64,000 nt of DNA from Patescibacteria group bacterium. GTDB taxonomy: Bacteria > Patescibacteriota > Patescibacteriia > Buchananbacterales > UBA6539. Positions 1 through 64,000 of this stretch are shown here, piece by piece (positions within the stretch are counted from its first letter, which is position 1; each line of letters opens with the position of its first letter). Both the position numbers and the translations under genes were made by a program. The notes under the pieces were generated by a model that was given only the letters and a program-made list of their open reading frames with translations, did not search any database and was not told the origin of the DNA. The stretch is from positions 681,385 to 745,384 of the forward strand of contig JBAZSB010000001.1 in assembly GCA_041662625.1 (NCBI GenBank). Direction: 5' to 3'.

Positions 1-875
1 GATTATTCCTAAACTAACTAAGATTGGCGCCCGGATACCAAAAATTTCTGGCGTCGGGTCAATTCTCAAAAATTCCATGAAAATTCTAATCAAAGAATAG
101 TTAACTAGATAAACTAAAAAAACTAAACCGTGATTCTTGATTCTTAATTCTTGATTCTTCTTATTAACCCAAACAAACAAAAATAATAAGACACCAAAAT
201 TAACCAAATCCAATCCCGACTCATACAAAAACGTCGGCTGAAAATACTGAAAATTGATATACTCAACTGGCCGGTTGGCTAAACTAATTGGAATGCCCCA
301 GGCTAAATCTGTTGGCCGGCCAAAAATTTCCTGGTTAAAATAATTGCCCCACCTTCCCAACGCCTGACCCAAAGGAATCGCTACAGCAATCAAATCAGCC
401 CAAAGCCAGAATGACTGGTTTTTTTTATAACAATAAATTAATAAGGTTAATACCCCACCAATAATGGCACCATGGATTGCCAAACCGCCGTGCCAAACCG
501 CAATTATCTCAAAAGGATTTTTTAAATAGAAATTTAAATCCAAAAGTACGGCGTAAATTCGTGCGCCCAAAGTACTGAAAATAATTAGGTAAAAACCCAG
601 GTCATAAACCCCCCCACTTTTATCTAAAAATTCCGGCTGTAACCTTAAAAATTTTTTATTATTCTCGGTTACTATTTTATCTCGTCGATTTCGAAAAAAA
701 AGGGGGGGGTAAACTTCATCTTTTTTAATCCCCTGCTTTTTGGTTAATTGCAAAACCACCAAAAGCCCGAGAATAATTCCAAATACAACCAAAGCTCCGT
801 ACCAATAGACACGAATAAAGCCCAACTGAAATAAAATGGGTTGAGGCAAATAATTGTGTAAAAAGTTAATCATGG
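1..875 (-). CDS. lgt: prolipoprotein diacylglyceryl transferase (partial; 3' end runs off window)
   Basis: Not in ORF track (no stop inside window). My minus-strand translation from ATG at 875 gives MINFLHNYLPQPILFQLGFIRVYWYGALVVFGIILG... and the Lgt signature ...AIPLGQALGRWGNYFNQEIFGRPTDLAWG. Contains an A8G8 homopolymer at 697-712 read in frame. Confidence 0.75.
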
Positions 876-896
876 TGATAATACCCCTCTCCCTGT

Positions 897-919
897 CCCT
901 CCCCCGCAAGGGGGGAGGG
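897..919. repeat. GC-rich palindromic hairpin element copy 1 (CCCTCCCCC-GCAA-GGGGGAGGG)
   Basis: Perfect 9-bp inverted repeat 22 bp upstream of lgt start; same element family at 981-1004 and 7267-7291. Confidence 0.7.
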
Positions 920-980
920 AACGAGATTAATAGGTTCGATTATACTTAATAAAATTAGTTAAAAATTATTAGTATAGTTT

Positions 981-1004
981 CCCTCTCCCCTTTGTGGGAG
1001 AGGG
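981..1004. repeat. GC-rich palindromic hairpin element copy 2 (CCCTCTCCC-N6-GGGAGAGGG)
   Basis: 9-bp inverted repeat, same CT/GA-rich arms as copies 1 and 3. Confidence 0.7.
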
Positions 1005-1649
1005 AACAAGGGTGAGGGGGGGGTAATGTTCACTAACTAAATGGTAAATTTCTTCTAGCAATTCTTGTTAATTTTTTCCTCATAATCTAATTCTACCATA
1101 AATGTTTGAGGATAAAAAAAGGGGTCAGCTAACCTCTCATCAGAAGCTGCTGAACCCATCAGGGAACAATACCTTACCGCGGAATACCGCGGTGACTAAC
1201 TACCGCGACAACTTGCCGCCAACCGTCCTGCTGGGATGAACCCGGCGCTGCGTGCACGGCGACCGGTTATCATCACGGACAACAGGTGACTTAGACGCCA
1301 CCGATGTTAGCACTAGCCTTCCTTTCTGGTGCCCATTCGCGCCATTTGTTCCGCCTCCTACCGAAGACATCGCCGCAAAATACTCCGCACTGAATAACCT
1401 CATTGGTACTCCTCCTATTTCGACAGTTGACTCATACTAACTATTCAACCGTCAATATTTAGGAGGACTGTGTTCATGGTGCTTTTGATACACCAAGGGA
1501 CCACCTCCTTTCGCCTGGTAGTCAACTTCACCAATTTCAGAAAGCTTTAATTTACTATATTATCCAATTTTTGTCAAACAAAAAACGCCAGTTGCCAAAT
1601 CAATTTTGGATGATACCAGCGCTTTTTGATTTCTTGATTTTTTGTTTCC

Positions 1650-4043
1650 TTACTTCCGTTTGAGTTTTTTTTCTGTCTCTAAAATATCTAAAGTGGTTTT
1701 GATGACTGTATCGGGGTTAAGCGAGATGCTGTCAATGCCGATTTTAACCAAAAACTGGGCAAAGTCAGGAAAGTCTGAGGGGGCCTGACCACAGATGCCG
1801 ATTTTTCTTTTTTTGGCTTTGGCCACTTTGACGACTTGAGTAATCAGCTTTTTGACGGCTTCATTTCTTTCATCATAGACATGGGCAACTAAAGCGGAAT
1901 CGCGGTCAACACCCAAAGTCAACTGAGTTAAATCATTGGAACCAATAGAAAAGCCGTCAAAAATTTCGCAGAACTCTTCGGCCAAAATCACGTTCGAAGG
2001 AATTTCGCACATCACATAAAATTCTAGTCCACCTTTTCCTTGCTTTAATCCCTGTTTATTCATGACCTCAATTACTTTTTTACCTTCTTCAATCGTTCGG
2101 CAAAAAGGCACCATTACTTTGACATTATCTAAACCCATCACTTCCCGCGCTTTGCGCAAAGCCCGGCATTCCAGTTCAAAAGCGGCTTGGTAATTTGGTG
2201 AATAATAGCGAGAAGCCCCACGCCAGCCAATCATCGGATTGGATTCAACTGGCTCAAATTCCTTACCACCAATCAAATTGGCGTATTCATTTGATTTAAA
2301 ATCGGAAAGCCGAAAAATTACTTCCTTGGGATAAAAGGCAGCGGCAATCTGCGCCACGCCTTCAGCCAGCTTATCAATAAAATACTGGCTTTTATCTTTA
2401 TAACCTTCAGTTAATTCTTGGATGACTTTTTTAGCCCTTTTATCTTTTAACTTATTGAAGTGCAACAAGGCCAAAGGATGAATTTTAATATGATTATTAA
2501 TGATAAATTCTTCCCGGGCTAGTCCCACGCCGTCATTAGGAATAAAAGAAGAAGCAAAAGCGACATCGGGTTGACCGACATTCATCATGATTTTGGTCTT
2601 AGGCCGTTTGATCTTTTTCAAATTAGTCTTTTTAACTTCAAAAGGTAAAATCCCTTCATAAACACAACCAACTTCACCTTCAGCGCCAGACAACGTGACA
2701 CTCTGGCCGGATTTGATTTTTTTGGTGGCTTCATCAGTGCCGACAACACAAGGAATACCCAGCTCGCGCGAGACAATGGCGGCATGGCAAGTCCGGCCAC
2801 CGCGGTTGGTGACGATCCCCCCAGCAATCTTCATAATCGGCTCCCAGTCTGGATCGGTCATATCCGTGATTAAAATTTCTCCGGCTTTAAACTTCTGAAT
2901 CTCTTTAACACTTTTAATAACATTGGCTTTGCCGGCGGCAATTTTGGCACCCACCGCCGCACCTTTAACGATTACTTTACCAGTTTTCTTTAACTTATAT
3001 TCTTCCAAAATAGAAGATGATTTAGCGGCTTGAACAGTTTCCGGCCGAGCCTGGAGGATAAAAAGTTTTTTACTCTGGCCATCTTTGGCCCATTCAATAT
3101 CCATTGGCCGCTTATAATGCTTTTCAATCAACATCCCCCATTCGGCCAGCTTCAAAACTTCCTTTTCGGATAAAACATATTTTTTCTGATCGGCTTTGGG
3201 GGTCGGCACATCTTTGACTACTACCCCACCCTGCTGGGTATAAATCATTTTAATTTTTTTACTGCCCAGTTTTTTGGCAATTATCGGCTTAAAACCTTTT
3301 TCCAAGGTTGGCTTAAAAACCGAAAATTCATCAGGGTTAACTTTACCCTGAACAATATTTTCGCCCAAGCCCCAGGAACCGTTAATTAAAACTGTTCCGC
3401 GAAAACCCGACTCCGTATCAATAGTAAACATCACCCCCGAACATGCTAAGTCCGAACGCACCATTTTCTGGACGCCGATGGAAAGGCCGACTTTGAAATG
3501 GTCAAACTTTTTATCCGCGCGGTACGAAATCGCCCGGTTGGTAAAAAGAGAAGCAAAACAGCGCCGACAGGCATCAAGCAGCGCTTCCTGACCGCGGATA
3601 TTCAAAAAGGTTTCCTGCTGGCCGGCAAAAGAAGCATCGGGTAAATCTTCGGCTGTGGCCGAAGACCGCACCGCCACATCAACATTTTTCCGATATTGCT
3701 TTTCCAATTTTTGGTAAGCAGTAATAATTTGTTTCTGCAAATCTTTGGGTAACTCCGCTTTTAAAATCAATTCCCTGACCTGCTGGCCTTTAGTCATTAA
3801 ATTTTTAAGATCGTGAGTATTCAAATCAGCTAGAATTTTTTTGATTTGCCGGCGCAGACCGGTTTTTTTTAATAAATAAAAATAGGCACTCGCTGTGACG
3901 GCAAAACCATTAGGTACTTCCATGCCGTGAGGCGATAATTTTTGGTACATTTCGCCCAAAGAGGCATTTTTGCCGCCAACTTTCGGCACATCTTTAATGG
4001 TAATCTCGTTGAACCAACAAATAAATTTTTTGCGTAGAATCAT
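1650..4043 (-). CDS. ppsA: phosphoenolpyruvate synthase (pyruvate, water dikinase)
   Basis: 797 aa; N-terminal ...VPKVGGKNASLGEM..., central phosphohistidine swivel ...GGRTCHAAIVSRELGIPCVVG..., C-terminal PEP-utilising TIM barrel; typical PpsA length. Confidence 0.9.
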   Translation of the reverse strand: MILRKKFICWFNEITIKDVPKVGGKNASLGEMYQKLSPHGMEVPNGFAVTASAYFYLLKKTGLRRQIKKILADLNTHDLKNLMTKGQQVRELILKAELPKDLQKQIITAYQKLEKQYRKNVDVAVRSSATAEDLPDASFAGQQETFLNIRGQEALLDACRRCFASLFTNRAISYRADKKFDHFKVGLSIGVQKMVRSDLACSGVMFTIDTESGFRGTVLINGSWGLGENIVQGKVNPDEFSVFKPTLEKGFKPIIAKKLGSKKIKMIYTQQGGVVVKDVPTPKADQKKYVLSEKEVLKLAEWGMLIEKHYKRPMDIEWAKDGQSKKLFILQARPETVQAAKSSSILEEYKLKKTGKVIVKGAAVGAKIAAGKANVIKSVKEIQKFKAGEILITDMTDPDWEPIMKIAGGIVTNRGGRTCHAAIVSRELGIPCVVGTDEATKKIKSGQSVTLSGAEGEVGCVYEGILPFEVKKTNLKKIKRPKTKIMMNVGQPDVAFASSFIPNDGVGLAREEFIINNHIKIHPLALLHFNKLKDKRAKKVIQELTEGYKDKSQYFIDKLAEGVAQIAAAFYPKEVIFRLSDFKSNEYANLIGGKEFEPVESNPMIGWRGASRYYSPNYQAAFELECRALRKAREVMGLDNVKVMVPFCRTIEEGKKVIEVMNKQGLKQGKGGLEFYVMCEIPSNVILAEEFCEIFDGFSIGSNDLTQLTLGVDRDSALVAHVYDERNEAVKKLITQVVKVAKAKKRKIGICGQAPSDFPDFAQFLVKIGIDSISLNPDTVIKTTLDILETEKKLKRK

Positions 4044-4117
4044 ATAAAACTCAATTATTAATCTTTAGGATTTTAATATTAAAAATTGATTCGAAATTCA
4101 AAATTCGGGATTAAAAA

Positions 4118-5626
4118 TTAGATTGTTTCTACCTTAATTAAGTTTGTCTGGCCCAAGTAACCAAAAGGATGGCCAGCGGCAATAACAACAATATCGCCTT
4201 TTTTAACCAATTTTTTATTGAGAAGTAATTTTTCAATCGCAACCAATAAATGATTGAATGACTTGGAAAAAGATAAATAATAAGCATTAACCCCCCAGCT
4301 CAGACAAAGCTGATTTCTGGTTTTTTCTGTGGCCGCTAAAGCTACTACCTGAATTCGGGGCCGATATTTAATGATCGAACGAGCCGTAAAGCCGCCAGTG
4401 GTAGCACAAACAATCAATTTTGCCCCAACATCATGGGCGATTTTTTGAACACCAAAGCTGACATTTTCAGTAATCCCCCCGGCTTTCCTTAAACTTTCCT
4501 CAATTTGCTGATGCTGCTGGATTTCCATCCCTTCCACTTCATGGGCGATTTTTGCCATCACCCGGACTGCTTTAAGCGGATATTTTCCGGTCGCCGTTTC
4601 ACCGGAAAGCATAATCGCATCCGTGCCGTCTAAAATGGCATTAGCCACGTCTGAAACTTCGGCGCGGGTGGGAACCGGGTAACGAATCATTGAATCCAGC
4701 ATCTGCGTTGCTACAATCACTGGTTTTGATTCCTGGACGCAGCGCCGGACAATCTTTTTCTGGATTAAAGGTAAATCTTCAAGTGGAATCTCTAGCCCCA
4801 AATCGCCGCGGGCAACCATAATACCGTCAGCGGCCTCTAAAATTTCTTCAAAATGAGTCACGGCTTCAGGCCGTTCAATCTTAGCAATAATTTTAGTGTG
4901 AGTACCGGGCCAGTCACCACTGCGCTTAGGCTTTTTGAAATCTTTGGTCTTTTGACCCAGTCGTATTTCCTCTTTATAAATTACTTTACGCAGATTAATA
5001 ATATCAGCGGCTTCTTTAACAAAAGATAAAGCGATAAAATCAACATCTTGGCGCAAGCCAAATTTCAAATCCTCAATATCTTTGGCTGTTACCGCTGGAG
5101 CGCTAATCGAAGATTTGGGAAAATTCATCCCTTTATGGGTATTAATTACATCACCCACTTTGACTTTGCAACGAATAGCTTTATTTTTGATGGCCAGCAC
5201 CTCTAATTCAATTTTGGCATCATCAATCAATATTGGGTCACCCGGCTTTAAATCTTTATATAAATTAGGATATTGGATGGGAATGAAAGTTGCCACATCC
5301 TTTAAAGAAATTCTAAAATTTTCCGGCACCAACGAAATAGTTTGACCGGCTTCTACTTTAATTCCTTCTTCGGCAATCTCCCCGATTCTGATCCGCGGCC
5401 CTTGTAAATCCTGTAAAACCGCAATGGGTTGGCCCAATTTATCCGCCACCCGGCGAAGATTATTGATCAACAGCGCATGATGTTTATGACTGCCATGAGA
5501 AAAGTTAAGCCGGGCAATATTAAGCCCGGATTGAATCATTGTTTCAATTTTGGTTTTGGCTTCCGAAGCCGGACCGATAGTGCAGACAATTTTAGTTCTC
5601 TTCATAATATTAAGAAATAAGTCCAA
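4118..5626 (-). CDS. pyk: pyruvate kinase
   Basis: 502 aa; MKRTKIVCTIGPAS start, ...IIAKIE..., ...MVARGDLGLEIP... catalytic motifs, C-terminal alpha/beta domain. Confidence 0.9.
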   Translation of the reverse strand: MDLFLNIMKRTKIVCTIGPASEAKTKIETMIQSGLNIARLNFSHGSHKHHALLINNLRRVADKLGQPIAVLQDLQGPRIRIGEIAEEGIKVEAGQTISLVPENFRISLKDVATFIPIQYPNLYKDLKPGDPILIDDAKIELEVLAIKNKAIRCKVKVGDVINTHKGMNFPKSSISAPAVTAKDIEDLKFGLRQDVDFIALSFVKEAADIINLRKVIYKEEIRLGQKTKDFKKPKRSGDWPGTHTKIIAKIERPEAVTHFEEILEAADGIMVARGDLGLEIPLEDLPLIQKKIVRRCVQESKPVIVATQMLDSMIRYPVPTRAEVSDVANAILDGTDAIMLSGETATGKYPLKAVRVMAKIAHEVEGMEIQQHQQIEESLRKAGGITENVSFGVQKIAHDVGAKLIVCATTGGFTARSIIKYRPRIQVVALAATEKTRNQLCLSWGVNAYYLSFSKSFNHLLVAIEKLLLNKKLVKKGDIVVIAAGHPFGYLGQTNLIKVETI

Positions 5627-5687
5627 ATAAAGAAATAAGTCTAGATAAGTGCTTTATCTTGGCTTATTTCTTAATTCTTATCTTGAC

Positions 5688-6017
5688 TTAAAGTTTAAGA
5701 GTCTTGACTACCCAGTCACCCAGACCCTTTGCCCAGCCACCCACTATTGGCAATTCCCACTTTTCGCCCTGCAAGGCTTTGATGATGCCGACAATAGCCG
5801 CGATGCCAACTACGATGTTTAGCAGCCAGCCCAAACCCGGGATAAACCAGAAAACCACTGAAATGACGAAAAGCAAAGCCCCTTGACTGGCGTGGAAGCG
5901 GACAAAGTCATTGTCTTTACGGGCAGCTAAAGCGACCAAGGATAAAATCCAAAGGTAGCCGACAGCAGCCCAGATCTTTTTTTCCTGGGGATTAAGTTGT
6001 GATTTTGTTTCAGCCAT
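5688..6017 (-). CDS. small membrane protein, DUF4870-like
   Basis: 109 aa, two TM segments, ...WAAVGYLWILSLVALAARKDNDFVRFHASQGALLFV... resembles DUF4870 family. Confidence 0.5.
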   Translation of the reverse strand: MAETKSQLNPQEKKIWAAVGYLWILSLVALAARKDNDFVRFHASQGALLFVISVVFWFIPGLGWLLNIVVGIAAIVGIIKALQGEKWELPIVGGWAKGLGDWVVKTLKL

Positions 6018-6147
6018 AGATTTAATTTTTTAATTTATTATCCAATATTTACACTAGCCTAATTATACCATAAATCTCCGTTGACAGCCAAGAAAATTAA
6101 TGCTACCTTATTAAGCTACTGGAATCATAACTAAGGAGAGGGCGACA

Positions 6148-6402
6148 ATGAACCTTAATGTGATTGGCTGGTCTGTGGTTGGCTTTATCGTTCTTTCAAT
6201 AGGGATAGGTCTGGGCTTTCTCATATACAGGTACTACCAATTCAGAAAGCATCATACTTGTCCAAATTGTGGAACGTTTCAACCATCCAGATGCCTTGAC
6301 TGCAAAGATTGTCTAGTCTGCGATCAAGGACAATTTGGTCACCGCGGCGCGACTTTATGCCGCGCCTGTCAAAAGTTTCTGATCCCATCCTGCCATGATT
6401 AA
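6148..6402 (+). CDS. membrane-anchored Cys-rich zinc-ribbon-like protein
   Basis: 84 aa; N-terminal TM helix then CPNC..C..C..C..C..C..C pattern; RBS-like GGAGAGGG upstream. Confidence 0.45.
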   Translation: MNLNVIGWSVVGFIVLSIGIGLGFLIYRYYQFRKHHTCPNCGTFQPSRCLDCKDCLVCDQGQFGHRGATLCRACQKFLIPSCHD

Positions 6403-6451
6403 AGCCGACCGAGGAAACAAGGCCGGCTTCTTTTTTATTTAATATGATAAA

Positions 6452-7234
6452 TTATTTTAAATCCCTGGCTGATAATTCTTTGGCTTGCTGCCACATCACC
6501 ATAAATTGGCTTTTCATCATCTCGGCCAGTTCCGAGCTTTCCACTAAAAAACCAAAGTTCTCTTGGCTTGAAGAAATAAATCGGACGGTATTACCGTAAA
6601 TTGAATAGCCTAAAGAAAAATCAATATTGGCTGGTGCAATCCGCATTTCCCTTTTTAAATTTTGATTAGCTAACAAAAAGGGGTATTTTTTTAAATCCGG
6701 AATTTGGGCTTTGGGCCAAATCACTTTTAAGCTAATATTTTGTTCCGAGCGTTTCTGATGAAATTCTTTGATAAAGTCTGGGCCTAAAAGCTCTAGCATT
6801 TTTTTAATTGGCCAATATGCCAAGACGGTAACATCACGGTAAAGCAGTATATCTTTCATCATTTGCTGCAATTCTTTTTGGCCTTCAAAAATTTGCAGTT
6901 TCGGCTGAGAAAACTTATCACGGTTTTGTAAAGATTGTTTCAAATTTTCTAACTCCTCGGCGGCGGCCAAGACTTCTTTTCGTTTCTCCTCAAGTAAAAG
7001 TTTAATCTTTTCTGAGGTAACCGTAATAAAGACTTTAGCCCCGCCTTTCAAAGTTTCACTGATTAAACCAACTTCAATCAGCCGCTTAAGCAAATCATAA
7101 ACCGATGTCCGGCTGATACCAGCTTGTCTGGCTAATTGGCTGGCACTCATTGGACCATTAGCAAAAAGCTGACTGAACAGCTCGGCCTCAATCGGCCTTA
7201 AATTAAACAAGTTTAATAATTTATTGGGTTTCAT
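6452..7234 (-). CDS. TrmB-family transcriptional regulator
   Basis: 260 aa; N-terminal wHTH ...ASQLARQAGISRTSVYDLLKRLIEVGLISE... typical TrmB; C-terminal sensor-like domain. Confidence 0.7.
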   Translation of the reverse strand: MKPNKLLNLFNLRPIEAELFSQLFANGPMSASQLARQAGISRTSVYDLLKRLIEVGLISETLKGGAKVFITVTSEKIKLLLEEKRKEVLAAAEELENLKQSLQNRDKFSQPKLQIFEGQKELQQMMKDILLYRDVTVLAYWPIKKMLELLGPDFIKEFHQKRSEQNISLKVIWPKAQIPDLKKYPFLLANQNLKREMRIAPANIDFSLGYSIYGNTVRFISSSQENFGFLVESSELAEMMKSQFMVMWQQAKELSARDLK

Positions 7235-7266
7235 ACCTTCTTTTCCCTTCTCCCCTTACTTAACTT

Positions 7267-7291
7267 CCCCTCTCCCCTTTGGGGGAGAGGG
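7267..7291. repeat. GC-rich palindromic hairpin element copy 3 (CCCCTCTCCCC-TTT-GGGGAGAGGG)
   Basis: 33 bp upstream of TrmB-like start, in divergent region with the GC-rich sulfotransferase-like gene. Confidence 0.7.
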
Positions 7292-7429
7292 CTAGGGTGA
7301 TGGGGTATTAGTCTTGCTTTAGTCGTCGGATTTTCACGACATAGTTTACATTACTCCCCTTTTTTGGCAAGGTCAAGGGAGGAAAAGAAACGAGGAGAGT
7401 AAACTGCCCTTTATATCGAGGAGAGATGA

Positions 7430-8308
7430 ATGAATAGAAGAATAATCACGCAGCCAGTCTTTATCTTCGGCTGCAGCAACAGCGGCCAGTCAATACTAGC
7501 CAGAACGCTAACTGACCATCCAGCTTTCTGCGGCTTGCCTTTGATGCGCAGACCTGATAATCATGGACAGCTGCATCACTTGGAAACTCAAGATCTGAGA
7601 CGTTACCGTAAAGGCAAAGGCTGGCCAAAGGAGCTGACTCACCGGTTTGGCAAAGAGACTGCTCGACTTTGGGCCATTAGCAAATTCCGAGGTCTGCTGA
7701 TGGTAACCGAAGCCGACTACACTCCTAGCCTGGCTCGACGAACCAAAACGGTGCTGCGCCGGTTCGTCAAGAAAGGCAAGCGGTTAGTCCTGACCGGACC
7801 AGCCAACTTACTTCGGGCAAGATTGTTCGCCACAATTTTCTCGGATGCCAAGTTCGTTGCCGTGGTCAGATATGCCTGTGCTGTTGCCGAAGGAATTATC
7901 AGAAAACGCCTGCACGATCCACAGCGGCCCTGGATATCAGGTATGCAGACAACGATTCAGCAAGCAGCTGAACAATGGGAGAATGCTAATGTCCTGCTGC
8001 TCTTACTGCAGCAATTCCTGGGCGATCGCCTTCTTATTGTGCACTACGAGGACTTGGTAACCAAACCAAAGGCTACCTTGAGTCAAGTCCTAGCTTTCCT
8101 GGGTGAAAGCAGTAAAGGCTTTAGGGCACCAAGGTTCAAGCGCAAGCTGAATCAAAGGCAAGCCGGGCGTCTGACTGCCGACGAACGCGAAGTTGTGGAA
8201 AGGACCTGCTGGCCGATGATGGACCACTTCGACTATGCCCGGCCAAAGCCGCACGTCTGGCAGCCAAAACGGAGGAAACAGAGGAGATATTCGAAGCCAA
8301 GACAATAG
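7430..8308 (+). CDS. sulfotransferase-family protein (GC-rich, likely horizontally acquired)
   Basis: 292 aa; N-terminal PVFIFGCSNSGQSILARTL resembles the PAPS-binding 5'-PSB loop of the Sulfotransfer_3 family; GC about 50% versus about 37% flanks; RBS GAGGAGAG. Confidence 0.5.
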   Translation: MNRRIITQPVFIFGCSNSGQSILARTLTDHPAFCGLPLMRRPDNHGQLHHLETQDLRRYRKGKGWPKELTHRFGKETARLWAISKFRGLLMVTEADYTPSLARRTKTVLRRFVKKGKRLVLTGPANLLRARLFATIFSDAKFVAVVRYACAVAEGIIRKRLHDPQRPWISGMQTTIQQAAEQWENANVLLLLLQQFLGDRLLIVHYEDLVTKPKATLSQVLAFLGESSKGFRAPRFKRKLNQRQAGRLTADEREVVERTCWPMMDHFDYARPKPHVWQPKRRKQRRYSKPRQ

Positions 8309-8321
8309 TTCTTGGCTTCTT

Positions 8322-8352
8322 TTTTTTACCTATACCAAAAGCCGAGGCGTCT
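8322..8352. terminator. hairpin terminator between convergent sulfotransferase-like gene and groEL (AAAGCCGAGG...CCCCGGCTTT)
   Basis: Stem about 9 bp, followed by a T-run on the minus strand (groEL side). Confidence 0.55.
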
Positions 8353-8412
8353 TGCCCCGGCTTTGTATTGGAATTTGGAATTTTGAATTTGGGATTTCCC
8401 GTGCAGCGGGCT

Positions 8413-10068
8413 TTACATCATGCCCATGCCACCCATTCCCGGCATTCCCGCACCATGGTCATGGCCTTCTTTTTCCGGTAAATCTGTCACAACGGCTTCC
8501 ATGGTAATCAAAGTTGAAGCAATGGAGGCAGCATTTTCTAAAGCCGTCCGGGTGACTTTCATCGGGTCAACAATGCCGGCTTTGAGCATGTCAACTTTTT
8601 TCATAGTGTTAAAATCATAACCGGAATTAGCATCTTGAATCTCTTTAATCTCATTCAGGATTAGGGAAATGTCTTTAAGGCCGGCGTTGGCCGCAATCTG
8701 ACGCAAGGGGGCCGATAATGCTTGTTGGATAATTTTAGCGCCAACTTTCTCATCATCAGTCAGCTCAACTTTATGTTCTTTCAATAAATCATTTAGGGCA
8801 TTGGCCACTTTGACTAAAGCGGCACCGCCACCGGGGACAATGCCTTCAGCCACAGCGGCTTTAGTCGCATTGAGGGCATCTTCGATTTTGAATTTCTTTT
8901 CTTTCATTTCGGTTTCGGTCGCGGCTCCAACTCTAATGACCCCGACGCCACCAGATAACTTAGCTAAGCGCTCCATTAATTTTTCTTTATCAAATTCGGA
9001 ATCTGACAAATCATATTCTTTTCGGATTTGCGCTATGCGATTCGCGATTTGCTTCTTATCGCCTTTGCCATCAACAATCGTGGTATATTCTTTAGTGGCA
9101 ATCACTTTGCGCGCCTGGCCTAAATGCTCAATATCAGCTTTTTCTAATTTCAAACCCACGTCTTCGGAAATCACCGTCCCACCGGTCAAAACGGCAATAT
9201 CAGCCAACATTTCTTTGCGCCGATCACCAAAACCCGGGGCTTTGACGCCCAAAACATTAAAGGTACCGCGAAGTTTATTGACCACAAAAGTTGCCAAAGC
9301 TTCACCTTCGATTTCATCAGCAATAATCACTAATTCTTTTTTGCCGCTTTGAGCAATTTTTTCTAAAAGCGGTAAAATATCATGAATCGCGGAAATTTTT
9401 TGATCGGTAATCAAAATGTAAGGGTCTTCAAAATCCGCTTCCATCCGCTCGGCATTAGTCACCATATAAGCGGAAACATAACCTTTATCAAAACGCATCC
9501 CTTGAACCACTTCTTTTTGCAAACCAAAAGTTGGACTTTCTTCAACTGTGACCACGCCATCTTTGCCCACTTCTTCCATAATGTCAGCAATCATTTGGCC
9601 GACTTGCGGGTCTAGCGAAGAAATCGTGGCCACTTGCTCCACTTCTTTTTTATCTTTGATTGGTTTAGTAATTCTCTTTAAGCCTTCGATTACTACCAAA
9701 ACAGTTTTTTGAATGCCGCTTTTTAAAGCAATCGGGTCAGTACCAGCGGCGACATTTTTTAGACCTTCTTCAATAATTGCCTGGGCCAAAACCGTAGCTG
9801 TAGTTGTACCATCACCGGCGACATCATTGGTTTTTTCCGCCACTTCTTTAATTAGCGAAGCACCGACATTCTCGAATTTATCTTCCAAATCAATTTCTTT
9901 GGCAATGGTCACGCCATCATTAGTAATGGTTGGTGAGCCAAAGCCTTTATCCAAAATCACGTTTCGGCCTTTGGGACCCAAACTGACTTTGACCGCGTCA
10001 GCGACTTGATCAATGCCTTTTTTAATCGCTGCCCGTGCCTTTTCGTTAAATAATAATTGTTTAGCCAT
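8413..10068 (-). CDS. groL: chaperonin GroEL (60 kDa)
   Basis: 551 aa; [12 protein letters not shown]..., ...[12 protein letters not shown]..., C-terminal GGM repeats (GMGGMGMM). Confidence 0.95.
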
Positions 10069-10175
10069 AGATTTATTAAATTATTAATTTTGAATTTTTA
10101 ATTTCGAATGAATTTAGAATTTTAAATATTGAATTATTAAAAATTGATTCAAAATTTAAAATTAGAAATTAGAAA

Positions 10176-10451
10176 TTATTCTATCACTGCCAAAACATCC
10201 TCATCCGACAAAATCTTGTATTCAACTTCTTCGACCTTAACTTCTTCACCAGCGTATTTGCCAAAAATTACTTTGTCGCCGACCTTCAAACCTAACTTAG
10301 TGATTTTTTCACCGCTGCCGATAGCCAAAATTTTGCCTTCAGCTTTTTTTTCTTTATCAACAGTATCGGGTAAAATAATACCCGATTTGGTAGTTTCTTC
10401 CTCGGTCAGAGGTTGAACGACGACGCGATTGCCTAATGGTTTAAGTTTCAT
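10176..10451 (-). CDS. groS: co-chaperonin GroES (10 kDa)
   Basis: 91 aa; MKLKPLGNRVVVQPLTEEETTKSGIILPDT...; immediately upstream of groL. Confidence 0.9.
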   Translation of the reverse strand: MKLKPLGNRVVVQPLTEEETTKSGIILPDTVDKEKKAEGKILAIGSGEKITKLGLKVGDKVIFGKYAGEEVKVEEVEYKILSDEDVLAVIE

Positions 10452-10548
10452 ATTTTTTGCTAAATTATTAATTATTTAGGACCTAATTAGCACTCTTAAT
10501 ATTAGAGTGCTAACTGTATATATAGGTTAAATTATTTTATAAAAGCTG

Positions 10549-11925
10549 TCAAGAGGTATTAAGGTCTTTATTTCTGAAATTCAACTGCCGTAAATTAAGG
10601 CCTAAAATTAGCCAAAAAATCATCACCCCAAAATAAAACGTCCAGAAATAATGGTCAAACAAACTGATGATTAAAACCGAAATTAGGCAAAGAAAAACAA
10701 TTACTTTTTCTAAATGCTGGGGTGATTGGTCAATTACAATTTTTGTTTTGATTAAATTCCAAAATAATAAACCTAAAATCAAAATAAAAAGTAAGGCGCC
10801 AAGAATTCCTAGTTCGGCTAAAACCAATAAATAAATATTATGAACGGGTTGATAATAATAACCCGGCCAAGAACTATTAACTATTTGGTAGACGCCCAAA
10901 GTGTAATCACCAATTCCTGTCCCCTGCCAAGGATTGGTTTTAATTATTTCCCAAGCCTGCTTGGTAAAAGCAACCCGTAAATAAATTGAAGCAACTTCCA
11001 AATCTTGTTCACCACTAATTCTGGTCAGCAACGGCTGCCAAAGACTTGAACCTAAAACACTATAAATTATCAGGGTGAGGAGCAAAATTTTAAAAAAAGT
11101 GTTTCGCCAAAGATAATAACGGTGATAAACCAACCAAAAAGTTAAAATAGTTAAACTAAAAATTAAAGCCACCCACCCCGAGCGGGAAAAACTGAAAAAT
11201 AAAGCCGGCATAATAGCGATGAGACTAACTAAAACAAAGATTCGTTGGCCTTGTTTTTTGGCAATCAAAGCTAAATAAAGTAAAAGCAATATGCCAACCA
11301 CCAAAAACCCCGCTAAAATATTAGGATGGGGTAAGCTCCCATAAGCCCTAAGCCACCGTTCACTGTTAGTCTGTAGAATAATTGCTCCGCCCAAAGTGGA
11401 GAAATGTTCGGCCAGACCTAACCATTTATTTGCAAAAACATACTGGGTAAAAAACTGCCAAATGGCAAAAATACCCTGTATGGCAGCTGAACTGACCCAG
11501 ACCACAGCAATTTTTTCCAGTTTAAAACCAAAAACTAAGACTAGTGAAAGCAAAGCCATGGCTTCAAGTAGCGTAAACCACCGGATGTAGGCCAGCTGAG
11601 CATCAAGTGACCAAATTATTGAAACTCCGGCCAGTCCCAAAAATAAAACTAAAAGCCAATAGATTGAAACTGCGGGCTTCGTTAAACGAATTAAGATTTT
11701 ATCAAATTCGAATTTTGGTAAATGACGATTTTTGATCAACCAAAAACCATAAAGTAATAAAATCAGCCATAATAAAATTTCTGTCCCATAAAGACTAAAG
11801 CGTCCATATTCCCAAACAAAACCATTCAAATAAGTCTCATGCCAGATTAATCTAGTCTGCCAGGGTAGTAAAAATAAAAAGAGGTAAAAACCAAATTCAA
11901 TTATCTTTTTTAGTTTGTCCATCAA
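10549..11925 (-). CDS. O-antigen ligase / Wzy_C-family polytopic membrane protein
   Basis: 458 aa, at least 10 TM; periplasmic loop ...YGSLPHPNILAGFL... matches the O-antigen ligase HPN-x-L motif. Confidence 0.55.
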   Translation of the reverse strand: MMDKLKKIIEFGFYLFLFLLPWQTRLIWHETYLNGFVWEYGRFSLYGTEILLWLILLLYGFWLIKNRHLPKFEFDKILIRLTKPAVSIYWLLVLFLGLAGVSIIWSLDAQLAYIRWFTLLEAMALLSLVLVFGFKLEKIAVVWVSSAAIQGIFAIWQFFTQYVFANKWLGLAEHFSTLGGAIILQTNSERWLRAYGSLPHPNILAGFLVVGILLLLYLALIAKKQGQRIFVLVSLIAIMPALFFSFSRSGWVALIFSLTILTFWLVYHRYYLWRNTFFKILLLTLIIYSVLGSSLWQPLLTRISGEQDLEVASIYLRVAFTKQAWEIIKTNPWQGTGIGDYTLGVYQIVNSSWPGYYYQPVHNIYLLVLAELGILGALLFILILGLLFWNLIKTKIVIDQSPQHLEKVIVFLCLISVLIISLFDHYFWTFYFGVMIFWLILGLNLRQLNFRNKDLNTS

Positions 11926-12532
11926 TTCTTTGGATAAATTTAGGTCGTTCCAGATAAAAATGAATAACCACCGTGGCTAAAATTGCCCCGATTGTATTAA
12001 AAAGTAGGTCTAAGGCATTATTAAAATAACCACCAACTTTTTCCGCCACCCCAAAAGCAACAACCGCAAATAGCTCAACTAATTCATTTATTGCCCCTAA
12101 ACCAATAGCCATTAAAACCAAAATTAAAGCAAAAATCGGATAGTTCTGACGGATTCGCTCATCAACAAAATCAAACAATAAACTATAAAGAGTCAAAGTG
12201 GCAATAAAGGTGGCATAGGTATGAATAAAATTATCATAACGGATTATTCCCGAAATCAGATAAAAATCATACAATCTAACAGAGCCCAAATAAAAATTTC
12301 CGCCTAAAAGATGCAAAAAACCTAAAATTGATAAATTAAACAAAATAAAAAATCCTAAATGCAATTTTTTAGTCAAAGTGATCACTAAATAAATTATTAC
12401 TACCATTAAAACGGTGTAATACAAAAATTCAAAATTAGCCCAAATGATGGCATTAACTGTGAAAGCAATCAAATAAGCAACGGTGAAAATTAAAATTAAA
12501 TAATTTTTCCTTTGAAATAAAAAATCAATCAT
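11897..12532 (-). CDS. hypothetical polytopic membrane protein
   Basis: 211 aa, about 6 TM helices; overlaps neighbours by a few codons (operon-like). Confidence 0.4.
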   Translation of the reverse strand: MIDFLFQRKNYLILIFTVAYLIAFTVNAIIWANFEFLYYTVLMVVIIYLVITLTKKLHLGFFILFNLSILGFLHLLGGNFYLGSVRLYDFYLISGIIRYDNFIHTYATFIATLTLYSLLFDFVDERIRQNYPIFALILVLMAIGLGAINELVELFAVVAFGVAEKVGGYFNNALDLLFNTIGAILATVVIHFYLERPKFIQRIDGQTKKDN

Positions 12533-13494
12533 AAAATTCCTAAACTATTTAATCTGGCCTGCCATAAATCGTGATAATATTGCCGCCGATCAGTTTTATG
12601 AAATTTTAACATCGAAGAACTAATAACAACATTGGTATTGGGCTCATTGGCAACTTCGCCAAAATAGTGCTTGATTTTTTTGACTTGAACCACTTGCGCT
12701 AATTTCTCTAACCAATTGCCAAAAGAACCGGCTAAAACAGCTCCATCAAAATTTTTCGAAAATTTAATATAGCGATTGTCTTTAATTCGCCGCCGATTAT
12801 TCAAATTTATTAAATAGAAATTAGGCAAATAATCTGTCAGCCAACTGTTGGCCGCAATTAACTCTGAATAAACCGCTGAATCGTCATAGATCGGAGTCAG
12901 GGTCGCAAACCAATAAATTAAATAGGAATCAAGTGGTTTAATCGCAATATCGGATAAATTAAGGTGATCACTAGCAACATAAAAACTGAGACAGATTCCA
13001 TCAATTATTCTTTTATCATGGCGCCTGACCCGTAAAAGCGTGGCGGTTAACGTAATCACTAATCTTGACCACCAAAGCCGGCCTTTTTGAACCACGATAA
13101 AAAAATCAATGTCGCTTTCTTTAGTCCCATTATTATAACCAACGTTATTGCAAATGGCGATCATTTTAACAAAAACTAAATGGCGCAGCCACCAAACAGT
13201 TTTTAGAGCAATTTTGAACTTTTTTTCGGCAATTTGATAACGCTCAAGGCGGGTTTGAATAGTTGATTCCCGACCGACCAAAAAATAAAAACCGAATTTT
13301 ACCTCAACTTTTGCTTTTAACTCATCCCCAGATAAAGCCTGACTGATTTCGAAAAGTGAATAAGGCCGGCTTGGCTGATAAAGCCACTTATAAATTTCCA
13401 CCAAAGTTAAGGGATAATCAAAAATATCAAAATAAGCCACCGTCCTGATAATGGCTTTTTCTAAATCGCTATACTCATCATTTCTCAAGTCCAT
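12529..13494 (-). CDS. hypothetical protein, possible nucleotidyltransferase-fold
   Basis: 321 aa; ...GTKESDIDFFIVV... resembles the GS-x(n)-DxD pol-beta nucleotidyltransferase motif; no firm family assignment. Confidence 0.3.
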   Translation of the reverse strand: MDLRNDEYSDLEKAIIRTVAYFDIFDYPLTLVEIYKWLYQPSRPYSLFEISQALSGDELKAKVEVKFGFYFLVGRESTIQTRLERYQIAEKKFKIALKTVWWLRHLVFVKMIAICNNVGYNNGTKESDIDFFIVVQKGRLWWSRLVITLTATLLRVRRHDKRIIDGICLSFYVASDHLNLSDIAIKPLDSYLIYWFATLTPIYDDSAVYSELIAANSWLTDYLPNFYLINLNNRRRIKDNRYIKFSKNFDGAVLAGSFGNWLEKLAQVVQVKKIKHYFGEVANEPNTNVVISSSMLKFHKTDRRQYYHDLWQARLNSLGIL

Positions 13495-13533
13495 AGAGAG
13501 AGTTGCTAATTTTTTATAGCAAAAACCAAGGCT

Positions 13534-14583
13534 TTACTCATCATCCTTCGGTTTTTCAATTTGGAGAGGGTCAATCTTACTTTCACCACCAGCAATCCGG
13601 ACAATATCTTTATCAATTTTCTTAAACTCCTTAGAGGCTAAATTATACATCCCAACAGTGGTGCCAAGGTGATTACCAAGTTTCTGATGATAATCTTCAT
13701 AAGCCTTAAGATGATTCTGCAACTTACCGATATTTTTGAGAATTTCCTTCGTTTGCTCTTGAATCTGAAAAGCTTTCAAACCCTGCCAAAGCGACTGCAA
13801 AGTAACATAGAAAGTAGTTGGAGAAACAATATGGACTTTTTTTTGATTAATGGCATAATCAATCAAATCCCGAGTATTAACCTTTATCGCTCCGACCTTA
13901 TTAACCAACAAATCATAAAATATTCCCTCAGCCGGGATAAACATAAAAGCAAAATCCATTGTCCCCTCTTCGGGACGGATATATTTAGCGGTTTCATCAA
14001 TTCTTTTCTTTAAATCATTTTTAAAAGTATTTTCTAATTGTTCATGACGAACAGGATCAGACTCTTCCACAATCCGATTATAATTTTCCAAAGAAAATTT
14101 GGAGTCAATCGGCAAAATTTTCTCGGCCAAGAAAATCACCGCATCAACTATTTCCCCGTCTTTAAATTTATATTGCATTTGATATTGTTGCGGCTGAAAA
14201 GCATTACGAAGTAACATTTCTAATTGATACTCACCAAAAACTCCCCGCTGCTTTGGATTTTTTAAAATATCCTGAAGCCGCTGCAATTGATCGGCAAAGT
14301 TGACTACTTGACGGTTGGTCTCATCTAGTTTAGTTAACCTTTCGGTTACCTCCCGAATAATTTGGGCGCTCTGGCCAAACTGCTGCTGCATAATCTGAGT
14401 TGATTGGCCCAATTTGTTATCTAAAGTTTTATTAACTTCATTAATCTGATTTTGTAACATTAACATTGATTGATCATCTTTTGGCTTAACTGCCAACGCT
14501 TTCATTCTTTTGTCCAAAAAAAAGATAACCGCACCAAAACCAGCAATGATTATGACAACAATAATGATTAATAAAAATTCCAT
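13534..14583 (-). CDS. rmuC: DNA recombination protein RmuC-family
   Basis: 349 aa; N-terminal TM, coiled coil, then ...DAVIFLAEKILPIDSKFSLENY... and ...FAFMFIPAEGIFYDLL... typical of the RmuC domain. Confidence 0.65.
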   Translation of the reverse strand: MEFLLIIIVVIIIAGFGAVIFFLDKRMKALAVKPKDDQSMLMLQNQINEVNKTLDNKLGQSTQIMQQQFGQSAQIIREVTERLTKLDETNRQVVNFADQLQRLQDILKNPKQRGVFGEYQLEMLLRNAFQPQQYQMQYKFKDGEIVDAVIFLAEKILPIDSKFSLENYNRIVEESDPVRHEQLENTFKNDLKKRIDETAKYIRPEEGTMDFAFMFIPAEGIFYDLLVNKVGAIKVNTRDLIDYAINQKKVHIVSPTTFYVTLQSLWQGLKAFQIQEQTKEILKNIGKLQNHLKAYEDYHQKLGNHLGTTVGMYNLASKEFKKIDKDIVRIAGGESKIDPLQIEKPKDDE

Positions 14584-14798
14584 TTTTTCCGTGTTAAATT
14601 TTGAGTTTTAAGTTCTAAATTTGATTTTCAACCTAATAACCTGAAACTTAATTACTTTTTTAATTTACCATATTTGCCGGCTTAAATCAATTGACACTAG
14701 TGGGCTTTCGTGGTATTTTTTAAACTGTTACAAATTAAGCTATCAACTATATTAAAGCCAATTTTAAAAACATTTTAGTTAAGCTTTTAGTTGTCGGT

Positions 14799-16076
14799 TT
14801 GAATAGCTTAGCCTATCTCAAAAAACACTCGCCCAAACTAACGAAATGGTTAGCGAAACCATTAGGAAGAATTGGGCGGTTTTTGCTATGGATTTTAGTT
14901 TTACCAATTTATAAAGTTTATTTGATTATTAAAAAACTAGTCAATAAATTTTATGCTCCCCAAAAAAGCCGCCATAAATTTATCCATCCTTTTTCCCGGC
15001 GTTATTTGACGCACTTAATTATTATCGTGATTTCAATCCTAACGGTAAGCGCTAATCTTAATGCTTATGAAGCGCACCGCGAAGAATTCGGCCAAACTAG
15101 CATTATTTCTGCTCTAGTCACCAATGAAGACTTGGGAACCCTGGAAGAGGAAGGACCAATTAGCAATAATAAAAAAGTCACTCACTATCTGGGCCAAACT
15201 GGTGTAGCGGCTCAGCTTCAGGTTACAGCTGGACAGGAAAATGAAGAGATTGGCCATTCCACCGTGGCAGGCGACAGCGCCATTGTCCGGCCGATTCTTT
15301 CACCAGTTGAAGAAGAATTAAGGCAGCGGGATGAAATTACTTATTATACCGTCCAAAATGGTGATACGATCTCGGAGATTGCGGAAAAATTTGGTGTTAC
15401 CAGTAACACTATTTTATGGGAAAATAATTTAAGTGCTTATAGTGTTATTCGGCCAGGCGACAAATTGACAATTTTACCGACGGCCGGTATCAGACATAAG
15501 GTTGTCAAAGGTGAAACTTTAGCTCAGATTGCCAAAAAATATAAAGTTGAAGCCGACCAAATTCTTGAATTTAATAAAATTGCTTCCGCTGATGATATTT
15601 TAATTGGTGAACAGATAATGATTCCGGGCGGCCAAAAGCCTTATGTCGCTCCAACTTATACTTTCCGCAATTTATATCAGCCGGCACCGAGCGGACCTAA
15701 AGTAGTGGCAACTGGTAAAATGTTTTGGCCAACCAATTGCCACCGAATTACCCAGTACTTCCGTTGGGGTCATTCCGCCCTTGATATCGCTTGCAGCTCA
15801 GGCCAACCAATTTATGCCGCTGATTCAGGCCAAATTATTGAAGCCCAGAGTGGTTGGAATGGCGGTTATGGTAATGTAATAATGATTGACCATGGCAGTA
15901 GTATCCAAACCGTCTATGGCCATCTAAGCAAATTCTACGTTAAAGTCGGGGAAAGCGTTGAAAAAGGTCAAATGATTGGGGCGATGGGTTCAACTGGCCG
16001 CTCAACTGGCCCTCATATTCATTTTGAGGTTAGAGTCAGTGGTGCAAGGAAAAACCCGCTGTATTACGTGAAATAA
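14799..16076 (+). CDS. LysM-domain M23 family peptidoglycan endopeptidase
   Basis: 425 aa; two LysM repeats (YTVQNGDTISEIAEKFGV; VVKGETLAQIAKKYKV) and a C-terminal M23 motif HxxxD...HxH (...GYGNVIMIDHG...GPHIHFEV...). Confidence 0.85.
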   Translation: MNSLAYLKKHSPKLTKWLAKPLGRIGRFLLWILVLPIYKVYLIIKKLVNKFYAPQKSRHKFIHPFSRRYLTHLIIIVISILTVSANLNAYEAHREEFGQTSIISALVTNEDLGTLEEEGPISNNKKVTHYLGQTGVAAQLQVTAGQENEEIGHSTVAGDSAIVRPILSPVEEELRQRDEITYYTVQNGDTISEIAEKFGVTSNTILWENNLSAYSVIRPGDKLTILPTAGIRHKVVKGETLAQIAKKYKVEADQILEFNKIASADDILIGEQIMIPGGQKPYVAPTYTFRNLYQPAPSGPKVVATGKMFWPTNCHRITQYFRWGHSALDIACSSGQPIYAADSGQIIEAQSGWNGGYGNVIMIDHGSSIQTVYGHLSKFYVKVGESVEKGQMIGAMGSTGRSTGPHIHFEVRVSGARKNPLYYVK

Positions 16077-16134
16077 AAAAAATTTCAGTTTGGTCTCCAA
16101 AATTTGATTTGGGATCTCTGAAATTTTTTTTATT

Positions 16135-16509
16135 TTATGCTTTGATTCCTAAAATCTGATTAATTTTTTCAACAACAGCACTAATTGGAATGTTTGATTT
16201 AACCAAATAACCCACCGCACCAAGTTTTTTTCCACGGGTGATATCTTCTTCCTGACCTAAGTTGGAAAGGACAACAACGGGAATTTTTTTTAACTTTTCA
16301 TCTTTCTTTAATTCAGCTAAGACCTCGAAACCATCTTTTTTAGGCATAATTAAATCCAATAAAATTATATCGGGTTTTTCTGTCTTAACTTTTTGCATCA
16401 CCTCTTCGCCATCATTGGCTAACATTACCTCAAACCCTGATTTTTTTAATTTTGCCGAATAAGCTTTGCTTAAAAATTGATCATCTTCGGCAACTAAAAC
16501 TTTTGCCAT
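16135..16509 (-). CDS. single-domain response regulator (CheY-like receiver)
   Basis: 124 aa; DD...D...K receiver pattern (AEDD, LLDLIMP, ...VVLSNL...K). Confidence 0.8.
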   Translation of the reverse strand: MAKVLVAEDDQFLSKAYSAKLKKSGFEVMLANDGEEVMQKVKTEKPDIILLDLIMPKKDGFEVLAELKKDEKLKKIPVVVLSNLGQEEDITRGKKLGAVGYLVKSNIPISAVVEKINQILGIKA

Positions 16510-16511
16510 AG

Positions 16512-16883
16512 TTATTCTCCTTTCAAAACTTGATTGATTTTATTAATTATTTCTTCCAAAGAATAGCTAGCCTTAATTAGATAATCATGACTCCCTGATT
16601 TCAGCGCTTCGCTTAATTTTTCTTCATTACTAAGGTTAGTTAAAACTATTACTGGCGTGTCACTAGTTTTTCTCAACTCTTTAAGCATCGTTATCCCATC
16701 CATTATTGGCATTATAAGATCAAGCAAAATCAAATCTGGTTTGGTAGTTTTAACTTTTTCTAAACCTTCCTGGCCGTTATAGGCTAAAACTGGGTCAAAC
16801 CCAACTGCACTTAGTTTTTGGCTCAAAACTTCAACCAAAGACCGATCATCATCAATAATCAAAATTTTTTTCTTTTTTGTCAT
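16512..16883 (-). CDS. single-domain response regulator (CheY-like receiver)
   Basis: 123 aa; ILIIDDD...LILLDLIMP...VIVLTNL receiver motifs; no output domain. Confidence 0.8.
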   Translation of the reverse strand: MTKKKKILIIDDDRSLVEVLSQKLSAVGFDPVLAYNGQEGLEKVKTTKPDLILLDLIMPIMDGITMLKELRKTSDTPVIVLTNLSNEEKLSEALKSGSHDYLIKASYSLEEIINKINQVLKGE

Positions 16884-16898
16884 ATAATTTAAATTAAT

Positions 16899-19370
16899 TT
16901 ACGCGACGGCTTCTAAACTTTTTTCACCTTTAACTCTTTTACTGCCAATTAAAGGCAAAGTAAACCAAAAGGTTGAACCTTTATTTTCCACTGAAGAAAA
17001 ACCAATTTTGCCACCCGAAGCTTCAACCACCGCCTTGGCAACATAAAGCCCAAGTCCGGTGCCTTCAACATCAGTTGACGCTACATTATCCGCCCGGAAA
17101 AACTTTTGGAATATCTGACTTTGCTGTTTTTTAGGAATCCCCAAACCAGTATCTTTCACTGAAAAAACAACTTCTTTGCCTTTGACTTCTATCTTAAAAT
17201 CAATTTGGCCTTTGCTTTTGGTGTATTTGATAGCATTAGAAATTAAATTAGCAATCACCTGATTAATCAGCTTGGGATCGATTTTGATTTTAGGTAAACC
17301 CTTTGGTTTAGAAAACTTAAAATTCAAATTATGAGCTTTAATCGTCGACTTTTGTTCATTAATCACTATTTCACTTAATTTAACCAGATCAGTCGGTTCA
17401 GGCTCAAGCGCCATCCGACCACTTTCGATCCGCGAGACATTAAGTAAACCATTAACTAATTTAATCATCCGCTCATTACTATCAAAAGCCTGCTGCAAAA
17501 AATCTTTTTGTTCTTCGGTAATTTTACCGGTATCCCCGCCTAAAACCATTTCCAAAAACCATTTGATCGCTGAAAGCGGCGTCCGTAATTGGTGTGAGGC
17601 AAGTGAAACAAATTCTGTTTTCATTTTATCAATTTCTCGTTCTTTAGTCACATCTCTGAACACCACCACACAACCAATAGCCTTGCCATTTTTATCCTTC
17701 AAAGGCGCAGCGGAATCAGCTACAGCTAATTTGGTCTTATCTTTTCTGATTAAAACTGTATGATTGGCCATATCTTTGATTCTGCCGGTTCTTATCGCAT
17801 CTTTAATAAACTGATCATTAACTTGTCCGTCTTTTTCAAAAACAAATTTTAAAATTTGATCATACTTTTTACCAATAGCTTCTTTAGTGCTATAACCAGA
17901 AAATTTGGCAGCGATTTCATTATACATAATAATTTCCAAATTTGTATTAACGACGAATACACCATCACCGATACTATGCAAGATGGCATCAATCTTTTCT
18001 TTTTCTAAAGAAACTTTTCCTTTTTCTTCTTCTACATCTTCCAAAATATTCAGGGTTGCCTTTTGCTGATTTTCTAAATCTTTTTGTTTTGTGATAATTT
18101 CCTTAGTTTGTTCTTCAACTTTTTGGTCAACTTCCGCCCGTGACTTCTTTATAGCTAAAACCATTCGATCAAAAGCCCGAGAAAAATCACCAATTTCATC
18201 TTTACCTTTAGTGCCAACTCGATAATCCAAATTACCTTTCTCAATAATTTCTACTCCTCGACGTAGTTTCTTAATTGGCCTAACTAAAGAATTAGCCACA
18301 AATAAACCAATAAAAATAACTATAAACACTGCAATCACAACTGAAAAAGCACTAGCCTGGGTTAATTCATTTAAAGGAGCTAAAACTTCCTTGGTTTCCT
18401 TACTAATAACTAGATACCACCCTAAACCATTAAAATCCCGGTAACCGCCAGCTTGAGCATAATTGAATAATTTTTCCGCTTCCCCCTCTTGGTCAATAAA
18501 AAATGCCATGCGATTTTTTGCCGCCGACTGTAAGCTGCTTAATAGATAGCTCTTATCACTTAAGCTGCCAAAACCGTCCTTGAGGGAATAAATTAAGTTT
18601 CCCTCTTTAGTTAATAAATAAACCTCTAGAGTTTCGCGAGGGATATTGAGATTATAAATTCTTTTTATCCCCTCTGGTTCTTTAATTTCCTTGATAACAT
18701 CAAAAATGTCTTCTACATTATAAATCACCTTTGTTACCCCTAAAAAATTACCATTTTGATCATCAACCCTGATACAGAGTTCCAAAGCATAAATGCCGCT
18801 ACTATCATCATAAATAATATCACTAGTCCATAACCTTTCCGCTTTGGTTTTCTGCCACCATTCTTCGTCAGCTTGATAATAATCAGTTGTCTTTCTGGTT
18901 TGGGCAACATTAACGCCATACTTATTGGTCACGATAATTTCTGGAAAAATATCATAACCATATTTATTTTGATAAAATTCTGTCCTGAGGCGCAAACTTT
19001 CTGACAATGAATTATCAATAATTGACCGCATAAAGGGAGTAATTTCATCTTTTTCCGTCTTTTGCCAAAGATCACCTTGATTTTTAATATAAGCTTCCCG
19101 ATTTTCTAAAACATCAAATTCCTGATTTGAAACGTTCAAAGAATCAATAAGATCTTTATTGCTTTTAGTATAAGACTCCCAGCGCTCCAGGCGACGATAT
19201 ATGCTCCTATCTATCGAACCAATATTGGCTTCTGCTAAAAGCGCATTGTAATTACCAATAGTAGTAATTAAAATATTCTTTGCCAGAAAATAAGTGACAA
19301 AAAATCCAATCGCTCCGCCAATAAACGATAGGGTGATAAAAATTAAAATTATTTTTGGCCTGATTCTCAT
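16899..19370 (-). CDS. sensor histidine kinase (Cache-like periplasmic domain, HAMP, PAS, HisKA, HATPase)
   Basis: 823 aa; two TM segments flanking about 300 aa extracytoplasmic domain; HAMP (...RPIKKLRRGVEIIEKGNLDYRV...); PAS (...DAILHSIGDGVFVV...); H-box FVSLASHQLRTPLSAI; G-boxes DTGLGIP...GTGLGL. Confidence 0.85.
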   Translation of the reverse strand: MRIRPKIILIFITLSFIGGAIGFFVTYFLAKNILITTIGNYNALLAEANIGSIDRSIYRRLERWESYTKSNKDLIDSLNVSNQEFDVLENREAYIKNQGDLWQKTEKDEITPFMRSIIDNSLSESLRLRTEFYQNKYGYDIFPEIIVTNKYGVNVAQTRKTTDYYQADEEWWQKTKAERLWTSDIIYDDSSGIYALELCIRVDDQNGNFLGVTKVIYNVEDIFDVIKEIKEPEGIKRIYNLNIPRETLEVYLLTKEGNLIYSLKDGFGSLSDKSYLLSSLQSAAKNRMAFFIDQEGEAEKLFNYAQAGGYRDFNGLGWYLVISKETKEVLAPLNELTQASAFSVVIAVFIVIFIGLFVANSLVRPIKKLRRGVEIIEKGNLDYRVGTKGKDEIGDFSRAFDRMVLAIKKSRAEVDQKVEEQTKEIITKQKDLENQQKATLNILEDVEEEKGKVSLEKEKIDAILHSIGDGVFVVNTNLEIIMYNEIAAKFSGYSTKEAIGKKYDQILKFVFEKDGQVNDQFIKDAIRTGRIKDMANHTVLIRKDKTKLAVADSAAPLKDKNGKAIGCVVVFRDVTKEREIDKMKTEFVSLASHQLRTPLSAIKWFLEMVLGGDTGKITEEQKDFLQQAFDSNERMIKLVNGLLNVSRIESGRMALEPEPTDLVKLSEIVINEQKSTIKAHNLNFKFSKPKGLPKIKIDPKLINQVIANLISNAIKYTKSKGQIDFKIEVKGKEVVFSVKDTGLGIPKKQQSQIFQKFFRADNVASTDVEGTGLGLYVAKAVVEASGGKIGFSSVENKGSTFWFTLPLIGSKRVKGEKSLEAVA

Positions 19371-19426
19371 TCTTTTCTTTTAATTTCTTAGTAATTCTTT
19401 GGTAATGTAAACTTAAAATTTATTAA

Positions 19427-19621
19427 CTATTCTACCAATCTTTGAAGTTCTTTGGTAATTTCCATATGACGAATTTCATCATCTCTTATACTGCTGATTA
19501 TTTCAATTTCTTTCTTATCTTTAAGAATTCTTAAATACTCATCATAAATTTCCTTGGCTTGTTTCTCCAAGCAGTACAGATCTTTAAACATTTTAATTAA
19601 AACTTTATCGTCTTTTGCCAT
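19427..19621 (-). CDS. small hypothetical helical protein (ExxH motif)
   Basis: 64 aa; ...DDEIRHMEITKE...; sits between the PAS protein gene and the kinase in the same orientation. Confidence 0.3.
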   Translation of the reverse strand: MAKDDKVLIKMFKDLYCLEKQAKEIYDEYLRILKDKKEIEIISSIRDDEIRHMEITKELQRLVE

Positions 19622-20384
19622 TTTCGTAGCTAATTAATTCTTTTAATTTATCTTCATGTTTAGTACTATCATTAATGAGCAACCGAAGTAATTTTTTTAT
19701 TTTCCTTTTCCGTAGAATTCCTAAATTAAAATCTTCAATTTGCCCTAAATAATTACTCCCCAAACTTTTGATTACACTTTCTTCCAAATCCACTGCTTCT
19801 TGAAATTTTTGCGCCCAGCTGGATTTTGATGCCACAACTGATTTCCCCGCTTCTAATTGCTTAATTCTTTCTTTTAACTCAACCATCTTCAATTCCCGAC
19901 CAACCATTAATTTGTTCAATCTTTCCAGATCATTAATTTTTTCTTTCAAGGCTTGCTCCGCCTTTTTTTGCTCGGTAATATCTCTAACTGTTGCCTGCAA
20001 AATATCTCTGCCATCTAGAATCATTTTGGTTAAAGAAACTACGGCTGGAAATTCATTGCCTTTATATTTTTTATGAACCCACTCAAAATAATTACTGCCT
20101 TCCTCGAACGCTTTCTCAATCATTTTTTTGGCTTTTTCGGTTGATAACTGACCATCAGGCTGATATTTGGGTGACAAATCTCCTGGTCCCAAAGAGATAA
20201 ATTGTTTTTCATCTTTGACACCAAACATTCTAATCGTCGCCGGATTGCCCGAGGCAAAAGACCAATTAGGCGGCTCTAAAACCATAACGGCATCCAATGA
20301 ACCTTCAAGTAGAATTCGAGATCTTTTTTCGCTGGCCTTAATTTCTGCTGCGGTTATTTGATGATTTTGTTTTCTAATTAGCAT
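19605..20384 (-). CDS. PAS-domain protein with C-terminal coiled coil
   Basis: 259 aa; ...ILLEGSLDAVMVLEPPNWSFASGNPATIRMFG... PAS-like; followed by heptad-rich region. Confidence 0.6.
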   Translation of the reverse strand: MLIRKQNHQITAAEIKASEKRSRILLEGSLDAVMVLEPPNWSFASGNPATIRMFGVKDEKQFISLGPGDLSPKYQPDGQLSTEKAKKMIEKAFEEGSNYFEWVHKKYKGNEFPAVVSLTKMILDGRDILQATVRDITEQKKAEQALKEKINDLERLNKLMVGRELKMVELKERIKQLEAGKSVVASKSSWAQKFQEAVDLEESVIKSLGSNYLGQIEDFNLGILRKRKIKKLLRLLINDSTKHEDKLKELISYENGKRR

Positions 20385-20517
20385 AATCTAACCTTAATAA
20401 AAAAATCCCCCCTAAATTAATTTAAGCGAGTAAAATTTGATGAATGATAAAGGCATAATTCTGTTTTATATCTTTATATTATAACATATTTCGCCTAATT
20501 GTCACAAATTACAAAAG

Positions 20518-20550
20518 CCGAGGCACCAATACCTCAGCTTTGCTAAGTGA
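20518..20550 (-). terminator. hairpin terminator after trx-ccdA fusion gene
   Basis: Minus-strand AAAGCTGAGG-N9-CCTCGGCTTT followed by a T-run. Confidence 0.5.
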
Positions 20551-20571
20551 TATATTTACATACTACAAAAA

Positions 20572-21798
20572 TCAGCCAAACATAATCCAACCGGGTTTAA
20601 AAATCAATAAAATTCCTAAAATTAAAATAATAATTCCGCCAAACAAATTCGCCCAGTGGGTATATTTATTGCTGATGCCAAAAGCCTGCAAAGTTGTCAT
20701 CGCCACAATAAAAACAATTAAATCATCAAGCATGTAAAATAGAATGTAAAGTAGAATATAAGCATAGTACTGAATAGTGGGCAGTTTGGCCAAAGACAAA
20801 ATTTGTGTATAAATTGCCGGCAGGCCGGCGGAGCAGACCAGCTCCACCAAATTGACTGTAAAAGCCAAAACTATAATACCTAAAAGCGCCAGCCAAAATG
20901 TTTTTTGCTCGGTGATTTTCCTCAAACGGTCCATCACTTTTTTTCTTTTTTCATCATTAATCGCCCGGCAGGTGGCATTACGGTTAGACCACCACTCTTT
21001 TAAATGATACCCACCGCTTGAAATTGCTACTAGTCCAATGATAATTCTGATGGCGGCGATAAATCCCAAAAATAAAAACAGGTTAAGCCAAGCGGCTAAA
21101 AACAAAAAGTAGATTAGGGCCGAAACAAAAATAAAAACCGAGCCCAAAATCCACATTTTCCTTTTATCCTGCATACCCAAAAGTAAACTAATCAAAAAAA
21201 GCAAAATCCACATGGCACAGGGATTAAAACCATCGATTGCCCCAATTATGATTGTTAAAAACGGCAAAGACCAATTTTGAATATTAACTTCGCCCAAAAA
21301 TGGCAAAGTAAGAGTTTGCGGTGAACCTTTTGGTAAACATTGAGTATTACCTCCACTGACCTGCTGGTTGATAATATCACCGACTAAATCAGCACAACCG
21401 ACAGCCGAATGACTTTCTATAATATTTCTGATTTTTTGGCCAGTTGTTTCATCGTTGAGATAACCAGAAATTGTTTCCTGACCGATGACTGTGAAAGGTA
21501 CACCTGTAATTCTGACATTTAATTCCTTGCTAACTTCCTGCATCAGCTTAACGTTGTCTTGATTATTCCAAACTTCCAGGCGTCTGATATTAAGATTAGA
21601 AAATTCTCTTTCTAGTTTACCCAAAAAGACTTCTTCTTTGGCGCAATGGGGGCAGCCATCACCATAGAATAAAGTCAGATAAACTGGCTGAGGTTCTTGA
21701 GCAGAAACAAAGTTGGGCAGCAAAAAAAGACCGAACAAAAATACAAACGATAATTTTAATAAAAATTTATTCATGCAATTTATAGAATCAAGAAGCAA
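20572..21798 (-). CDS. thioredoxin-fold domain fused to CcdA/DsbD-like transmembrane electron-transfer domain
   Basis: 408 aa; signal peptide, CPHC thioredoxin motif (YGDGCPHCAKEE), then polytopic domain with ...GFNPCAMWIL... and a second Cys (CcdA/ScsB-like). Confidence 0.65.
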   Translation of the reverse strand: MLLDSINCMNKFLLKLSFVFLFGLFLLPNFVSAQEPQPVYLTLFYGDGCPHCAKEEVFLGKLEREFSNLNIRRLEVWNNQDNVKLMQEVSKELNVRITGVPFTVIGQETISGYLNDETTGQKIRNIIESHSAVGCADLVGDIINQQVSGGNTQCLPKGSPQTLTLPFLGEVNIQNWSLPFLTIIIGAIDGFNPCAMWILLFLISLLLGMQDKRKMWILGSVFIFVSALIYFLFLAAWLNLFLFLGFIAAIRIIIGLVAISSGGYHLKEWWSNRNATCRAINDEKRKKVMDRLRKITEQKTFWLALLGIIVLAFTVNLVELVCSAGLPAIYTQILSLAKLPTIQYYAYILLYILFYMLDDLIVFIVAMTTLQAFGISNKYTHWANLFGGIIILILGILLIFKPGWIMFG

Positions 21799-21860
21799 GA
21801 ATTAAGAATCACGGGGGTCTAGTTTAGCTTCCTTAATTCATGATTCTTGATTCATGATTC

Positions 21861-22130
21861 TTATTTATCTTTATTTTCCTCCAAGAATTTAATCAAATCC
21901 TTCCGATCAATCTCTCCTTGCTTACGGGCAAATTCATTGCCATCTTGGTCTAAAAAAATAAAAACTGGAATATCGCGGCCAATATTATATTTTTCTACCA
22001 TCTCTTTATCCTGATCATAATCATAATACTGGGTCTTTAGCCAAGGCAATTCTGCTTCAATTTTTTGCCAGCGCGGCCTCATGATAATACAGCCAGGACA
22101 CCAAACCGCGCCAAATTTCAAAACTTTCAT
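21861..22130 (-). CDS. thioredoxin-like protein (WCPGC)
   Basis: 89 aa; KFGAVWCPGCIIMRP active-site-like motif. Confidence 0.6.
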   Translation of the reverse strand: MKVLKFGAVWCPGCIIMRPRWQKIEAELPWLKTQYYDYDQDKEMVEKYNIGRDIPVFIFLDQDGNEFARKQGEIDRKDLIKFLEENKDK

Positions 22131-22131
22131 G

Positions 22132-23157
22132 CTAAATATTGAAATTAGTTATTAAACCCCTGGTTAAAAAACTCCACCAAGGCTTCTTAAATGATAAAAT
22201 TTTACCATCATCACCGCTGATTTCTACTTCAGTTTTAACTTGAATCGGAATAAAACCTAAAAATTTAGCTTGTTGGTTTAATTCTAAACTATAAACTGGT
22301 TTTTCTTTATCCAGGTTTAAAGAAACTTTTTCAACCACAACTTTACTTGAAACCGAAACAATTGAAACAGCTTGCTCCGGTTTTACACCGACTTCAACGG
22401 CTAAATCAGTAGCAATATCTTTTATTATTAACTTATCCTCTTCAACAATAAGAGGTGATTTGGTTTCAATTTCCAATTCCGATATCGCCTCTTTTTGACT
22501 TTCAACTAAAGCGGTGGGGACGGAAGGGATATATTTATAAAATTTAACTTCGCCTTCTTCAATATTAACATTGATTGGTGAAAGCTCCATTTTTATTGTC
22601 GGTGCTTCTGCCATTATTGAAGTGGTGGCTATTTCCACCCCAGCTGGTAAAATCAGCTTTGGCTCTATTTGAGGCCCTGTCGGCTGCGCGATTGAAGATG
22701 GAGTAATTTTTACTGGTGTTTCTTCTTCCCCTGCCGGAGCAGCTGAATCTTCTAATTCAACAATTGGATTAATACAGCCATTATCCAAACAATTTTTAAT
22801 CTTTGCTTCAATTTCTTTGCCGCTGATTTCATCTGTACTATAACCAGTAACTACTGATTCGCCAATAAAAGTAATTGGCACACCATTGGCACTTATACCA
22901 TAAGCTTGGGCTAATTGATTGAATAATGCAACATTTTCCTGGTCAGTCCAAACCTCATAACTTTTGACGGTTAATTCAGGATATTTGGTAACTAAAGTAG
23001 CCAAAAATGGTTTTTCCGCGGCGCAATGAGAACAGCCGGAGTTATAAAAGAAATAGATTGTCGTTGGGTGGGCAGCCAAAACAATAGCGGGTAATAAAAA
23101 AATACTAAAAAAGGCGAAAAAAAATAATCTCAAAAACGAATTTTTCATAACTGCCAA
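22132..23157 (-). CDS. secreted thioredoxin-fold protein with long C-terminal extension
   Basis: 341 aa; signal peptide; CSHC motif (NSGCSHCAAEKPFL) with paralogous layout to 20572..21798 N-domain; low-complexity E/V/I-rich tail. Confidence 0.55.
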   Translation of the reverse strand: MAVMKNSFLRLFFFAFFSIFLLPAIVLAAHPTTIYFFYNSGCSHCAAEKPFLATLVTKYPELTVKSYEVWTDQENVALFNQLAQAYGISANGVPITFIGESVVTGYSTDEISGKEIEAKIKNCLDNGCINPIVELEDSAAPAGEEETPVKITPSSIAQPTGPQIEPKLILPAGVEIATTSIMAEAPTIKMELSPINVNIEEGEVKFYKYIPSVPTALVESQKEAISELEIETKSPLIVEEDKLIIKDIATDLAVEVGVKPEQAVSIVSVSSKVVVEKVSLNLDKEKPVYSLELNQQAKFLGFIPIQVKTEVEISGDDGKILSFKKPWWSFLTRGLITNFNI

Positions 23158-23225
23158 AAATTATAATTAACCTAAGTAAAAACTGAACTTAATAATAACG
23201 CAAAAACTAATTTTTGTCCAGTCAA

Positions 23226-25376
23226 TTAAAGTTTTTTCCTTTTAAGCAAAAGTGAATTACCAACCACAAAAACATCACTTAGCCCCATAGCTGCCGCCGC
23301 TATCATCGGATTTAAAAAACCCATAGCGGCCAATGGGATGGCACAAATATTGTAAAAAAATGCCCAGAATAAATTCTGTTTAATCGTGATAAACGTTTTT
23401 TTAGCCAACATAATAGCCTCAACTGCTTTTAACGGATTGCCAGACATCAACACAATATTGCCAGCCTCAATCGCCACTTCAGTTCCGGTACCAATGGCAA
23501 TTCCTAAATCCGCTTGAGCTAAAGCTGGCGCATCATTAATGCCATCACCAACAAATGCAACAGTTTTGCCTAAGGCTTGCAAACTTTTTACTTCCCTAGC
23601 TTTATCATTAGGCAAAACTTCGGCAATTACTTTTTTAATGCCCAGTTGACTGGCAATATAGTCAGCCGTTTTTTGGTTGTCGCCCGAAATCATAACTGAT
23701 TCAATTCCGGTTTGGCTCAAAATTTCAATTGCTTTTTTTGCTTCGGGCCGCAACGTATCAGCGACAGCGATTAAACCGGCTAACTTGCCATCAACTAAAA
23801 CTAAAACTACGGTTTTACCCTGACTTTCTAATTCTTTAGCCGGCAAACCATTAGTTTGATTAATAAATTTTGAACTGCCAATTACCACTTTTTTACCATT
23901 AACTTCTGTTTCTAATCCCAAACCGGAAATCGCTTTAAAATTTTTAGCCGCATCTAGTTCCAAATTTTCTTCTTTGGCTTTTTTGACAATAGCCTTAGCG
24001 ATCGGATGCTCGGAACTGGATTCTGCCGACGCTGCAATTTGTAGTAATTCTGATTTCTGAGTTCTGAGCTCTGATTTCTGATTAACTATTATGTCCGTCA
24101 CCGCCGGCTCCCCTTTCGTCAATGTACCCGTTTTATCAAAAACGACAGTATCAATCTGCTTGGCTTTTTCCAAAAATTCCCCGCCTTTAATTAAAATCCC
24201 TCGCTGGGCTCCCCGGCCGGTTCCAACCATAATCGCAGTTGGCGTGGCAATGCCTAAGGCACAAGGACAGGAAATAATTAAAACTGCCACCATATTAATT
24301 AGTGACTGAGCCACTGGTGCACCCAGTACAAAATGCCAAATTATAAAAGTCAAAGCGGCCAGTAATAAAACGACCGGCACAAAAATACCGGAGATTTGAT
24401 CGGCTAAGCGCTGAACCGGTGCTTTGGTATTTTGGGCATTCTCAACCATTCTAATTATCTGGGATAAAATTGTATATTGGCCAATCTTAGTCACTTTAAC
24501 CTTGATCGCGCCTTGCTGATTTAGCGTCGCGCCATAAACATTGTTGCCCACTATTTTATCAACTGGCAGGCTCTCACCGGTTAGCATCGATTCATCAACC
24601 GTGGTTTGGCCTTCAATAATTTCTCCATCCAATGGAATTTTCTCACCGGGTTTGACTAGTAGAATATCGCCAAATTTTACTGAATCAATACTTACCTCCC
24701 TTTGGCCATTTTCATCAATAATTCTGGCTTGCCGGACGCCCAAATGCATTAATTTTTCAATTGCCTGCGAAGTCCGGCCCGTACTCAAAGCTTCTAAGTA
24801 ATGGCCCAATAAAATAATGGCGATAATCGTTGAGGCGCTTTCAAAATAAGTTTGGCCGCCGTTGAAAACTGCCCAGAGGCTATAAAAGTAAGCGGCCAAA
24901 GTTCCCAAAGAAATCAAAGAATCCATATCCGCCTTGAATCTTAAACTTTGCCGAATCATGCCTTGATGAAATTCCAAACCCGGGCCAAATAAAGAAATGG
25001 TAGTTAAAATCATTAAAATCCATTGCCAACTGCCAATCCCTAAAAAGCTGCCGGGCAATTCGACCATAACAAACATGGAGATTAAACCGGGGATGGCTAA
25101 AATCGCGGCAATGACAAAAATATTTAAACCATGCTTTAAATGATTTTTTTGCTGATGGCTTTGATACTCATCAACTATTTGGTAACCATTATTAATAATC
25201 GCCTTTTTCAGCTGATCAATAGTGGTTTGGTTTCCGTCATAGTCAATAATCGCCTGCGATTTGATATAATTAACCACTGCCTTGCTAACCCCGGGAATTT
25301 TTTGCAAAACTTTTTCATTGCTGACTGCACAAGAGGCACAATGCATGCCGGCAATATTTAATTTGATTTGTTTCAT
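23226..25376 (-). CDS. copA: copper-translocating P1B-type ATPase
   Basis: 716 aa; N-terminal [20 protein letters not shown] motif ([11 protein letters not shown]), DKTGTLT phosphorylation site, [10 protein letters not shown] hinge. Confidence 0.9.
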
Positions 25377-25446
25377 ATGTTTAAATATTCGTAGATTTGT
25401 AGATTCGCATCGTCATTCGCAGATTAGTATTAAACACACAACCTCT

Positions 25447-26808
25447 CTACTGAACCACAAACTTCCCCCACACCATTTGCATGCCGCAGGAAAATGGAAT
25501 CTCTCCGGTTTGCGTCGGCGTAAATTCAATGATATTTTCTCCCATCTGTAACTGCCGGGAAATATTATACCCGCCATGTAGAACGATACTACTGGTACAG
25601 CCAGAGAGTTGTTTAACATTAATAACCCAGCGAACCGGTATCCCTTTTTTAACCGGCAAAACATTTGGGTCATAACCACCATAAGTTAAATACATATTGA
25701 CGACCTGATAATTACCGGGATTATTACTTTGCTTCTGATTAATCATTGTTCCATGACCAAAACTAACACCCCAGCCAAAGTTGGTTAAGCCACGGTTAAT
25801 CATCACCAAGGCCAAAAGGCCAACCACCACTGCGGAAATTTTTATTATTTTTTTCATATAACTTTTGGATAAATAAGAAATAAAAGCGCCAAAGCCAAAC
25901 ATTAAAGGAATCGTACCTAAAGCGTAAACGGCTAAACTCAAGGCGCCGCGGGTGACACTGCCAGTGCCTAAAGCATAAAGCTGCATAGCTTGTAACGGCC
26001 CACAGGGCATCAGACCAGTTAATAAACCAATAACTAACGGCCCTTTGGGATTTTTACTGTACTTTTGCCCATATAAAAACTTAGCAATAAATGCCGGCGT
26101 TCTTAAACTTAATTTTTCTAGCATTTTAAAATTAGTAAAAAGTGAGACAGCCATTAAAATCATAAAAACCCCAGCTAAAAGCATCAGGCCGCCGGAAAAA
26201 TAAGGGTTGATCGCAAAAAATGAACCAATCCCGCCTAATATTCCACCAACAATAGTATAGGAAATTAACCGGCCGAAATTATATTGTAAATGCGGAATTG
26301 ATAAGCGTAATTTTTTTTCCCCACTGGCCGCTAATCCGGCTGAATAGGTTACCACTAGTCCCCCACACATACCAATACAGTGAAAGCTGGCTAAAATGCC
26401 GATAACAAATAACAAGCCATAACTTAAGTTTGACTCATTCAATCTGGCTAAAATTGCTAAAGCGCCTGTTTTAGTAACAAAAAAATAACCGACGGTCAAA
26501 CCAATTATAATTAATGGGATTAGCATACCCATTAAGAAATTCTTTAGGCCTGCCTGCTGTCCAGCTGAATTTACTGAACTCGCTGAACTCGCTGCATTTA
26601 CTGAATAATCAAAACTTTCGATTTTATCTTTGATGGCCTGAAATGAAATCTGATTCTGGTCGAACTCAACAAAACAATTGCCAGTTTGATAATTGACTTC
26701 AATTTTATTTACCCCTTTTAAAACATCAACTTCCGTTTCCAGCAAAGTCTTGCAGCTTTTACAATGCAACCCTTTGACCTGAAATTTTATTTTTTTTAGA
26801 TCAAGCAT
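25447..26808 (-). CDS. HMA domain / polytopic DsbD_2(UreH)-like membrane domain / C-terminal cupredoxin-like domain fusion protein
   Basis: ORF track gives 25447..26850, but the likely start is M15 (MLDLKKIKFQVKGLHCKSC), which removes the overlap with csoR. HMA motif GLHCKSC; membrane core with HCIGMCGG and PCGP motifs; C-terminal ...FSCGMQMVWGKFVV beta-rich domain. Confidence 0.5.
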   Translation of the reverse strand: MLDLKKIKFQVKGLHCKSCKTLLETEVDVLKGVNKIEVNYQTGNCFVEFDQNQISFQAIKDKIESFDYSVNAASSASSVNSAGQQAGLKNFLMGMLIPLIIIGLTVGYFFVTKTGALAILARLNESNLSYGLLFVIGILASFHCIGMCGGLVVTYSAGLAASGEKKLRLSIPHLQYNFGRLISYTIVGGILGGIGSFFAINPYFSGGLMLLAGVFMILMAVSLFTNFKMLEKLSLRTPAFIAKFLYGQKYSKNPKGPLVIGLLTGLMPCGPLQAMQLYALGTGSVTRGALSLAVYALGTIPLMFGFGAFISYLSKSYMKKIIKISAVVVGLLALVMINRGLTNFGWGVSFGHGTMINQKQSNNPGNYQVVNMYLTYGGYDPNVLPVKKGIPVRWVINVKQLSGCTSSIVLHGGYNISRQLQMGENIIEFTPTQTGEIPFSCGMQMVWGKFVVQ

Positions 26809-26809
26809 A

Positions 26810-27076
26810 TTATTTGTTATGCATCTTCTCCAAATGTAGGATTTCTTCAATCATCTCTTTTTTTCGGCCTTCATTACTCCCCTTCATCGCATTAGTAAAA
26901 CAAGTCTTCAGATGCCCTTCCAAAAGCATATTGTTCACCGATTTTAAAAGCCCAATCACCGCTAAATTCTGCTGCATGATATCAACACAATATTCTTTAG
27001 TCTCCACCATTTTAATGACCTTGGCTAAGTGACTTTGAGCTTTTTTTAAGTTAATTAAGGTTTTTTCTTGTTCCAT
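26810..27076 (-). CDS. csoR: copper-sensing transcriptional repressor CsoR/RcnR family
   Basis: 88 aa; ...KKAQSHLAKVIKMVETKEYCVDIMQQNLAVIGLLKSVNNMLLEGHLKTCF... aligns with the CsoR C-H-C ligand set (YCVD ... HLxTCF). Confidence 0.8.
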   Translation of the reverse strand: MEQEKTLINLKKAQSHLAKVIKMVETKEYCVDIMQQNLAVIGLLKSVNNMLLEGHLKTCFTNAMKGSNEGRKKEMIEEILHLEKMHNK

Positions 27077-27103
27077 AGAATTTTAGAATTAATGATTTAT
27101 TAA

Positions 27104-27126
27104 TACCTATACCCCAGGTATAGGTA
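27104..27126. promoter_or_regulatory. candidate CsoR operator: perfect 10-bp inverted repeat TACCTATACC-CCA-GGTATAGGTA
   Basis: Located 28-50 bp upstream of the csoR start; resembles known CsoR pseudo-palindromic operators (TACC...GGTA with a central G/C tract). Confidence 0.5.
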
Positions 27127-27178
27127 TGTTAGCAGTTAAAAAAATAAGTGTCAAGTATCCCCTAGCTAAACTGACAGA

Positions 27179-27994
27179 CTAGGAATTTAGACACCATTTA
27201 ATAGTCTTAGGGATTTCCTCAGCTAAATCAGAAGCATTATAATAAAAAGAAACTTTTTTATACAATTGATCGCCAGCTAAACCATTAATAAAGGTACCAG
27301 CGGAAGCGGCTAAAAATAATTCGTTTTTTGCTGCCAGACCCGTAATCAAACCAGCTAAAACATCCCCTGTCCCCCCTTTAGTCATACCGGCATTACCGGT
27401 TTTATTAATTTTAAATTTGTTGCCCCAAGCAATGAGATCAAGTTGCCCTTTCAAAACAATCACGCAGTGGTATTTTTTAGCCATTTGACTGACAGCAGCT
27501 TTAGTCGCTTTTAGGCCAAAGAGTTGTTTAAACTCTTGGTGGTGAGGCGTGATGATACAATTTTGGTTTAATAATTTCTTATCAACGACTTTCAAAGCGT
27601 CGGCATCTAAAACAAACTTTTTATTTTTAAACCTTTTTAATAAACTATTGGTTAATCTTTTGGTTTCTTGGCTAATTCCTAAACCAGGACCAATTAAAAT
27701 TGCGTCAACTTTCCCGGCCACTTTACCGATTTCCGACCGGGGAACAACAATAAAATCAGATAGTTGGCTTTTTAGCTTTTTGATTATCTCGTTATTTTCC
27801 AAAACGGAAGAAAAATAAACTAAATCAACAATTCGGCTAGCGGTTTTGGCAGCAAGAATCGGCGCTCCATGAAATTTTTCTGAGCCGCCAATAATTATAA
27901 TGGCGCCATTATCACCCTTATGCGACTTTTTGTTAGGCCGAAACAAGGCCTTAACTTCTCTGACACCGGTTTTTTGTTGGTTTAGTTCTGACAT
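27179..27994 (-). CDS. nnrD: ADP-dependent NAD(P)H-hydrate dehydratase (YjeF C-terminal domain)
   Basis: 271 aa; ...GDNGAIIIIGGSEKFHGAPILAA..., ...VLDADAL..., ...GGTGDVLAGLITGLAA... carbohydrate-kinase-like fold. Confidence 0.75.
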   Translation of the reverse strand: MSELNQQKTGVREVKALFRPNKKSHKGDNGAIIIIGGSEKFHGAPILAAKTASRIVDLVYFSSVLENNEIIKKLKSQLSDFIVVPRSEIGKVAGKVDAILIGPGLGISQETKRLTNSLLKRFKNKKFVLDADALKVVDKKLLNQNCIITPHHQEFKQLFGLKATKAAVSQMAKKYHCVIVLKGQLDLIAWGNKFKINKTGNAGMTKGGTGDVLAGLITGLAAKNELFLAASAGTFINGLAGDQLYKKVSFYYNASDLAEEIPKTIKWCLNS

Positions 27995-28194
27995 AACAAT
28001 TAAATTCTAAGCTTTTACTATCTGATAGTCAAACAAAAAACAAGTTAGACCAAAGAAATTACCAAAATATTATTGACATTCATTTCGGTTAATGGTAAGG
28101 TAAGCTGTGATTTTGCAATGACACAACTTCTGAGGCTATAAGCCTCTCTAACCGACGAGTAGATCGTCAATGTTCTTTAAGGAGGTGAATCCAA

Positions 28195-28458
28195 GTGGAC
28201 AGTAATAGTCAAAAGTGGCAACTGACAGTGAAGAGTTGGGGGGAAGGTCATAAAGGTGACGACTGCGACATAACCGCGGAAGTGACTTCTGGTAGTTTGT
28301 CAGTCGACGGCCAGCCAGCGACTTTGAGTCGGAGTGCTAATGGTAAAGGCGTAGTTTTGAACCTTACCCGAAACCGATTCTTCGTCTTCGATCCTTCCGA
28401 TCAAGGCGACGTCAGCATTAAACAGGCACTTGCCCAGGCCTGTAGGCTTACCCTCTGA
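28195..28458 (+). CDS. small GC-rich hypothetical protein (87 aa) with perfect SD
   Basis: AAGGAGGTG 7 nt upstream of a GTG start (my count puts the codon at 28194-28196). About 50% GC versus about 37% genome; opposite strand to all neighbours; no recognisable family. Confidence 0.4.
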   Translation: MDSNSQKWQLTVKSWGEGHKGDDCDITAEVTSGSLSVDGQPATLSRSANGKGVVLNLTRNRFFVFDPSDQGDVSIKQALAQACRLTL

Positions 28459-28521
28459 CAATCTGAAACTCCGCCCAAAATCCACTCATGGCAGTTGGAC
28501 CAGTTCTACTGGTCTCTTTTT

Positions 28522-30048
28522 TTACTCAACCTTTGGCCGATACTGCAATGCTTCGGCAACGTGATCAAGCTTAATATCTTCTATCCCATTCAAATCAGCG
28601 ATGGTCCGGGCCAGTTTCAGGATTCGAAAATAGGACCGGGCGGAAAGCCCCAACTGATTTACGGCTTGTCTTAATAATTCCAAAGTTTTATCATCCACCG
28701 GACAAAACGTTTTAGTTTGCCGCGAAGACATTTCCGAGTTGGTAATAATACTTAAATCCTGAAAACGCTTCAGCTGAATTTGCCGCGCCCCCTCCACTCT
28801 TTGCCGAATTACAATTGAAGTTTCTGCTGAATCTTGCTCAGTCAACTTTTCAAATTTTACTTTTGGCACCTCAACGTGCAAATCAATCCGATCCAAAAGT
28901 GGACCGGAAATCTTTTTTTGATAATGAATGATTTGATTGGGTAAACAGGTACAGTTGCGGTCCGGATCATTTAAATAACCGCAGGGGCAAGGATTCATTG
29001 CCGCTACCAAAATAAACTTGGCCGGAAACTGAAGTGTTCCCGAAGCCCGCGAGACCGAGATGACTCCGTCTTCTAAAGGCTGGCGTAAATTTTCTAAAAC
29101 CCCACGCGGAAATTCTGCAAACTCATCCAAAAATAAAATACCACGGTGAGCCAAAGAAATTTCCCCTGGCTTAGGCCAGGTGCCGCCGCCAACTAAGGCC
29201 ACACCCGAAGCCGTGTGGTGGGGTGAACGAAAAGGCCGCCAGGTAATTAAAGGTTGGTCAGAGGGTAATGAACCAGCGACGCTATAAATCCGAGTTACTT
29301 CCAAAGATTCCACTAAAGCCATTGGCGGCAAAATAGTGACCATGGTTTTGGCCAGTAATGTTTTACCTGCTCCCGGCACACCACAAAGAAGAACATTATG
29401 ACCACCAGCCGCCGCAATTTCCAAAGCCCGTTTGACCTGCTGCTGGCCTTTGATATAACTCATATCGTAATCATTATTCAAAAGATCATGGCTGGCTAAA
29501 ATCGTAGGATCAGGCTGAAAATGATTAATTAACCCTTTACCGGATAAATGATTAACTAATTCTAACAAATTTTGGCAGGCAAAAATTTCAATTCCCGAGA
29601 CTAAACCGGCTTCAGCGGCGTTAGCTAAGGGCAAATAGATAGTTTTGATTCCTTTATTTTTTGCCTCAAGACAAATTGATAAAACGCCGTTAACCGGCCG
29701 CAGCTCACCATCCAAAGCCAGCTCACCAATAAATAATTGGTTGTCCCAGGCAGTTTTCATTAACAATTGCTTGGTCGTTAAAAGAATGCTGATGGCAATC
29801 GGCAAATCATAGGCTGGGCCTTCTTTTTTTAAATCAGCCGGCGCCAGATTAACCGTGATTCGCCCCCGCGGCATTTCAAAGCCGGAATTTTTGATTGCCG
29901 ACCTAACTCTTTCTTTGGATTCATCAACGGATTTATCTGGTAAGCCAACAATAAAAAATTTCGCATTTGACCAAGAGGTATCGGCTTCAACCTCGACTAA
30001 TTCACAATCAAGGCCGAGCACAGCGGCAGATAGGACTTTTTTGGACAT
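28522..30048 (-). CDS. YifB/ComM-family Mg-chelatase-like AAA+ ATPase
   Basis: 508 aa; N-terminal ...AAVLGLDCELVEVEADTS...FFIVGLPDKSVDESKERVRSAI..., Walker A GVPGAGKT, C-terminal Mg-chelatase ChlI-like region. Confidence 0.85.
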   Translation of the reverse strand: MSKKVLSAAVLGLDCELVEVEADTSWSNAKFFIVGLPDKSVDESKERVRSAIKNSGFEMPRGRITVNLAPADLKKEGPAYDLPIAISILLTTKQLLMKTAWDNQLFIGELALDGELRPVNGVLSICLEAKNKGIKTIYLPLANAAEAGLVSGIEIFACQNLLELVNHLSGKGLINHFQPDPTILASHDLLNNDYDMSYIKGQQQVKRALEIAAAGGHNVLLCGVPGAGKTLLAKTMVTILPPMALVESLEVTRIYSVAGSLPSDQPLITWRPFRSPHHTASGVALVGGGTWPKPGEISLAHRGILFLDEFAEFPRGVLENLRQPLEDGVISVSRASGTLQFPAKFILVAAMNPCPCGYLNDPDRNCTCLPNQIIHYQKKISGPLLDRIDLHVEVPKVKFEKLTEQDSAETSIVIRQRVEGARQIQLKRFQDLSIITNSEMSSRQTKTFCPVDDKTLELLRQAVNQLGLSARSYFRILKLARTIADLNGIEDIKLDHVAEALQYRPKVE

Positions 30049-30087
30049 AGAATAGATAAGAAATTAAAAAAATAAAAAATTAAGAAA

Positions 30088-30456
30088 TTAAATTTGCTTA
30101 GATATACTTTTCTCTAAGTTTGAAATTTCGGTCCAAAGCATTGCCCCAATTTGCTTTGCTAATTCTAATCCTTGATTATACCTTTCCTGACTTAAAAATC
30201 CTTCTTCCTTAAAAAAGTCCAAAAGATAATCTGATTCCATTAATGAGCCATAAGAAATTTCAAGAAAGTTTAATCTAATTAATGGTTTTTTACGAGCGTA
30301 ACCTTCAATATAGTTTAAAATTATTGATAAGGTACAGCGCCGCCATTGTGAAGTACCACCATACATTTCTTGCTTGGGAAAATCTTTAGTCTGTTTGTAG
30401 ACGAAGTGAATGTATTCATCCATCTTTTTCTTTAATTGATTTTGATAATTATTCAT
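30088..30456 (-). CDS. four-helix-bundle protein (23S rRNA IVS-type, TIGR02436-like)
   Basis: 122 aa; ...FPKQEMYGGTSQWRRCTLSIILNYIEGYARKKP...FLEISYGSLMESDYLLDF... matches the family consensus (SQLRRA..SI..NIAEG...FL.IA.GSL.EL). Confidence 0.6.
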   Translation of the reverse strand: MNNYQNQLKKKMDEYIHFVYKQTKDFPKQEMYGGTSQWRRCTLSIILNYIEGYARKKPLIRLNFLEISYGSLMESDYLLDFFKEEGFLSQERYNQGLELAKQIGAMLWTEISNLEKSISKQI

Positions 30457-30648
30457 ATTTTAATTTCTTATTTTCTTAATTTCTTAATTTTTTATACATA
30501 AAAATAGCCCATTTCTGCGCTATATTGACTGATCTAATTGTCCTTTCTATCTTATTATATTTCCCAAAATTTGTCTAGCTGACCATTGACTCACCATAGT
30601 TAGTATAATAAGATGTAATTACTGAGCAAAACTGGTTTTGTTCATGAC

Positions 30649-30909
30649 ATGAGGAGATCCAGCATGGATGCACAAGTAGCAACCGGCTCACCAGAAGTTT
30701 TGGTGATCACACCGCAACGGGAATGCCCCCATTGCCAAAAACCGACGATCGAAAGCAGCTTCCTCAACTTCCAATGCCCTATCTGCACCGGGGAATTCTG
30801 CTCGCGTTGTTTTGTGGCAATCCCAAGTGCGGAAACAAACCCAAATGGCAAACTCATCCAGTGTCCACATTGCGAAGCCACGCTGCTGTTGCCACCCCGG
30901 ACACGCTAG
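30649..30909 (+). CDS. small zinc-ribbon protein with three CxxC pairs (GC-rich)
   Basis: CPHC, CPIC, C..C, CPHC motifs; likely start is the internal ATG at 30664 (MDAQ...), preceded by GAGGAG; about 55% GC. Confidence 0.45.
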   Translation: MRRSSMDAQVATGSPEVLVITPQRECPHCQKPTIESSFLNFQCPICTGEFCSRCFVAIPSAETNPNGKLIQCPHCEATLLLPPRTR

Positions 30910-30949
30910 GAGGGGAAAGGATTGTTTACAGTCGTTCCTTGGAAAACGC

Positions 30950-31480
30950 TTACAGCGTTTGGCTAGCTCCATCGCTAGTCTTTTTCTTTTTTAAAAAACC
31001 TAAAACTAAAATTCCAACGCCAAAAGTAATCAGGCAATCCGCTAAATTAAAAACCGTGAACCAGGGCGCATCAATATAATCAATTACAAAACCAAAGCGT
31101 AAGCGGTCAATTAAATTAGAAATGGCACCAACAATAATCAGAGTTAAAGTAAAAACCTCCAAGAACTTCTGCTGACGATAAGCTTTAAGTAAAAAACTGA
31201 CTAAAATAAAAATAACAAGAATAGTTAAGATTAAAAGCAACCAATAGTTGAACGGAACACCAAAAGCAATACCAGAATTTCTTGCCAACTGAAAAGAAAA
31301 TAAACCAGAAAAAAAATCACCACCAAGTATTTTGGCGGGATTTTTTAAAAAGTAAAGTTTTAATATCCGGTCAACAATAAATAGAATTAACCCTAATAAA
31401 TTGACGGCAATATATTTTTTTAAATTTAATATTTGTGCCATTCGTATATCCCGATTCCTAAATTTATTTATAAATATCAT
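30950..31480 (-). CDS. lspA: lipoprotein signal peptidase II
   Basis: 176 aa; ...ARNSGIAFGV..., ...FGFVIDYIDAPWFTVFNLADCLITFGV... conserved LspA blocks; likely start at the internal MAQ. Confidence 0.8.
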   Translation of the reverse strand: MIFINKFRNRDIRMAQILNLKKYIAVNLLGLILFIVDRILKLYFLKNPAKILGGDFFSGLFSFQLARNSGIAFGVPFNYWLLLILTILVIFILVSFLLKAYRQQKFLEVFTLTLIIVGAISNLIDRLRFGFVIDYIDAPWFTVFNLADCLITFGVGILVLGFLKKKKTSDGASQTL

Positions 31481-31522
31481 CGGGATCCCGACTGAACGAA
31501 GCTAAACATCGGGACATTCGCA

Positions 31523-31945
31523 TTATTCTTCGCCTTTTAATTTCTTTTTACAAGCAACACAAGAACTGGAAGTCGGCCTGATTAGCAATCGCTTTTCTTC
31601 AATCGGTTGACCGCAATGCTTGCAGATTCCATATTTACCTTTAGCAACATTGTCTAAAGATTTATTAACATCACGAAGCTGCTTTTCTAAAGCGTGCTCC
31701 AAAGATAAACGATCGCTGTATTCCGCTACCTCGGCCGCATTCTCATCTTCTTTATTACCATACTCAGGAAATTCTGATTGGTAATTATCTTTGATCTTCA
31801 AATCTTTTTTGGTAAAATTAACCAATTCTTTTTCTAGATGCTTCTTTTCTTCTTCAAGACTCTTTTTAATTGTCTCTAAAGTTTGTTTATCCATACTCTT
31901 GTTAGTTAACCTTATTTTATCTATATCCTTTTTTCTTTTCGCCAA
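31523..31945 (-). CDS. DksA/TraR-family C4 zinc-finger protein
   Basis: 140 aa; coiled-coil N-terminus, C-terminal CKHCGQPIEEKRLLIRPTSSSCVACKKK four-Cys finger. Confidence 0.6.
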   Translation of the reverse strand: MAKRKKDIDKIRLTNKSMDKQTLETIKKSLEEEKKHLEKELVNFTKKDLKIKDNYQSEFPEYGNKEDENAAEVAEYSDRLSLEHALEKQLRDVNKSLDNVAKGKYGICKHCGQPIEEKRLLIRPTSSSCVACKKKLKGEE

Positions 31946-31995
31946 CCAATATAATTAGTATATCATTATTGGAGTATATCAACAAGGACTTAAGG

Positions 31996-32023
31996 TAAAA
32001 GAAAAAGGGCGGTTGTACCGCCC
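31996..32023 (-). terminator. intrinsic terminator hairpin (GGGCGG-TACAA-CCGCCC + T-run on minus strand)
   Basis: Perfect 6-bp GC stem followed by CTTTTTCTTTT on the minus strand; ends a structured non-coding segment (see findings). Confidence 0.55.
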
Positions 32024-32240
32024 AAACTCTGTAAGTATGTGGCGTCCGCCCTTTAATAACCTCTGTCGGACGCCTGGGTGTTCAGTAGAGAGAAAACCAA
32101 ACTTGGTTTTCTGCCTGCTGAACACTCAGACATTGACCGCCAGAAGCGGCTAATGCTTCTACTGACTGAAGCGCTCCTCTACCTTTCTTTGGTTAGGACG
32201 CTCTTTTTAGGGTCCTGCAACCGCTATTTTTGTTTTTGTT
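32000..32240 (-). ncRNA. candidate structured ncRNA (unclassified), minus strand, terminating at the 31996-32023 hairpin
   Basis: About 240 nt ORF-free, locally GC-enriched, multiple nested stems (GGCGTCCG/CGGACGCC; GTGTTCAG/CTGAACAC; GAAAACCAA/TTGGTTTTC); no match I can see to tmRNA, RNase P or SRP core motifs. Confidence 0.3.
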
Positions 32241-32507
32241 TTTGTAGGATATAGTCAGCTGTATATCCCAATAAAGTTTAAGAATAGTAGAGAAGAAAAA
32301 AATTCCTCCAAATAAGACTTGGGGAAATCTTTCTAAGTTTTCAAAATAGCGGTTATATTATTAATATATCATAGATACATACCTATGTCAATATTAATGG
32401 TGGATAAATAAAAAAATTGCTTTATTTTAGCAATTTTATTGTCTTTACAAAACAAAACAAATCTTGTTTATTAATTAATACATTATCAACATTTTATCCA
32501 CATGCAG

Positions 32508-33968
32508 TTATAAGCCAAAAAGGCAGCCAAGGTTGGCTCCCAATGTGTATTCTTTAACCATAATCAGGCCAGCTGGCAGATAAACCTCATAGTCCTTTGG
32601 ACTATTGTTATTAAAAACCGAAAAACGATTGCTGACGCCACATTGTACCGTCAGATCATTCAAGTTGATATCAGTATTACTCAAAAATTCTTTTAGTAAG
32701 CCGGCTTTACTAGCAATAAAGAATTTATCACCCCGAGCTAAATAACTAATCTCAAAATTGAGTTTTGGTTCCGTCAAATAGTTAATTTCCGAATCGGTCT
32801 TTTGCCATTGCCAAATTTCGGGTTTAGCTAAGAGCTCAGTGACCGAACTGCCATCGGGTAACAAGTAAGCAACAGGCTTAGGTAATTTTTGAGCCAAAGT
32901 AATTTTTATTAACTCCTTAAAATTATTAATCTGTTCTTCTTCTAATTGAGGTAAAACCAAAATATAATCAAAGCCTAAAAAAGTATCTGTACCATCTTTA
33001 AAAACTATCAAATCAGCTGGCTGGTCTAAAAACTTAGTTGCCGCAGCTAAATCAAAATTATAGATTGACTTTAAGCTTTCGTCTGTCTGCTGAAAAAATT
33101 CCGGCCGGGCTGAATCAATATTACTCCAAGCTCCTAAAACCTCGGGTAAATTTACTCCCGAGATATAAAAACTAAAATTTTTAGGCAAAAATGTAACCAA
33201 GGGTTGATGTGAAGTGGTATTAAAAAAATTAATGCCACTTAACTTGAATCGCCATTGCCCTTGTCTTTTAAAAAAGGAAAGGTAAATGTCTTCTTTCATC
33301 AATTGCCCAAAAATTTTACTTGGCAAATCCGAACGTTTATTTAAATACGATTTTAAATTATCTGAATCAAGATATAAGCTTAATGGTGCTTTGCCAAATC
33401 TTTTCAAATTAACTTGCGTGGCTAAAGAAAAAATTGAACCCCCAGATACCGCTTCGATTCTGGCCAACGTCTTGGGATTACCAGCAACAACTAAAATGTT
33501 GCCTGGTAAAACTAACTTATTGGCAAATCGGGCAGAAATCGATCCCAACTCATCAGACGTTTTAAATTTAAAAATGAAAACTTGATCCAGACTACCATCT
33601 TCATTAGCCAAAATTACTAGGCCGGCTTGAAAAGACTTGGCTAATAAATCTTTCTGCAGATTAACCTGGGAGAAGATTTCATTTTTCTCAGTTACCTGAA
33701 AAAAATTGGGAAATGGTAAATCACTGATTGGTTGGTCTTGCCAAGGCCAAATTGCATCACGGGTGTGAACATACAAAATGGCATCAAGGGGAACTAACTT
33801 AATTAGGTAATCATTAGTCTGATAGTGCCACCAAAAATAAACCACTCCCGAAAAAATGAGGGAAAGAAAAATCCCTCCCAAAATTACTCCTGGCATCAAC
33901 TTTTTCCCAGGTAAAGATTTAACTTCTCCTGGTTTTTGAGGAGTCTGATTTTGAGAGGGACTTTCCAT
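32508..33968 (-). CDS. hypothetical membrane-anchored extracytoplasmic protein
   Basis: 486 aa; single N-terminal TM (...GVILGGIFLSLIFSGVVYFWW...), large soluble domain, no recognised motif. Confidence 0.4.
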   Translation of the reverse strand: MESPSQNQTPQKPGEVKSLPGKKLMPGVILGGIFLSLIFSGVVYFWWHYQTNDYLIKLVPLDAILYVHTRDAIWPWQDQPISDLPFPNFFQVTEKNEIFSQVNLQKDLLAKSFQAGLVILANEDGSLDQVFIFKFKTSDELGSISARFANKLVLPGNILVVAGNPKTLARIEAVSGGSIFSLATQVNLKRFGKAPLSLYLDSDNLKSYLNKRSDLPSKIFGQLMKEDIYLSFFKRQGQWRFKLSGINFFNTTSHQPLVTFLPKNFSFYISGVNLPEVLGAWSNIDSARPEFFQQTDESLKSIYNFDLAAATKFLDQPADLIVFKDGTDTFLGFDYILVLPQLEEEQINNFKELIKITLAQKLPKPVAYLLPDGSSVTELLAKPEIWQWQKTDSEINYLTEPKLNFEISYLARGDKFFIASKAGLLKEFLSNTDINLNDLTVQCGVSNRFSVFNNNSPKDYEVYLPAGLIMVKEYTLGANLGCLFGL

Positions 33969-33991
33969 GTTTTTCTCCAGCGAGAATTATT

Positions 33992-36196
33992 TTAGAATCT
34001 TTTTTGACTGCGCTTGAAGAATCCTTTGTCTTTCCTTGGGGCAGAATCGGAATTAGAATCCCGATCGGATTTTGGCAATAAAGCTTTTATCGATAAATTA
34101 ATCCGACCCTTTTCATCAATTTTAATTACCTTAACTTTAACGACATCACCAATTTTGACAATATCAGAAACATTATTGACTCGATAGTTGGCAAGTTCGG
34201 AGATATGAACCATACCTTCCTGGCCGGGCAAAACTTCAACCATCGCCCCGAAGTCAAATAGCCGAGTGACTTTACCTTCAAAAACTTCACCAATTTCAAC
34301 TACTCGGACAATATTTTTAATCCATTCTTCAGCCTTTTTCCCGTTTTCACTATCAAGGGCGGTGATCATGACTAAGCCGTCGGGTTCAATATCAATTTGA
34401 ACGCCAGTCTGGGCGATAATTTCATTAATGACTTTGCCGCCCGGACCAATAACTTCCCGGATCTTGTCCGGATTAATGCTAAACGAAATAATCCGCGGCG
34501 CATAAGGCGAAAGGTCGGCTCGGGGGCTGCTGATAACTTTATCCATGGTTTTTAGAATCTCCGCCCTGGCCAAAGCGCCCTGTTCCAAAGTTTCCTTGAC
34601 TACAGCCAAAGGCAAACCTTTGGTTTTAGTATCCATTTGCATCGCGGTAATTCCGTCCTTGGTACCGGCGATTTTAAAGTCCATACCGCCGGCCCCGTCT
34701 TCCAAATCCTGCAAATCGGTCAAAACTTTGTATTTGCCTTTTTCTTCATCTGAGGCTAAACCCATGGCAATGCCGGCAACGGCTTTTTTAATCGGCACAC
34801 CGGCATCCATTAAAGCTAAACTTGAACCGCAGACTGAAGCCTGCGAAGAAGAACCATTTGAACCCAAGACTTCTGAAACAACCCGGATGGTGTAAGGAAA
34901 ATCTTCTTTAGCCGGAATTAAAGTCCGTAACGCTTTTTCGGCCAAAGCGCCATGGCCGATTTCCCGCCGGCCCGGTGAACCTAAACGGCCGGTTTCGCCG
35001 ACTGAATAAGGCGGAAAATTATAATGATGCATAAATCTCTTTCTGCCGCTTTCTTCCAAACCTTCCAAAAACTGTTCGTCGCCCGGCGCGCCTAAAGTCA
35101 CAATTGACAAAACTTGAGTTTCACCGCGGTTAAACAAAGCAGAGCCGTGAGTCCGCGGCAAAAGCGCAACCTGAACATCCAGCGGCCGGACTTCATTTAA
35201 TTTGCGGCCATCAACTCTTTTGCCATCCTCTAAAATAGCGCGGGTAACTTCTTTCTCCACAAATTCATCAAATAACGGTACGGCTTTTTTTCGCCGATCC
35301 TTGCCAATCCCCTCTTTTTCCAAATAAGCCAGCATCTCTTCTTCAGCCTTGACTAAAGCTTCCTTTCTTGAAGCCTTAGTATCTAATTTCTGATCAAATA
35401 AAATTTTGGGGATATTACTGCCAAGCCATTCTCCGACTTTCTTGACCAACTCTTTGTGGGATTCCGGCGTTTCTTCTTCTTCAGCGTTAAGCGGCAATGC
35501 TGGGGCAACTTTTGGTTTGCCAATGGCTTTGACTACCTCGTCAATTAAATCAATGATTTTTCTAATGTGTTTCAAAGAAAATTCAACGGCGTCATAAACC
35601 ACTTCTTCGCTGACTTCCAAAGCGTCCGCTTCTATCATTAAAACTTTATCTTTAATGGCGGCAATTACCAAATCCAATTCACTCTTTTCTCTTGCCTCAA
35701 AAGTCGGATTCAAAACCCATTCGCCGTCAATCCGACCGATGCGCAAACCGCCCAGCGGTCCGGCCCAGGGAATATTGGACATGGCTAAAGCCGCAGAAGC
35801 GGCGATTAAGCCGACAATATCCGAATCATTTTCCGCATCAAAAGACAAAACCGTTAAAATGACCTGAACTTCATTTTTAATATCCTTAGGGAAAAGCGGC
35901 CGAATACAACGATCAACCAAGCGCGAAGTTAAAATGGCTTCATCAGAAGGCCGACCCTCCCGTTTAATCCAGCGGCTGCCTTTGATTTTCCCGGCAGCAT
36001 ATAATCTTTCTTCGTAATCGACAGAAAGCGGAAAATAATTCACCCCTTCTCGAATCCCACCCATAACCGCCGTAGCTAAAACAACCGTATCGCCATAGCG
36101 TACGGTACAAGAACCATGAGCCTGCTGAGCCAGCTCATTGGTTTCAATAATTAATTTTTTTCCGGCAAAATCAGCCTCAAAAGTTTTTGGCTTCAT
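33992..36196 (-). CDS. pnp: polyribonucleotide nucleotidyltransferase (PNPase)
   Basis: 734 aa; two RNase PH domains, ...GGGMDFKIAGTKDGITAMQMD..., C-terminal KH and S1 domains. Confidence 0.9.
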   Translation of the reverse strand: MKPKTFEADFAGKKLIIETNELAQQAHGSCTVRYGDTVVLATAVMGGIREGVNYFPLSVDYEERLYAAGKIKGSRWIKREGRPSDEAILTSRLVDRCIRPLFPKDIKNEVQVILTVLSFDAENDSDIVGLIAASAALAMSNIPWAGPLGGLRIGRIDGEWVLNPTFEAREKSELDLVIAAIKDKVLMIEADALEVSEEVVYDAVEFSLKHIRKIIDLIDEVVKAIGKPKVAPALPLNAEEEETPESHKELVKKVGEWLGSNIPKILFDQKLDTKASRKEALVKAEEEMLAYLEKEGIGKDRRKKAVPLFDEFVEKEVTRAILEDGKRVDGRKLNEVRPLDVQVALLPRTHGSALFNRGETQVLSIVTLGAPGDEQFLEGLEESGRKRFMHHYNFPPYSVGETGRLGSPGRREIGHGALAEKALRTLIPAKEDFPYTIRVVSEVLGSNGSSSQASVCGSSLALMDAGVPIKKAVAGIAMGLASDEEKGKYKVLTDLQDLEDGAGGMDFKIAGTKDGITAMQMDTKTKGLPLAVVKETLEQGALARAEILKTMDKVISSPRADLSPYAPRIISFSINPDKIREVIGPGGKVINEIIAQTGVQIDIEPDGLVMITALDSENGKKAEEWIKNIVRVVEIGEVFEGKVTRLFDFGAMVEVLPGQEGMVHISELANYRVNNVSDIVKIGDVVKVKVIKIDEKGRINLSIKALLPKSDRDSNSDSAPRKDKGFFKRSQKRF

Positions 36197-36324
36197 ACTA
36201 CAATCCTTTCTGGCTGATCTACCTAAATGACGTTACTAGTATTTACCTAGACCCCGATTCGCATCGGCGTCAAATAACTACTAACAACGTTTGTTGTATA
36301 AATCAGCCTAAATTTAATTTTTAA

Positions 36325-36918
36325 TTATCTTCTGGTTAATCTTTTAATGTCAGGGATAAACCGCATTTTTTTCTGACTGGTAATCAAATAATTTTTTAGA
36401 TCTTGGCCCAGGTCAATAAAATCATCCGCTGCATCAATTAATTTCGAAGAAGTCGTCTTACCAAAGGCAATCACCTCAACCTGACAACCTTTATTTTCTT
36501 TTAAATAAGTAACTAAAGGAATATAATCACCATCACCGGAAACTAAAACGACACTATCTAACTTATCGGCCATTTTAATCGCATCAATAGCGACACCAAC
36601 GTCCCAATCCGCTTTTTTTGCCCCACCGGCAAAAATTTGTAAATCTTTAGCCTTAACTTCAAAGCCTTGACTGCTTAAAGCGCCAAAAAAACCTCGCTCT
36701 TCTTCTGATTCAGAACGAATCACATAAGCGATAGCGCGAATTAGTTTTCGGCCGGCCGTAGCGGTTTTTAAAACTTCTTTAAAATTAACTTTGGCGCTAT
36801 ATAAATTTTTGGCCGAGTGATACATGTTGGCAACGTCAATAAAAACGCCAACTCTTTGTTCTCGATGTTTTATCATAGAATTATTTCTTAACACCCCGAG
36901 CGAACCTAAATTTATCAA
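36325..36918 (-). CDS. NYN-domain (LabA/DUF88-like) protein
   Basis: 197 aa; ...VGVFIDVANMYHS..., ...VVLVSGDGDYIPLV... NYN/PIN-like acidic motifs. Confidence 0.65.
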   Translation of the reverse strand: MINLGSLGVLRNNSMIKHREQRVGVFIDVANMYHSAKNLYSAKVNFKEVLKTATAGRKLIRAIAYVIRSESEEERGFFGALSSQGFEVKAKDLQIFAGGAKKADWDVGVAIDAIKMADKLDSVVLVSGDGDYIPLVTYLKENKGCQVEVIAFGKTTSSKLIDAADDFIDLGQDLKNYLITSQKKMRFIPDIKRLTRR

Positions 36919-36969
36919 AGTAGAGCCGAGGGGTGCTTGATCATAAATATAATTTTATAAAATTAAAAA

Positions 36970-37380
36970 TTATTCTGTCACTTCTTCAACCTCAGGTTCT
37001 TCGACTTCTAAATTTTCTTCCTGGTCGAGCAGTTTTTTCTCTTCCACTTCAGCCTGGGTCAAAACGACTTTTAACTTCAAATCTTTAATGAGTTTACTAT
37101 AAGCTTTCTCGTCTTCCCGTCTTAAATAATTTAAAAGCCGCCGGCGTTCAGCTACTTTCTTCAATAAGCCACGGCGGGAAGAAAAATCCTTTTTATGAGT
37201 TTTTAAGTGTTTGGTTAATTCCTTGATTTCTTCGGTCAAAATCGCGATTTGGACCTGGGAAGAACCGGTATCGCTGTTATGAGTCTTGTACTTAGCGATA
37301 ATCTTTTCCTTTTTCTTTTTGTTCAACATGTTAGCTTGGCCTTTCGGAGACGTTTTTCCAAGCTTTGTCGAAGACCTCAA
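36970..37380 (-). CDS. rpsO: 30S ribosomal protein S15 with acidic C-terminal extension
   Basis: ...IIAKYKTHNSDTGSSQVQIAILTEEIKELTKHLKTHKKDFSSRRGLLKKVAERRRLLNYL...; true start probably the internal MLNKKKK; about 35-aa E-rich tail; rpsO-pnp order conserved. Confidence 0.8.
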   Translation of the reverse strand: MRSSTKLGKTSPKGQANMLNKKKKEKIIAKYKTHNSDTGSSQVQIAILTEEIKELTKHLKTHKKDFSSRRGLLKKVAERRRLLNYLRREDEKAYSKLIKDLKLKVVLTQAEVEEKKLLDQEENLEVEEPEVEEVTE

Positions 37381-37479
37381 GTGACCCCGAGCTTTTCAAA
37401 GGGAATCGAGAGGTCAAAATGGCAAAGCCGAGAAACCGTCTTTATTGATTAAATCATACTAGATAATAACATAACCCAA

Positions 37480-37498
37480 TTTTATTGTCAATATAAAG
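37480..37498. repeat. TTTTATTGTCAATA(A/T)AAAG boundary motif copy 1
   Basis: Motif recurs at 38083-38103 and 38488-38508, bracketing two GC-rich blocks. Confidence 0.6.
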
Positions 37499-37553
37499 AA
37501 AAACTTCGCCGAAACGAAGCTTCTGATATTAGTCCTCCAAAAAAAGAGCGGGG

Positions 37554-38033
37554 TTAGATCCCTTGACTGGCAACCAGGAGAACGCCCTGATTTGCTTCCT
37601 CGGGTTTGGGCTGGGGTTTCAGCCGGCTGGGATCGATGACGAGGTAGATGGAGACAAAGGTGACGTGAATCGTCTCCTCGGCTTCCTTATTCCCTTCCGA
37701 TTCCCCTTCCGGTTCTTCATTAATCATTGTTGCCCACCGGTCTATGAGCGGGTCTCGGCTGGCTGGCGGGTTTGCCACGAGTAAGGGATAAGCTGGCATC
37801 GGCCGGCTCAAGCGATCTGATCGGTGGTGACCGTAGCTCAGATGGCCCCGGATTATACCATTAACTTCAGAGGTAAATCCATAGTTTGTAGTCGCTCTTT
37901 CCTTCAAACTGCCAATCTGTATTTGCTGGCAGTAAATCACCCCGCCTAAACCGGCGATTACTGCCACCAAAGCCAATACTCCTAAAGTCAGGCTCCGGTT
38001 GCTCCATCCACTGCTTGCTGGTTTCTCATACAT
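37554..38033 (-). CDS. hypothetical signal-anchored protein in GC-rich block A (possibly foreign or decaying)
   Basis: 159 aa; N-terminal TM, His-rich and acidic stretches; about 55% GC; no family recognised. Confidence 0.25.
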   Translation of the reverse strand: MYEKPASSGWSNRSLTLGVLALVAVIAGLGGVIYCQQIQIGSLKERATTNYGFTSEVNGIIRGHLSYGHHRSDRLSRPMPAYPLLVANPPASRDPLIDRWATMINEEPEGESEGNKEAEETIHVTFVSIYLVIDPSRLKPQPKPEEANQGVLLVASQGI

Positions 38034-38082
38034 AACCGAGTCCTCCCTGGTTGTACAGCTTTTTAATTTAACACTTTTTAAA

Positions 38083-38103
38083 TTTTATTGTCAATAAAAA
38101 AAG
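38083..38103. repeat. TTTTATTGTCAATAAAAAAAG boundary motif copy 2
   Basis: Between GC-rich blocks A and B. Confidence 0.6.
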
Positions 38104-38487
38104 ACTCCCACAAGAGGAGCCAAGGGCCAGGGTACAATTTCGAAACGAGAAGCCAGAAGCGGCTTCTAGTAAACACCCACGATGTTCGAACCGCCAACCA
38201 TCGCGCGAGTAGGACATTGGCCAAAACTGATTTCCTCGCCACTGGCCAGTCCGATCGAACGAAGGGTTGACGGGTAGCCAGGGACAATGTCCCGATGCCT
38301 TACTACAACGGGGCGGGCCGAAGGAAAGCCAATCTCTTTGCGACAGCAAAGCGTGATCGGGGCGCCAACAGCGACCCGTTTCAGAAATTCAATCACATCC
38401 TCAGTCATCATTTCACAAAACATGGGCTAAGCCCTCCATAGTCCACCTCAGCCTAGTTGCTGAAGTTTGCTTATTATATCTTATTGT

Positions 38488-38508
38488 CTAACCACGAACT
38501 TGTCAATA
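38488..38508. repeat. TTGTCAATAAAAAAA boundary motif copy 3 (with partial TTATTGTC 13 nt upstream)
   Basis: Right end of GC-rich block B. Confidence 0.6.
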
Positions 38509-38636
38509 AAAAAATTCCTCTTGGCAAAACCGGCCAAGTGTCGTAAAATGAAGTTAGAAAGTAGACCGGTAGATTGGTAGAACGGTAGGCAGCTCAATTA
38601 AATTCCTACCGATCTACTCCCCTACCAACCTAACCT

Positions 38637-39551
38637 ATGGAAAAACTCATCCGCCAATTTCTCGAATACCTTGAGGTCGAACGCGGCCGCAGTCTTAATA
38701 CTATTCAAAACTACGATTTTTATCTTAAGCGTTTTTTAAACTGGTCAAAAATAAATTCCCCAAGCCAAATTAATCAGGACCTGATCCGGACCTACCGGCT
38801 TTGGCTGAACCGACAAACCGACCGTTTGGGTAAACCATTAAAAAAATCCACCCAAAACTACCATTTAATTGCCCTCCGGTCATTTTTAAAATATCTGTCT
38901 AAGCAAGATGTTAAATCTTTTGCTCCCGAAAAAATTGAGCTGGCCAAGATGCCGGAAAGGCAAGTGGAATTTTTGGAAGGTGATGATTTGGAAAGATTAC
39001 TTGAAGCGCCTTTAAAAACTAGCGAGTCAAAAATTATCCAGTTGCGCGATAAAGCGATTTTGGAATTACTCTTTTCTACCGGCCTGCGGGTATCAGAGCT
39101 GGCTAACTTAAAAAAAGATCAAATCAATTTGAAAAAAGATGAATTTACCATTCGGGGCAAAGGCGAAAAACTGCGGGTGGTCTTTTTGTCCAACCAGACT
39201 AAATATTGGCTTAAACTTTACTCCGAAGCCCGGCGCGACCTTTCACCAAGTTTATTTGTCCGAGCTGATCGGGCTAAAGGCAAAAAAGACCCGGAAAATC
39301 TGACGCCCCGAAGCATCCAAAGGCTGATCAAAAAATATTCCAAAGCCGCTGGCATCACCAAAAAAGTTACACCTCATACCATGAGACATTCTTTTGCCAC
39401 TGACTTATTGATTAACGGCGCTGACATCCGTTCGGTCCAAGCGATGCTGGGCCATGCTTCAATCACCACCACCCAAATTTACACCCATATTACCAATCAG
39501 CAACTAAGGGAAGTTTATAAAACATTTCATCAGCGTCGTAAAAAGGGTTGA
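38637..39551 (+). CDS. xerC: tyrosine recombinase XerC/XerD-like
   Basis: 304 aa; core-binding N domain, ...IRGKGEKLRVVF..., HTMRHSFATDLL..., LGHASITTTQIYTHI (R..H-R-H/Y catalytic residues). Confidence 0.8.
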   Translation: MEKLIRQFLEYLEVERGRSLNTIQNYDFYLKRFLNWSKINSPSQINQDLIRTYRLWLNRQTDRLGKPLKKSTQNYHLIALRSFLKYLSKQDVKSFAPEKIELAKMPERQVEFLEGDDLERLLEAPLKTSESKIIQLRDKAILELLFSTGLRVSELANLKKDQINLKKDEFTIRGKGEKLRVVFLSNQTKYWLKLYSEARRDLSPSLFVRADRAKGKKDPENLTPRSIQRLIKKYSKAAGITKKVTPHTMRHSFATDLLINGADIRSVQAMLGHASITTTQIYTHITNQQLREVYKTFHQRRKKG

Positions 39552-39689
39552 CTTTAATTGTTTTTTTTGCTATAATTAATCGGTGTAAATTTTTAATTTC
39601 GAATTTCGAATTTTGATTCAATATTATAATATTTTAATATTCAAAATTGATTCAAAATTAAAAATTAAAAATTCTAAATTAATCGCCTT

Positions 39690-39766
39690 GTCCCAGTAGC
39701 TCAACTGGATAGAGCAACAGCCTTCTAAGCTGTAGGTTGAAGGTCCGAGTCCTTCCTGGGACGCCA
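39690..39766 (+). tRNA. tRNA-Arg (anticodon TCT), CCA encoded
   Basis: Hand-folded cloverleaf: acceptor GTCCCAG/CTGGGAC, D arm GCTC-AACTGGATA-GAGC, anticodon loop CTTCTAA, T arm GAAGG-TCCGAGT-CCTTC, discriminator G then CCA. Confidence 0.85.
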
Positions 39767-39767
39767 A

Positions 39768-39841
39768 GCGCCCATAGCTCAACTGGATAGAGCATCAGCT
39801 TCCGGAGCTGGGGGTTGTAGGTTCAAATCCTACTGGGCGCA
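39768..39841 (+). tRNA. tRNA-Arg (anticodon CCG)
   Basis: Acceptor GCGCCCA/TGGGCGC, anticodon loop TTCCGGA, T arm GTAGG-TTCAAAT-CCTAC, discriminator A; starts 1 nt after the previous tRNA. Confidence 0.85.
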
Positions 39842-39877
39842 CTATTCCAGATTTGACTTTACACATTTATATAGGAA

Positions 39878-40055
39878 GGTGCGCACCCGCCTCTGGCGGG
39901 CAATGGATAGAATGTGGGCTTCCGGAGTCCCGACTGCGTCGGGATTCGATTCCTACTGGGAGCGATGGCGATGGCAAGTAGGAAAGCAGGTTCTCCGCCA
40001 CATTATCAAATTACAAAAAGGCGGATCCGCCTCTGGCGGAAAGTCCTGCTGGGCG
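39878..40055 (+). pseudogene. degenerate tRNA-Arg(CCG)-like fragments carrying GC hairpin inserts
   Basis: 39883-39970 mirrors tRNA-Arg(CCG) (CAATGGATAGAATGT, GGGCTTCCGGAGTCCC, ...CCTACTGGGAGCGA) with a CCGCC-TCT-GGCGG hairpin in the D region. 39971-40055 has a T-arm-like GCAGGTTC / TCCTGC split by the 47-nt element 39994-40040, then TGGGCGCG. Confidence 0.6.
39994..40040. repeat. 46-47 nt GC-rich hairpin element copy 1 (TCCGCC-N20-GGCGGATCCGCC-N3-GGCGGA) inserted in a T-loop
   Basis: About 90% identical to copy at 49211-49256; both inserted between ..GGTTC and the 3' half of a tRNA T-loop. Confidence 0.7.
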
Positions 40056-40142
40056 CGAATAATAACTTTTAACATTTGACAATTAACTATTAGCAGTAAA
40101 GCTTAAAGTTAAAAGTCAAATGTTAACTGCTAATTGTTATAT

Positions 40143-40178
40143 GGTGGCCATGGTGAAATGGTTATCACTAGAGTTTGC
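40143..40178 (+). repeat. partial duplicate of tRNA-His 5' half
   Basis: GTGGCCATGGTGAAATGGTTATCACTAGAGTTTG identical to 40252-40286, then diverges. Confidence 0.7.
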
Positions 40179-40250
40179 CTGCCCGACGGCCAAACTAAAA
40201 ATTCGTAAAAATAATTTAATACAAAAATTCCTAATTCTAGGGCGCAAAAG

Positions 40251-40323
40251 GGTGGCCATGGTGAAATGGTTATCACTAGAGTTTGTGGCACTCTCGTTAC
40301 GGGTTCGATTCCCGTTGGCCACC
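40251..40323 (+). tRNA. tRNA-His (anticodon GTG) with G-1
   Basis: G-1 + GTGGCCA acceptor, D arm GTGA-AATGGTTA-TCAC, anticodon loop TTGTGGC, T arm ACGGG-TTCGATT-CCCGT, 3' TGGCCAC + discriminator C. Confidence 0.8.
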
Positions 40324-41925
40324 CCTTTGCGCCTTATTTGGGGCTAAAACCCCGATTGACGCACCACCTAAGGGGTAATTTACAGGTTCTAACCACCTAC
40401 TGTATCGAAGTATTTGAGATAAGCCGTTTTCAACTATTGAGAACGGTTTATTTAGTTCTATAGTGAGTTTTTTGTCTTTCAGGGTAAGGTTCGAGCCTAT
40501 AGTGGTTAGGATGGCCTTTTTAGTCTCTAAGTCGCCATGCTCAAAGGCATAGGTGGCATTACAGGCAAAATCAAAGGTCTTTTTAACCAGCTCGCGCCAG
40601 TTGTCGGCCCGGTGTTCGGTCCCACGCATTGCTTCCCTGATTTTATTCAGCTGACCGGTTAATTCGGTCTTCTTTTGTTTATATTGTTCGTCATCGATCT
40701 GATCTTTTATCTTCATGTTTAACAAGTTATCTAACTGCCTTTCAAGGCTTTCACAGGTCCGCTGTTGATTATCATAAATCTTCTGCCGGTCTTCAGTTTC
40801 TTGGTCATTCATTTTATCAAGATATTCAAGCGCTATATCTTTAAAAGTTTCTGGTATTTTAATTTTTATCAGCTGGTTAACTATCTGCAATTCTAAATCT
40901 CTGACTTCCACGGTTTTTTGGGAACAGGTGGGTAACTTTCTTTTAATGCAACGATAATAAGTATAATGATGAACATGGCCATTGCCTTTGTTGGTTTTAA
41001 ATTTTTCTTCTGCGGTAATCATTGATCCGCACTCACCGCACCTGATCATACCAGTAAAAGCAAACACATGCTTCTGGGGCCGGGCTTTTCCTTTACGGCC
41101 CAAAAGTTCCTGAACCCTCCAGTATTCCTCTTCGATTATCATTTTCTCATGTTTGCCATCATACCAGTTGCCGCTACCCACTGGATATTCAAACTTACCA
41201 TAATAAAAAGGGTCATTAAAAATTCTGTATATTGAGCTTTCACTCATTGGCTTACCGCCCATTCTTCTTTTTACAGGCGTCCTATAACCCCACTCATTAT
41301 TGAGCTTGTTTAATATCTCGGATACAGGATGTAAACCAGTCAACATTAACTCAAACGCTTTTCTAATTAAAGGAAACCTTTCTGGATCCGTTAAAACTTT
41401 TTTTTCTCCTTTTAACCCAAGTTTATCTCCCATATAGCCCGGCTTAACAACACAAGGATTCCAACCCTGATTAACCTTTGCCATCAGGCCTCTTCTGGTA
41501 TTTGTTTTTAAGTCTAAAATAAACTGGTTAGCCATACCAAATTCAACATTCATAAGCATAACATTGTCTTCGGGATAATAATCACGTTCTGGCGTCCTTA
41601 TATGCTTAATAATGCCATTCTGTAAGAGATGTGATGTTTTACCACTATCCTCGGCATTTCTAGACAAACGATCCAGCTTCCAGCAAAGTATTCCCTGCGC
41701 CTCGCCACTTTTTATCCGATCCAACATCTCATTAAATACCTCTCGGCCCGTATCTTTAGCTGATTTTGACTCAGTAAATATTTTTACTATTTTAAGACTA
41801 AATTTGTTTGCTACTTCTTTCAGAGAATCAATTTGTGAGGGAATAGATAAAACCTGCCGGTCTTCTGATTCGGTTGACTTCCGGGCATAGATAAAATATT
41901 TAATTTTGTCCGAGTTGTCCTTCAT
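40297..41925 (-). CDS. large serine recombinase (resolvase/invertase N-domain + recombinase domain + zinc ribbon)
   Basis: 542 aa; N-terminal ...FIYARKSTESEDRQVLSIPSQIDSL... catalytic-Ser region, central recombinase domain, ...CGECGSMITAEEKFKTNKGNGHVHHYTYYRC... zinc ribbon; last 9 codons (GQRESNP) are encoded by the complement of the tRNA-His T-arm/acceptor. Confidence 0.8.
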   Translation of the reverse strand: MKDNSDKIKYFIYARKSTESEDRQVLSIPSQIDSLKEVANKFSLKIVKIFTESKSAKDTGREVFNEMLDRIKSGEAQGILCWKLDRLSRNAEDSGKTSHLLQNGIIKHIRTPERDYYPEDNVMLMNVEFGMANQFILDLKTNTRRGLMAKVNQGWNPCVVKPGYMGDKLGLKGEKKVLTDPERFPLIRKAFELMLTGLHPVSEILNKLNNEWGYRTPVKRRMGGKPMSESSIYRIFNDPFYYGKFEYPVGSGNWYDGKHEKMIIEEEYWRVQELLGRKGKARPQKHVFAFTGMIRCGECGSMITAEEKFKTNKGNGHVHHYTYYRCIKRKLPTCSQKTVEVRDLELQIVNQLIKIKIPETFKDIALEYLDKMNDQETEDRQKIYDNQQRTCESLERQLDNLLNMKIKDQIDDEQYKQKKTELTGQLNKIREAMRGTEHRADNWRELVKKTFDFACNATYAFEHGDLETKKAILTTIGSNLTLKDKKLTIELNKPFSIVENGLSQILRYSRWLEPVNYPLGGASIGVLAPNKAQRGGQRESNP

Positions 41926-42334
41926 ATTTTTTGTTTACTTTAATCGCACCAAACATTAAAAGGATAAGGGTTAAATAAACCAGAAACGGCACAAGCATTG
42001 TTAAAAAATTTATTACTCCAAATTCCTTTAGAACTGTTAGATTAAAAGAATCTAAAGTGGTTAAATAAAAGTCCAAGCCGGCAGTGGCTAAAAATACGAG
42101 AATAAAAAGCCAGCTGAAAGCTCTAAAAATTCTACCTAAAATAATTTTGTTGGTCTTGCTAGTGAAATAAAACAAGGTTAATGGCATGAACACCAGAAAT
42201 ATAAAATAAGAATAATACCAAAGCAAAAAATAAAGATGGCCGAAATTGTAATCGTCTTTAGTAAAACCAAAAATCCAACAAACTGCTATGACTAATAAGA
42301 TTGATAGACCTTGTAAGTGTAATTTTTCAGACAT
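41900..42334 (-). CDS. hypothetical small polytopic membrane protein (island cargo)
   Basis: 144 aa; 4 predicted TM; AT-rich codon usage. Confidence 0.4.
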   Translation of the reverse strand: MSEKLHLQGLSILLVIAVCWIFGFTKDDYNFGHLYFLLWYYSYFIFLVFMPLTLFYFTSKTNKIILGRIFRAFSWLFILVFLATAGLDFYLTTLDSFNLTVLKEFGVINFLTMLVPFLVYLTLILLMFGAIKVNKKYEGQLGQN

Positions 42335-42351
42335 ACTTTTAGGATTATTAA

Positions 42352-42882
42352 TTATAGATCACCGGTTAAAAAATGTAGTATAAAGTATGACAAAATTATT
42401 CCGGCGGGTATTATAAAATAAATAGCTGATTCAATGATTCTTTTGATTGACCGCCTTCTACCATCACTCATCTTTGTTGATTTTTCATCTACTTTCATAT
42501 CTGCATAAATAAGCCCACCAAACAAAAAACTAAAAATAGCAGTGCCAATACCAATTCTAATAAAAAGACCCTTGGTTTCTGTCCCTACCGGACTGTAAAT
42601 AGGATCACCCCATTCTATACATTCCCTATCAGGACCATTACCCCCGGACATAATACATGGTATTTCTTTAAGATACTTTCCGTCTGGTGTTATATTGCCA
42701 AGTATATTGAGTGCAAAAAAGACGAAGAATAAAGTAGCCCAAATAATTAACCAATACCCTATGGTATATTTCGGCACTTCTTTTGATGATGAGGCGCGAG
42801 GTAATTTCATATTTTTATTTTGGTGAGCCACTATAAAGCCCCCACCAGTTTTAAGGACCGAAGTCCTTCCATGCGCAAACAC
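42352..42882 (-). CDS. hypothetical membrane protein (island cargo)
   Basis: 176 aa; true start probably the internal MKLPRASSS; 12-bp perfect inverted repeat CATGCGCAAACA/TGTTTGCGCATG overlaps the annotated start. Confidence 0.4.
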   Translation of the reverse strand: MFAHGRTSVLKTGGGFIVAHQNKNMKLPRASSSKEVPKYTIGYWLIIWATLFFVFFALNILGNITPDGKYLKEIPCIMSGGNGPDRECIEWGDPIYSPVGTETKGLFIRIGIGTAIFSFLFGGLIYADMKVDEKSTKMSDGRRRSIKRIIESAIYFIIPAGIILSYFILHFLTGDL

Positions 42883-43062
42883 GGCCTGATGAGGGCATCA
42901 TAAATGTTTGCGCATGGTATTGAGTTATGCTTTAATTTTAGCTCTGCTTAGGGGGTTTGTAAAGATCAAAAGTTAATTTTTATATACAGAATTGGGGTAG
43001 TGCCAGTATCTAAAATCATTTTTTGAAAAATCTAGGAGTCACTCTTACATATAAAAATTTAT

Positions 43063-43674
43063 TTAACATCCTCCCTCCCTAGCTATTGTCTTAAAATTGC
43101 CATCAATTATATCGTCCTTTCTGAGATTACCGGAACGAGCGGCTAAAGCCAGCAGACTTAAAGCGGTTCTGTTTGAATTGCCATCCAGCTCTTTTATTTT
43201 TAAAGTTATTAGCTCATGTCTGTCTTTTGCTTCCATGCTTTTGAAAAGCCACGTCATTGCCTGATTAGTTGAAATCTCATCCGGCTTGGCCAATGCTTCG
43301 GCTAATTTTAATTCGCCTAGCTCTAAAGATTTTTTATAGATCGCTTGCCTTACTACTTCTTCATCTATGGCTTTATCGTCAGCCAACTGTAAAATCTTTC
43401 TTACCTTAAGTCGCTGATCTGCGTCGTATTTGCGAAAAAATCGGTAGCACGTCATATAACCCGCCTTACCCTTGAGTCGCGGTTCAATCTGAGCAAAATA
43501 TTGCTGGTGCATTTGCTGAAGCGAAAGCTTGCCTTTTTGTTCCTCGTAAACCTCAACTAGCTTCTCCATAAAAGGAGATGAGGCAATAATTGATTGAGAG
43601 TTTATAAGCTTCATGGTTGTAAATTCAGTGTTAAATAGGTGTAATTGATCTTGGGCCGCGTAATTCTTAAACAA
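43063..43674 (-). CDS. hypothetical protein (moderately GC-rich, island cargo)
   Basis: 203 aa helical protein; no motif recognised. Confidence 0.35.
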   Translation of the reverse strand: MFKNYAAQDQLHLFNTEFTTMKLINSQSIIASSPFMEKLVEVYEEQKGKLSLQQMHQQYFAQIEPRLKGKAGYMTCYRFFRKYDADQRLKVRKILQLADDKAIDEEVVRQAIYKKSLELGELKLAEALAKPDEISTNQAMTWLFKSMEAKDRHELITLKIKELDGNSNRTALSLLALAARSGNLRKDDIIDGNFKTIAREGGC

Positions 43675-43801
43675 GCTTGTTTCTGACTTACTTTAGGGCT
43701 TACCAAGATGATTCAGGCGAAACTAATGGAGTAAAATGAGTTGACTAATGCCGGTCCGGGATGACTCCTGCTCTTATTTCTGATTATATGGATCAAAACT
43801 T

Positions 43802-43972
43802 CTTAGGATGATAAAAATCCAAATATTTATTAAGTATGTCATCGGCAATGTGAGACTCCGGTTTTTTAAATTTAAAAGCCACTCTTCTTAGCTTCTCTTT
43901 GGTTGCAAGCGTAATTCTAACGTGCTGGGTATGTAAATTTGCGGAGTTAATTTTCTTAGTCATATTAAGTAA
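43802..43972 (-). CDS. possible ribbon-helix-helix (CopG/Arc-like) small DNA-binding protein
   Basis: Not in ORF track (56 aa): MTKKINSANLHTQHVRITLATKEKLRRVAFKFKKPESHIADDILNKYLDFYHPK; the HVRITLATKEKLRRVA beta-strand/helix pattern is typical of RHH regulators. Confidence 0.3.
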
Positions 43973-44208
43973 CTTGTTACCTTGTAGCCATCAGCGACTT
44001 CTATGGGCCAATAACACTCAAATGCTTTTTAAGGAATATTATCATCGTTTAAAGAATAGATTGTAAAATTTTGGCGATGGCCGATCCCAAATTTTACAGG
44101 GTTGATACTGGGCAAATTGGCCACCCGGTCGAGAAGTCGCTACTCGTTGCCGGGATTTAATCTGCCCACTATCTTGCGTCGAGTTTTGTCTGAGCATCAC
44201 GCAAAAGC

Positions 44209-44397
44209 TCAGCTATTCTCATTGTTAAAATTTTGTTTTGGTATTGGTCTATAAATAACCCTAAACAGGTTAACTAAATTATTTGCCATTTCTAAAGCCT
44301 CCTGCTCAGTAATTTCCTGATCAAATTCCTGCTTATAAGCAGTTTGGAATTTTCGGATCATTGTTTGTTTATCCTGCGGAGACATAAAAACGGCCAT
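44209..44397 (-). CDS. small hypothetical protein
   Basis: 62 aa, helical, no family. Confidence 0.25.
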   Translation of the reverse strand: MAVFMSPQDKQTMIRKFQTAYKQEFDQEITEQEALEMANNLVNLFRVIYRPIPKQNFNNENS

Positions 44398-44714
44398 TTA
44401 CTGTTTTGGCCGTTTGCTATTTGTTTAATTTAAATCCCCGGCGGAAGACAAAGAAAATAGCACAAACGCTGCCAATTGACAGTTAATGCACTTCTCTTTG
44501 ACTTCAGACCGGGGTGTGTCTAACTCATTAGTCCATCCCGTATTGCCTCCCTATACCTTTTCAGCTAGGGCCAGAATATGGGGGTGGTGGATTCTTGCTA
44601 GGGGTGTCCCGCGTAAACCCGAAAAGTAATATTTATTTTTGAATTAACTAAAATTATTGTAGCACCACATAATTGGCTGTCAATAGATTTTTTCGCAATT
44701 TTAGAGTGGCAAAG

Positions 44715-44808
44715 GATTGACAAATACAGACTGTGGAATGTTCACTTCGTTGCTAATTAAAGGGGAAATTCAGGGGTGCAATGGGTTGACAAATAACCTG
44801 TGGATAAG
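44715..44808 (+). promoter_or_regulatory. tandem direct repeats G(G/A)TTGACAAATA-N-CTGTGGA(A/T) upstream of the 519-aa island gene (promoter/operator candidates)
   Basis: Two copies about 68 bp apart (44715-44740; 44783-44808), each with a TTGACA hexamer; additional ATTGACAGTTAA at 44476 and 46398. Confidence 0.4.
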
Positions 44809-44849
44809 CTTGATTTAAACCTAGATTAAAACTATGCTTAAAAAGGAAT

Positions 44850-46409
44850 ATGCAAAATCAAGATGTATTCGAATTATACAAACCATTAAGAAATCATCTA
44901 AGACAAATTGATCTTTATGGATCTTTTTATACTATTTGGAATTATAGCCAACATCTATTATCCAACAAAAAATTCCCCAACGATGTCTTAGTTGCACCAG
45001 AATTTCTATCTTTAGATCAAATAGGAAAAATGAGGATGGTCTCTCTTTGGGAATTAGAAACATTATGTAAGGAAATAATAATAAACTCTCAAGAAGTGGA
45101 GGGGAAAAAAACATTAAAAAATTGGGAGTATTTCGCTAATGCAATAAATAAATTAAAAAAATTAGAAAATGATATTAGCGGAAAATTTGTAGATAAAAAT
45201 AATATATTATTGGAGATGCACAGAATTGCCCATAGACAATTTCCATGGCAGGCTGAAAAACCAGCGGCTATATCAATGACAAGATATTATAAAATTTTTA
45301 ATTATGAACCAATAAGTGAAATTATTAAAAAGGTGACTAATCTGTCTACCCAAGAATTATATATAATCGCAACGGCCTTATTTGGTCTCTACGAAAATAA
45401 ATTCACATTATTTTATCCCACCAAAATAGAAATAAAAGGAATATCAATAAAAAATTTTGACTACTTTTTAAACCATTTTTGCTGCGATATAAAAACACTT
45501 AAGGAAAAATTACTAAAAGAGCAAGAAATCAATGAAAAATTTGCTTACGCTTTCGGATCCTTAAGAGCCTATCCGATAATAAAAATGGCCATTCCTTCTG
45601 GTAAAGATGGCTTAGTGTGTCCACTACCAACATTACTGTTTTGGCGATTAACTAATGGCATCTATTATGAAATTTTTCGACAAAAGGATTTCGATAACTA
45701 TTTTGGTTTTTCTTTCCAGACATATGTTGGAGAGGTTATTAAAAAAGCTACCTATAATAAAAAGATAAAATACTATGCTGAAGAACAATATAGGATCGGA
45801 AAGGAACTAAAAGATACGATCGATTGGATAGTTGCAGATGAAGAAGGAACTTTGTTTATTGAGTGTAAAACAAAACGAATGACTTTCGGCGCCAAAACTG
45901 AGATAAATTCCATGGATGAACTGGAAAAAGAGCTAGATAAAGCGGCTGAATTTATATTACAAGTTTACAAAGCAATTAAAGATTGTTTGGACAATAAGTA
46001 TCCATCGTATAAACACAGATCTAATAAGAATATATTTCCCTTAATCGTTACATTGGAAGATTGGTATCTATTTGGTGATCTCACCTTAGAAAAATTAAAT
46101 GAAAAAATCAAAATTATGCTAAGTAATCACAAGATACCGACATCATGGTTAGATGATTACCCATATTCGATATGCTCCGTGTCAGAATTTGAAAAAATCA
46201 CACAAGTAATCCAACTTATAGATATTAAGGAATTTATGAGTAAAAAAGTTTTTGATCAAGACTGTAAAAAATGGAACTTTAGTCCATTTATCGGCAGTAA
46301 ATTCTCAGAAATAAACAACAAAATAAAATTCTTATTTCCCGAAGATTTTGATAGAATTTTCCCTCGACATTTGAGAGGAGATCAAAAAATTACACAAATT
46401 GACAGTTAA
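44850..46409 (+). CDS. hypothetical protein with PD-(D/E)xK nuclease-like motif (island cargo)
   Basis: 519 aa, AT-rich; ...DTIDWIVADEEGTLFIECKTKRMTF... fits hhhD-x(9)-ExK of restriction-endonuclease-fold nucleases; rest unassigned. Confidence 0.35.
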   Translation: MQNQDVFELYKPLRNHLRQIDLYGSFYTIWNYSQHLLSNKKFPNDVLVAPEFLSLDQIGKMRMVSLWELETLCKEIIINSQEVEGKKTLKNWEYFANAINKLKKLENDISGKFVDKNNILLEMHRIAHRQFPWQAEKPAAISMTRYYKIFNYEPISEIIKKVTNLSTQELYIIATALFGLYENKFTLFYPTKIEIKGISIKNFDYFLNHFCCDIKTLKEKLLKEQEINEKFAYAFGSLRAYPIIKMAIPSGKDGLVCPLPTLLFWRLTNGIYYEIFRQKDFDNYFGFSFQTYVGEVIKKATYNKKIKYYAEEQYRIGKELKDTIDWIVADEEGTLFIECKTKRMTFGAKTEINSMDELEKELDKAAEFILQVYKAIKDCLDNKYPSYKHRSNKNIFPLIVTLEDWYLFGDLTLEKLNEKIKIMLSNHKIPTSWLDDYPYSICSVSEFEKITQVIQLIDIKEFMSKKVFDQDCKKWNFSPFIGSKFSEINNKIKFLFPEDFDRIFPRHLRGDQKITQIDS

Positions 46410-46435
46410 CTGTAAAAGGTAGAATATAAAATTGT

Positions 46436-46891
46436 ATGAAAAAACTAATCAACATAGCGCTTTTTCTTTTATTATTTTGGCCGTTAGCCAGCTTGGCTCA
46501 TCCCGGCCGAACTGATGCTTATGGCTGTCATACCTGCCGGACAAATTGTCCATCATGGGGTTTAGATTATGATGAATACCACTGTCATAATACAAAGGCT
46601 TTACCACAACCAGAAGAACCAATCAAAAGCACTTACGGAGCTGGCGGCACAGGTTATACAGATCCAGCACCAGAATACAAAAAACCAGCACCTATTGAAA
46701 ACAATATCAATCCTAATGTAAATATCAATTCAGAAACTAATAGTAATAAAAACAATTTCCTCAATCAAAAAGTATTAGGAACAGAATATAATGAACCATC
46801 CTCCAAAGAAGATGATAATAATTGGCTTGGCTGGATTATTGGCCTAGGTGCTGCTGGCGCTGGAGGGTATTGGCTGACGAAAAAAAAATAA
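46436..46891 (+). CDS. YHYH-domain protein with signal peptide and C-terminal Gly-rich membrane anchor
   Basis: 151 aa; ...HPGRTDAYGCHTCRTNCPSWGLDYDEYHCH... matches the YHYH motif family; C-terminal GLGAAGAGGYWLTKKK. Confidence 0.55.
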   Translation: MKKLINIALFLLLFWPLASLAHPGRTDAYGCHTCRTNCPSWGLDYDEYHCHNTKALPQPEEPIKSTYGAGGTGYTDPAPEYKKPAPIENNINPNVNINSETNSNKNNFLNQKVLGTEYNEPSSKEDDNNWLGWIIGLGAAGAGGYWLTKKK

Positions 46892-46892
46892 T

Positions 46893-47873
46893 ATGTCTAA
46901 GATAAAAAAAGAAATTTACAATCTAGAATTTCCTCCTTACGTTAGCCAGCTAGAGATTGGGGGGTATATTTTTAAACGAATTGATAATTATAATCAGTTA
47001 ATAACCGAGTTACAACACTTTGTTAATATTTCCGGCTCTGAAAACCCGATTCAACCTAACACTGGGAAACATATGATTACTGCGACCGTATCTATACCTG
47101 AGAACGAAATAAAATGTTGTCTTCCTTGGACAGATCCAAATAGCACTCAAATTCTAGATGTATTATTTCTTTTAACAATATTTACTGGAAGAAGTGTTTT
47201 TGTTAAAGAATGGGAAGGCGATGCCCCAATTATCGCTGATCATCGCATACATCAATGGGGAGGCCAACTGCAGTGTTCCATTAAATATGAAGGTATGTGG
47301 AGGCACAAAGATACCGGAGAGATAAAGACGGAGCAAGAAATGGAAAAAAGTAAAATACCAATTTTTGATTATGATCATATAGATATTGGATTTGAAAAAA
47401 GTTTAAACAAAATACTAACGCTCATCTCAAATCCAGAATGGCAAGAAAAATATTCCGGTGGCTACTTCCTTTTTTTATTTAGAGACGCCACATTTAGACA
47501 AATACTAGAAAAATCGTTCCTAACTTGTTGGACAATATGGGAACAGATATTTTCCATTGAAAATTCCAAATGGCTGCCAGATGAAGAAATTTTTAGATTG
47601 GGGGGCGATAGAAAAATTGCCTATATTTTGAATAAATATTTTAATAAAAAAATAGATAAACGAGCATTGGCAAATATCAAACAACTTGCTAAATCAAGAA
47701 ATCGACTAGTGCATTTCGGCAAAAAGACTAATGACGTAACAAACGAGGAAAAAGAAATGTTTATTAGACTAACTGAACAGCTTATTGCATTGATATTAGG
47801 ATTAGAACCATCCAATATATTTAATTCTCTGGAAAAATTAAATAGTTTTCTAAATAAACAGCCGCATTGCTAA
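46893..47873 (+). CDS. hypothetical protein with C-terminal HEPN-like domain (canonical R-N-x-x-x-H motif)
   Basis: 326 aa; start 2 nt after the YHYH gene stop (coupled); ...ANIKQLAKSRNRLVHFGKK... gives RNxxxH in a helical C-terminal about 100 aa. Confidence 0.4.
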   Translation: MSKIKKEIYNLEFPPYVSQLEIGGYIFKRIDNYNQLITELQHFVNISGSENPIQPNTGKHMITATVSIPENEIKCCLPWTDPNSTQILDVLFLLTIFTGRSVFVKEWEGDAPIIADHRIHQWGGQLQCSIKYEGMWRHKDTGEIKTEQEMEKSKIPIFDYDHIDIGFEKSLNKILTLISNPEWQEKYSGGYFLFLFRDATFRQILEKSFLTCWTIWEQIFSIENSKWLPDEEIFRLGGDRKIAYILNKYFNKKIDKRALANIKQLAKSRNRLVHFGKKTNDVTNEEKEMFIRLTEQLIALILGLEPSNIFNSLEKLNSFLNKQPHC

Positions 47874-47973
47874 TATTAGTAGTTAATCTAAATAATATCT
47901 GGTTTTAGTATCAAATTTATTTAGCTAAAAAAATAAATATAAAATTAAAATATTAAAATAGACATGCAAAATT

Positions 47974-48627
47974 ATGTCCATGGGTATTGTTCTAATATTT
48001 CCTGGCGGTGTATTCTTGGCAGCCGATGGTCGCCAAAGTAATCCTATTAGGGGCAACAAACTAATTAGTGATAGCGTATCTAAAATAGAAAAAATTGATT
48101 CTAAACTTTTTATAATCCATTTAGGTATCTCTCAAGCCTCTAGTGTATCAGCTAAAGATTTCGCCAAAAGATATAAACTAAACGATGACCCGGAAAAACT
48201 AAAAACAAAACTTGAGACAAGCGTATCGATTGGTCTTCATAGTATAATACCTAGACTAAGCCCAGATATAGATATCCATAATCCAGCTATTAAAAGTATT
48301 CTTCTTCTGGGTGGGATCGCCCAACAAACCTCGTTTATTGCCGGAGCGCTTTACGGTATTGATAACAAATCGACAATCTGCGAAACTAGCTGCTACAAAA
48401 ATATTGTTCTAGGCGGAGAAGAATTGAACGCGAATACTTTTTTCAACAAAAAGTGTGAAGAATTGATTCATGGCCAAATATCAACTGATGAATTAGTGCA
48501 AAAACTAATAAATGCATCACGGGACACCATAAGAATGGCGGAAAAAAAAGATAAAAGGATTGGTGGAAAAATTAGCTATGCTGTAGCACAAATAAATGGT
48601 CCCACGATATTTAATACAATAAAATAA
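47974..48627 (+). CDS. hypothetical protein with proteasome-beta/HslV-like (Ntn-hydrolase) N-terminal pattern
   Basis: 217 aa; MSMGIVLIFPGGVFLAADGRQSNPIRGNKLISDSVSKIEKIDSKLFIIHLG parallels TTIVG..GVV.AAD.R.T.G..V.D...KI..I....CC.AG of proteasome beta subunits, but lacks the N-terminal Thr. Confidence 0.3.
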   Translation: MSMGIVLIFPGGVFLAADGRQSNPIRGNKLISDSVSKIEKIDSKLFIIHLGISQASSVSAKDFAKRYKLNDDPEKLKTKLETSVSIGLHSIIPRLSPDIDIHNPAIKSILLLGGIAQQTSFIAGALYGIDNKSTICETSCYKNIVLGGEELNANTFFNKKCEELIHGQISTDELVQKLINASRDTIRMAEKKDKRIGGKISYAVAQINGPTIFNTIK

Positions 48628-48642
48628 TAACGTGACTCTGCT

Positions 48643-49083
48643 ATGTCTTTTACTAGCCATATATATCAGATAAAATTTTCAGGATCAAGAATGCCTGAAA
48701 AAATTTTATTGTTTGAAAGCAATAAAATAATTATTGATTTTAACAAATTAAAACCTGACGATTACAGTTTTAAATTTGGTAGCTATTTCGGCACCAGTTT
48801 TGCACAAAAAATAATTACCATTAAAGACCCTAAATATATAACCAATGATAAATCCCCCAACAAAAAATTTTACCCCATATCAATTCTACATGAAATAGGT
48901 CATTCCAAACTACACAAAAGTCCTCCAAACAAAAAACCAGTGGGGCTTATAAAATACGAGATGGAAGCATGGGAATATGCGCTTGAAGAGATAAAAGACA
49001 AAAAACTAAAATATAATGCCGAGGAACTCCAAAAATTCATTTCAAAATGTCTTAAATCTTATATAAAAAATAATCACGCTTAG
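48643..49083 (+). CDS. ImmA/IrrE-family zinc metallopeptidase (HEIGH...E.EAW.YA)
   Basis: 146 aa; ...PISILHEIGHSKLH... then about 25 aa later ...YEMEAWEYALEEI..., matching the ImmA/IrrE HExxH...ExEANxFA signature. Confidence 0.6.
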   Translation: MSFTSHIYQIKFSGSRMPEKILLFESNKIIIDFNKLKPDDYSFKFGSYFGTSFAQKIITIKDPKYITNDKSPNKKFYPISILHEIGHSKLHKSPPNKKPVGLIKYEMEAWEYALEEIKDKKLKYNAEELQKFISKCLKSYIKNNHA

Positions 49084-49124
49084 TAAAACAAATCTTTAAC
49101 TCCTTAATTATCTCTGCTAAATAA

Positions 49125-49151
49125 GTTCTAACGTCGTCCCTTTCCCGACCC
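49125..49151. repeat. 27-nt direct repeat GTTCTAACGTCGTCCCT(T/C)TCCCGACCC, copy a
   Basis: 26/27 identical to 50342-50368; the pair brackets the GC-rich hydrolase gene. Confidence 0.75.
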
Positions 49152-49189
49152 TTTTGCGCCTTACCCTATTAACCCACTTTGGCGGCGGG

Positions 49190-49273
49190 TGGCACTCTCG
49201 TTACGGGTTCTCCGCCACATTATTAAATCAGAAAAGGCGGATCCGCCTTCGGCGGAGATTCCCGTAGGCCACC
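49190..49273 (+). pseudogene. tRNA-His 3'-portion copy interrupted in the T-loop by the 46-nt GC hairpin element (right att-like junction of island)
   Basis: GTGGCACTCTCGTTACGGGTTC + [49211-49256 insert] + GATTCCCGTAGGCCACC; matches tRNA-His 40285-40322 apart from the insert and one substitution. Confidence 0.7.
49211..49256. repeat. 46-47 nt GC-rich hairpin element copy 2
   Basis: TCCGCCACATTATTAAATCAGAAAAGGCGGATCCGCCTTCGGCGGA; see copy 1 at 39994-40040. Confidence 0.7.
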
Positions 49274-49411
49274 TGAACCTACGATGCAAATCGTAGTTTC
49301 AGGAAAAGACATCTCCCCTGTTTTGGGGAGGTATTTTTTATAAAAAAACAGAGCCCGCGCGAGTTTCACCTCGAGCAAGGCTCTAGATTAAAGTGTTATG
49401 TACCCATGAGC

Positions 49412-50221
49412 TTAGTCAGCCTCCGCCCATTGCCTGACAGATTCGGTAATTAACCGTTTCATCTCCGCCTGTTGGTCGGGCTCAGCGTAACTATGCTCAG
49501 CCCCGATCACAACTTGGACTTCGGTCCCAAGAACCGCGGCCAATCTACGGCTCTGGTCAATCGGCACGCAAGTGTCCTTCTCACCGTGGATGATCAGGGT
49601 GGAGCAACGGATGCCGGCTGACATACGCATCGTGTCATATGACTGAAGATCGACCCAGTAGTCGTAACTCAGGTCATACTCCACGATGTCATGATTATCA
49701 TGCAGGGTTCCCTGCTCTTGCCATTCCCTAATCTGTGTATTACCCAGCCGTTCTTGCCAGAAGCGTATTGGTTCAGTCACAGGGGACTTCAGGATCAGCC
49801 GTTCAACGGTCGGATCTTGGGCAGCCACAACCAGTGAGACTAGCCCGCCAAAGCTGGCACCGAGCAAGGCAATATGGTATTGCCCAATTCCTCGTAAATA
49901 AGCAATCACGGCGTTCAGACTGGCAACAGCCTTAGTCAGGGTAACATCGGCTGATACAGCGTATCCACTTGTGTGGCCGTAGAGCGGACCATGGCCGTAG
50001 TAGTCATACCGAACGGTTCCGATGCTCAAACGGTTAAACTCCCCCTGAAACTCTTTGTAGAGTCCGCTGTCTCCGCTTGAGGTAAATCCATGCGACATAA
50101 CAACAACTGCCCGGGCATCAGTCGGAATTGAGACGATCGTGCGCACAGGATTACCCGCCGAGTCATAAAGCACCATTGTTTCCTCTATACACATTAGACG
50201 ATTCCTCCCTTCGCTAGACAA
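49412..50221 (-). CDS. alpha/beta-hydrolase fold protein (GxSxG; dienelactone hydrolase/S9-like), GC-rich cassette
   Basis: 269 aa; nucleophile elbow LLGASFGGLV, ...HGEKDTCVP..., ...GAEHSY...; about 53% GC; RBS AAGGGAGG. Confidence 0.7.
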   Translation of the reverse strand: MSSEGRNRLMCIEETMVLYDSAGNPVRTIVSIPTDARAVVVMSHGFTSSGDSGLYKEFQGEFNRLSIGTVRYDYYGHGPLYGHTSGYAVSADVTLTKAVASLNAVIAYLRGIGQYHIALLGASFGGLVSLVVAAQDPTVERLILKSPVTEPIRFWQERLGNTQIREWQEQGTLHDNHDIVEYDLSYDYWVDLQSYDTMRMSAGIRCSTLIIHGEKDTCVPIDQSRRLAAVLGTEVQVVIGAEHSYAEPDQQAEMKRLITESVRQWAEAD

Positions 50222-50341
50222 AGGTTCAAAACGTTAATCTAATATTACATAATCATTAAGGTTTGTCAATAATTTTGGTATTTCGTATCGACTGCATCAC
50301 AAAAATAAATTCTTAATTCTCTAATAATAATGGATAACCTC

Positions 50342-50368
50342 GTTCTAACGTCGTCCCTCTCCCGACCC
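50342..50368. repeat. 27-nt direct repeat copy b
   Basis: See 49125-49151. Confidence 0.75.
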
Positions 50369-50378
50369 CACCCAAAAC

Positions 50379-50403
50379 AATCGCCCTAGAGGCGATTTTT
50401 TGG
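50379..50403 (+). terminator. ATCGCC-CTAGA-GGCGAT + T6 hairpin terminator (family copy 1)
   Basis: Same stem as 57324-57347 and 58592-58616. Confidence 0.6.
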
Positions 50404-50466
50404 TAAAATTAGAATATGATTAAAAACTAACCAGATCACATCCAATTTTAATCAACAAAGATTAAT

Positions 50467-51657
50467 ATGAAAGCCAAATCAATCTTTTCCGGAATTAGCC
50501 GCAATGTCGTAATTTTGGGCGTCGTCAGTTTGCTAACCGACTTAAGCGGGCAGATGGTTTTTCCTTTGCTGCCTCTATATATTACTACAGTCTTAGGCGG
50601 CGGCGCCGTGGCCGTCGGCTTAGTGGAAGGCGCAGCCGAAGCAGCCGCTTCACTACTGAAGGTTGTTTCCGGCTACTGGTCGGACAAAATCAAAAAAAGA
50701 AAACCATTTGTCTTTTTCGGTTATTTTCTTTCCGCCATAATGAAGCCGGTATTGGCTTTTGCTAGCAATTGGTTTTTAGTGCTTACCATCCGCGTGGCTG
50801 ACCGGTTTGGCAAAGGTTTACGGGATGCGCCACGCGATGCTATTATTGCCGAATCAAACGAACAAGCGACTTTAGGCAAAGCCTATGGTTTTAACCGGGC
50901 CATGGACGGCCTGGGGTCAGTCGGCGGAGCGATGCTGGCTTTTTTTCTTTTGCCGATTTTTGGTTTTGTAAATTTATTCAAGTTGGCGATTATTCCAGGG
51001 CTAATTTCAGTCGGCTTTGTCGCTTTGGTGAAAGAACCAAAGTACCCTGAAACGATTAATAAAAAAATTTCTTTAAAAGTTGGATTTTCCGAATTAACCC
51101 GCGAGTTAAAATTATTTATCATCATTGCCGCCATCTTTACTTTAGGCAATTACAACTATGCCTTTTTGATGCTGCGGGCAAAAGCCGATGGGTTTGATAA
51201 TGGCCAAACCATTCTGCTGTATGCGGTTTTCTTTTTGATCTATACGCTTTTATCAATGAGGGTTGGGGCTTTATCCGACAAAATTGGCCGCAAACTGATT
51301 ATCATGGCGGGTTACAGCCTATTCACTATTCTTTCCTTGGGCTTGTATTGTTTTGCCGGCAAAGAATATACTGTTGCTTCATTTATAATTCTTGGCATAT
51401 TTTTTGCCCTTATCGATGGCTCCCAGCGCGCGCTGGTCGCTGATTTAGCACCAGCCGATCTTAAGGGAACGGCACTGGGCACTTTTCATACTTTTATTGG
51501 ATTGGCCGCTTTGCCAGCCGGATACATTGCCGGCACTCTTTGGGCTAGTATCAACCCGGGCGCGACATTTCTATTCGGCGCCGCGGTCGGGCTAATTTCA
51601 GTAATCGCGTTTTATCTGGCTTTAGGCAAAACGGAAATTAAACGGCACAAAAACTAA
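50467..51657 (+). CDS. MFS transporter
   Basis: 396 aa, 12 TM; ...GYWSDKIKKRKPF... and ...DRFGKGLR... MFS loop motifs. Confidence 0.8.
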   Translation: MKAKSIFSGISRNVVILGVVSLLTDLSGQMVFPLLPLYITTVLGGGAVAVGLVEGAAEAAASLLKVVSGYWSDKIKKRKPFVFFGYFLSAIMKPVLAFASNWFLVLTIRVADRFGKGLRDAPRDAIIAESNEQATLGKAYGFNRAMDGLGSVGGAMLAFFLLPIFGFVNLFKLAIIPGLISVGFVALVKEPKYPETINKKISLKVGFSELTRELKLFIIIAAIFTLGNYNYAFLMLRAKADGFDNGQTILLYAVFFLIYTLLSMRVGALSDKIGRKLIIMAGYSLFTILSLGLYCFAGKEYTVASFIILGIFFALIDGSQRALVADLAPADLKGTALGTFHTFIGLAALPAGYIAGTLWASINPGATFLFGAAVGLISVIAFYLALGKTEIKRHKN

Positions 51658-51708
51658 TTTGAGTCAAAATAATATTCTGCTCACAAAAATATAATCTTAA
51701 TCGAGTAA

Positions 51709-52860
51709 TTAAGTCAATCTCAAAAAAATTCTCAGCCACAAAAATAAAGCATAAAAATAAATCAGATTATTGATTTTCCTTTTGGTTGGTAAAATAATCA
51801 ACAGACTAAATAAATATAAGTCGGCAACTACCCGCAAAAAAGTCCAATCCTCCACCCAAATATTCTTAGAAAAAGAGAGAAATAGAATAAAATAAAAAAA
51901 CCACGAAATCTTTATAACTAAATCAACTTTTGAAAATTTTAAGCTATAGACAGATATTAAAATTAAAGTGGCCAAAAAACCAATTTCCAGCCAATAAAAA
52001 GAGTTTATTGTTTTAATAATTAACAAACTGCTTATCAAGCCATAAAGAGGAATTAGGTAGGTATTAAAGTGCGAATCAATAAAAAGCGGCCACGTGCCCC
52101 ATACTGAATGGAGATAAAAATGCCAAAATAAAAATACTAGCACGGGAGCGATACTGCTATACAAGACTAATTTATAATTCCTTTCCTTTTTTGACCAATA
52201 CAGATAAAGTGAAGCGACAAATAAAGCAATGAGAAATATAAAATTTGTTTCTCTGGTCAAAACTGTAAAAATTAAAGCTAGGGAAAGAAAAAAATATTTA
52301 TTTGTTTTATAAAAAAACAATGAGGCGAGCAGAAAAAAAACAGCTAATATTTCAGTCAAGTCGCGCGAAAGAGTAAAAAGAAAGCCTGGGTAAAAGGAAA
52401 GAAAAATCCCCCATAAGGCATTCACATTAAATAATTGCAACACTTTACCGGCCAGCCAGCCGATTGTACACAAGGCTAAATAATTAACAATTAATAAAAA
52501 AATAGGCACCAAGGCTGGCTGACTAAAAGATAATAGCCAAACTACCAAAGGGTAAGCAATTCGCTGCTGCCTCAAAGCCGGTAAATCTAATCTAACTCCA
52601 TATTCGGTTTGATTTTTAGTAAAAGGATTTAAAGCTAACCGATAATAAAACTGGCCGTCATAGCCCCATGAATTTTTTTCCACTGTTAAATTAGGAAAGA
52701 CTTCTTTTACATCAGAGAACTTGTCACCAGCAACAACAAAACGAGAAAAGTCATAATTATTGTTTATTAGCTGTAAAGAAATAAAAAATCCATAAAAAAT
52801 GGCAGTTAAAATAAAAACTGCCCAGGGCGAATTAATTTTTTTAAAAAAATTTTTTAGCAT
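51709..52860 (-). CDS. hypothetical polytopic membrane protein (possible glycosyltransferase-39/87-like)
   Basis: 383 aa, about 11 TM, no clear catalytic motif. Confidence 0.35.
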   Translation of the reverse strand: MLKNFFKKINSPWAVFILTAIFYGFFISLQLINNNYDFSRFVVAGDKFSDVKEVFPNLTVEKNSWGYDGQFYYRLALNPFTKNQTEYGVRLDLPALRQQRIAYPLVVWLLSFSQPALVPIFLLIVNYLALCTIGWLAGKVLQLFNVNALWGIFLSFYPGFLFTLSRDLTEILAVFFLLASLFFYKTNKYFFLSLALIFTVLTRETNFIFLIALFVASLYLYWSKKERNYKLVLYSSIAPVLVFLFWHFYLHSVWGTWPLFIDSHFNTYLIPLYGLISSLLIIKTINSFYWLEIGFLATLILISVYSLKFSKVDLVIKISWFFYFILFLSFSKNIWVEDWTFLRVVADLYLFSLLIILPTKRKINNLIYFYALFLWLRIFLRLT

Positions 52861-53021
52861 CTATTTATTGATTCATAACTATCACCTTAATTATACCACA
52901 ACTAGCTTTTAAGAATAAAAGTTCAATTTTTTTAACTTTAGTTTAGCAACTTTCCAACCAACAACAGCATCAAAAAAGTCCTCCTTTAAAGGGAGGCTTT
53001 TTTGAAATTAACGGTTATAAA

Positions 53022-54290
53022 CTATTTGCTGTTTCCCGCCAAGTAACCAGTGGCAAAAGCGATTTGCAAATTGTAGCCGCCGGTTGGGCCATTTAGATCA
53101 ATTATTTCACCGGCAAAAAACAAATTTTTTATAATTTTTGAACCCATGGTTTTGGGATTAATTTCTTTCAAGTTTATACCGCCAACGGTAATGATTGCCT
53201 TTTCAAAACCATCAAGGCGATCAACAGTTAAAGTAAATTCAAAAAATAATTTAAGTAGCCGGCTTTTTTCTTCCCGGGTTAGCTGGCCGGCCTTTTTATT
53301 TTCGTCTATCTTTGAAAGTTTAATAAAAATTGGAATTAATTTTTTTGGCAAAAGCTGGCCCAAACTGTTTTTAAATGCTTTATTGGGATTTTGGCCGAAA
53401 TCTTTTTGCAGCCGCAAATCTAAAGCCGGCCAATCTAAAGCGGGCTTAAAATTAATTTTTAATTCAACTGCTCCTTTAGCCAAGCATTGGCCGATGGTTT
53501 GGCTTAAATCCAGAATAATCGGGCCAGATAAACCGCTAGCGGTAAATAATGCTTCACCGAATTCCGAAGCCACTTTTTTATTGTTTTGATAAACGGCAAT
53601 TGAAACATTTTTCAAACTTAAACCTTCAAGATCTTTAACCCATCTTTCCTTAAGCAAGACTGGCACTAGCGCCGGTGTGGGCTTAACTATTGTATGGCCC
53701 AAATTTTTCGCCCAGTTATAGCCGTCGCCGGTGCAGCCCGTGCCCGGGTAAGCCAATCCCCCGGTCGCTAAAATTATTTTTTGGGCTGTAATCTCATCAT
53801 CAACTAATTTGATTTTTGTTATTAAATCTTTTTGTAAAACCAATTCTTTAATTTTAACTTGCTTAATAACTGTCACCCGGCCCTCGCTTAAAAATCGAGC
53901 TAAAGCATTCAAAACATCTGCCGATAAATCAGAAACCGGAAAAACCCGGCCACCTCGCTCCACTTTGGTCTTCACGCCGAGGTGTTTAAAAAAATCAACC
54001 ACGTCTTTTGGCCCAAAAGCCGCCAACGCGGAAAAAAGAAATGGGCCGTTTACGCCGAGTTCTTTTATAAATCCGCGGTTGTCATCCCGGATATTAGTAA
54101 TATTACACCGACCTTTGCCGGTAATTAACAGTTTTTTACCTAAGGTCTTATTTTTTTCCAACAATACCACTTTAGCTCCGTTTTTGGCGGCTGTACCTGC
54201 TGCCATCATCCCTGCCGGCCCGCCGCCGATCACGGCAACATCAAATTTTTGAGAAGTTTTATTCATAATTTGATTATACCATAGGAGCAA
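53022..54290 (-). CDS. HI0933/BaiN-family FAD-dependent oxidoreductase
   Basis: 422 aa; DVAVIGGGPAGMMAAGTAAKNGAKVVLLEKN Rossmann GxGxxG; ...GKGRCNITN... family hallmark. Confidence 0.75.
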   Translation of the reverse strand: MLLWYNQIMNKTSQKFDVAVIGGGPAGMMAAGTAAKNGAKVVLLEKNKTLGKKLLITGKGRCNITNIRDDNRGFIKELGVNGPFLFSALAAFGPKDVVDFFKHLGVKTKVERGGRVFPVSDLSADVLNALARFLSEGRVTVIKQVKIKELVLQKDLITKIKLVDDEITAQKIILATGGLAYPGTGCTGDGYNWAKNLGHTIVKPTPALVPVLLKERWVKDLEGLSLKNVSIAVYQNNKKVASEFGEALFTASGLSGPIILDLSQTIGQCLAKGAVELKINFKPALDWPALDLRLQKDFGQNPNKAFKNSLGQLLPKKLIPIFIKLSKIDENKKAGQLTREEKSRLLKLFFEFTLTVDRLDGFEKAIITVGGINLKEINPKTMGSKIIKNLFFAGEIIDLNGPTGGYNLQIAFATGYLAGNSK

Positions 54291-54369
54291 TTATTATTTT
54301 AAAAAATCGCTATAAAGGCAATTTAATGGTATAATCAGCTTACTTAGTACTAATTTTACAACAACTTGC

Positions 54370-55695
54370 ATGACTACCCCACTTAACCCTAATAAAACTT
54401 TTAACGAGCTTGGCATTGCTCCTAAGCTTTTAGAAATTTTAGCCCGGCATAAATTTTTTCATCCCACCCCAATTCAGGAGCAATCAATCCCGCCAGCCAT
54501 TGCCGGCAAAGACTTAATGGGCATTGCCCAGACCGGCACTGGCAAAACCTTGGCCTTTGGCATTCCGATGATTCAAAGGATAGCCCAGAATCAGAGCGGA
54601 ATGATGGGTTTAGTTATTTTGCCGACCCGCGAGCTGGCATTGCAGGTTGATCAAACTCTCAAAAAAATCGGCGAATCAATTGGCTTAAGAACCGCCATTT
54701 TAATCGGCGGCGAAAATCCGGCCAAGCAACACAAGGCCCTAAGGCTGAGACCACAGATCATTATTGCTACCCCGGGTCGGATTAATGATCATATTCAAAA
54801 CTCCCATTTAAATTTATCCAAAGTCGGCATTTTGGTACTAGATGAAGCTGACCGAATGCTGGATATGGGCTTTGCCCCGCAGATCAAAAAAATTCTCCAA
54901 TCCGTTCCCAAGCAACGCCAAACAATGCTGTTTTCGGCCACCATGCCCCAGGCAATCGTGGCTTTGGCTAGATCATATATGTCACTTCCTTTGCGCGTCG
55001 AAGTGGCCCCTTCAGGAACAACGGTAAAACAAGTCACGCAAGAATTATTTTTTGTCGACGCCAGAGACAAGATTTCACTTTTGGCAAATGTTTTAAAGCA
55101 ATACCCAGGCAGTGTTTTAATATTTTCCCGGACTAAATACGGCGCCAAAAAAATCACCCACCGAATCAGAGCCATGGGTTATACGGCCAATGAAATTCAC
55201 TCTAACCGAACACTTAACCAAAGGCTGGAAGCTTTAGAGGGTTTTAAAATCGGGCGCTACCGGATATTAGTGGCCACCGATATTGCGGCGCGAGGAATTG
55301 ATGTTTCAAATATTCAGCTTGTTCTTAACTACGACTTGCCGGAAAACCCTGAGGATTATATCCATCGAATCGGCCGGACGGCCCGAGCGGGCAGAACCGG
55401 CCATGCGATTTCTTTTGCCACTCCGGATCAACGCGGCGATATTAAAGGCATTGAACGCTTAATTAGAACTAACCTGCCAGTTTCAGTGACACCGGCTCTA
55501 CCAAGGATAGAACAACCAGTGCTACAATCCAATTCTAAACCAGCTTTTGGCCAAAAACCTCGCCAAAACCTAAACCGTTACAAGCTGGGCCGCTTTCAAC
55601 CACAAAATACCCAAAACAGAAACAACTCCTATAGAAGAAGGAGGAATGGACAAAAATCAAATCGGTCACATGGCCAAAGACAATGGTCTAAATAG
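54370..55695 (+). CDS. DEAD-box ATP-dependent RNA helicase
   Basis: 441 aa; Q-motif, AQTGTGKT, DEAD (VLDEADRML), SAT, HRIGRTARAG; Arg/Asn-rich C-tail. Confidence 0.9.
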   Translation: MTTPLNPNKTFNELGIAPKLLEILARHKFFHPTPIQEQSIPPAIAGKDLMGIAQTGTGKTLAFGIPMIQRIAQNQSGMMGLVILPTRELALQVDQTLKKIGESIGLRTAILIGGENPAKQHKALRLRPQIIIATPGRINDHIQNSHLNLSKVGILVLDEADRMLDMGFAPQIKKILQSVPKQRQTMLFSATMPQAIVALARSYMSLPLRVEVAPSGTTVKQVTQELFFVDARDKISLLANVLKQYPGSVLIFSRTKYGAKKITHRIRAMGYTANEIHSNRTLNQRLEALEGFKIGRYRILVATDIAARGIDVSNIQLVLNYDLPENPEDYIHRIGRTARAGRTGHAISFATPDQRGDIKGIERLIRTNLPVSVTPALPRIEQPVLQSNSKPAFGQKPRQNLNRYKLGRFQPQNTQNRNNSYRRRRNGQKSNRSHGQRQWSK

Positions 55696-55720
55696 ATAAA
55701 TAAAAAGTTGGCGATAAAAT

Positions 55721-56206
55721 ATGGTAAAAAAATTTCAGTTCTGGAAAAATAAATTCTTTTTTGGCAGTACCTCTGCCATTATTACCAATTTAGCGCTGAT
55801 TGCCGGTTTAGACAGCAGCCTTAACGCCAAGATAAATATCATCGCCAGTATTTTAATGATTGCTATTGCGGACAATATTTCCGATTCATTAGGCATTCAT
55901 ATTTATCAGGAAGCTGAAGGATTGAATAAAAAAGAAGTTTGGACATCTTCATTATCCAATTTTTTGGCAAGATTCTTTCTTTCCATTATATTTATCATTA
56001 TAGTAATATTGCTGCCGCTAAATATAGCAGTGATTGGCTCAATAATATTTGGTTTATCAATTATTGCCATTATTAGCTATGAAATTTCCATTCATAAAGG
56101 AGAAAATCCTTATAAAGCAACGGCTAATCACCTGATAATAGCGGCAGTTGTTATATTTATCAGTAGCTATTTAGGCGACTGGATTAGCCAAAGATTCAAT
56201 TATTAA
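55721..56206 (+). CDS. hypothetical membrane protein (VIT/CCC1-like?)
   Basis: 161 aa, 4-5 TM; weak resemblance to VIT-family C-terminal TM region. Confidence 0.3.
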   Translation: MVKKFQFWKNKFFFGSTSAIITNLALIAGLDSSLNAKINIIASILMIAIADNISDSLGIHIYQEAEGLNKKEVWTSSLSNFLARFFLSIIFIIIVILLPLNIAVIGSIIFGLSIIAIISYEISIHKGENPYKATANHLIIAAVVIFISSYLGDWISQRFNY

Positions 56207-56237
56207 ATCATTTTTGACTGTTTATAAAACATAAGCT

Positions 56238-56350
56238 ATAATCAAATTGCCTTGGACATTGCGGAGCGATGAAGTGACAGGTCTCAAAAGAGCACTTCAA
56301 AGCTAAGAAACAGTGTCAATTACAACCGGCTTTTGTCGGTTTTTATTTTT
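56238..56350 (+). promoter_or_regulatory. terminator-bearing 5' leader of terC (candidate yybP-ykoY-type Mn riboswitch or attenuator)
   Basis: TATAAT at 56226, about 105-nt leader with internal stems, ending CCGGCTTTTGTCGG + TTTTTATTTTTT 10 nt before the terC start; TerC genes are commonly riboswitch-controlled. Confidence 0.4.
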
Positions 56351-56358
56351 TAATAACT

Positions 56359-57279
56359 ATGCAAGCTCAAACTTACCTATTCATCTTATTTAGTACTGTT
56401 GTCATCGGCTTCCTCGCCGTTGATCTTGGCTATTTCAACCGAAAAAGCCACAAAATCGAATTTAAGCCGGCTTTGTGGCAATCAATGTTTTGGATTGGGA
56501 TTTCTATTGCTTTTGCTTTTTTGGTTTTTCTGTTTATGAGTCGGGAGCTGGCCGCGGAATTTCTGAGCGCTTATGTAACGGAAAAAATGCTTTCAGTAGA
56601 CAATTTATTTGTGATAATGCTGATTTTCAGTTATTTCAAACTGGAAGAAAAATATCACCACCGGGCGCTGTTTTGGGGGATTTTGGGTGCGATTGTTTTC
56701 CGTGGTGTTTTTATCAGCGCCGGCGCTTATTTGGTTCACCAATTTTATTGGATACTATATATCTTCGGAATAATTTTGATTTATACCGGGGCCAAACTTC
56801 TAACCGGTAAAAAAGAAGAACATATTGATTTTGAAAAAAATAAAGTCATTAGACTTGCCAAAAAAATACTGCCGCTGACAACCACTTATCACAACGGAAA
56901 ATTCTTTTTGAAAGAAAAAGGTAAATTATATTTTACCTCATTGTTTCTAACTGTACTACTGGTAGAAACTTCCGACATAATCTTTGCCGTTGACTCTATC
57001 CCGGCTGTATTTTCGATTTCCCAAAATTTATTTATTGTTTTTACTTCCAATATTTTTGCCGTGATGGGACTTCGGGCGCTATTTTTCTTAATTCAGAATG
57101 TATTGCATCTGTTCCATCATCTGCAAAAAGGTTTGGCAATTATTTTATTTTTTATCGGCCTAAAAATGCTTTCCGGAATTATTGGAATCCATATTTCCTC
57201 ACTTATATCTTTTAGTGTTATTATGCTGATTTTAAGTTCATCAATAATACTTTCGGTATATTTTCCGAAAAAAATATAA
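56359..57279 (+). CDS. terC: TerC-family integral membrane protein (putative Mn/metal efflux)
   Basis: 306 aa; ...LAVDLGYFNRKSHKIEFK..., ...EKMLSVDNLFVIMLIF... conserved TerC blocks. Confidence 0.8.
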   Translation: MQAQTYLFILFSTVVIGFLAVDLGYFNRKSHKIEFKPALWQSMFWIGISIAFAFLVFLFMSRELAAEFLSAYVTEKMLSVDNLFVIMLIFSYFKLEEKYHHRALFWGILGAIVFRGVFISAGAYLVHQFYWILYIFGIILIYTGAKLLTGKKEEHIDFEKNKVIRLAKKILPLTTTYHNGKFFLKEKGKLYFTSLFLTVLLVETSDIIFAVDSIPAVFSISQNLFIVFTSNIFAVMGLRALFFLIQNVLHLFHHLQKGLAIILFFIGLKMLSGIIGIHISSLISFSVIMLILSSSIILSVYFPKKI

Positions 57280-57323
57280 ATACTTACCGTGCCGAAGCTC
57301 AAAGTAGAATTAGACTATGCCAT

Positions 57324-57347
57324 AAATCGCCCAAAAGGCGATTTTTT
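57324..57347 (+). terminator. ATCGCC-CAAAA-GGCGAT + T6 hairpin terminator (family copy 2)
   Basis: After terC; followed by TTGCTATAAT promoter-like sequence. Confidence 0.6.
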
Positions 57348-57404
57348 GCTATAATTGCTAGTAGGGTGACTATATAATAGCAAATTAATTAATAACTTAA
57401 ACCT

Positions 57405-57884
57405 ATGAAAATTTATGCTGTTGTAATTACTATCATCGCTGTCTTAGCACTAATTTTAGCCGGCTACTTATTTTGGCAGATGACGGCTATCCAGACTAAC
57501 TTAAACCAAGCCCAAGAGCAACAAAGGCAAGCTAATGATGAACTAACCCAGGTTAAAACTGAGTTAAGCCAAACTAAGGATGAATTGAATAAGGTCCGGG
57601 AACTTATTGATACCGGTCTAACCACGGCCAAAGAGAACTCCGACATTTTAAAAAATTCCCTGGAAACTTTCTTAGTGGCTGGCGATTTGAAAATCTTTAC
57701 CATCAGCGAAACCGAAGCCCAAGCAATAACCGATAAAATCCAAAGCCTTTCAGACAAAATGGACAAAGTCGGCTTGGAAAAAGCCTGGTCTGATTTTTTG
57801 AAAAGCCAAAAAATCACTGATTATTTTGCCTTTGCCCGAGCGGCAGCTTCAAATATCAACGGCAAATTACAAAACATCCATTAG
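57405..57884 (+). CDS. membrane-anchored coiled-coil protein
   Basis: 159 aa; N-terminal TM, Q/E/L-rich heptads. Confidence 0.45.
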   Translation: MKIYAVVITIIAVLALILAGYLFWQMTAIQTNLNQAQEQQRQANDELTQVKTELSQTKDELNKVRELIDTGLTTAKENSDILKNSLETFLVAGDLKIFTISETEAQAITDKIQSLSDKMDKVGLEKAWSDFLKSQKITDYFAFARAAASNINGKLQNIH

Positions 57885-57888
57885 AAAA

Positions 57889-58572
57889 ATGAAAGGATTT
57901 AATCTCAAATATCTCGCTTTGATTATTATAATTCTCTTGCTAGTTTTAATTATATTTTTAGTGACAGCAACAAAAAATAGTAGCCCATCAACAGAAGGAC
58001 AAAATAACTCAATTGCAACCAATAATAATAGTTTACCAGTACCAGCAGAAAATTTGTCGGCAAAAAACCAAAAGACTATTGCCGAACCAATCAGCAATGC
58101 TTTGGCGCGAGTAACCAAAAAACCTTTTGGTATTTATGTTTCACCTACTGACTCGCCGGTTAGCCCAGAGAAGTTTACCGGCTATCATGCCGGTGTTGAT
58201 TTTGAAACTTTCAGCGATGAACAGAATTCGGAAGTGGCAATTTATGTCATTTGTTCTGGCCCTTTAGTTTTAAAAAAATCTGCCACTGGCTATGGTGGCG
58301 TGGCAGTCCAGCAATGTCAGATTAACGGCAAGGACGTAACCGTAATTTATGGCCACCTGCGTTTAAATAGCATTACTGCCATACAGGACCAGCTGTTGAA
58401 TGTGGGTGAACAACTTGGCATCTTAGGTAAAGGTTATAGCCCAGAAACTAGTGATGAAAGAAAACATCTGCATTTAGGCATTCATCAAGGCAAAAATATC
58501 AATTTGCTGGGTTATGTCCAAAATCAAGAAGAACTAAGCCAATGGCTTGACGTAACTAATCTCTTAAAATAA
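57889..58572 (+). CDS. M23-family metallopeptidase (membrane anchored)
   Basis: ORF track starts at 57826, but the likely start is MKGFNLKYL at 57889 (TM anchor). ...GYHAGVDFE... and ...HLHLGIH... M23 HxxxD / HxH motifs. Confidence 0.6.
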   Translation: MKGFNLKYLALIIIILLLVLIIFLVTATKNSSPSTEGQNNSIATNNNSLPVPAENLSAKNQKTIAEPISNALARVTKKPFGIYVSPTDSPVSPEKFTGYHAGVDFETFSDEQNSEVAIYVICSGPLVLKKSATGYGGVAVQQCQINGKDVTVIYGHLRLNSITAIQDQLLNVGEQLGILGKGYSPETSDERKHLHLGIHQGKNINLLGYVQNQEELSQWLDVTNLLK

Positions 58573-58591
58573 CAGGATTGATAAGCTACAA

Positions 58592-58616
58592 AAATCGCCG
58601 AAAAGGCGATTTTTTG
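58592..58616 (+). terminator. ATCGCC-GAAAA-GGCGAT + T6 hairpin terminator (family copy 3)
   Basis: After the M23 peptidase gene. Confidence 0.6.
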
Positions 58617-58796
58617 CTTTGGTGAAATTAGATATTCAAATCTCATTGAAATCAACAGCCCGACCAATATTGGTAATAACAGAGGTATTGACATCTTTAA
58701 TGTAAAGTGATAACCTGCACGCATCTTTTCGTACGAAAGGATCCCTACTAGTGGGAGGGTAGACCCTTAGGAAAGTAGACAAGGAGGTTACGCGTA

Positions 58797-59609
58797 ATGA
58801 AGACGAAAATGTTGGTGGTGTTGGCGGTAGCGGTAGTGGTTATGGCTCATGTCGTCCCAGCGGGGGCGGATAACATTACCATGTGGGACGGCTACGGACC
58901 CCTGGGTCTGGGTCCAGGTGGCGAGTGGGCCGAGGTCGAACCGGACTGTTTCCCCGGCTGGGGTTGGGATTTGATAGGAGTCGCGGCGACTGCTCCTGCT
59001 GAGCCAGGTGACCCCTGGCAGATAACGTTTGCGGGCGGATATAACTTCGCCGCCGGCAACGGTGATATCGAATCCGGAGATATATTCCTTGCATTCAGCG
59101 AGGATGGCCCCCTGGACAACCCCGGTGATAGTGGGAGTTGGGGGTACGATATGGTCCTAGATATGGACTGGTCAGGGGATATGCCGTCAGGATCGCCTAT
59201 TCCGTTCAATATCATCGACATCAGCAGCGATCTTGTTGATCTGTTGCTGGTCGGTGAATCGATCAACCATCCTTGGGCCGACCCCTATAGATGGTCGAGT
59301 GGCGGCACTGTTGTCGGATCCGGCAGCGCATCATTCCAGGTCTATGACAACGCTGCTGAATTGGAGGCTGCTTTTCCCGGCGACTTCGAAGGCGCCAATA
59401 GTCTGATTGGCGACGTAACGCTATACACCTTGTCCTTTGAATTCTCGCCCCAAGAGGACAGCGTTCTTTGGACGCACTTCACGATGGAGTGCGGAAACGA
59501 TATTCTCCTCGGCCGGACCGAGTTTCCGGCCGTGCCAGAACCGAGCACGATTTCGTTGCTCTTCATGGGCTGCCTGGGATTGGTACTGAGGAAGCGCCCA
59601 CGGGTGTGA
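58797..59609 (+). CDS. PEP-CTERM sorting-signal protein, strongly GC-rich (about 58% GC)
   Basis: 270 aa; signal peptide; G/D/P-rich body; C-terminal ...FPAVPEPSTISLLFMGCLGLVLRKRPRV = VPEP + TM + basic tail; TTGACA-N17-TAACCT and AAGGAGG upstream. Confidence 0.7.
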   Translation: MKTKMLVVLAVAVVVMAHVVPAGADNITMWDGYGPLGLGPGGEWAEVEPDCFPGWGWDLIGVAATAPAEPGDPWQITFAGGYNFAAGNGDIESGDIFLAFSEDGPLDNPGDSGSWGYDMVLDMDWSGDMPSGSPIPFNIIDISSDLVDLLLVGESINHPWADPYRWSSGGTVVGSGSASFQVYDNAAELEAAFPGDFEGANSLIGDVTLYTLSFEFSPQEDSVLWTHFTMECGNDILLGRTEFPAVPEPSTISLLFMGCLGLVLRKRPRV

Positions 59610-59751
59610 CCGAAAAAGAAACAAGGAGGGAAAACTAACAGAAAACAATGGGCCGGGGTCTTGGACTTCGGCTCTTTTTTTATTCTCCTTAATTAAAAGG
59701 ATGATTTGACATGACTCAATTTATCAGTCAATAAAACAATATAAATCTAAA

Positions 59752-59786
59752 CAAAAAAGTGCAGAGAAATATCTGCACCTTTTTGT
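59752..59786. terminator. bidirectional hairpin terminator (GTGCAGA-GAAATAT-TCTGCAC flanked by A6 / T5)
   Basis: Between convergent PEP-CTERM gene and the 59800..60264 gene. Confidence 0.55.
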
Positions 59787-59799
59787 TATTCAAAACTTT

Positions 59800-60264
59800 C
59801 TATTGAGCTGGGGGCGGAGTTTGGGCCGGAGCTTGAGTCGGCGAGTTTGGCCGGACTTGAATAGACTGGGCTGTGATACTGCCATCACTGTTGGCCGTGC
59901 CAGTAGCCATCACCGATTCGCCAAGTGTCAAATCAGCTGCGGTGCTAGTAGCCATTTTACCAATTATAGTTGAGCTGGAATAAAAGATAATTTTTGAACC
60001 GCCATCTGGCAATTTCACGGTAATACTTTTATCATCCTGACTGATAATTTCACCCGTTGCCAAACCATTATTACCTGAGCCGCCATTTAGCTGCATCCGC
60101 GCCTGCCGCTGTTCAGAAGTTAAATCTTGAAATCGCCCGCCCGAAGGACCAGCTGACTTACTTTTGCCATAAAGCAGGCCGCCATAAAATGATCCGCCCG
60201 CAACTACTAATAAAGCAACAGCGATACCAATAATTGTATTTGTGTTTTTCATAGTTTTTATCAT
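59800..60264 (-). CDS. secreted hypothetical protein (signal peptide, PT/Q-rich tail)
   Basis: 154 aa; N-terminal TM/signal, ...ITVKLPDGGSKIIFYSSSTIIGK... beta-rich core. Confidence 0.4.
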   Translation of the reverse strand: MIKTMKNTNTIIGIAVALLVVAGGSFYGGLLYGKSKSAGPSGGRFQDLTSEQRQARMQLNGGSGNNGLATGEIISQDDKSITVKLPDGGSKIIFYSSSTIIGKMATSTAADLTLGESVMATGTANSDGSITAQSIQVRPNSPTQAPAQTPPPAQ

Positions 60265-60343
60265 GAATTAAAAATTAGGGAACTAGGAAGTTAGGAGGTT
60301 AGAAGATAAAACCTAATTCCTAATTTCCTAACCTCCTAACTTT

Positions 60344-61570
60344 CTATTCGTATCTTAAAGCTTCAATCGGATTAAGTTTAGCCGCCCGCCGGGCTGGATA
60401 ATAACCAAAGACAATACCAATTGCCGCTGATACGCCAACCGCCAAAAAAACTGACCAGCTGGTAACGGTCGTGGTTGTCCCACCAAATTTAGTTATTAAA
60501 ATAGCGGAAATCCAGCCAAGTAATATACCAACAATGCCGCCAATAAAAGTTAAGGCCACTGATTCAGCTAAAAATTGAATGCTAATATCACGATTTTTCG
60601 CACCCAATGATTTTCTTAAACCGATTTCCCGGGTTCTTTCCGTAACAGTGGTTAACATCATATTCATAATGCCAATACCACCGACTAACAAAGAAATTCC
60701 CGCAATCGCGCCCAAAAGTAAAGTTAGCGTGTCGCTGACCGACGACATCGCGTTTAAAACATCGGCCTGATTAACAATGCTGAAATCGGCGCTCGTGGAA
60801 TCAGAAATACTATGTCTGATTAAAAGCAAGCTGGTTATCTGCTCCTGGGCCGCTGTCATTAAATCTTCTTGAGTTATCTGAACATTAATGTTACTGACGG
60901 ATTTACTGCCGGTTAAATATTGCTGGGCCGTGGAAATCGGAATATAAATTAAATCATCAGCGCTGCCAAAGCCGGTGCCGCCCTTGCTTTTGGTAACACC
61001 AATAATAGTGAACTCTAAAGTGTCAATACGAATTTTTTGCCCAACCGGATTGGTGCCTTCGCCAAACAAATCATCGCGGGTAGTCGGGCCTAAAACAGCA
61101 ACTTTTGATGTTGCCTTAATGTGCTCGCTGGTAATAAAATTCCCCGTTTCAACCTCAATGCTTTTAATTACTTGATAAGAAGTATCAATGCCATAAATAC
61201 TGGTATTGGTATTTGTCCCCTTGGTCGTTTTAACCTGCTTGCGGCTGGAAACTGTCGGCGCAATGACATCAATATTGGCAATTTGCTCTTTAATCGCCTC
61301 GGCATCTTCTAAAGTCAACGTAGTCGCTGATCCCATTCCGCCCTGCACCATTGTCCCCACTCCCTGTTGTGATCCCGGTGAAATAACCAATAAATTAGTG
61401 CCTAAAGACTGAATATTTTTTTGAATACTGACCGCTGTGCCTTGGCCGATAGAAATCATGGCAATTACTGAACCAATGCCAATTACTATTCCTAGGATAG
61501 TTAAAAACGATCGGGATTTATTAGCCGATAAAGCAAAATAGGTTTCTTTAAATAAATCAGATAAAAGCAT
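60344..61570 (-). CDS. ABC transporter permease, FtsX/MacB-like
   Basis: 408 aa; N-terminal TM, large periplasmic domain, C-terminal 3 TM FtsX domain. Confidence 0.8.
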   Translation of the reverse strand: MLLSDLFKETYFALSANKSRSFLTILGIVIGIGSVIAMISIGQGTAVSIQKNIQSLGTNLLVISPGSQQGVGTMVQGGMGSATTLTLEDAEAIKEQIANIDVIAPTVSSRKQVKTTKGTNTNTSIYGIDTSYQVIKSIEVETGNFITSEHIKATSKVAVLGPTTRDDLFGEGTNPVGQKIRIDTLEFTIIGVTKSKGGTGFGSADDLIYIPISTAQQYLTGSKSVSNINVQITQEDLMTAAQEQITSLLLIRHSISDSTSADFSIVNQADVLNAMSSVSDTLTLLLGAIAGISLLVGGIGIMNMMLTTVTERTREIGLRKSLGAKNRDISIQFLAESVALTFIGGIVGILLGWISAILITKFGGTTTTVTSWSVFLAVGVSAAIGIVFGYYPARRAAKLNPIEALRYE

Positions 61571-61571
61571 A

Positions 61572-62276
61572 TTATTTATCCTTTAATAAACCAGCACTTG
61601 GCCGGTCGGCAAAAATCATTCCGTCTTTTATTTCAATCACCCGATCCGCGTGCTCAGCCACATATTTTTCATGGGTAATTAAAATAATCGTATGGCCCTT
61701 TTCGCGGTTTAATTTCTGAAAGGTCTCTAAAACGATATCACCGGTTTTTGAATCTAAATTGCCAGTCGGCTCATCGGCCAAAATTAAATCCGGATCATTA
61801 ACCAATGCCCGGGCAATGGCCACGCGCTGCATTTGTCCGCCGGACAATTGATTTGAGAGGTGATGCCAACGATTTTTTTCCAGTCCAGCGGCAATCAAAG
61901 CCGCTTCAGCTTTTTTTTGCCGTTCAGCCTTGGGAATTTTTTTATCATAAATTAAGGGAACAATTACATTTCTTAAAACCGTGGTTCGGGAAAGCAGATT
62001 AAATGACTGAAAAACAAAACCAATCTTTTGAGAACGAATTTCCGCCAATTCGTCATCTGATAGTTTAAGCATGTCTTTACCGTTAAGAAAATAACTCCCG
62101 CTGGTCGGACGATCCAAGGCGCCTAAAATATGCATTAAAGTTGACTTACCCGAACCCGATGGCCCGACAATCGCCATAAATTCACCTTTTTTGATCTGAA
62201 AAGAAACCTCTTTTAGCACCTTAGTCTCAATATCGCCAGTCTGATAAATTTTTGTTATTTTTTCACACTTAATCAT
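61572..62276 (-). CDS. ABC transporter ATP-binding protein (MacB/LolD-like)
   Basis: 234 aa; Walker [10 protein letters not shown], signature [15 protein letters not shown], Walker [12 protein letters not shown]. Confidence 0.9.
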
Positions 62277-62278
62277 AT

Positions 62279-64000
62279 TTAACTGGGAGGTTTGCCGCCA
62301 CCGCCGCCATTTAGTTGCATCATACCTCTCATCGCATCATTATTTGACTTATTAGTATTAGCACTGCTACTGCTACTGCCACTTATTGTCTGGGTAATAA
62401 CTTGATCACCTTCAACCAGACCATCAGTAATTTCAATCATCGTATCATTACTTATACCAGTAGTTACTGTTTTTTGCTGCTTTTGGCCATCAACTAAAAC
62501 TTCGACATAGCTGCTCTCCCCTGCTGTTTTAACCGCACTGGCAGAAACAACTAAAACATCTTGTTTAGAATCGGTTATAATATTGGCACTTAGACTCATG
62601 CCTGATTTAATTCTTTCATCTTGGACATCAAAAGCAATTTTAATACCATAGCTGACAACACCGGAAGAAACGGCGCCTAAGGTATCAATTTCAATCACCT
62701 CACCGCTAATTGACAAGTCTTCAACGGCATCAAAAGTTAAGGTAGCTTTTTGTCCGACTTTAACTTTGGCAGCATCAATTTCATTAAGAGTAATTTCCGC
62801 TATTTTTTTGGTGGTAATCAAAGTTGCCACCGCTGTTCCAGAAGAAACCGCCGCGCCTTTTTCCAAACTAAGCTCCGCGATAACGCCATCAAATGGCGCC
62901 CGGATAGAATAATCAGCTAATTTTTGCCGGGCGTCCAAAAGAGAATTTTCTTTTTGTTGAATACTAATCTCCTGCGATTTAATATCTAAAGGATCAGTCC
63001 CAGCTAAAAGATCCTCCAAAGTCTGCTCTTGTTCTTGGATAGTGCGTTCGGCATTAATAATATCTTCCTTGGCGTTATCAATAGCAGTTTTGCTGCTAAA
63101 AAGATCGGAAAGAAGGCTGTTGGTTGTACCGGTATAAGTTTCAAGGTTACTTTGATGAGTTGCTGTTTTTGTCGGAATGGTTACACTTTCCTTAGATAAA
63201 GTATCTTCAAAAATATCAATCAAATTTTTAGTGTCTTTAATAGTTTCAGCGACGTCTTTAGTAGTCTCATAGGTCTGATTAATAAGTTCTTCAATAACTT
63301 CATTACTTGAATAACGACTGGCACTTTTATAATTTCCAAGGTTCTGTTCATAACTATCCCGGGCCACTATATAGCTGGCTTTGGCTTTATCGGCATACAC
63401 GGTACCTTGACTATTGTCATCATACTGATTAGTCCGGGTTTTATAATAATCAATATTCCACTGGCTATCGGAAAAATCATTGCCATAAACAACATCTTCA
63501 AGACCCGCCATTAAATTTGGCAGGTCTAAAAAAGCATTGGCAATATTATTAAATCCATCTTCATAAGCTTTATTTAAATCATCTTCGGCATTAGGTTTAG
63601 CTTCCTTCGCTTGGTCCAAGGCATTTTGGGCTTTAGTAATTTCCAGTTCGTCAGCTGGCTGATTTAATTTTTCCAAGGAAAGTTTGGCACTTTCCAGGTT
63701 GGATTGAGCATCGCGAACGGATTTTAAAGCTTCAGTCGCATCTAACTGAGCAATCAGCTGACCGGTTTTAACTTCTTGGCCTTTCTCTACACTAATTGAT
63801 ATTACCTTACCCGAGGCCTCAGGATTTATGTCGACCTGATTAAGAGCGGAAACTTGGCCGGTGCCGGAAATCGAGACGATAATGTTCCCTTTTTCCACTG
63901 CAGCAGTAACGTAGCTTGTCTCTTGCTGACTGCTGCCCCGAAGTTTTGTAAACCCAAAATAGCCGCCGGCTGCTAGTGCTAGGATAACTATTGTCAGAAT
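62279..64000 (-). CDS. HlyD/MacA-family periplasmic adaptor (membrane fusion protein), 5' end beyond window
   Basis: Track start MEKGN is internal; the reading frame continues upstream to the window edge, encoding a TM helix (ILTIVILALAAGGYFGF...); coiled-coil and beta-barrel regions; ends in G-rich tail. Confidence 0.75.
   Translation of the reverse strand: MLTIVILALAAGGYFGFTKLRGSSQQETSYVTAAVEKGNIIVSISGTGQVSALNQVDINPEASGKVISISVEKGQEVKTGQLIAQLDATEALKSVRDAQSNLESAKLSLEKLNQPADELEITKAQNALDQAKEAKPNAEDDLNKAYEDGFNNIANAFLDLPNLMAGLEDVVYGNDFSDSQWNIDYYKTRTNQYDDNSQGTVYADKAKASYIVARDSYEQNLGNYKSASRYSSNEVIEELINQTYETTKDVAETIKDTKNLIDIFEDTLSKESVTIPTKTATHQSNLETYTGTTNSLLSDLFSSKTAIDNAKEDIINAERTIQEQEQTLEDLLAGTDPLDIKSQEISIQQKENSLLDARQKLADYSIRAPFDGVIAELSLEKGAAVSSGTAVATLITTKKIAEITLNEIDAAKVKVGQKATLTFDAVEDLSISGEVIEIDTLGAVSSGVVSYGIKIAFDVQDERIKSGMSLSANIITDSKQDVLVVSASAVKTAGESSYVEVLVDGQKQQKTVTTGISNDTMIEITDGLVEGDQVITQTISGSSSSSANTNKSNNDAMRGMMQLNGGGGGKPPS

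Follow-up and report, generated by a model that had tools for sequence, protein, structure and literature searches.

Among characterised defence systems, the closest described relatives of the locus analysed here are single proteins. GAPS1 (GMT-island-encoded anti-phage system 1; family model NF047931, GapS1) of Vibrio parahaemolyticus has been experimentally validated as a single-protein anti-phage system, in which mutating D313 and K328 abolished defence (10.1101/2023.03.28.534373), and ApeA is a single-protein HEPN defence system of about 600 aa. HEPN and PD-(D/E)xK domains are also widely found in toxin-antitoxin systems and in systems of inter-element conflict (Anantharaman et al. 2013, PMC3710099), and the same work describes HEPN genes embedded in restriction-modification (R-M) operons. 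Divergent prokaryotic proteasome homologues have been grouped into 22 published subfamilies, some of them phage-borne (Fuchs, Alva and Lupas 2021, PMC8665760).

The window, a stretch of 64,000 nucleotides from a Patescibacteria (CPR) genome, contains an integrative island of 8.9 kb (approximately 40285-49210), the right half of which is occupied by five plus-strand cargo genes. Its features, with protein families as predicted from sequence, are as follows:

40252..40325, plus strand: intact tRNA-His(GTG) (ARAGORN; Rfam 59.4 bits)
40297..41925, minus strand: large serine recombinase, 542 aa (Pfam Resolvase 3.3e-18, Recombinase 7.3e-8, Zn_ribbon_recom 3.2e-10)
41900..44397, minus strand: island backbone or unknown genes, ORFs of 144, 176, 203, 56 and 62 aa
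44850..46409, plus strand: 519-aa GapS1-like PD-(D/E)xK protein (NCBIfam NF047931, antiphage_GapS1)
46436..46891, plus strand: 151-aa YHYH-domain protein (NCBIfam NF033223, YHYH_alt)
46893..47873, plus strand: 326-aa HEPN protein, C-terminal Apea-like HEPN domain with R269-N-R-L-V-H274
47974..48627, plus strand: 217-aa divergent proteasome-beta/HslV-like Ntn hydrolase (Ser2 at the nucleophile position, D18, K37, G51)
48643..49083, plus strand: 146-aa HExxH protein (H83-E-I-G-H87, E106/E108)
49189..49272, plus strand: right att core (49189-49210) followed by the displaced original 3' part of tRNA-His

The borders are marked by an exact 22-nt direct repeat, GTGGCACTCTCGTTACGGGTTC, lying in tRNA-His at 40285-40306 and 49189-49210, its two copies 8,904 bp apart. 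The left core is inside the intact tRNA-His gene, the 3' part of which is island-derived, and the displaced 3' part carries, as read from the sequence, a 46-nt insertion at the T-loop position; a contig from an independent assembly (L002) terminates at 49208. The 542-aa recombinase, whose gene overlaps the tRNA-His gene at its 3' end, is the island integrase and would have inserted the island into tRNA-His. The recombinase and the repeat bear out the mobile-island context proposed in the initial annotation, and the five genes are cargo of that island. Searches returned no family match for any of the five minus-strand proteins of 144, 176, 203, 56 and 62 aa, of which the 144-aa and 176-aa products are hydrophobic and probably membrane proteins, while relatives of the 62-aa protein are present in six metagenome loci with a GapS1-like gene, directly upstream of that gene in four.

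The five cargo ORFs are consecutive, as first annotated, and AT-rich (GC 0.29-0.39, vs 0.39 for the whole window), with successive gaps of 26, 1, 100 and 15 nt. Since they share one strand, are closely spaced and are interrupted by no convincing terminator in a search across the block, they are probably co-transcribed in this island, and local interaction between their products is possible. This arrangement favours the initial proposal of one undescribed, cooperative defence or abortive-infection system, in which the proteases would control or switch on the nucleases. Known systems do pair nucleases with proteases, the CapP proteases of CBASS being an example, and the 146-aa protein has a weak PADLOC match to capP.

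The lack of co-occurrence in other genomes decides against that proposal. All island proteins were compared by phmmer with the neighbourhoods of relatives, namely 52 HEPN loci from genomes, 80 GapS1-like loci from metagenomes (one of which, L057, belongs to the same organism as the window) and a small set of 7 independent contexts for the 217-aa family; coverage of the 146-aa and 151-aa proteins was from their partners' side only. None of the other four island genes was found near HEPN relatives in the 52 loci or near GapS1-like relatives of other organisms among the 80, and across all three sets no pair of the five families recurred in another organism. Nor did either of these two large families have a conserved neighbour: none was found in the 52 HEPN loci, and no neighbour was common to more than 5 of the 80 GapS1-like loci, which is consistent with GAPS1 being a single-protein system. 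Related islands that share this serine-recombinase type have either a GapS1-like gene (L107, L127, L126, L066, L094, L084) or a HEPN gene (L016, L009), and in none of them were the two found together. The known relatives GAPS1 and ApeA also act as single proteins. The lack of co-occurrence thus largely refutes the one-system reading, which we regard as highly improbable. Because the genes are found separately in other genomes, they likely represent mixed cargo, a mosaic of independently mobile cassettes assembled on a serine-recombinase island.

The spacing of the genes could also be read as two sub-modules, a GapS1-like/YHYH/HEPN operon and a proteasome-like/HExxH protease pair with a regulatory or toxin-antitoxin-like role. 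The YHYH stop codon is separated from the HEPN ATG by 1 nt, in agreement with the coupling originally noted, and the 15 nt between the 217-aa and 146-aa genes likewise suggest coupled expression, with a 100-nt AT-rich gap parting the two groups. However, no YHYH relative adjoins any of the 52 HEPN relatives, nor was one found beside GapS1-like relatives in the 80 loci, and neither 146-aa relatives nor ImmA-type HExxH motifs occur beside 217-aa relatives in the 7 contexts. The compartments appear to differ as well. The YHYH domain assignment holds, its 36.9 bits exceeding the NCBIfam cut-off of 30. Judged by eye, the translation begins with a signal-peptide-like segment and has a hydrophobic anchor at the C-terminus; the 151-aa protein is thus probably extracytoplasmic, either secreted or anchored, whereas the HEPN protein is cytoplasmic. 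Such a division into two sub-modules therefore appears quite unlikely, and each gene is better considered as cargo in its own right.

The 519-aa protein, one of five first annotated as not recognisably housekeeping, can be recognised: nearly its full length is matched by the model of a named anti-phage family (NF047931, E 2.8e-26, profile positions 59-439 of 455). Its 92 bits fall far below the curated cut-off of 320, which places it in a distinct clade that may differ from GAPS1 in trigger or target. On this sequence evidence it is a distant GapS1-family member within a large sister clade, found mostly in Patescibacteria. At least 574 relatives were recovered, six of which also match antiphage_GapS1 (1e-18 to 1e-28), including proteins on Pseudomonas and Bacillus plasmids. 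The predicted PD-(D/E)xK domain is supported by D325, E338 and K340, invariant in 28 relatives. Of the motif first proposed, VAD-x9-ECK, the ECK stands as E338-C339-K340, but VAD lies 7 rather than 9 residues ahead of it, and the invariant aspartate is D325 (D-x12-E-x-K), not D330 of VAD. The protein resembles GAPS1 in its single-protein form and its size class (about 450-520 aa), in homology that extends along nearly the whole profile, in the position of PD-(D/E)xK towards the C-terminus, in an Asp-to-Lys spacing of 15 (D313/K328 in GAPS1, D325/K340 here) and in being mobile-island cargo without a conserved partner gene; GAPS1, however, is carried on an island defined by the GMT trio, and the 519-aa gene on one with a serine recombinase at a tRNA gene. 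It is probably a stand-alone anti-phage nuclease with D325, E338 and K340 as catalytic candidates. By analogy with GAPS1, the single protein would sense a phage component, and its PD-(D/E)xK site would cut nucleic acid and arrest growth.

The HEPN motif recognised in the 326-aa protein (SRNRLVH, residues 268-274) was confirmed, and its R269 and H274 are conserved without exception in 31 relatives. At least 176 full-length relatives, many matching Pfam HEPN_Apea (PF18739), are distributed over CPR bacteria, DPANN archaea, Chloroflexota and Planctomycetota. Matches in the PADLOC library were no more than marginal and involved C-terminal HEPN-type models, among them 'Cas13-ApeA'. The N-terminal alpha/beta domain (residues ~1-165) has a fold without a known counterpart, and structure and sequence searches detected no relative of it. 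As judged from sequence, this is a widespread family absent from PADLOC that combines a novel N-terminal domain with an Apea-type HEPN domain. It shares with ApeA a single-gene organisation, PF18739 in its relatives and, by analogy, probable dimerisation, but it is about half the size and its N-terminal domain has no detectable relative. The 326-aa protein is probably a single-protein RNase: on the ApeA/HepT model it would dimerise, building a composite Rx4H active site, and would cut RNA once the N-terminal domain detects infection.

The commonest neighbour families of HEPN relatives are components of Type ISP/IIG, Type III, Type II and Type I R-M systems, as in the R-M-embedded HEPN genes described previously (PMC3710099). 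Individual relatives are placed between the mod and res genes of a Type III system (L008), immediately behind Type ISP/IIG enzymes (L020, L032, L036, L041, L042), behind a HaeIII REase and C5 MTase (L004), or alongside HsdS (L013) or Mrr (L017). The 326-aa gene itself differs in having no adjacent R-M gene in the window and in its position on a recombinase island near a GapS1-like gene.

The 217-aa protein has no match to Pfam Proteasome, although 24 of 71 relatives match it weakly. The proteasome-like N-terminus first noted is upheld by the family profile (160 cluster representatives), which matches proteasome beta subunits in the PDB (E 1.7e-10) in an alignment that puts its position 2 opposite Thr1. 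The absence of Thr1 was also noted correctly, Ser2 taking the nucleophile position, and the residue after Met1 is Thr or Ser in all 71 relatives. D18 and K37 are invariant. The candidate catalytic set corresponds to that of HslV and proteasome beta (Ser/Thr after Met1 to Thr1, D18 to Asp17, K37 to Lys33, G51 to Gly47), and a propeptide is lacking, as it is in HslV. The predicted activity is that of a divergent Ser/Thr N-terminal-nucleophile hydrolase. The family contexts are mobile, with transposases, an integrase, a TIR protein and a toxin-antitoxin pair, and they showed no AAA+ unfoldase partner.

The ImmA/IrrE assignment of the 146-aa protein is more tentative than the other domain predictions, which stood. 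HEIGH (83-87) and EMEAWEYA (106-113) are present, and supporting matches are weak: PHROG 87 metallo-protease (E 1.5e-4) and, in PADLOC, capP (0.0085) and peptidase_U41 (0.0068). As in ImmA/IrrE (Peptidase_M78), including CapP of CBASS, H-E-x-x-H is followed some 20 residues on by E-x-E-A-x-x-Y-A, which we take to resemble the family motif. Unlike that family, the protein has no adjacent HTH repressor partner, is just 130-146 aa long (NCBI starts it at M17, giving 130 aa) and has no match in Pfam, NCBIfam or the PDB. It is possibly a minimal ImmA/IrrE-like zinc peptidase.

A role outside defence, with the nucleases serving as addiction or stabilisation toxins of the island or the whole set serving CPR episymbiosis (for example, proteases and a secreted YHYH protein that would act on material of the host cell), is in keeping with the wider use of HEPN and PD-(D/E)xK domains in conflict systems mentioned above and with the ordinary genes that make up most HEPN-relative neighbours, R-M genes flanking only about a quarter of the relatives; neither clade has a known cognate antitoxin or defence phenotype. 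We nevertheless consider it unlikely, given that only R-M genes recur in the neighbourhood of HEPN-family members, that the 519-aa family has a single characterised relative, itself validated as an anti-phage protein, and that no conserved small antitoxin-like partner accompanies GapS1-like or HEPN genes.

The defence link of the initial annotation hence survives for two genes, related to validated single-gene anti-phage systems or domains (GAPS1, Apea-type HEPN), and not as a single module. For the cargo as a whole, it is from sequence that we infer defence function, triggers and targets. In the mosaic favoured here, the GapS1-like and HEPN genes are probable single-gene defence genes, and the YHYH, 217-aa and 146-aa genes would be further separate cargo of the island.

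A small integrative island holds the five plus-strand genes in its right half, and the evidence best fits a serine-recombinase element whose cargo is a mosaic of independent cassettes. The island recombinase, of the large serine type and 542 aa long, has Resolvase, Recombinase and Zn_ribbon_recom domains and overlaps the 3' end of tRNA-His. Within this tRNA, a 22-nt sequence, GTGGCACTCTCGTTACGGGTTC, has an exact repeat 8,904 bp downstream at 49189-49210, directly past the last of the five genes, and the GC content of the island is 0.35, compared with 0.39 for the window. The copies found, identical or at 99.8% identity, all come from assemblies of the same organism (a Patescibacteria MAG), and one of these contigs ends at the right repeat. 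The five ORFs were recovered exactly as placed by the initial annotation (519, 151, 326, 217 and 146 aa), all of them being labelled 'hypothetical protein' in the NCBI annotation of the MAG, and a search with Rfam for a hidden RNA component returned only the three tRNAs. The genes are:

44850-46409, plus strand: gene 1, GapS1-like PD-(D/E)xK protein of 519 aa, matching NCBIfam NF047931
46436-46891, plus strand: gene 2, YHYH protein of 151 aa, passing the YHYH_alt domain model
46893-47873, plus strand: gene 3, HEPN protein of 326 aa, with an RNRLVH motif and HEPN_Apea-bearing relatives
47974-48627, plus strand: gene 4, proteasome-like Ntn hydrolase of 217 aa, assigned by matching the family profile to PDB proteasome beta
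48643-49083, plus strand: gene 5, small HExxH protein of 146 aa, with H83-E84-I-G-H87 and E106/E108

Recurrence of these genes was assessed in loci fetched around relatives of three of the proteins. The sample comprised 52 genome loci for HEPN (Patescibacteria, DPANN archaea, Chloroflexota including the cultured Pelolinea submarina, Desulfosporosinus, Planctomycetota and Omnitrophota), 80 metagenome loci for the GapS1-like protein, one of them (L057) from the same organism, and 11 loci in seven independent contexts for the 217-aa family; all 11 island proteins were compared by phmmer with the ORFs of these loci. Across the 52 and 80 loci and the seven contexts, none of the other four genes stood beside any relative in another organism. 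The single YHYH match beside a GapS1-like relative was in the same-organism locus, and the full gene set was found only in the same species. All-against-all clustering of neighbours likewise yielded no conserved partner for the GapS1-like or HEPN family, so that both five-gene and pairwise conservation were rejected. Serine recombinases akin to that of the island adjoin a GapS1-like gene in six or seven of the fetched loci and a HEPN gene in several more, and never accompany both cargo genes together.

The five genes had been put forward as one undescribed defence or abortive-infection module, a proposal that fails on this lack of joint recurrence in unrelated genomes. Since the gaps between them are short and clear terminators are lacking, the genes are probably co-transcribed here, and some local functional interplay is therefore conceivable, though nothing supports it; counts from the promoter and terminator scan were of little use for delimiting operons within the block. 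The five-gene 'system' is not a real unit, its parts being sister clades of, or additions to, known kinds. Within the mosaic, the GapS1-like and ApeA-like HEPN proteins are each probably a self-contained sensor-effector defence gene, a role proposed for these nucleases by analogy with GAPS1 and ApeA, and the YHYH protein, the proteasome-like hydrolase and the small HExxH protein are best regarded as three further cargo genes. Family assignments, island borders, conserved catalytic residues and the lack of co-occurrence are established by the data; the defence functions and mechanisms rest on the comparison with GAPS1 and ApeA.

The match of the 519-aa protein to NCBIfam NF047931 ('antiphage_GapS1') covers positions 59-439 of the 455-position profile at E 2.8e-26, scoring 92.4 bits against a curated cut-off of 320. 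At least 574 relatives (full-length identity 40-55%) were retrieved, mostly from Patescibacteria and all annotated as 'hypothetical'; others are carried by Pseudomonas, Bacillus and other plasmids, where they adjoin recombinases. Because the same significant but sub-threshold match was obtained in all six relatives tested, the group is taken as a homologous sister clade of GapS1 and not as a curated member; a profile search of the family against PDB sequences gave no match. The PD-(D/E)xK site lies towards the C-terminus, where D325, E338 and K340 are invariant in 28 sequences. Of the VAD...ECK motif first assigned to this protein, the ECK part stands, and the catalytic Asp is D325 instead of that of VAD. 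The Asp-to-Lys spacing of 15 (D325/K340) equals that of GAPS1 (D313/K328), in which both residues are essential, their mutation abolishing defence (bioRxiv 10.1101/2023.03.28.534373). GAPS1 acts as a single protein, is triggered by the T7 capsid protein and leads to dormancy (bioRxiv 10.1101/2023.03.28.534373). On the genomic evidence, the gene 1 family similarly lacks an obligatory partner, with no neighbour family common to more than five of the 80 loci, and by analogy with GAPS1 a phage protein would activate its nuclease.

The region upstream of gene 1 presents several further features. A 62-aa island protein (44209-44397, minus strand) has relatives in six metagenome loci bearing a GapS1-like gene (L070 7683-7970, L105 7285-7440, L136 7381-7974, L124 7426-7995, L130 6564-6728 and L107 2061-2276). 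In four of these (L070, L105, L124 and L136) the relative lies just before the GapS1-like gene, and in some cases it belongs to a larger protein of about 190 aa; this is the sole recurrent, if infrequent, companion of the family in the fetched loci. Two 30-nt direct repeats (44697-44726 and 44766-44795), 69 nt apart and each containing TTGACA, lie just upstream of the GapS1-like gene and are candidates for tandem promoters or operator sites. Upstream of the 62-aa gene, the minus-strand stretch 44420-44640 folds far better than shuffled sequences (z -3.5, 0 of 200 shuffles as good) and is preceded by a sigma-70-like promoter with a TG extension, matching at 11 of 12 positions (44683..44656, minus strand). 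This stretch, which had no Rfam match and no conservation in the fetched loci, could be a structured leader or a small RNA.

For the 326-aa protein, at least 176 full-length relatives were found (identity 43-62%), and many of those with 50-60% identity carry a precomputed match to Pfam HEPN_Apea (PF18739). The protein itself fell just under the threshold of this model (21.7 bits against a gathering cut-off of 24.4, E 3e-4) and conforms to the all-alpha HEPN fold. Its Rx4-6H motif is R269-N-R-L-V-H274, with R269 and H274 invariant in 31 sequences, as are H60, D89, R100 and D116 in the N-terminal half. The N-terminal alpha/beta domain was without a match in the searches made: Foldseek with the HEPN model gave nothing significant in PDB or BFVD, and the profile search of the family against PDB sequences gave no match. 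A tblastn search of the HEPN protein against plasmids found no relative. The PADLOC matches were marginal and restricted to the C-terminus (DUF3644, 0.001; Cas13-ApeA, 0.042), the best among the 31 relatives being 4.5e-4. As these are only marginal matches of HEPN type, the family is uncatalogued in PADLOC, and it differs from the ApeA of that collection in having no significant full-length match that includes the N-terminal sensor domain. By analogy with ApeA, a HEPN dimer would act as an RNase.

The sole recurring neighbourhood found was restriction-modification, around the HEPN relatives. Type ISP/IIG enzymes account for six neighbour proteins, with the HEPN gene directly downstream in L020, L032, L036, L041 and L042. 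A HEPN relative also lies between Type III mod and res (L008), after a HaeIII restriction endonuclease and a C5 methylase (L004), after a Type II restriction endonuclease and an N6/N4 methylase (L003), and adjoining HsdS (L013) or Mrr (L017). In several Chloroflexota and Dehalococcoidia genomes (L020, at about 6867-10950, and L032, L036, L041 and L042), a Type ISP/IIG gene encoding about 1040 aa ends within about 10-20 nt of the HEPN start, both genes being on one strand, which may be a genuine two-gene arrangement in this lineage.

Searched alone, the 217-aa protein of the window gave no proteasome match, and a word-indexed search found just one relative; an exhaustive profile search returned 160 cluster representatives of about 220 aa. 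A profile of 71 sequences matched proteasome beta subunits of the PDB (E 1.7e-10), its position 2 falling on the mature Thr1, and Pfam Proteasome (PF00227) gave a weak match in 24 of the 71 members (best 1.9e-5). It was this profile search against PDB sequences that settled the proteasome question, the AF2 model having been built from a 2-sequence alignment only (pLDDT 38). All 71 members have Thr (46) or Ser (25) at position 2 as well as D18 and K37, and 70 of them have G51. The accepted proteasome-like signature consists of Thr1/Ser1, Asp17, Lys33 and Gly47 (PMC8665760), and the family resembles proteasome beta/HslV in having Ser/Thr2, D18, K37 and G51 at the equivalents of Thr1, Asp17, Lys33 and Gly47. 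The initial remark that the protein is proteasome-like but lacks Thr1 is literally right; the nucleophile position is nonetheless filled (Ser2 in the window) and conserved as Thr or Ser in every member. A scan of viral contigs with the 2-sequence alignment and a tblastn of the protein against phages found no relative.

In L007, a 256-aa ORF (5860-6627, plus strand) about 230 nt upstream of the Omnitrophota HEPN relative starts MTLILTELSGRGITMAADSAI and has the look of an Ntn-hydrolase N-terminus. As a second proteasome-like gene it was rejected, its BLASTP comparison with the 217-aa protein not being significant and no Pfam model matching.

For gene 5, HEIGH is followed some 20 residues on by EMEAWEYA, in which a downstream Glu (E106/E108) is a candidate third ligand. 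Together with matches to PHROG 87 'metallo-protease' (E 1.5e-4) and PADLOC capP (0.0085), this sequence pattern weakly suggests a metallopeptidase. No Pfam or NCBIfam model was matched at E <= 1, and hence not that of ImmA/IrrE (Peptidase_M78); phmmer against PDB gave no match, viral contigs and phage genomes yielded no relatives, and a regular expression for the ImmA-like motif over all fetched loci gave no second example. Gene 5 also differs from ImmA/IrrE genes in lacking an adjacent HTH repressor gene of ImmR, DdrO or CapH type, the island end lying downstream. The NCBI start of this gene (MFA6255096.1) is at Met17, giving 130 aa against the 146 aa of the ORF. Gene 2 has by eye a signal-peptide-like N-terminus and a hydrophobic anchor at its C-terminus, and a single nucleotide separates its stop codon from the gene 3 start.

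Other repeats lie in or near the island. An insert rich in hairpins, about 46 nt long (...AAAAGGCGGATCCGCCTNNGGCGGA), is present exactly twice in the window, with none expected, at 40016-40040 and 49232-49256 (within 39989-40056 and 49189-49272). Both copies sit at the T-loop position of tRNA-like 3' parts, one tRNA-Arg-like and the other the displaced 3' half of tRNA-His (GGGTTC^insert^GATTCCCGTAGGCCACC); neither insert-bearing sequence was called as a tRNA by ARAGORN or Rfam, and the insert may represent an unusual tRNA intron or else a small insertion of mobile origin. An exact 35-nt duplicate of the tRNA-His 5' half (40143-40177), 108 nt upstream of the intact gene, may have been left by a previous integration into, or excision from, this tRNA. 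Past the last gene, a 67-nt repeat of 75% identity (49085-49151 and 50302-50368) brackets an alpha/beta-hydrolase gene (49412-50221, minus strand) with a GC content of 0.525, far over the 0.39 of the window, which suggests a second small foreign insert adjoining the island. Elsewhere, three proteins of fetched loci L138 and L139 (P0289, P0293 and P0296) show by eye repetitive Gly/Ser/Thr-rich segments resembling phage tail fibres, and their element also bears a primase-like gene and a resolvase.

Two families are of most interest: that of the HEPN protein, which is uncatalogued, has an unmatched N-terminal domain and is associated with restriction-modification genes, and the mobile proteasome-like family. 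We tentatively consider, with somewhat less than even confidence, that the 326-aa protein represents a compact, uncatalogued single-protein defence family, in which an ApeA-like HEPN RNase is joined to a structurally novel N-terminal sensor domain bearing the four invariant residues. This family would have spread by horizontal transfer over CPR bacteria, DPANN archaea, Chloroflexota, Planctomycetota and Firmicutes, being repeatedly recruited beside restriction-modification genes of Types ISP, III and II. As a secondary possibility, the 217-aa proteins could form a family of proteasome-like proteases borne by mobile elements and acting in conflict systems. Both families are reasonable candidates for experimental screening. 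As a caution of method, tight same-strand clusters of defence-flavoured domains on islands do not amount to one system, each cassette having its own distribution.

Patescibacteria (CPR) have tiny genomes and reportedly few known defence systems. The GapS1-like clade, with hundreds of members mostly in Patescibacteria, would widen the picture of phage resistance in CPR bacteria, to which the HEPN family, common to CPR and DPANN archaea, would likewise add, both families riding small serine-recombinase islands.

Follow-up and report, generated by a model that had tools for sequence, protein, structure and literature searches.

In this work, an intact gene of clearly foreign composition, encoding a PEP-CTERM protein, was observed in the tiny genome of a CPR bacterium (Patescibacteria), with real junctions to the AT-rich host DNA on both sides. 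The gene lies in a 64-kb window, by which we mean the whole stretch of DNA that was analysed, and its product belongs to a large family of PEP-CTERM proteins. We hypothesize, with a probability of about 0.72, that the gene was acquired recently, as a single-gene cassette, from an outer-membrane bacterium of about 55–60% GC and that it is now an orphan in a CPR genome. Its orphan status means that the enzyme that would process the protein is probably missing from this host. The annotation as such is already known, and NCBI names the protein (MFA6255106.1) "PEP-CTERM sorting domain-containing protein". The features of the gene and of its immediate surroundings are collected in Table 1.

Table 1. 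Features of the PEP-CTERM gene and its flanks; positions are counted from the first nucleotide of the window.
Feature	Position	Strand	Description
Terminator hairpin of upstream M23 peptidase gene (57889-58572)	58590-58614	+	Perfect 10-nt inverted repeat AAAAATCGCC/GGCGATTTTT, 5-nt loop; AT-rich host DNA left of the island
Candidate sigma-70-type promoter	58688-58716	+	-35 TTGACA (58688-58693), 17-nt spacer, TG-n-TAACCT; read from the sequence
5' leader, GC-richer	58717-58796	+	Palindromic hairpin 58723-58742; full Shine-Dalgarno 58781-58788
PEP-CTERM protein gene	58797-59609	+	270 aa, 56.8% GC; NCBI MFA6255106.1
Signal peptide, aa 1-24	58797-58868	+	MKTKMLVVLAVAVVVMAHVVPAGA followed by DN, predicted cleavage after AGA; n/h/c regions read from the sequence
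Beta-sandwich ectodomain, uncharacterised, aa 25-244	58869-59528	+	Conserved acidic residues; family motif HFTMECGND (aa 227-235)
PEP-CTERM sorting domain, aa 245-270	59529-59606	+	VPEP, TM helix STISLLFMGCLGLVL, basic tail RKRPRV
GC-rich intrinsic terminator of PEP-CTERM gene	59650-59684	+	Hairpin 59650-59674 plus T run; 11-bp stem, 7 G-C pairs; right end of the island
Terminator of convergent DUF5666 gene (59800-60264, minus strand)	59750-59787	-	16-nt inverted repeat, 94% complementary; host DNA right of the island

The composition of the gene sets it apart from the rest of the window. The initial annotation gave about 58% GC for the gene and about 37% for its surroundings, and the computed values are close to these, being 56.8% for the ORF and 38.8% for the rest of the 64 kb. 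The GC contents at codon positions 1, 2, and 3 are 59.4, 47.2, and 63.8%, respectively, so the GC3 is 63.8%. Among the 54 curated ORFs of the window it has the highest GC (z = 3.0 for GC and z = 3.4 for GC3), and the other 53 have a GC of 38.7 ± 6.0% and a GC3 of 36.3 ± 8.1%. In profiles of 60-nt windows the GC-rich island extends approximately from 58700 to 59685 with an abrupt step at both ends. On the left, the GC climbs from 0.35–0.38 to at least 0.47 at about 58700, and on the right it drops to 0.25 from 59680. These edges are taken from the GC profiles because no empty site was found in a near-identical genome. The ORF inside the island is intact and keeps every residue that is invariant in the family. 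Other GC-rich ORFs are also present in the window.

An abrupt step in GC at both ends of a segment, in a genome assembled from a metagenome, could also point to a chimera or to contamination, and a chimeric assembly had indeed been named earlier as one of the alternatives. Against it, the same junctions are present in three independent assemblies, which come from samples and assemblers different from those of the window and match at 99.99–100% across both junctions. Two Logan contigs (SRR18595301 and SRR6484324), which cover the window positions 56625–60680 and 57943–60413, respectively, are 100% identical through both junctions. The third, an ENA MEGAHIT contig (ERZ27249449), is 99.986% identical over 14,732 bp with 2 mismatches, neither of which is in the island. 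Single contigs thus carry host DNA on both flanks of the GC-rich segment. The chimera reading is effectively refuted, and we regard its remaining chance as negligible.

The host was assigned from the neighbours of the island, which is placed between an M23 peptidase gene and a DUF5666-MacB-ABC-HlyD cluster. The M23 protein has an identical NCBI entry (locus tag WC675_03685), which is encoded on a contig of 922,082 bp and assigned to "MAG: Patescibacteria group bacterium", and MFA6255106.1 comes from the same Patescibacteria organism. The adjacent MacB is 73–75% identical to proteins of Magasanikbacteria, Kuenenbacteria, and other Patescibacteria MAGs. Most of the remaining MacB matches are labelled as CPR or as unclassified MAGs, and a few bear other labels, such as "Gammaproteobacteria" or "Nanoarchaeia", that are evidently misapplied. 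Moreover, the HlyD-ABC-MacB-DUF5666 cluster was found in most of 80 related CPR loci. On the other hand, in locus L004, an outer-membrane locus with a homologue of the PEP-CTERM gene, the cluster ends in a TolC-type OEP and not in DUF5666. No outer-membrane marker was detected among the scanned ORFs of the window, which also encodes a Wzy_C protein. From the M23 and MacB evidence, together with a cluster without OEP, it follows that the CPR-like host guessed from the sequence was right; the Patescibacteria entries at NCBI for both the neighbour and the gene itself, and the Patescibacteria MAGs among the MacB relatives, agree with this. The host is a member of the CPR (Patescibacteria).

A high GC content could in principle belong to the gene family itself. 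As a control, 80 loci of the family were collected from metagenomes, of which the 54 that had 1 kb or more of flanking sequence were used. In these native loci the gene-minus-flank GC was -0.012 ± 0.043 with a maximum of +0.071, in comparison with +0.18 here. The GC of the native genes spans 27% to 64% and follows that of the genome; in the two native loci examined in detail, which have 59–60% GC, the gene has 57%. Codon usage, for which an analysis had been suggested earlier, gave the same picture. By log-likelihood ratio the gene is nearer to the genes of L004 and L005 (the loci of homologues, 59–60% GC) than to the host genes, with +0.15 per codon, against -0.79 ± 0.30 and a maximum of 0.03 for the host ORFs. 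Both of these loci show a native context of the outer-membrane kind, with the TolC-type OEP in L004 and with a sigma-54 activator and Bac_transf beside the gene in L005. It is therefore very unlikely that the gene is native to the CPR genome and owes its GC to amino-acid composition or to expression-linked codon bias. Gly, Pro, Ala, and Asp are abundant in the protein, and the 59% GC at position 1 would be consistent with such an origin; but GC3, which is independent of amino-acid content, is 64% versus 36% in the host. Family genes in low-GC genomes are themselves low in GC (down to 27%) and are never more than 0.071 above their flanks. The distribution of the gene argues in the same direction. 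No homologue was found in any of the 80 CPR loci around the same MacB cluster, nor in the closest relative, locus L090, whose DEAD, TerC, and M23 genes share 80–87% DNA identity with those of the window. Homology to L090 stops at the stop codon of M23; because L090 is rearranged downstream of M23, it shows only the absence of the gene and the point where homology ends.

A clean empty site was also sought and given up, L090 being rearranged downstream of M23 and none being found in a near-identical genome. The island is flanked by no target-site duplication, terminal repeat, integrase, or mobile-element gene. The repeats around it are short and at chance level, and the 9-nt repeat ACAAGGAGG at 58779 and 59621 was rejected as a mark of insertion, as such a repeat is expected by chance in 1.4 kb. 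Similarly, a plasmid or phage vector was rejected, with no tblastn match in PLSDB or INPHARED; two distant matches in IMG/VR are in very large contigs and are uninformative. A tRNA-His element is present elsewhere in the same window. The island thus resembles the known compositionally atypical single-gene islands of horizontal transfer in its abrupt GC and codon step confined to one transcription unit, its absence from relatives, and its foreign-style translation signals, and differs from them in that no integrase, tRNA, or repeat marks the insertion, unlike the tRNA-His element. Most PEP-CTERM genes form an operon by themselves, each behind an upstream region of its own (Haft 2006, PMC1569441), a habit that fits transfer as a self-contained unit. 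The donor lineage is deduced from composition and distant homologues because no close donor sequence is known; cluster look-ups for 20 proteins, either homologues or neighbours, yielded no organism names. Taken together, the foreign composition, a GC excess that is not intrinsic to the family, a foreign-style Shine-Dalgarno sequence, and relatives without the gene strongly support horizontal acquisition, which had been listed in the initial annotation, as a recent event, among the possible origins.

The signals around the ORF are partly foreign in style. The candidate promoter sits in host-like AT-rich DNA, where the GC content begins to climb on the left side of the island. It had been described as the gene's own sigma70-like promoter, and this description holds for the perfect -35, the 17-nt spacer, and the upstream TG, but not for the -10, which is weak: the consensus scan made no call because TAACCT agrees with the consensus at only 3/6 positions. 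Expression through transcription from this candidate is possible. The Shine-Dalgarno sequence AAGGAGGT, described before as perfect, is indeed 8 nt long, lies 8 nt before the ATG, and is the longest match and the sole full-length one in the window. Shine-Dalgarno sequences of at least 5 nt precede just 6/54 ORFs of the window and are enriched among the ORFs with at least 50% GC (3/5 versus 3/49; Fisher p = 0.007). In addition, a published survey reports that the anti-Shine-Dalgarno sequence is absent in part of the Parcubacteria (PMC9297842). Since such sequences are rare among the host ORFs, enriched in the GC-rich ones, and without a partner in part of the Parcubacteria, the Shine-Dalgarno of the PEP-CTERM gene looks like a donor relic, foreign in style. 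At the other end of the island, the terminator hairpin of the convergent DUF5666 gene was called on the plus strand too.

Several other regulatory candidates were tried and rejected. An Rfam E-value scan of the leader and the 3' region gave nothing near any gathering score, and a riboswitch or other known RNA in these two regions was rejected. A sigma-54 promoter was dismissed as well: within 3 mismatches there was no match to TGGCACG-N4-TTGCW in 57692–60213, the window-wide counts were at chance, and no sigma-54 activator was found in the window. The leader also contains an engineered-looking cluster of restriction sites (BsiWI, BamHI, SpeI, MluI), i.e., 4 palindromic hexamers where 1.4 are expected. 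With a shuffle p of about 0.06, at the 95th percentile of the window, the cluster is not significant.

The architecture of the protein agrees with what was first read from its sequence. The signal peptide is seen in the n/h/c regions ending in AGA and in a helix at residues 2–17 of the AlphaFold2 model, and a hydrophobic N-terminal segment is aligned in all family members. The C-terminal signal, described as VPEP-TM-RKRPR, is recognised by TIGR02595 with 26.8 bits (cutoff 16) over aa 246–269 of 270, and the full tail reads VPEP-STISLLFMGCLGLVL-RKRPRV. The Pfam model PF07589 is marginal on the same tail, with 20.0 against a cutoff of 20.7. Residues P247, E248, and P249 are invariant in alignment A1; alignment A2 keeps P249 without exception and shows at least 90% conservation for P247 and E248. 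In the AlphaFold2 model, built with 68 family sequences (pLDDT 79.7, pTM 0.79), about 12 strands form a beta-sandwich between the N-terminal helix and a C-terminal one (residues 249–265). The ectodomain has no sequence match in Pfam, NCBIfam, or PDB, and a Foldseek search against PDB was empty.

By searching much larger collections, the protein was placed in an unnamed family of beta-sandwich PEP-CTERM proteins, here called the HFTMECGND family, to which it is homologous over its full length; it has both the acidic residues conserved in the family and the TMECGND motif that precedes the tail. A word-indexed search gave 11 homologues of 30–38% identity with phmmer E-values from 5.6e-16 to 2.0e-4, most of which cover 83–100% of the query. 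Identity to family members is about 30–39%. A BLAST comparison, also among the checks proposed at the outset, gave a best identity of about 35% outside the protein's own 90% cluster in about 15 billion proteins. The profile search of 1.84 billion cluster representatives returned 4009 at E ≤ 1e-3 and 672 at E ≤ 1e-30, and the representative of the protein's own cluster (P0001) scores 274 bits against the family profile. All 25 invariant columns of alignment A1 are present in the protein, and 150/161 sampled family members end in a tail containing PEP or PDP. The named NCBIfam PEP-CTERM subfamilies (PepA, XDP1, EDSAP-1, THxN, NF038129, and others) score at best 11–18 bits versus cutoffs of 50–125, and only over the tail or the last 65 residues. 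The flocculation protein PepA (NF033554), XDP1 (NF041927), EDSAP-1 (NF041538), and THxN (NF038125) share a similar size (about 250–300 aa) and the plan of a signal peptide, one domain, and a PEP-CTERM tail. However, only the C-terminal tail aligns with them (12–18 bits versus cutoffs of 80–125), and the ectodomain here represents a separate large family. With about 4000 clusters at 50% identity and neither a Pfam nor an NCBIfam model, this family is unannotated territory.

The PEP-CTERM signal has been tied to species that possess an outer membrane, EPS genes, and EpsH, and genomes with the system encode a median of eight such proteins (PMC1569441). In native hosts the signal peptide directs Sec export, after which the exosortase is proposed to cut at the PEP motif and to hand the protein on; the system is linked to EPS and floc formation (PMC1569441). 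The premise that PEP-CTERM normally comes with exosortase and an outer membrane thus matches the published description (Haft 2006, PMC1569441). The gene in the window shares with this PEP-CTERM/exosortase (EpsH) system the signal peptide and the C-terminal PEP motif, TM helix, and basic cluster. It also shares the single-gene unit with leader and terminator, the kind of diverse uncharacterised ectodomain, and a TIGR02595 score above cutoff. On the other hand, the host is a member of the Patescibacteria, the window shows no sign of an outer membrane and contains a single tail, and the composition is foreign. EpsH, PrsK, PrsR, PrsT, and a sigma-54 promoter were not found nearby; the sigma-54 promoter with PrsK/PrsR regulation is a trait of the system confined to Proteobacteria (Haft 2006). 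The LPXTG/sortase system of monoderms follows an analogous C-terminal logic (motif, TM helix, basic tail) and is the type expected with a single membrane, but the motif here is VPEP and no sortase was seen in the window.

A Pfam scan recovered no exosortase among the 63 ORFs of the window, as the initial annotation had stated, nor does the annotation of the adjoining 5.6 kb list one; the search took in about 70 kb of the contig's 922 kb. In addition, all six frames of about 1.3 Mb of CPR sequence, made up of the window, L090, and the 80 CPR loci (about 1.2 Mb), were scanned with a C-terminal HMM and a regular expression. One PEP-CTERM tail was found in the 64-kb window and only two in the whole set, namely those of MFA6255106.1 and of a gene on contig L055. 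Both are GC-rich, and no tail of host composition was present in the 1.3 Mb. These counts bear on the reading that an exosortase-family enzyme is encoded outside the window, and that the protein is a genuine processed substrate of a working PEP-CTERM/exosortase system in CPR, which we consider quite improbable. It would be favoured by a tail that is a full-scoring PEP-CTERM domain, by an ORF that keeps all invariant residues, and by two other Patescibacteria-like contigs with PEP-CTERM genes. The search also took in about 7% of the genome. Exosortase-family proteins, e.g., XrtG, occur in some monoderm bacteria, which would lend it further plausibility. Against this, neither the 63 ORFs nor the flank encodes an exosortase, and foreign GC is common to the three CPR examples. 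A search of the literature gave no paper that links PEP-CTERM or exosortase to CPR biology. Furthermore, the window has a single tail and the 1.3 Mb or so of CPR DNA none of host composition, where genomes with the system have a median of eight (PMC1569441).

We therefore favour the transfer of a self-contained cassette and its orphan state in the present host. The cassette, of about 1 kb (roughly 58700–59685), would consist of the leader with its Shine-Dalgarno sequence, one ORF, and its own terminator. Its donor would have been a bacterium of about 55–60% GC with an outer membrane and an exosortase, a type that is suggested by composition and homologues. The cassette lies today in an intergenic spacer of the Patescibacteria genome, between the M23 gene and the DUF5666-MacB-ABC-HlyD cluster. 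The product is predicted to be a Sec-exported beta-sandwich protein of the large PEP-CTERM family. In the native hosts the exosortase would recognise and cleave its tail, by analogy with the described system (Haft 2006, PMC1569441), whereas the present host most likely has no cognate exosortase. Should the gene be expressed, its product would be exported, the signal peptide would be removed, and the C-terminal helix would then hold the protein as a stop-transfer anchor, the basic tail staying inside. It would mean that the beta-sandwich is displayed on the outer face of a single cytoplasmic membrane, as a type-I surface protein and not as an exosortase product.

Whether the cassette does anything in the CPR cell is a separate matter. 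The intact ORF with all invariant residues could have been kept by selection and so be functional here. It is also conceivable, with a smaller but still appreciable likelihood, that the gene is a neutral and unexpressed passenger, taken up from a neighbour or host and not yet decayed, with no function in the CPR cell. The un-ameliorated composition would agree with this, as it implies that little time has elapsed, and so would a hairpin in the leader, a candidate promoter with a poor -10, and a Shine-Dalgarno sequence that is probably useless where host genes are mostly without one. The other GC-rich ORFs of the window suggest that uptake is frequent. On the other hand, the ORF, the Shine-Dalgarno sequence, and the terminator are all intact, and the perfect -35 with a TG-extended -10 could give some transcription. 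The same sequence is also found in at least three samples, to which we give little weight: the samples carry no selection signal because they are nearly clonal.

A similar situation was seen on two other contigs. L055 is a 115-kb contig of 39.4% GC, labelled Saccharibacteria, with the CPR MacB cluster. Its PEP-CTERM ORF of 237 aa has 54.7% GC, scores 27.6 bits with TIGR02595, and is followed by its own GC-rich terminator. The homologues of this protein include P0290 on contig L091, where the contig has 41.9% GC and the gene 58.1%; the BipA encoded on L091 shares 66% identity with its counterpart in a Patescibacteria MAG. Other members of the L055/P0290 family occur in contexts of 57–62% GC. 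The proteins of L055 and L091 are homologues encoded at different loci and are unrelated to the ectodomain family of the window. GC-rich single-gene PEP-CTERM islands are therefore present on at least three Patescibacteria-like contigs and involve two unrelated ectodomain families.

Taken alone, the gene in the window is an ordinary horizontally acquired gene that already carries its NCBI label. As an intact PEP-CTERM gene in a CPR genome, it is an exception to the described confinement of this signal to bacteria with an outer membrane, EPS, and exosortase (PMC1569441). An un-ameliorated gene from a family restricted to exosortase-bearers also hints at the kind of partner with which an uncultured episymbiont exchanges DNA, and the identity of the host is a central open question for the Patescibacteria of groundwater and sediment. 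The recurrence on two other CPR-like contigs raises the question of whether orphan PEP-CTERM genes are systematic in CPR and whether any exosortase accompanies them. It could reflect retention for a purpose. One bolder proposal, which we put forward as speculative and unlikely on present evidence, is that Patescibacteria repeatedly capture and keep intact PEP-CTERM surface-protein genes from the outer-membrane bacteria they live on or beside. If this were true, the captured proteins would serve the episymbiont, e.g., as anchors in the EPS or floc matrix of its host or as mimics of host surface proteins, or else CPR cells would possess an enzyme for the PEP-CTERM signal that has so far escaped recognition. 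The captured genes could then serve as molecular tracers of the hosts of uncultured CPR bacteria. Equally, the recurrence could be due to frequent uptake of DNA from PEP-CTERM-rich donors. The other GC-rich ORFs of the window may be set beside this last reading.

A PEP-CTERM gene of higher GC content than its contig was also found on L055 and L091, two comparison loci on low-GC contigs (see table). The L055 contig is of CPR type, with 39.4% GC overall and a HlyD-ABC-MacB-DUF5666 cluster, and its PEP-CTERM ORF (237 aa, 54.7% GC) has a GC-rich terminator of its own. The encoded protein carries a signal peptide and a PEP-CTERM tail that scores 27.6 bits with TIGR02595, but in the ectodomain it has no relationship to the window protein. 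L091 is the third low-GC contig with a PEP-CTERM gene (58.1% GC for the gene versus 41.9% for the contig), and its BipA shares 66% identity with that of a Patescibacteria MAG. The L091 and L055 PEP-CTERM proteins are 42-45% identical to each other and are encoded in different genomic contexts; other members of their family are located on contigs of 57-62% GC.

The family of the window protein itself is characterized by a length of ~250-290 aa, an HFTMECGND motif and conserved acidic residues (alignment A2), and the profile search recovered ~4000 clusters of this ectodomain at 50% identity. No counterpart was found in Pfam, NCBIfam or PDB, and therefore the HFTMECGND family is a large PEP-CTERM protein family without annotation.

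Coordinates of the PEP-CTERM genes on the comparison loci and of the recombinase in the window
Feature	Sequence	Position	Strand	Remark
PEP-CTERM ORF of L055	contig CAZQYV010000002.1	16842-17555	minus (locus orientation)	
PEP-CTERM gene of L091	Logan SRR30545106 contig	4290-4952		
Large serine recombinase	window	40297-41925	minus	inside the 8.9-kb block bracketed by the direct repeat

In the window, the 22-bp sequence GTGGCACTCTCGTTACGGGTTC occurs as an exact direct repeat at 40285-40306, within tRNA-His, and at 49189-49210. The 8.9-kb block delimited by these copies (40285-49210, 34.9% GC) includes, besides the recombinase, ORFs without a Pfam match, and the block resembles an integrated mobile element bearing att sites. 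Four further ORFs of 50-53% GC in the 39% GC window (7430-8308, 37554-38033, 38068-38349 and 49412-50221) are, in this order, a sulfotransferase, two unknowns that neighbour a XerC-like integrase and tRNA genes, and an alpha/beta hydrolase. These four ORFs are probably additional horizontally acquired genes, and two of them have a Shine-Dalgarno (SD) sequence. SD sequences are almost absent from host genes: among the 54 ORFs of the window, an SD match of at least 5 nt was present in only six, and the upstream regions are AT-rich. This agrees with the reported absence of the anti-SD from part of the Parcubacteria (PMC9297842); the 64-kb window contains no rRNA gene in which the anti-SD could be checked.

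The four-gene cluster at 59800-63898 of the window encodes a HlyD-family MFP, an ABC ATPase, a MacB permease and, as a small protein, DUF5666. Of the 80 Patescibacteria loci (L007-L086), the majority have this cluster conserved. In the cluster of L004, from an outer-membrane-bearing bacterium, a TolC-type outer-membrane factor occupies the place of DUF5666. The DUF5666 protein may serve as the partner of the HlyD-ABC-MacB pump in a single-membrane organism.

The 5' leader of the window PEP-CTERM gene (58730-58795) contains four palindromic hexamers (CGTACG, GGATCC, ACTAGT and ACGCGT), an engineered-looking cluster that was not significant (shuffle p ~0.06; 95th percentile of the window). By comparing the window with the independent ENA contig (ERZ27249449) over 14.7 kb, only two differences were observed, at 53442 (A/G) and 53935 (G/A); from sample to sample, this population is almost clonal.
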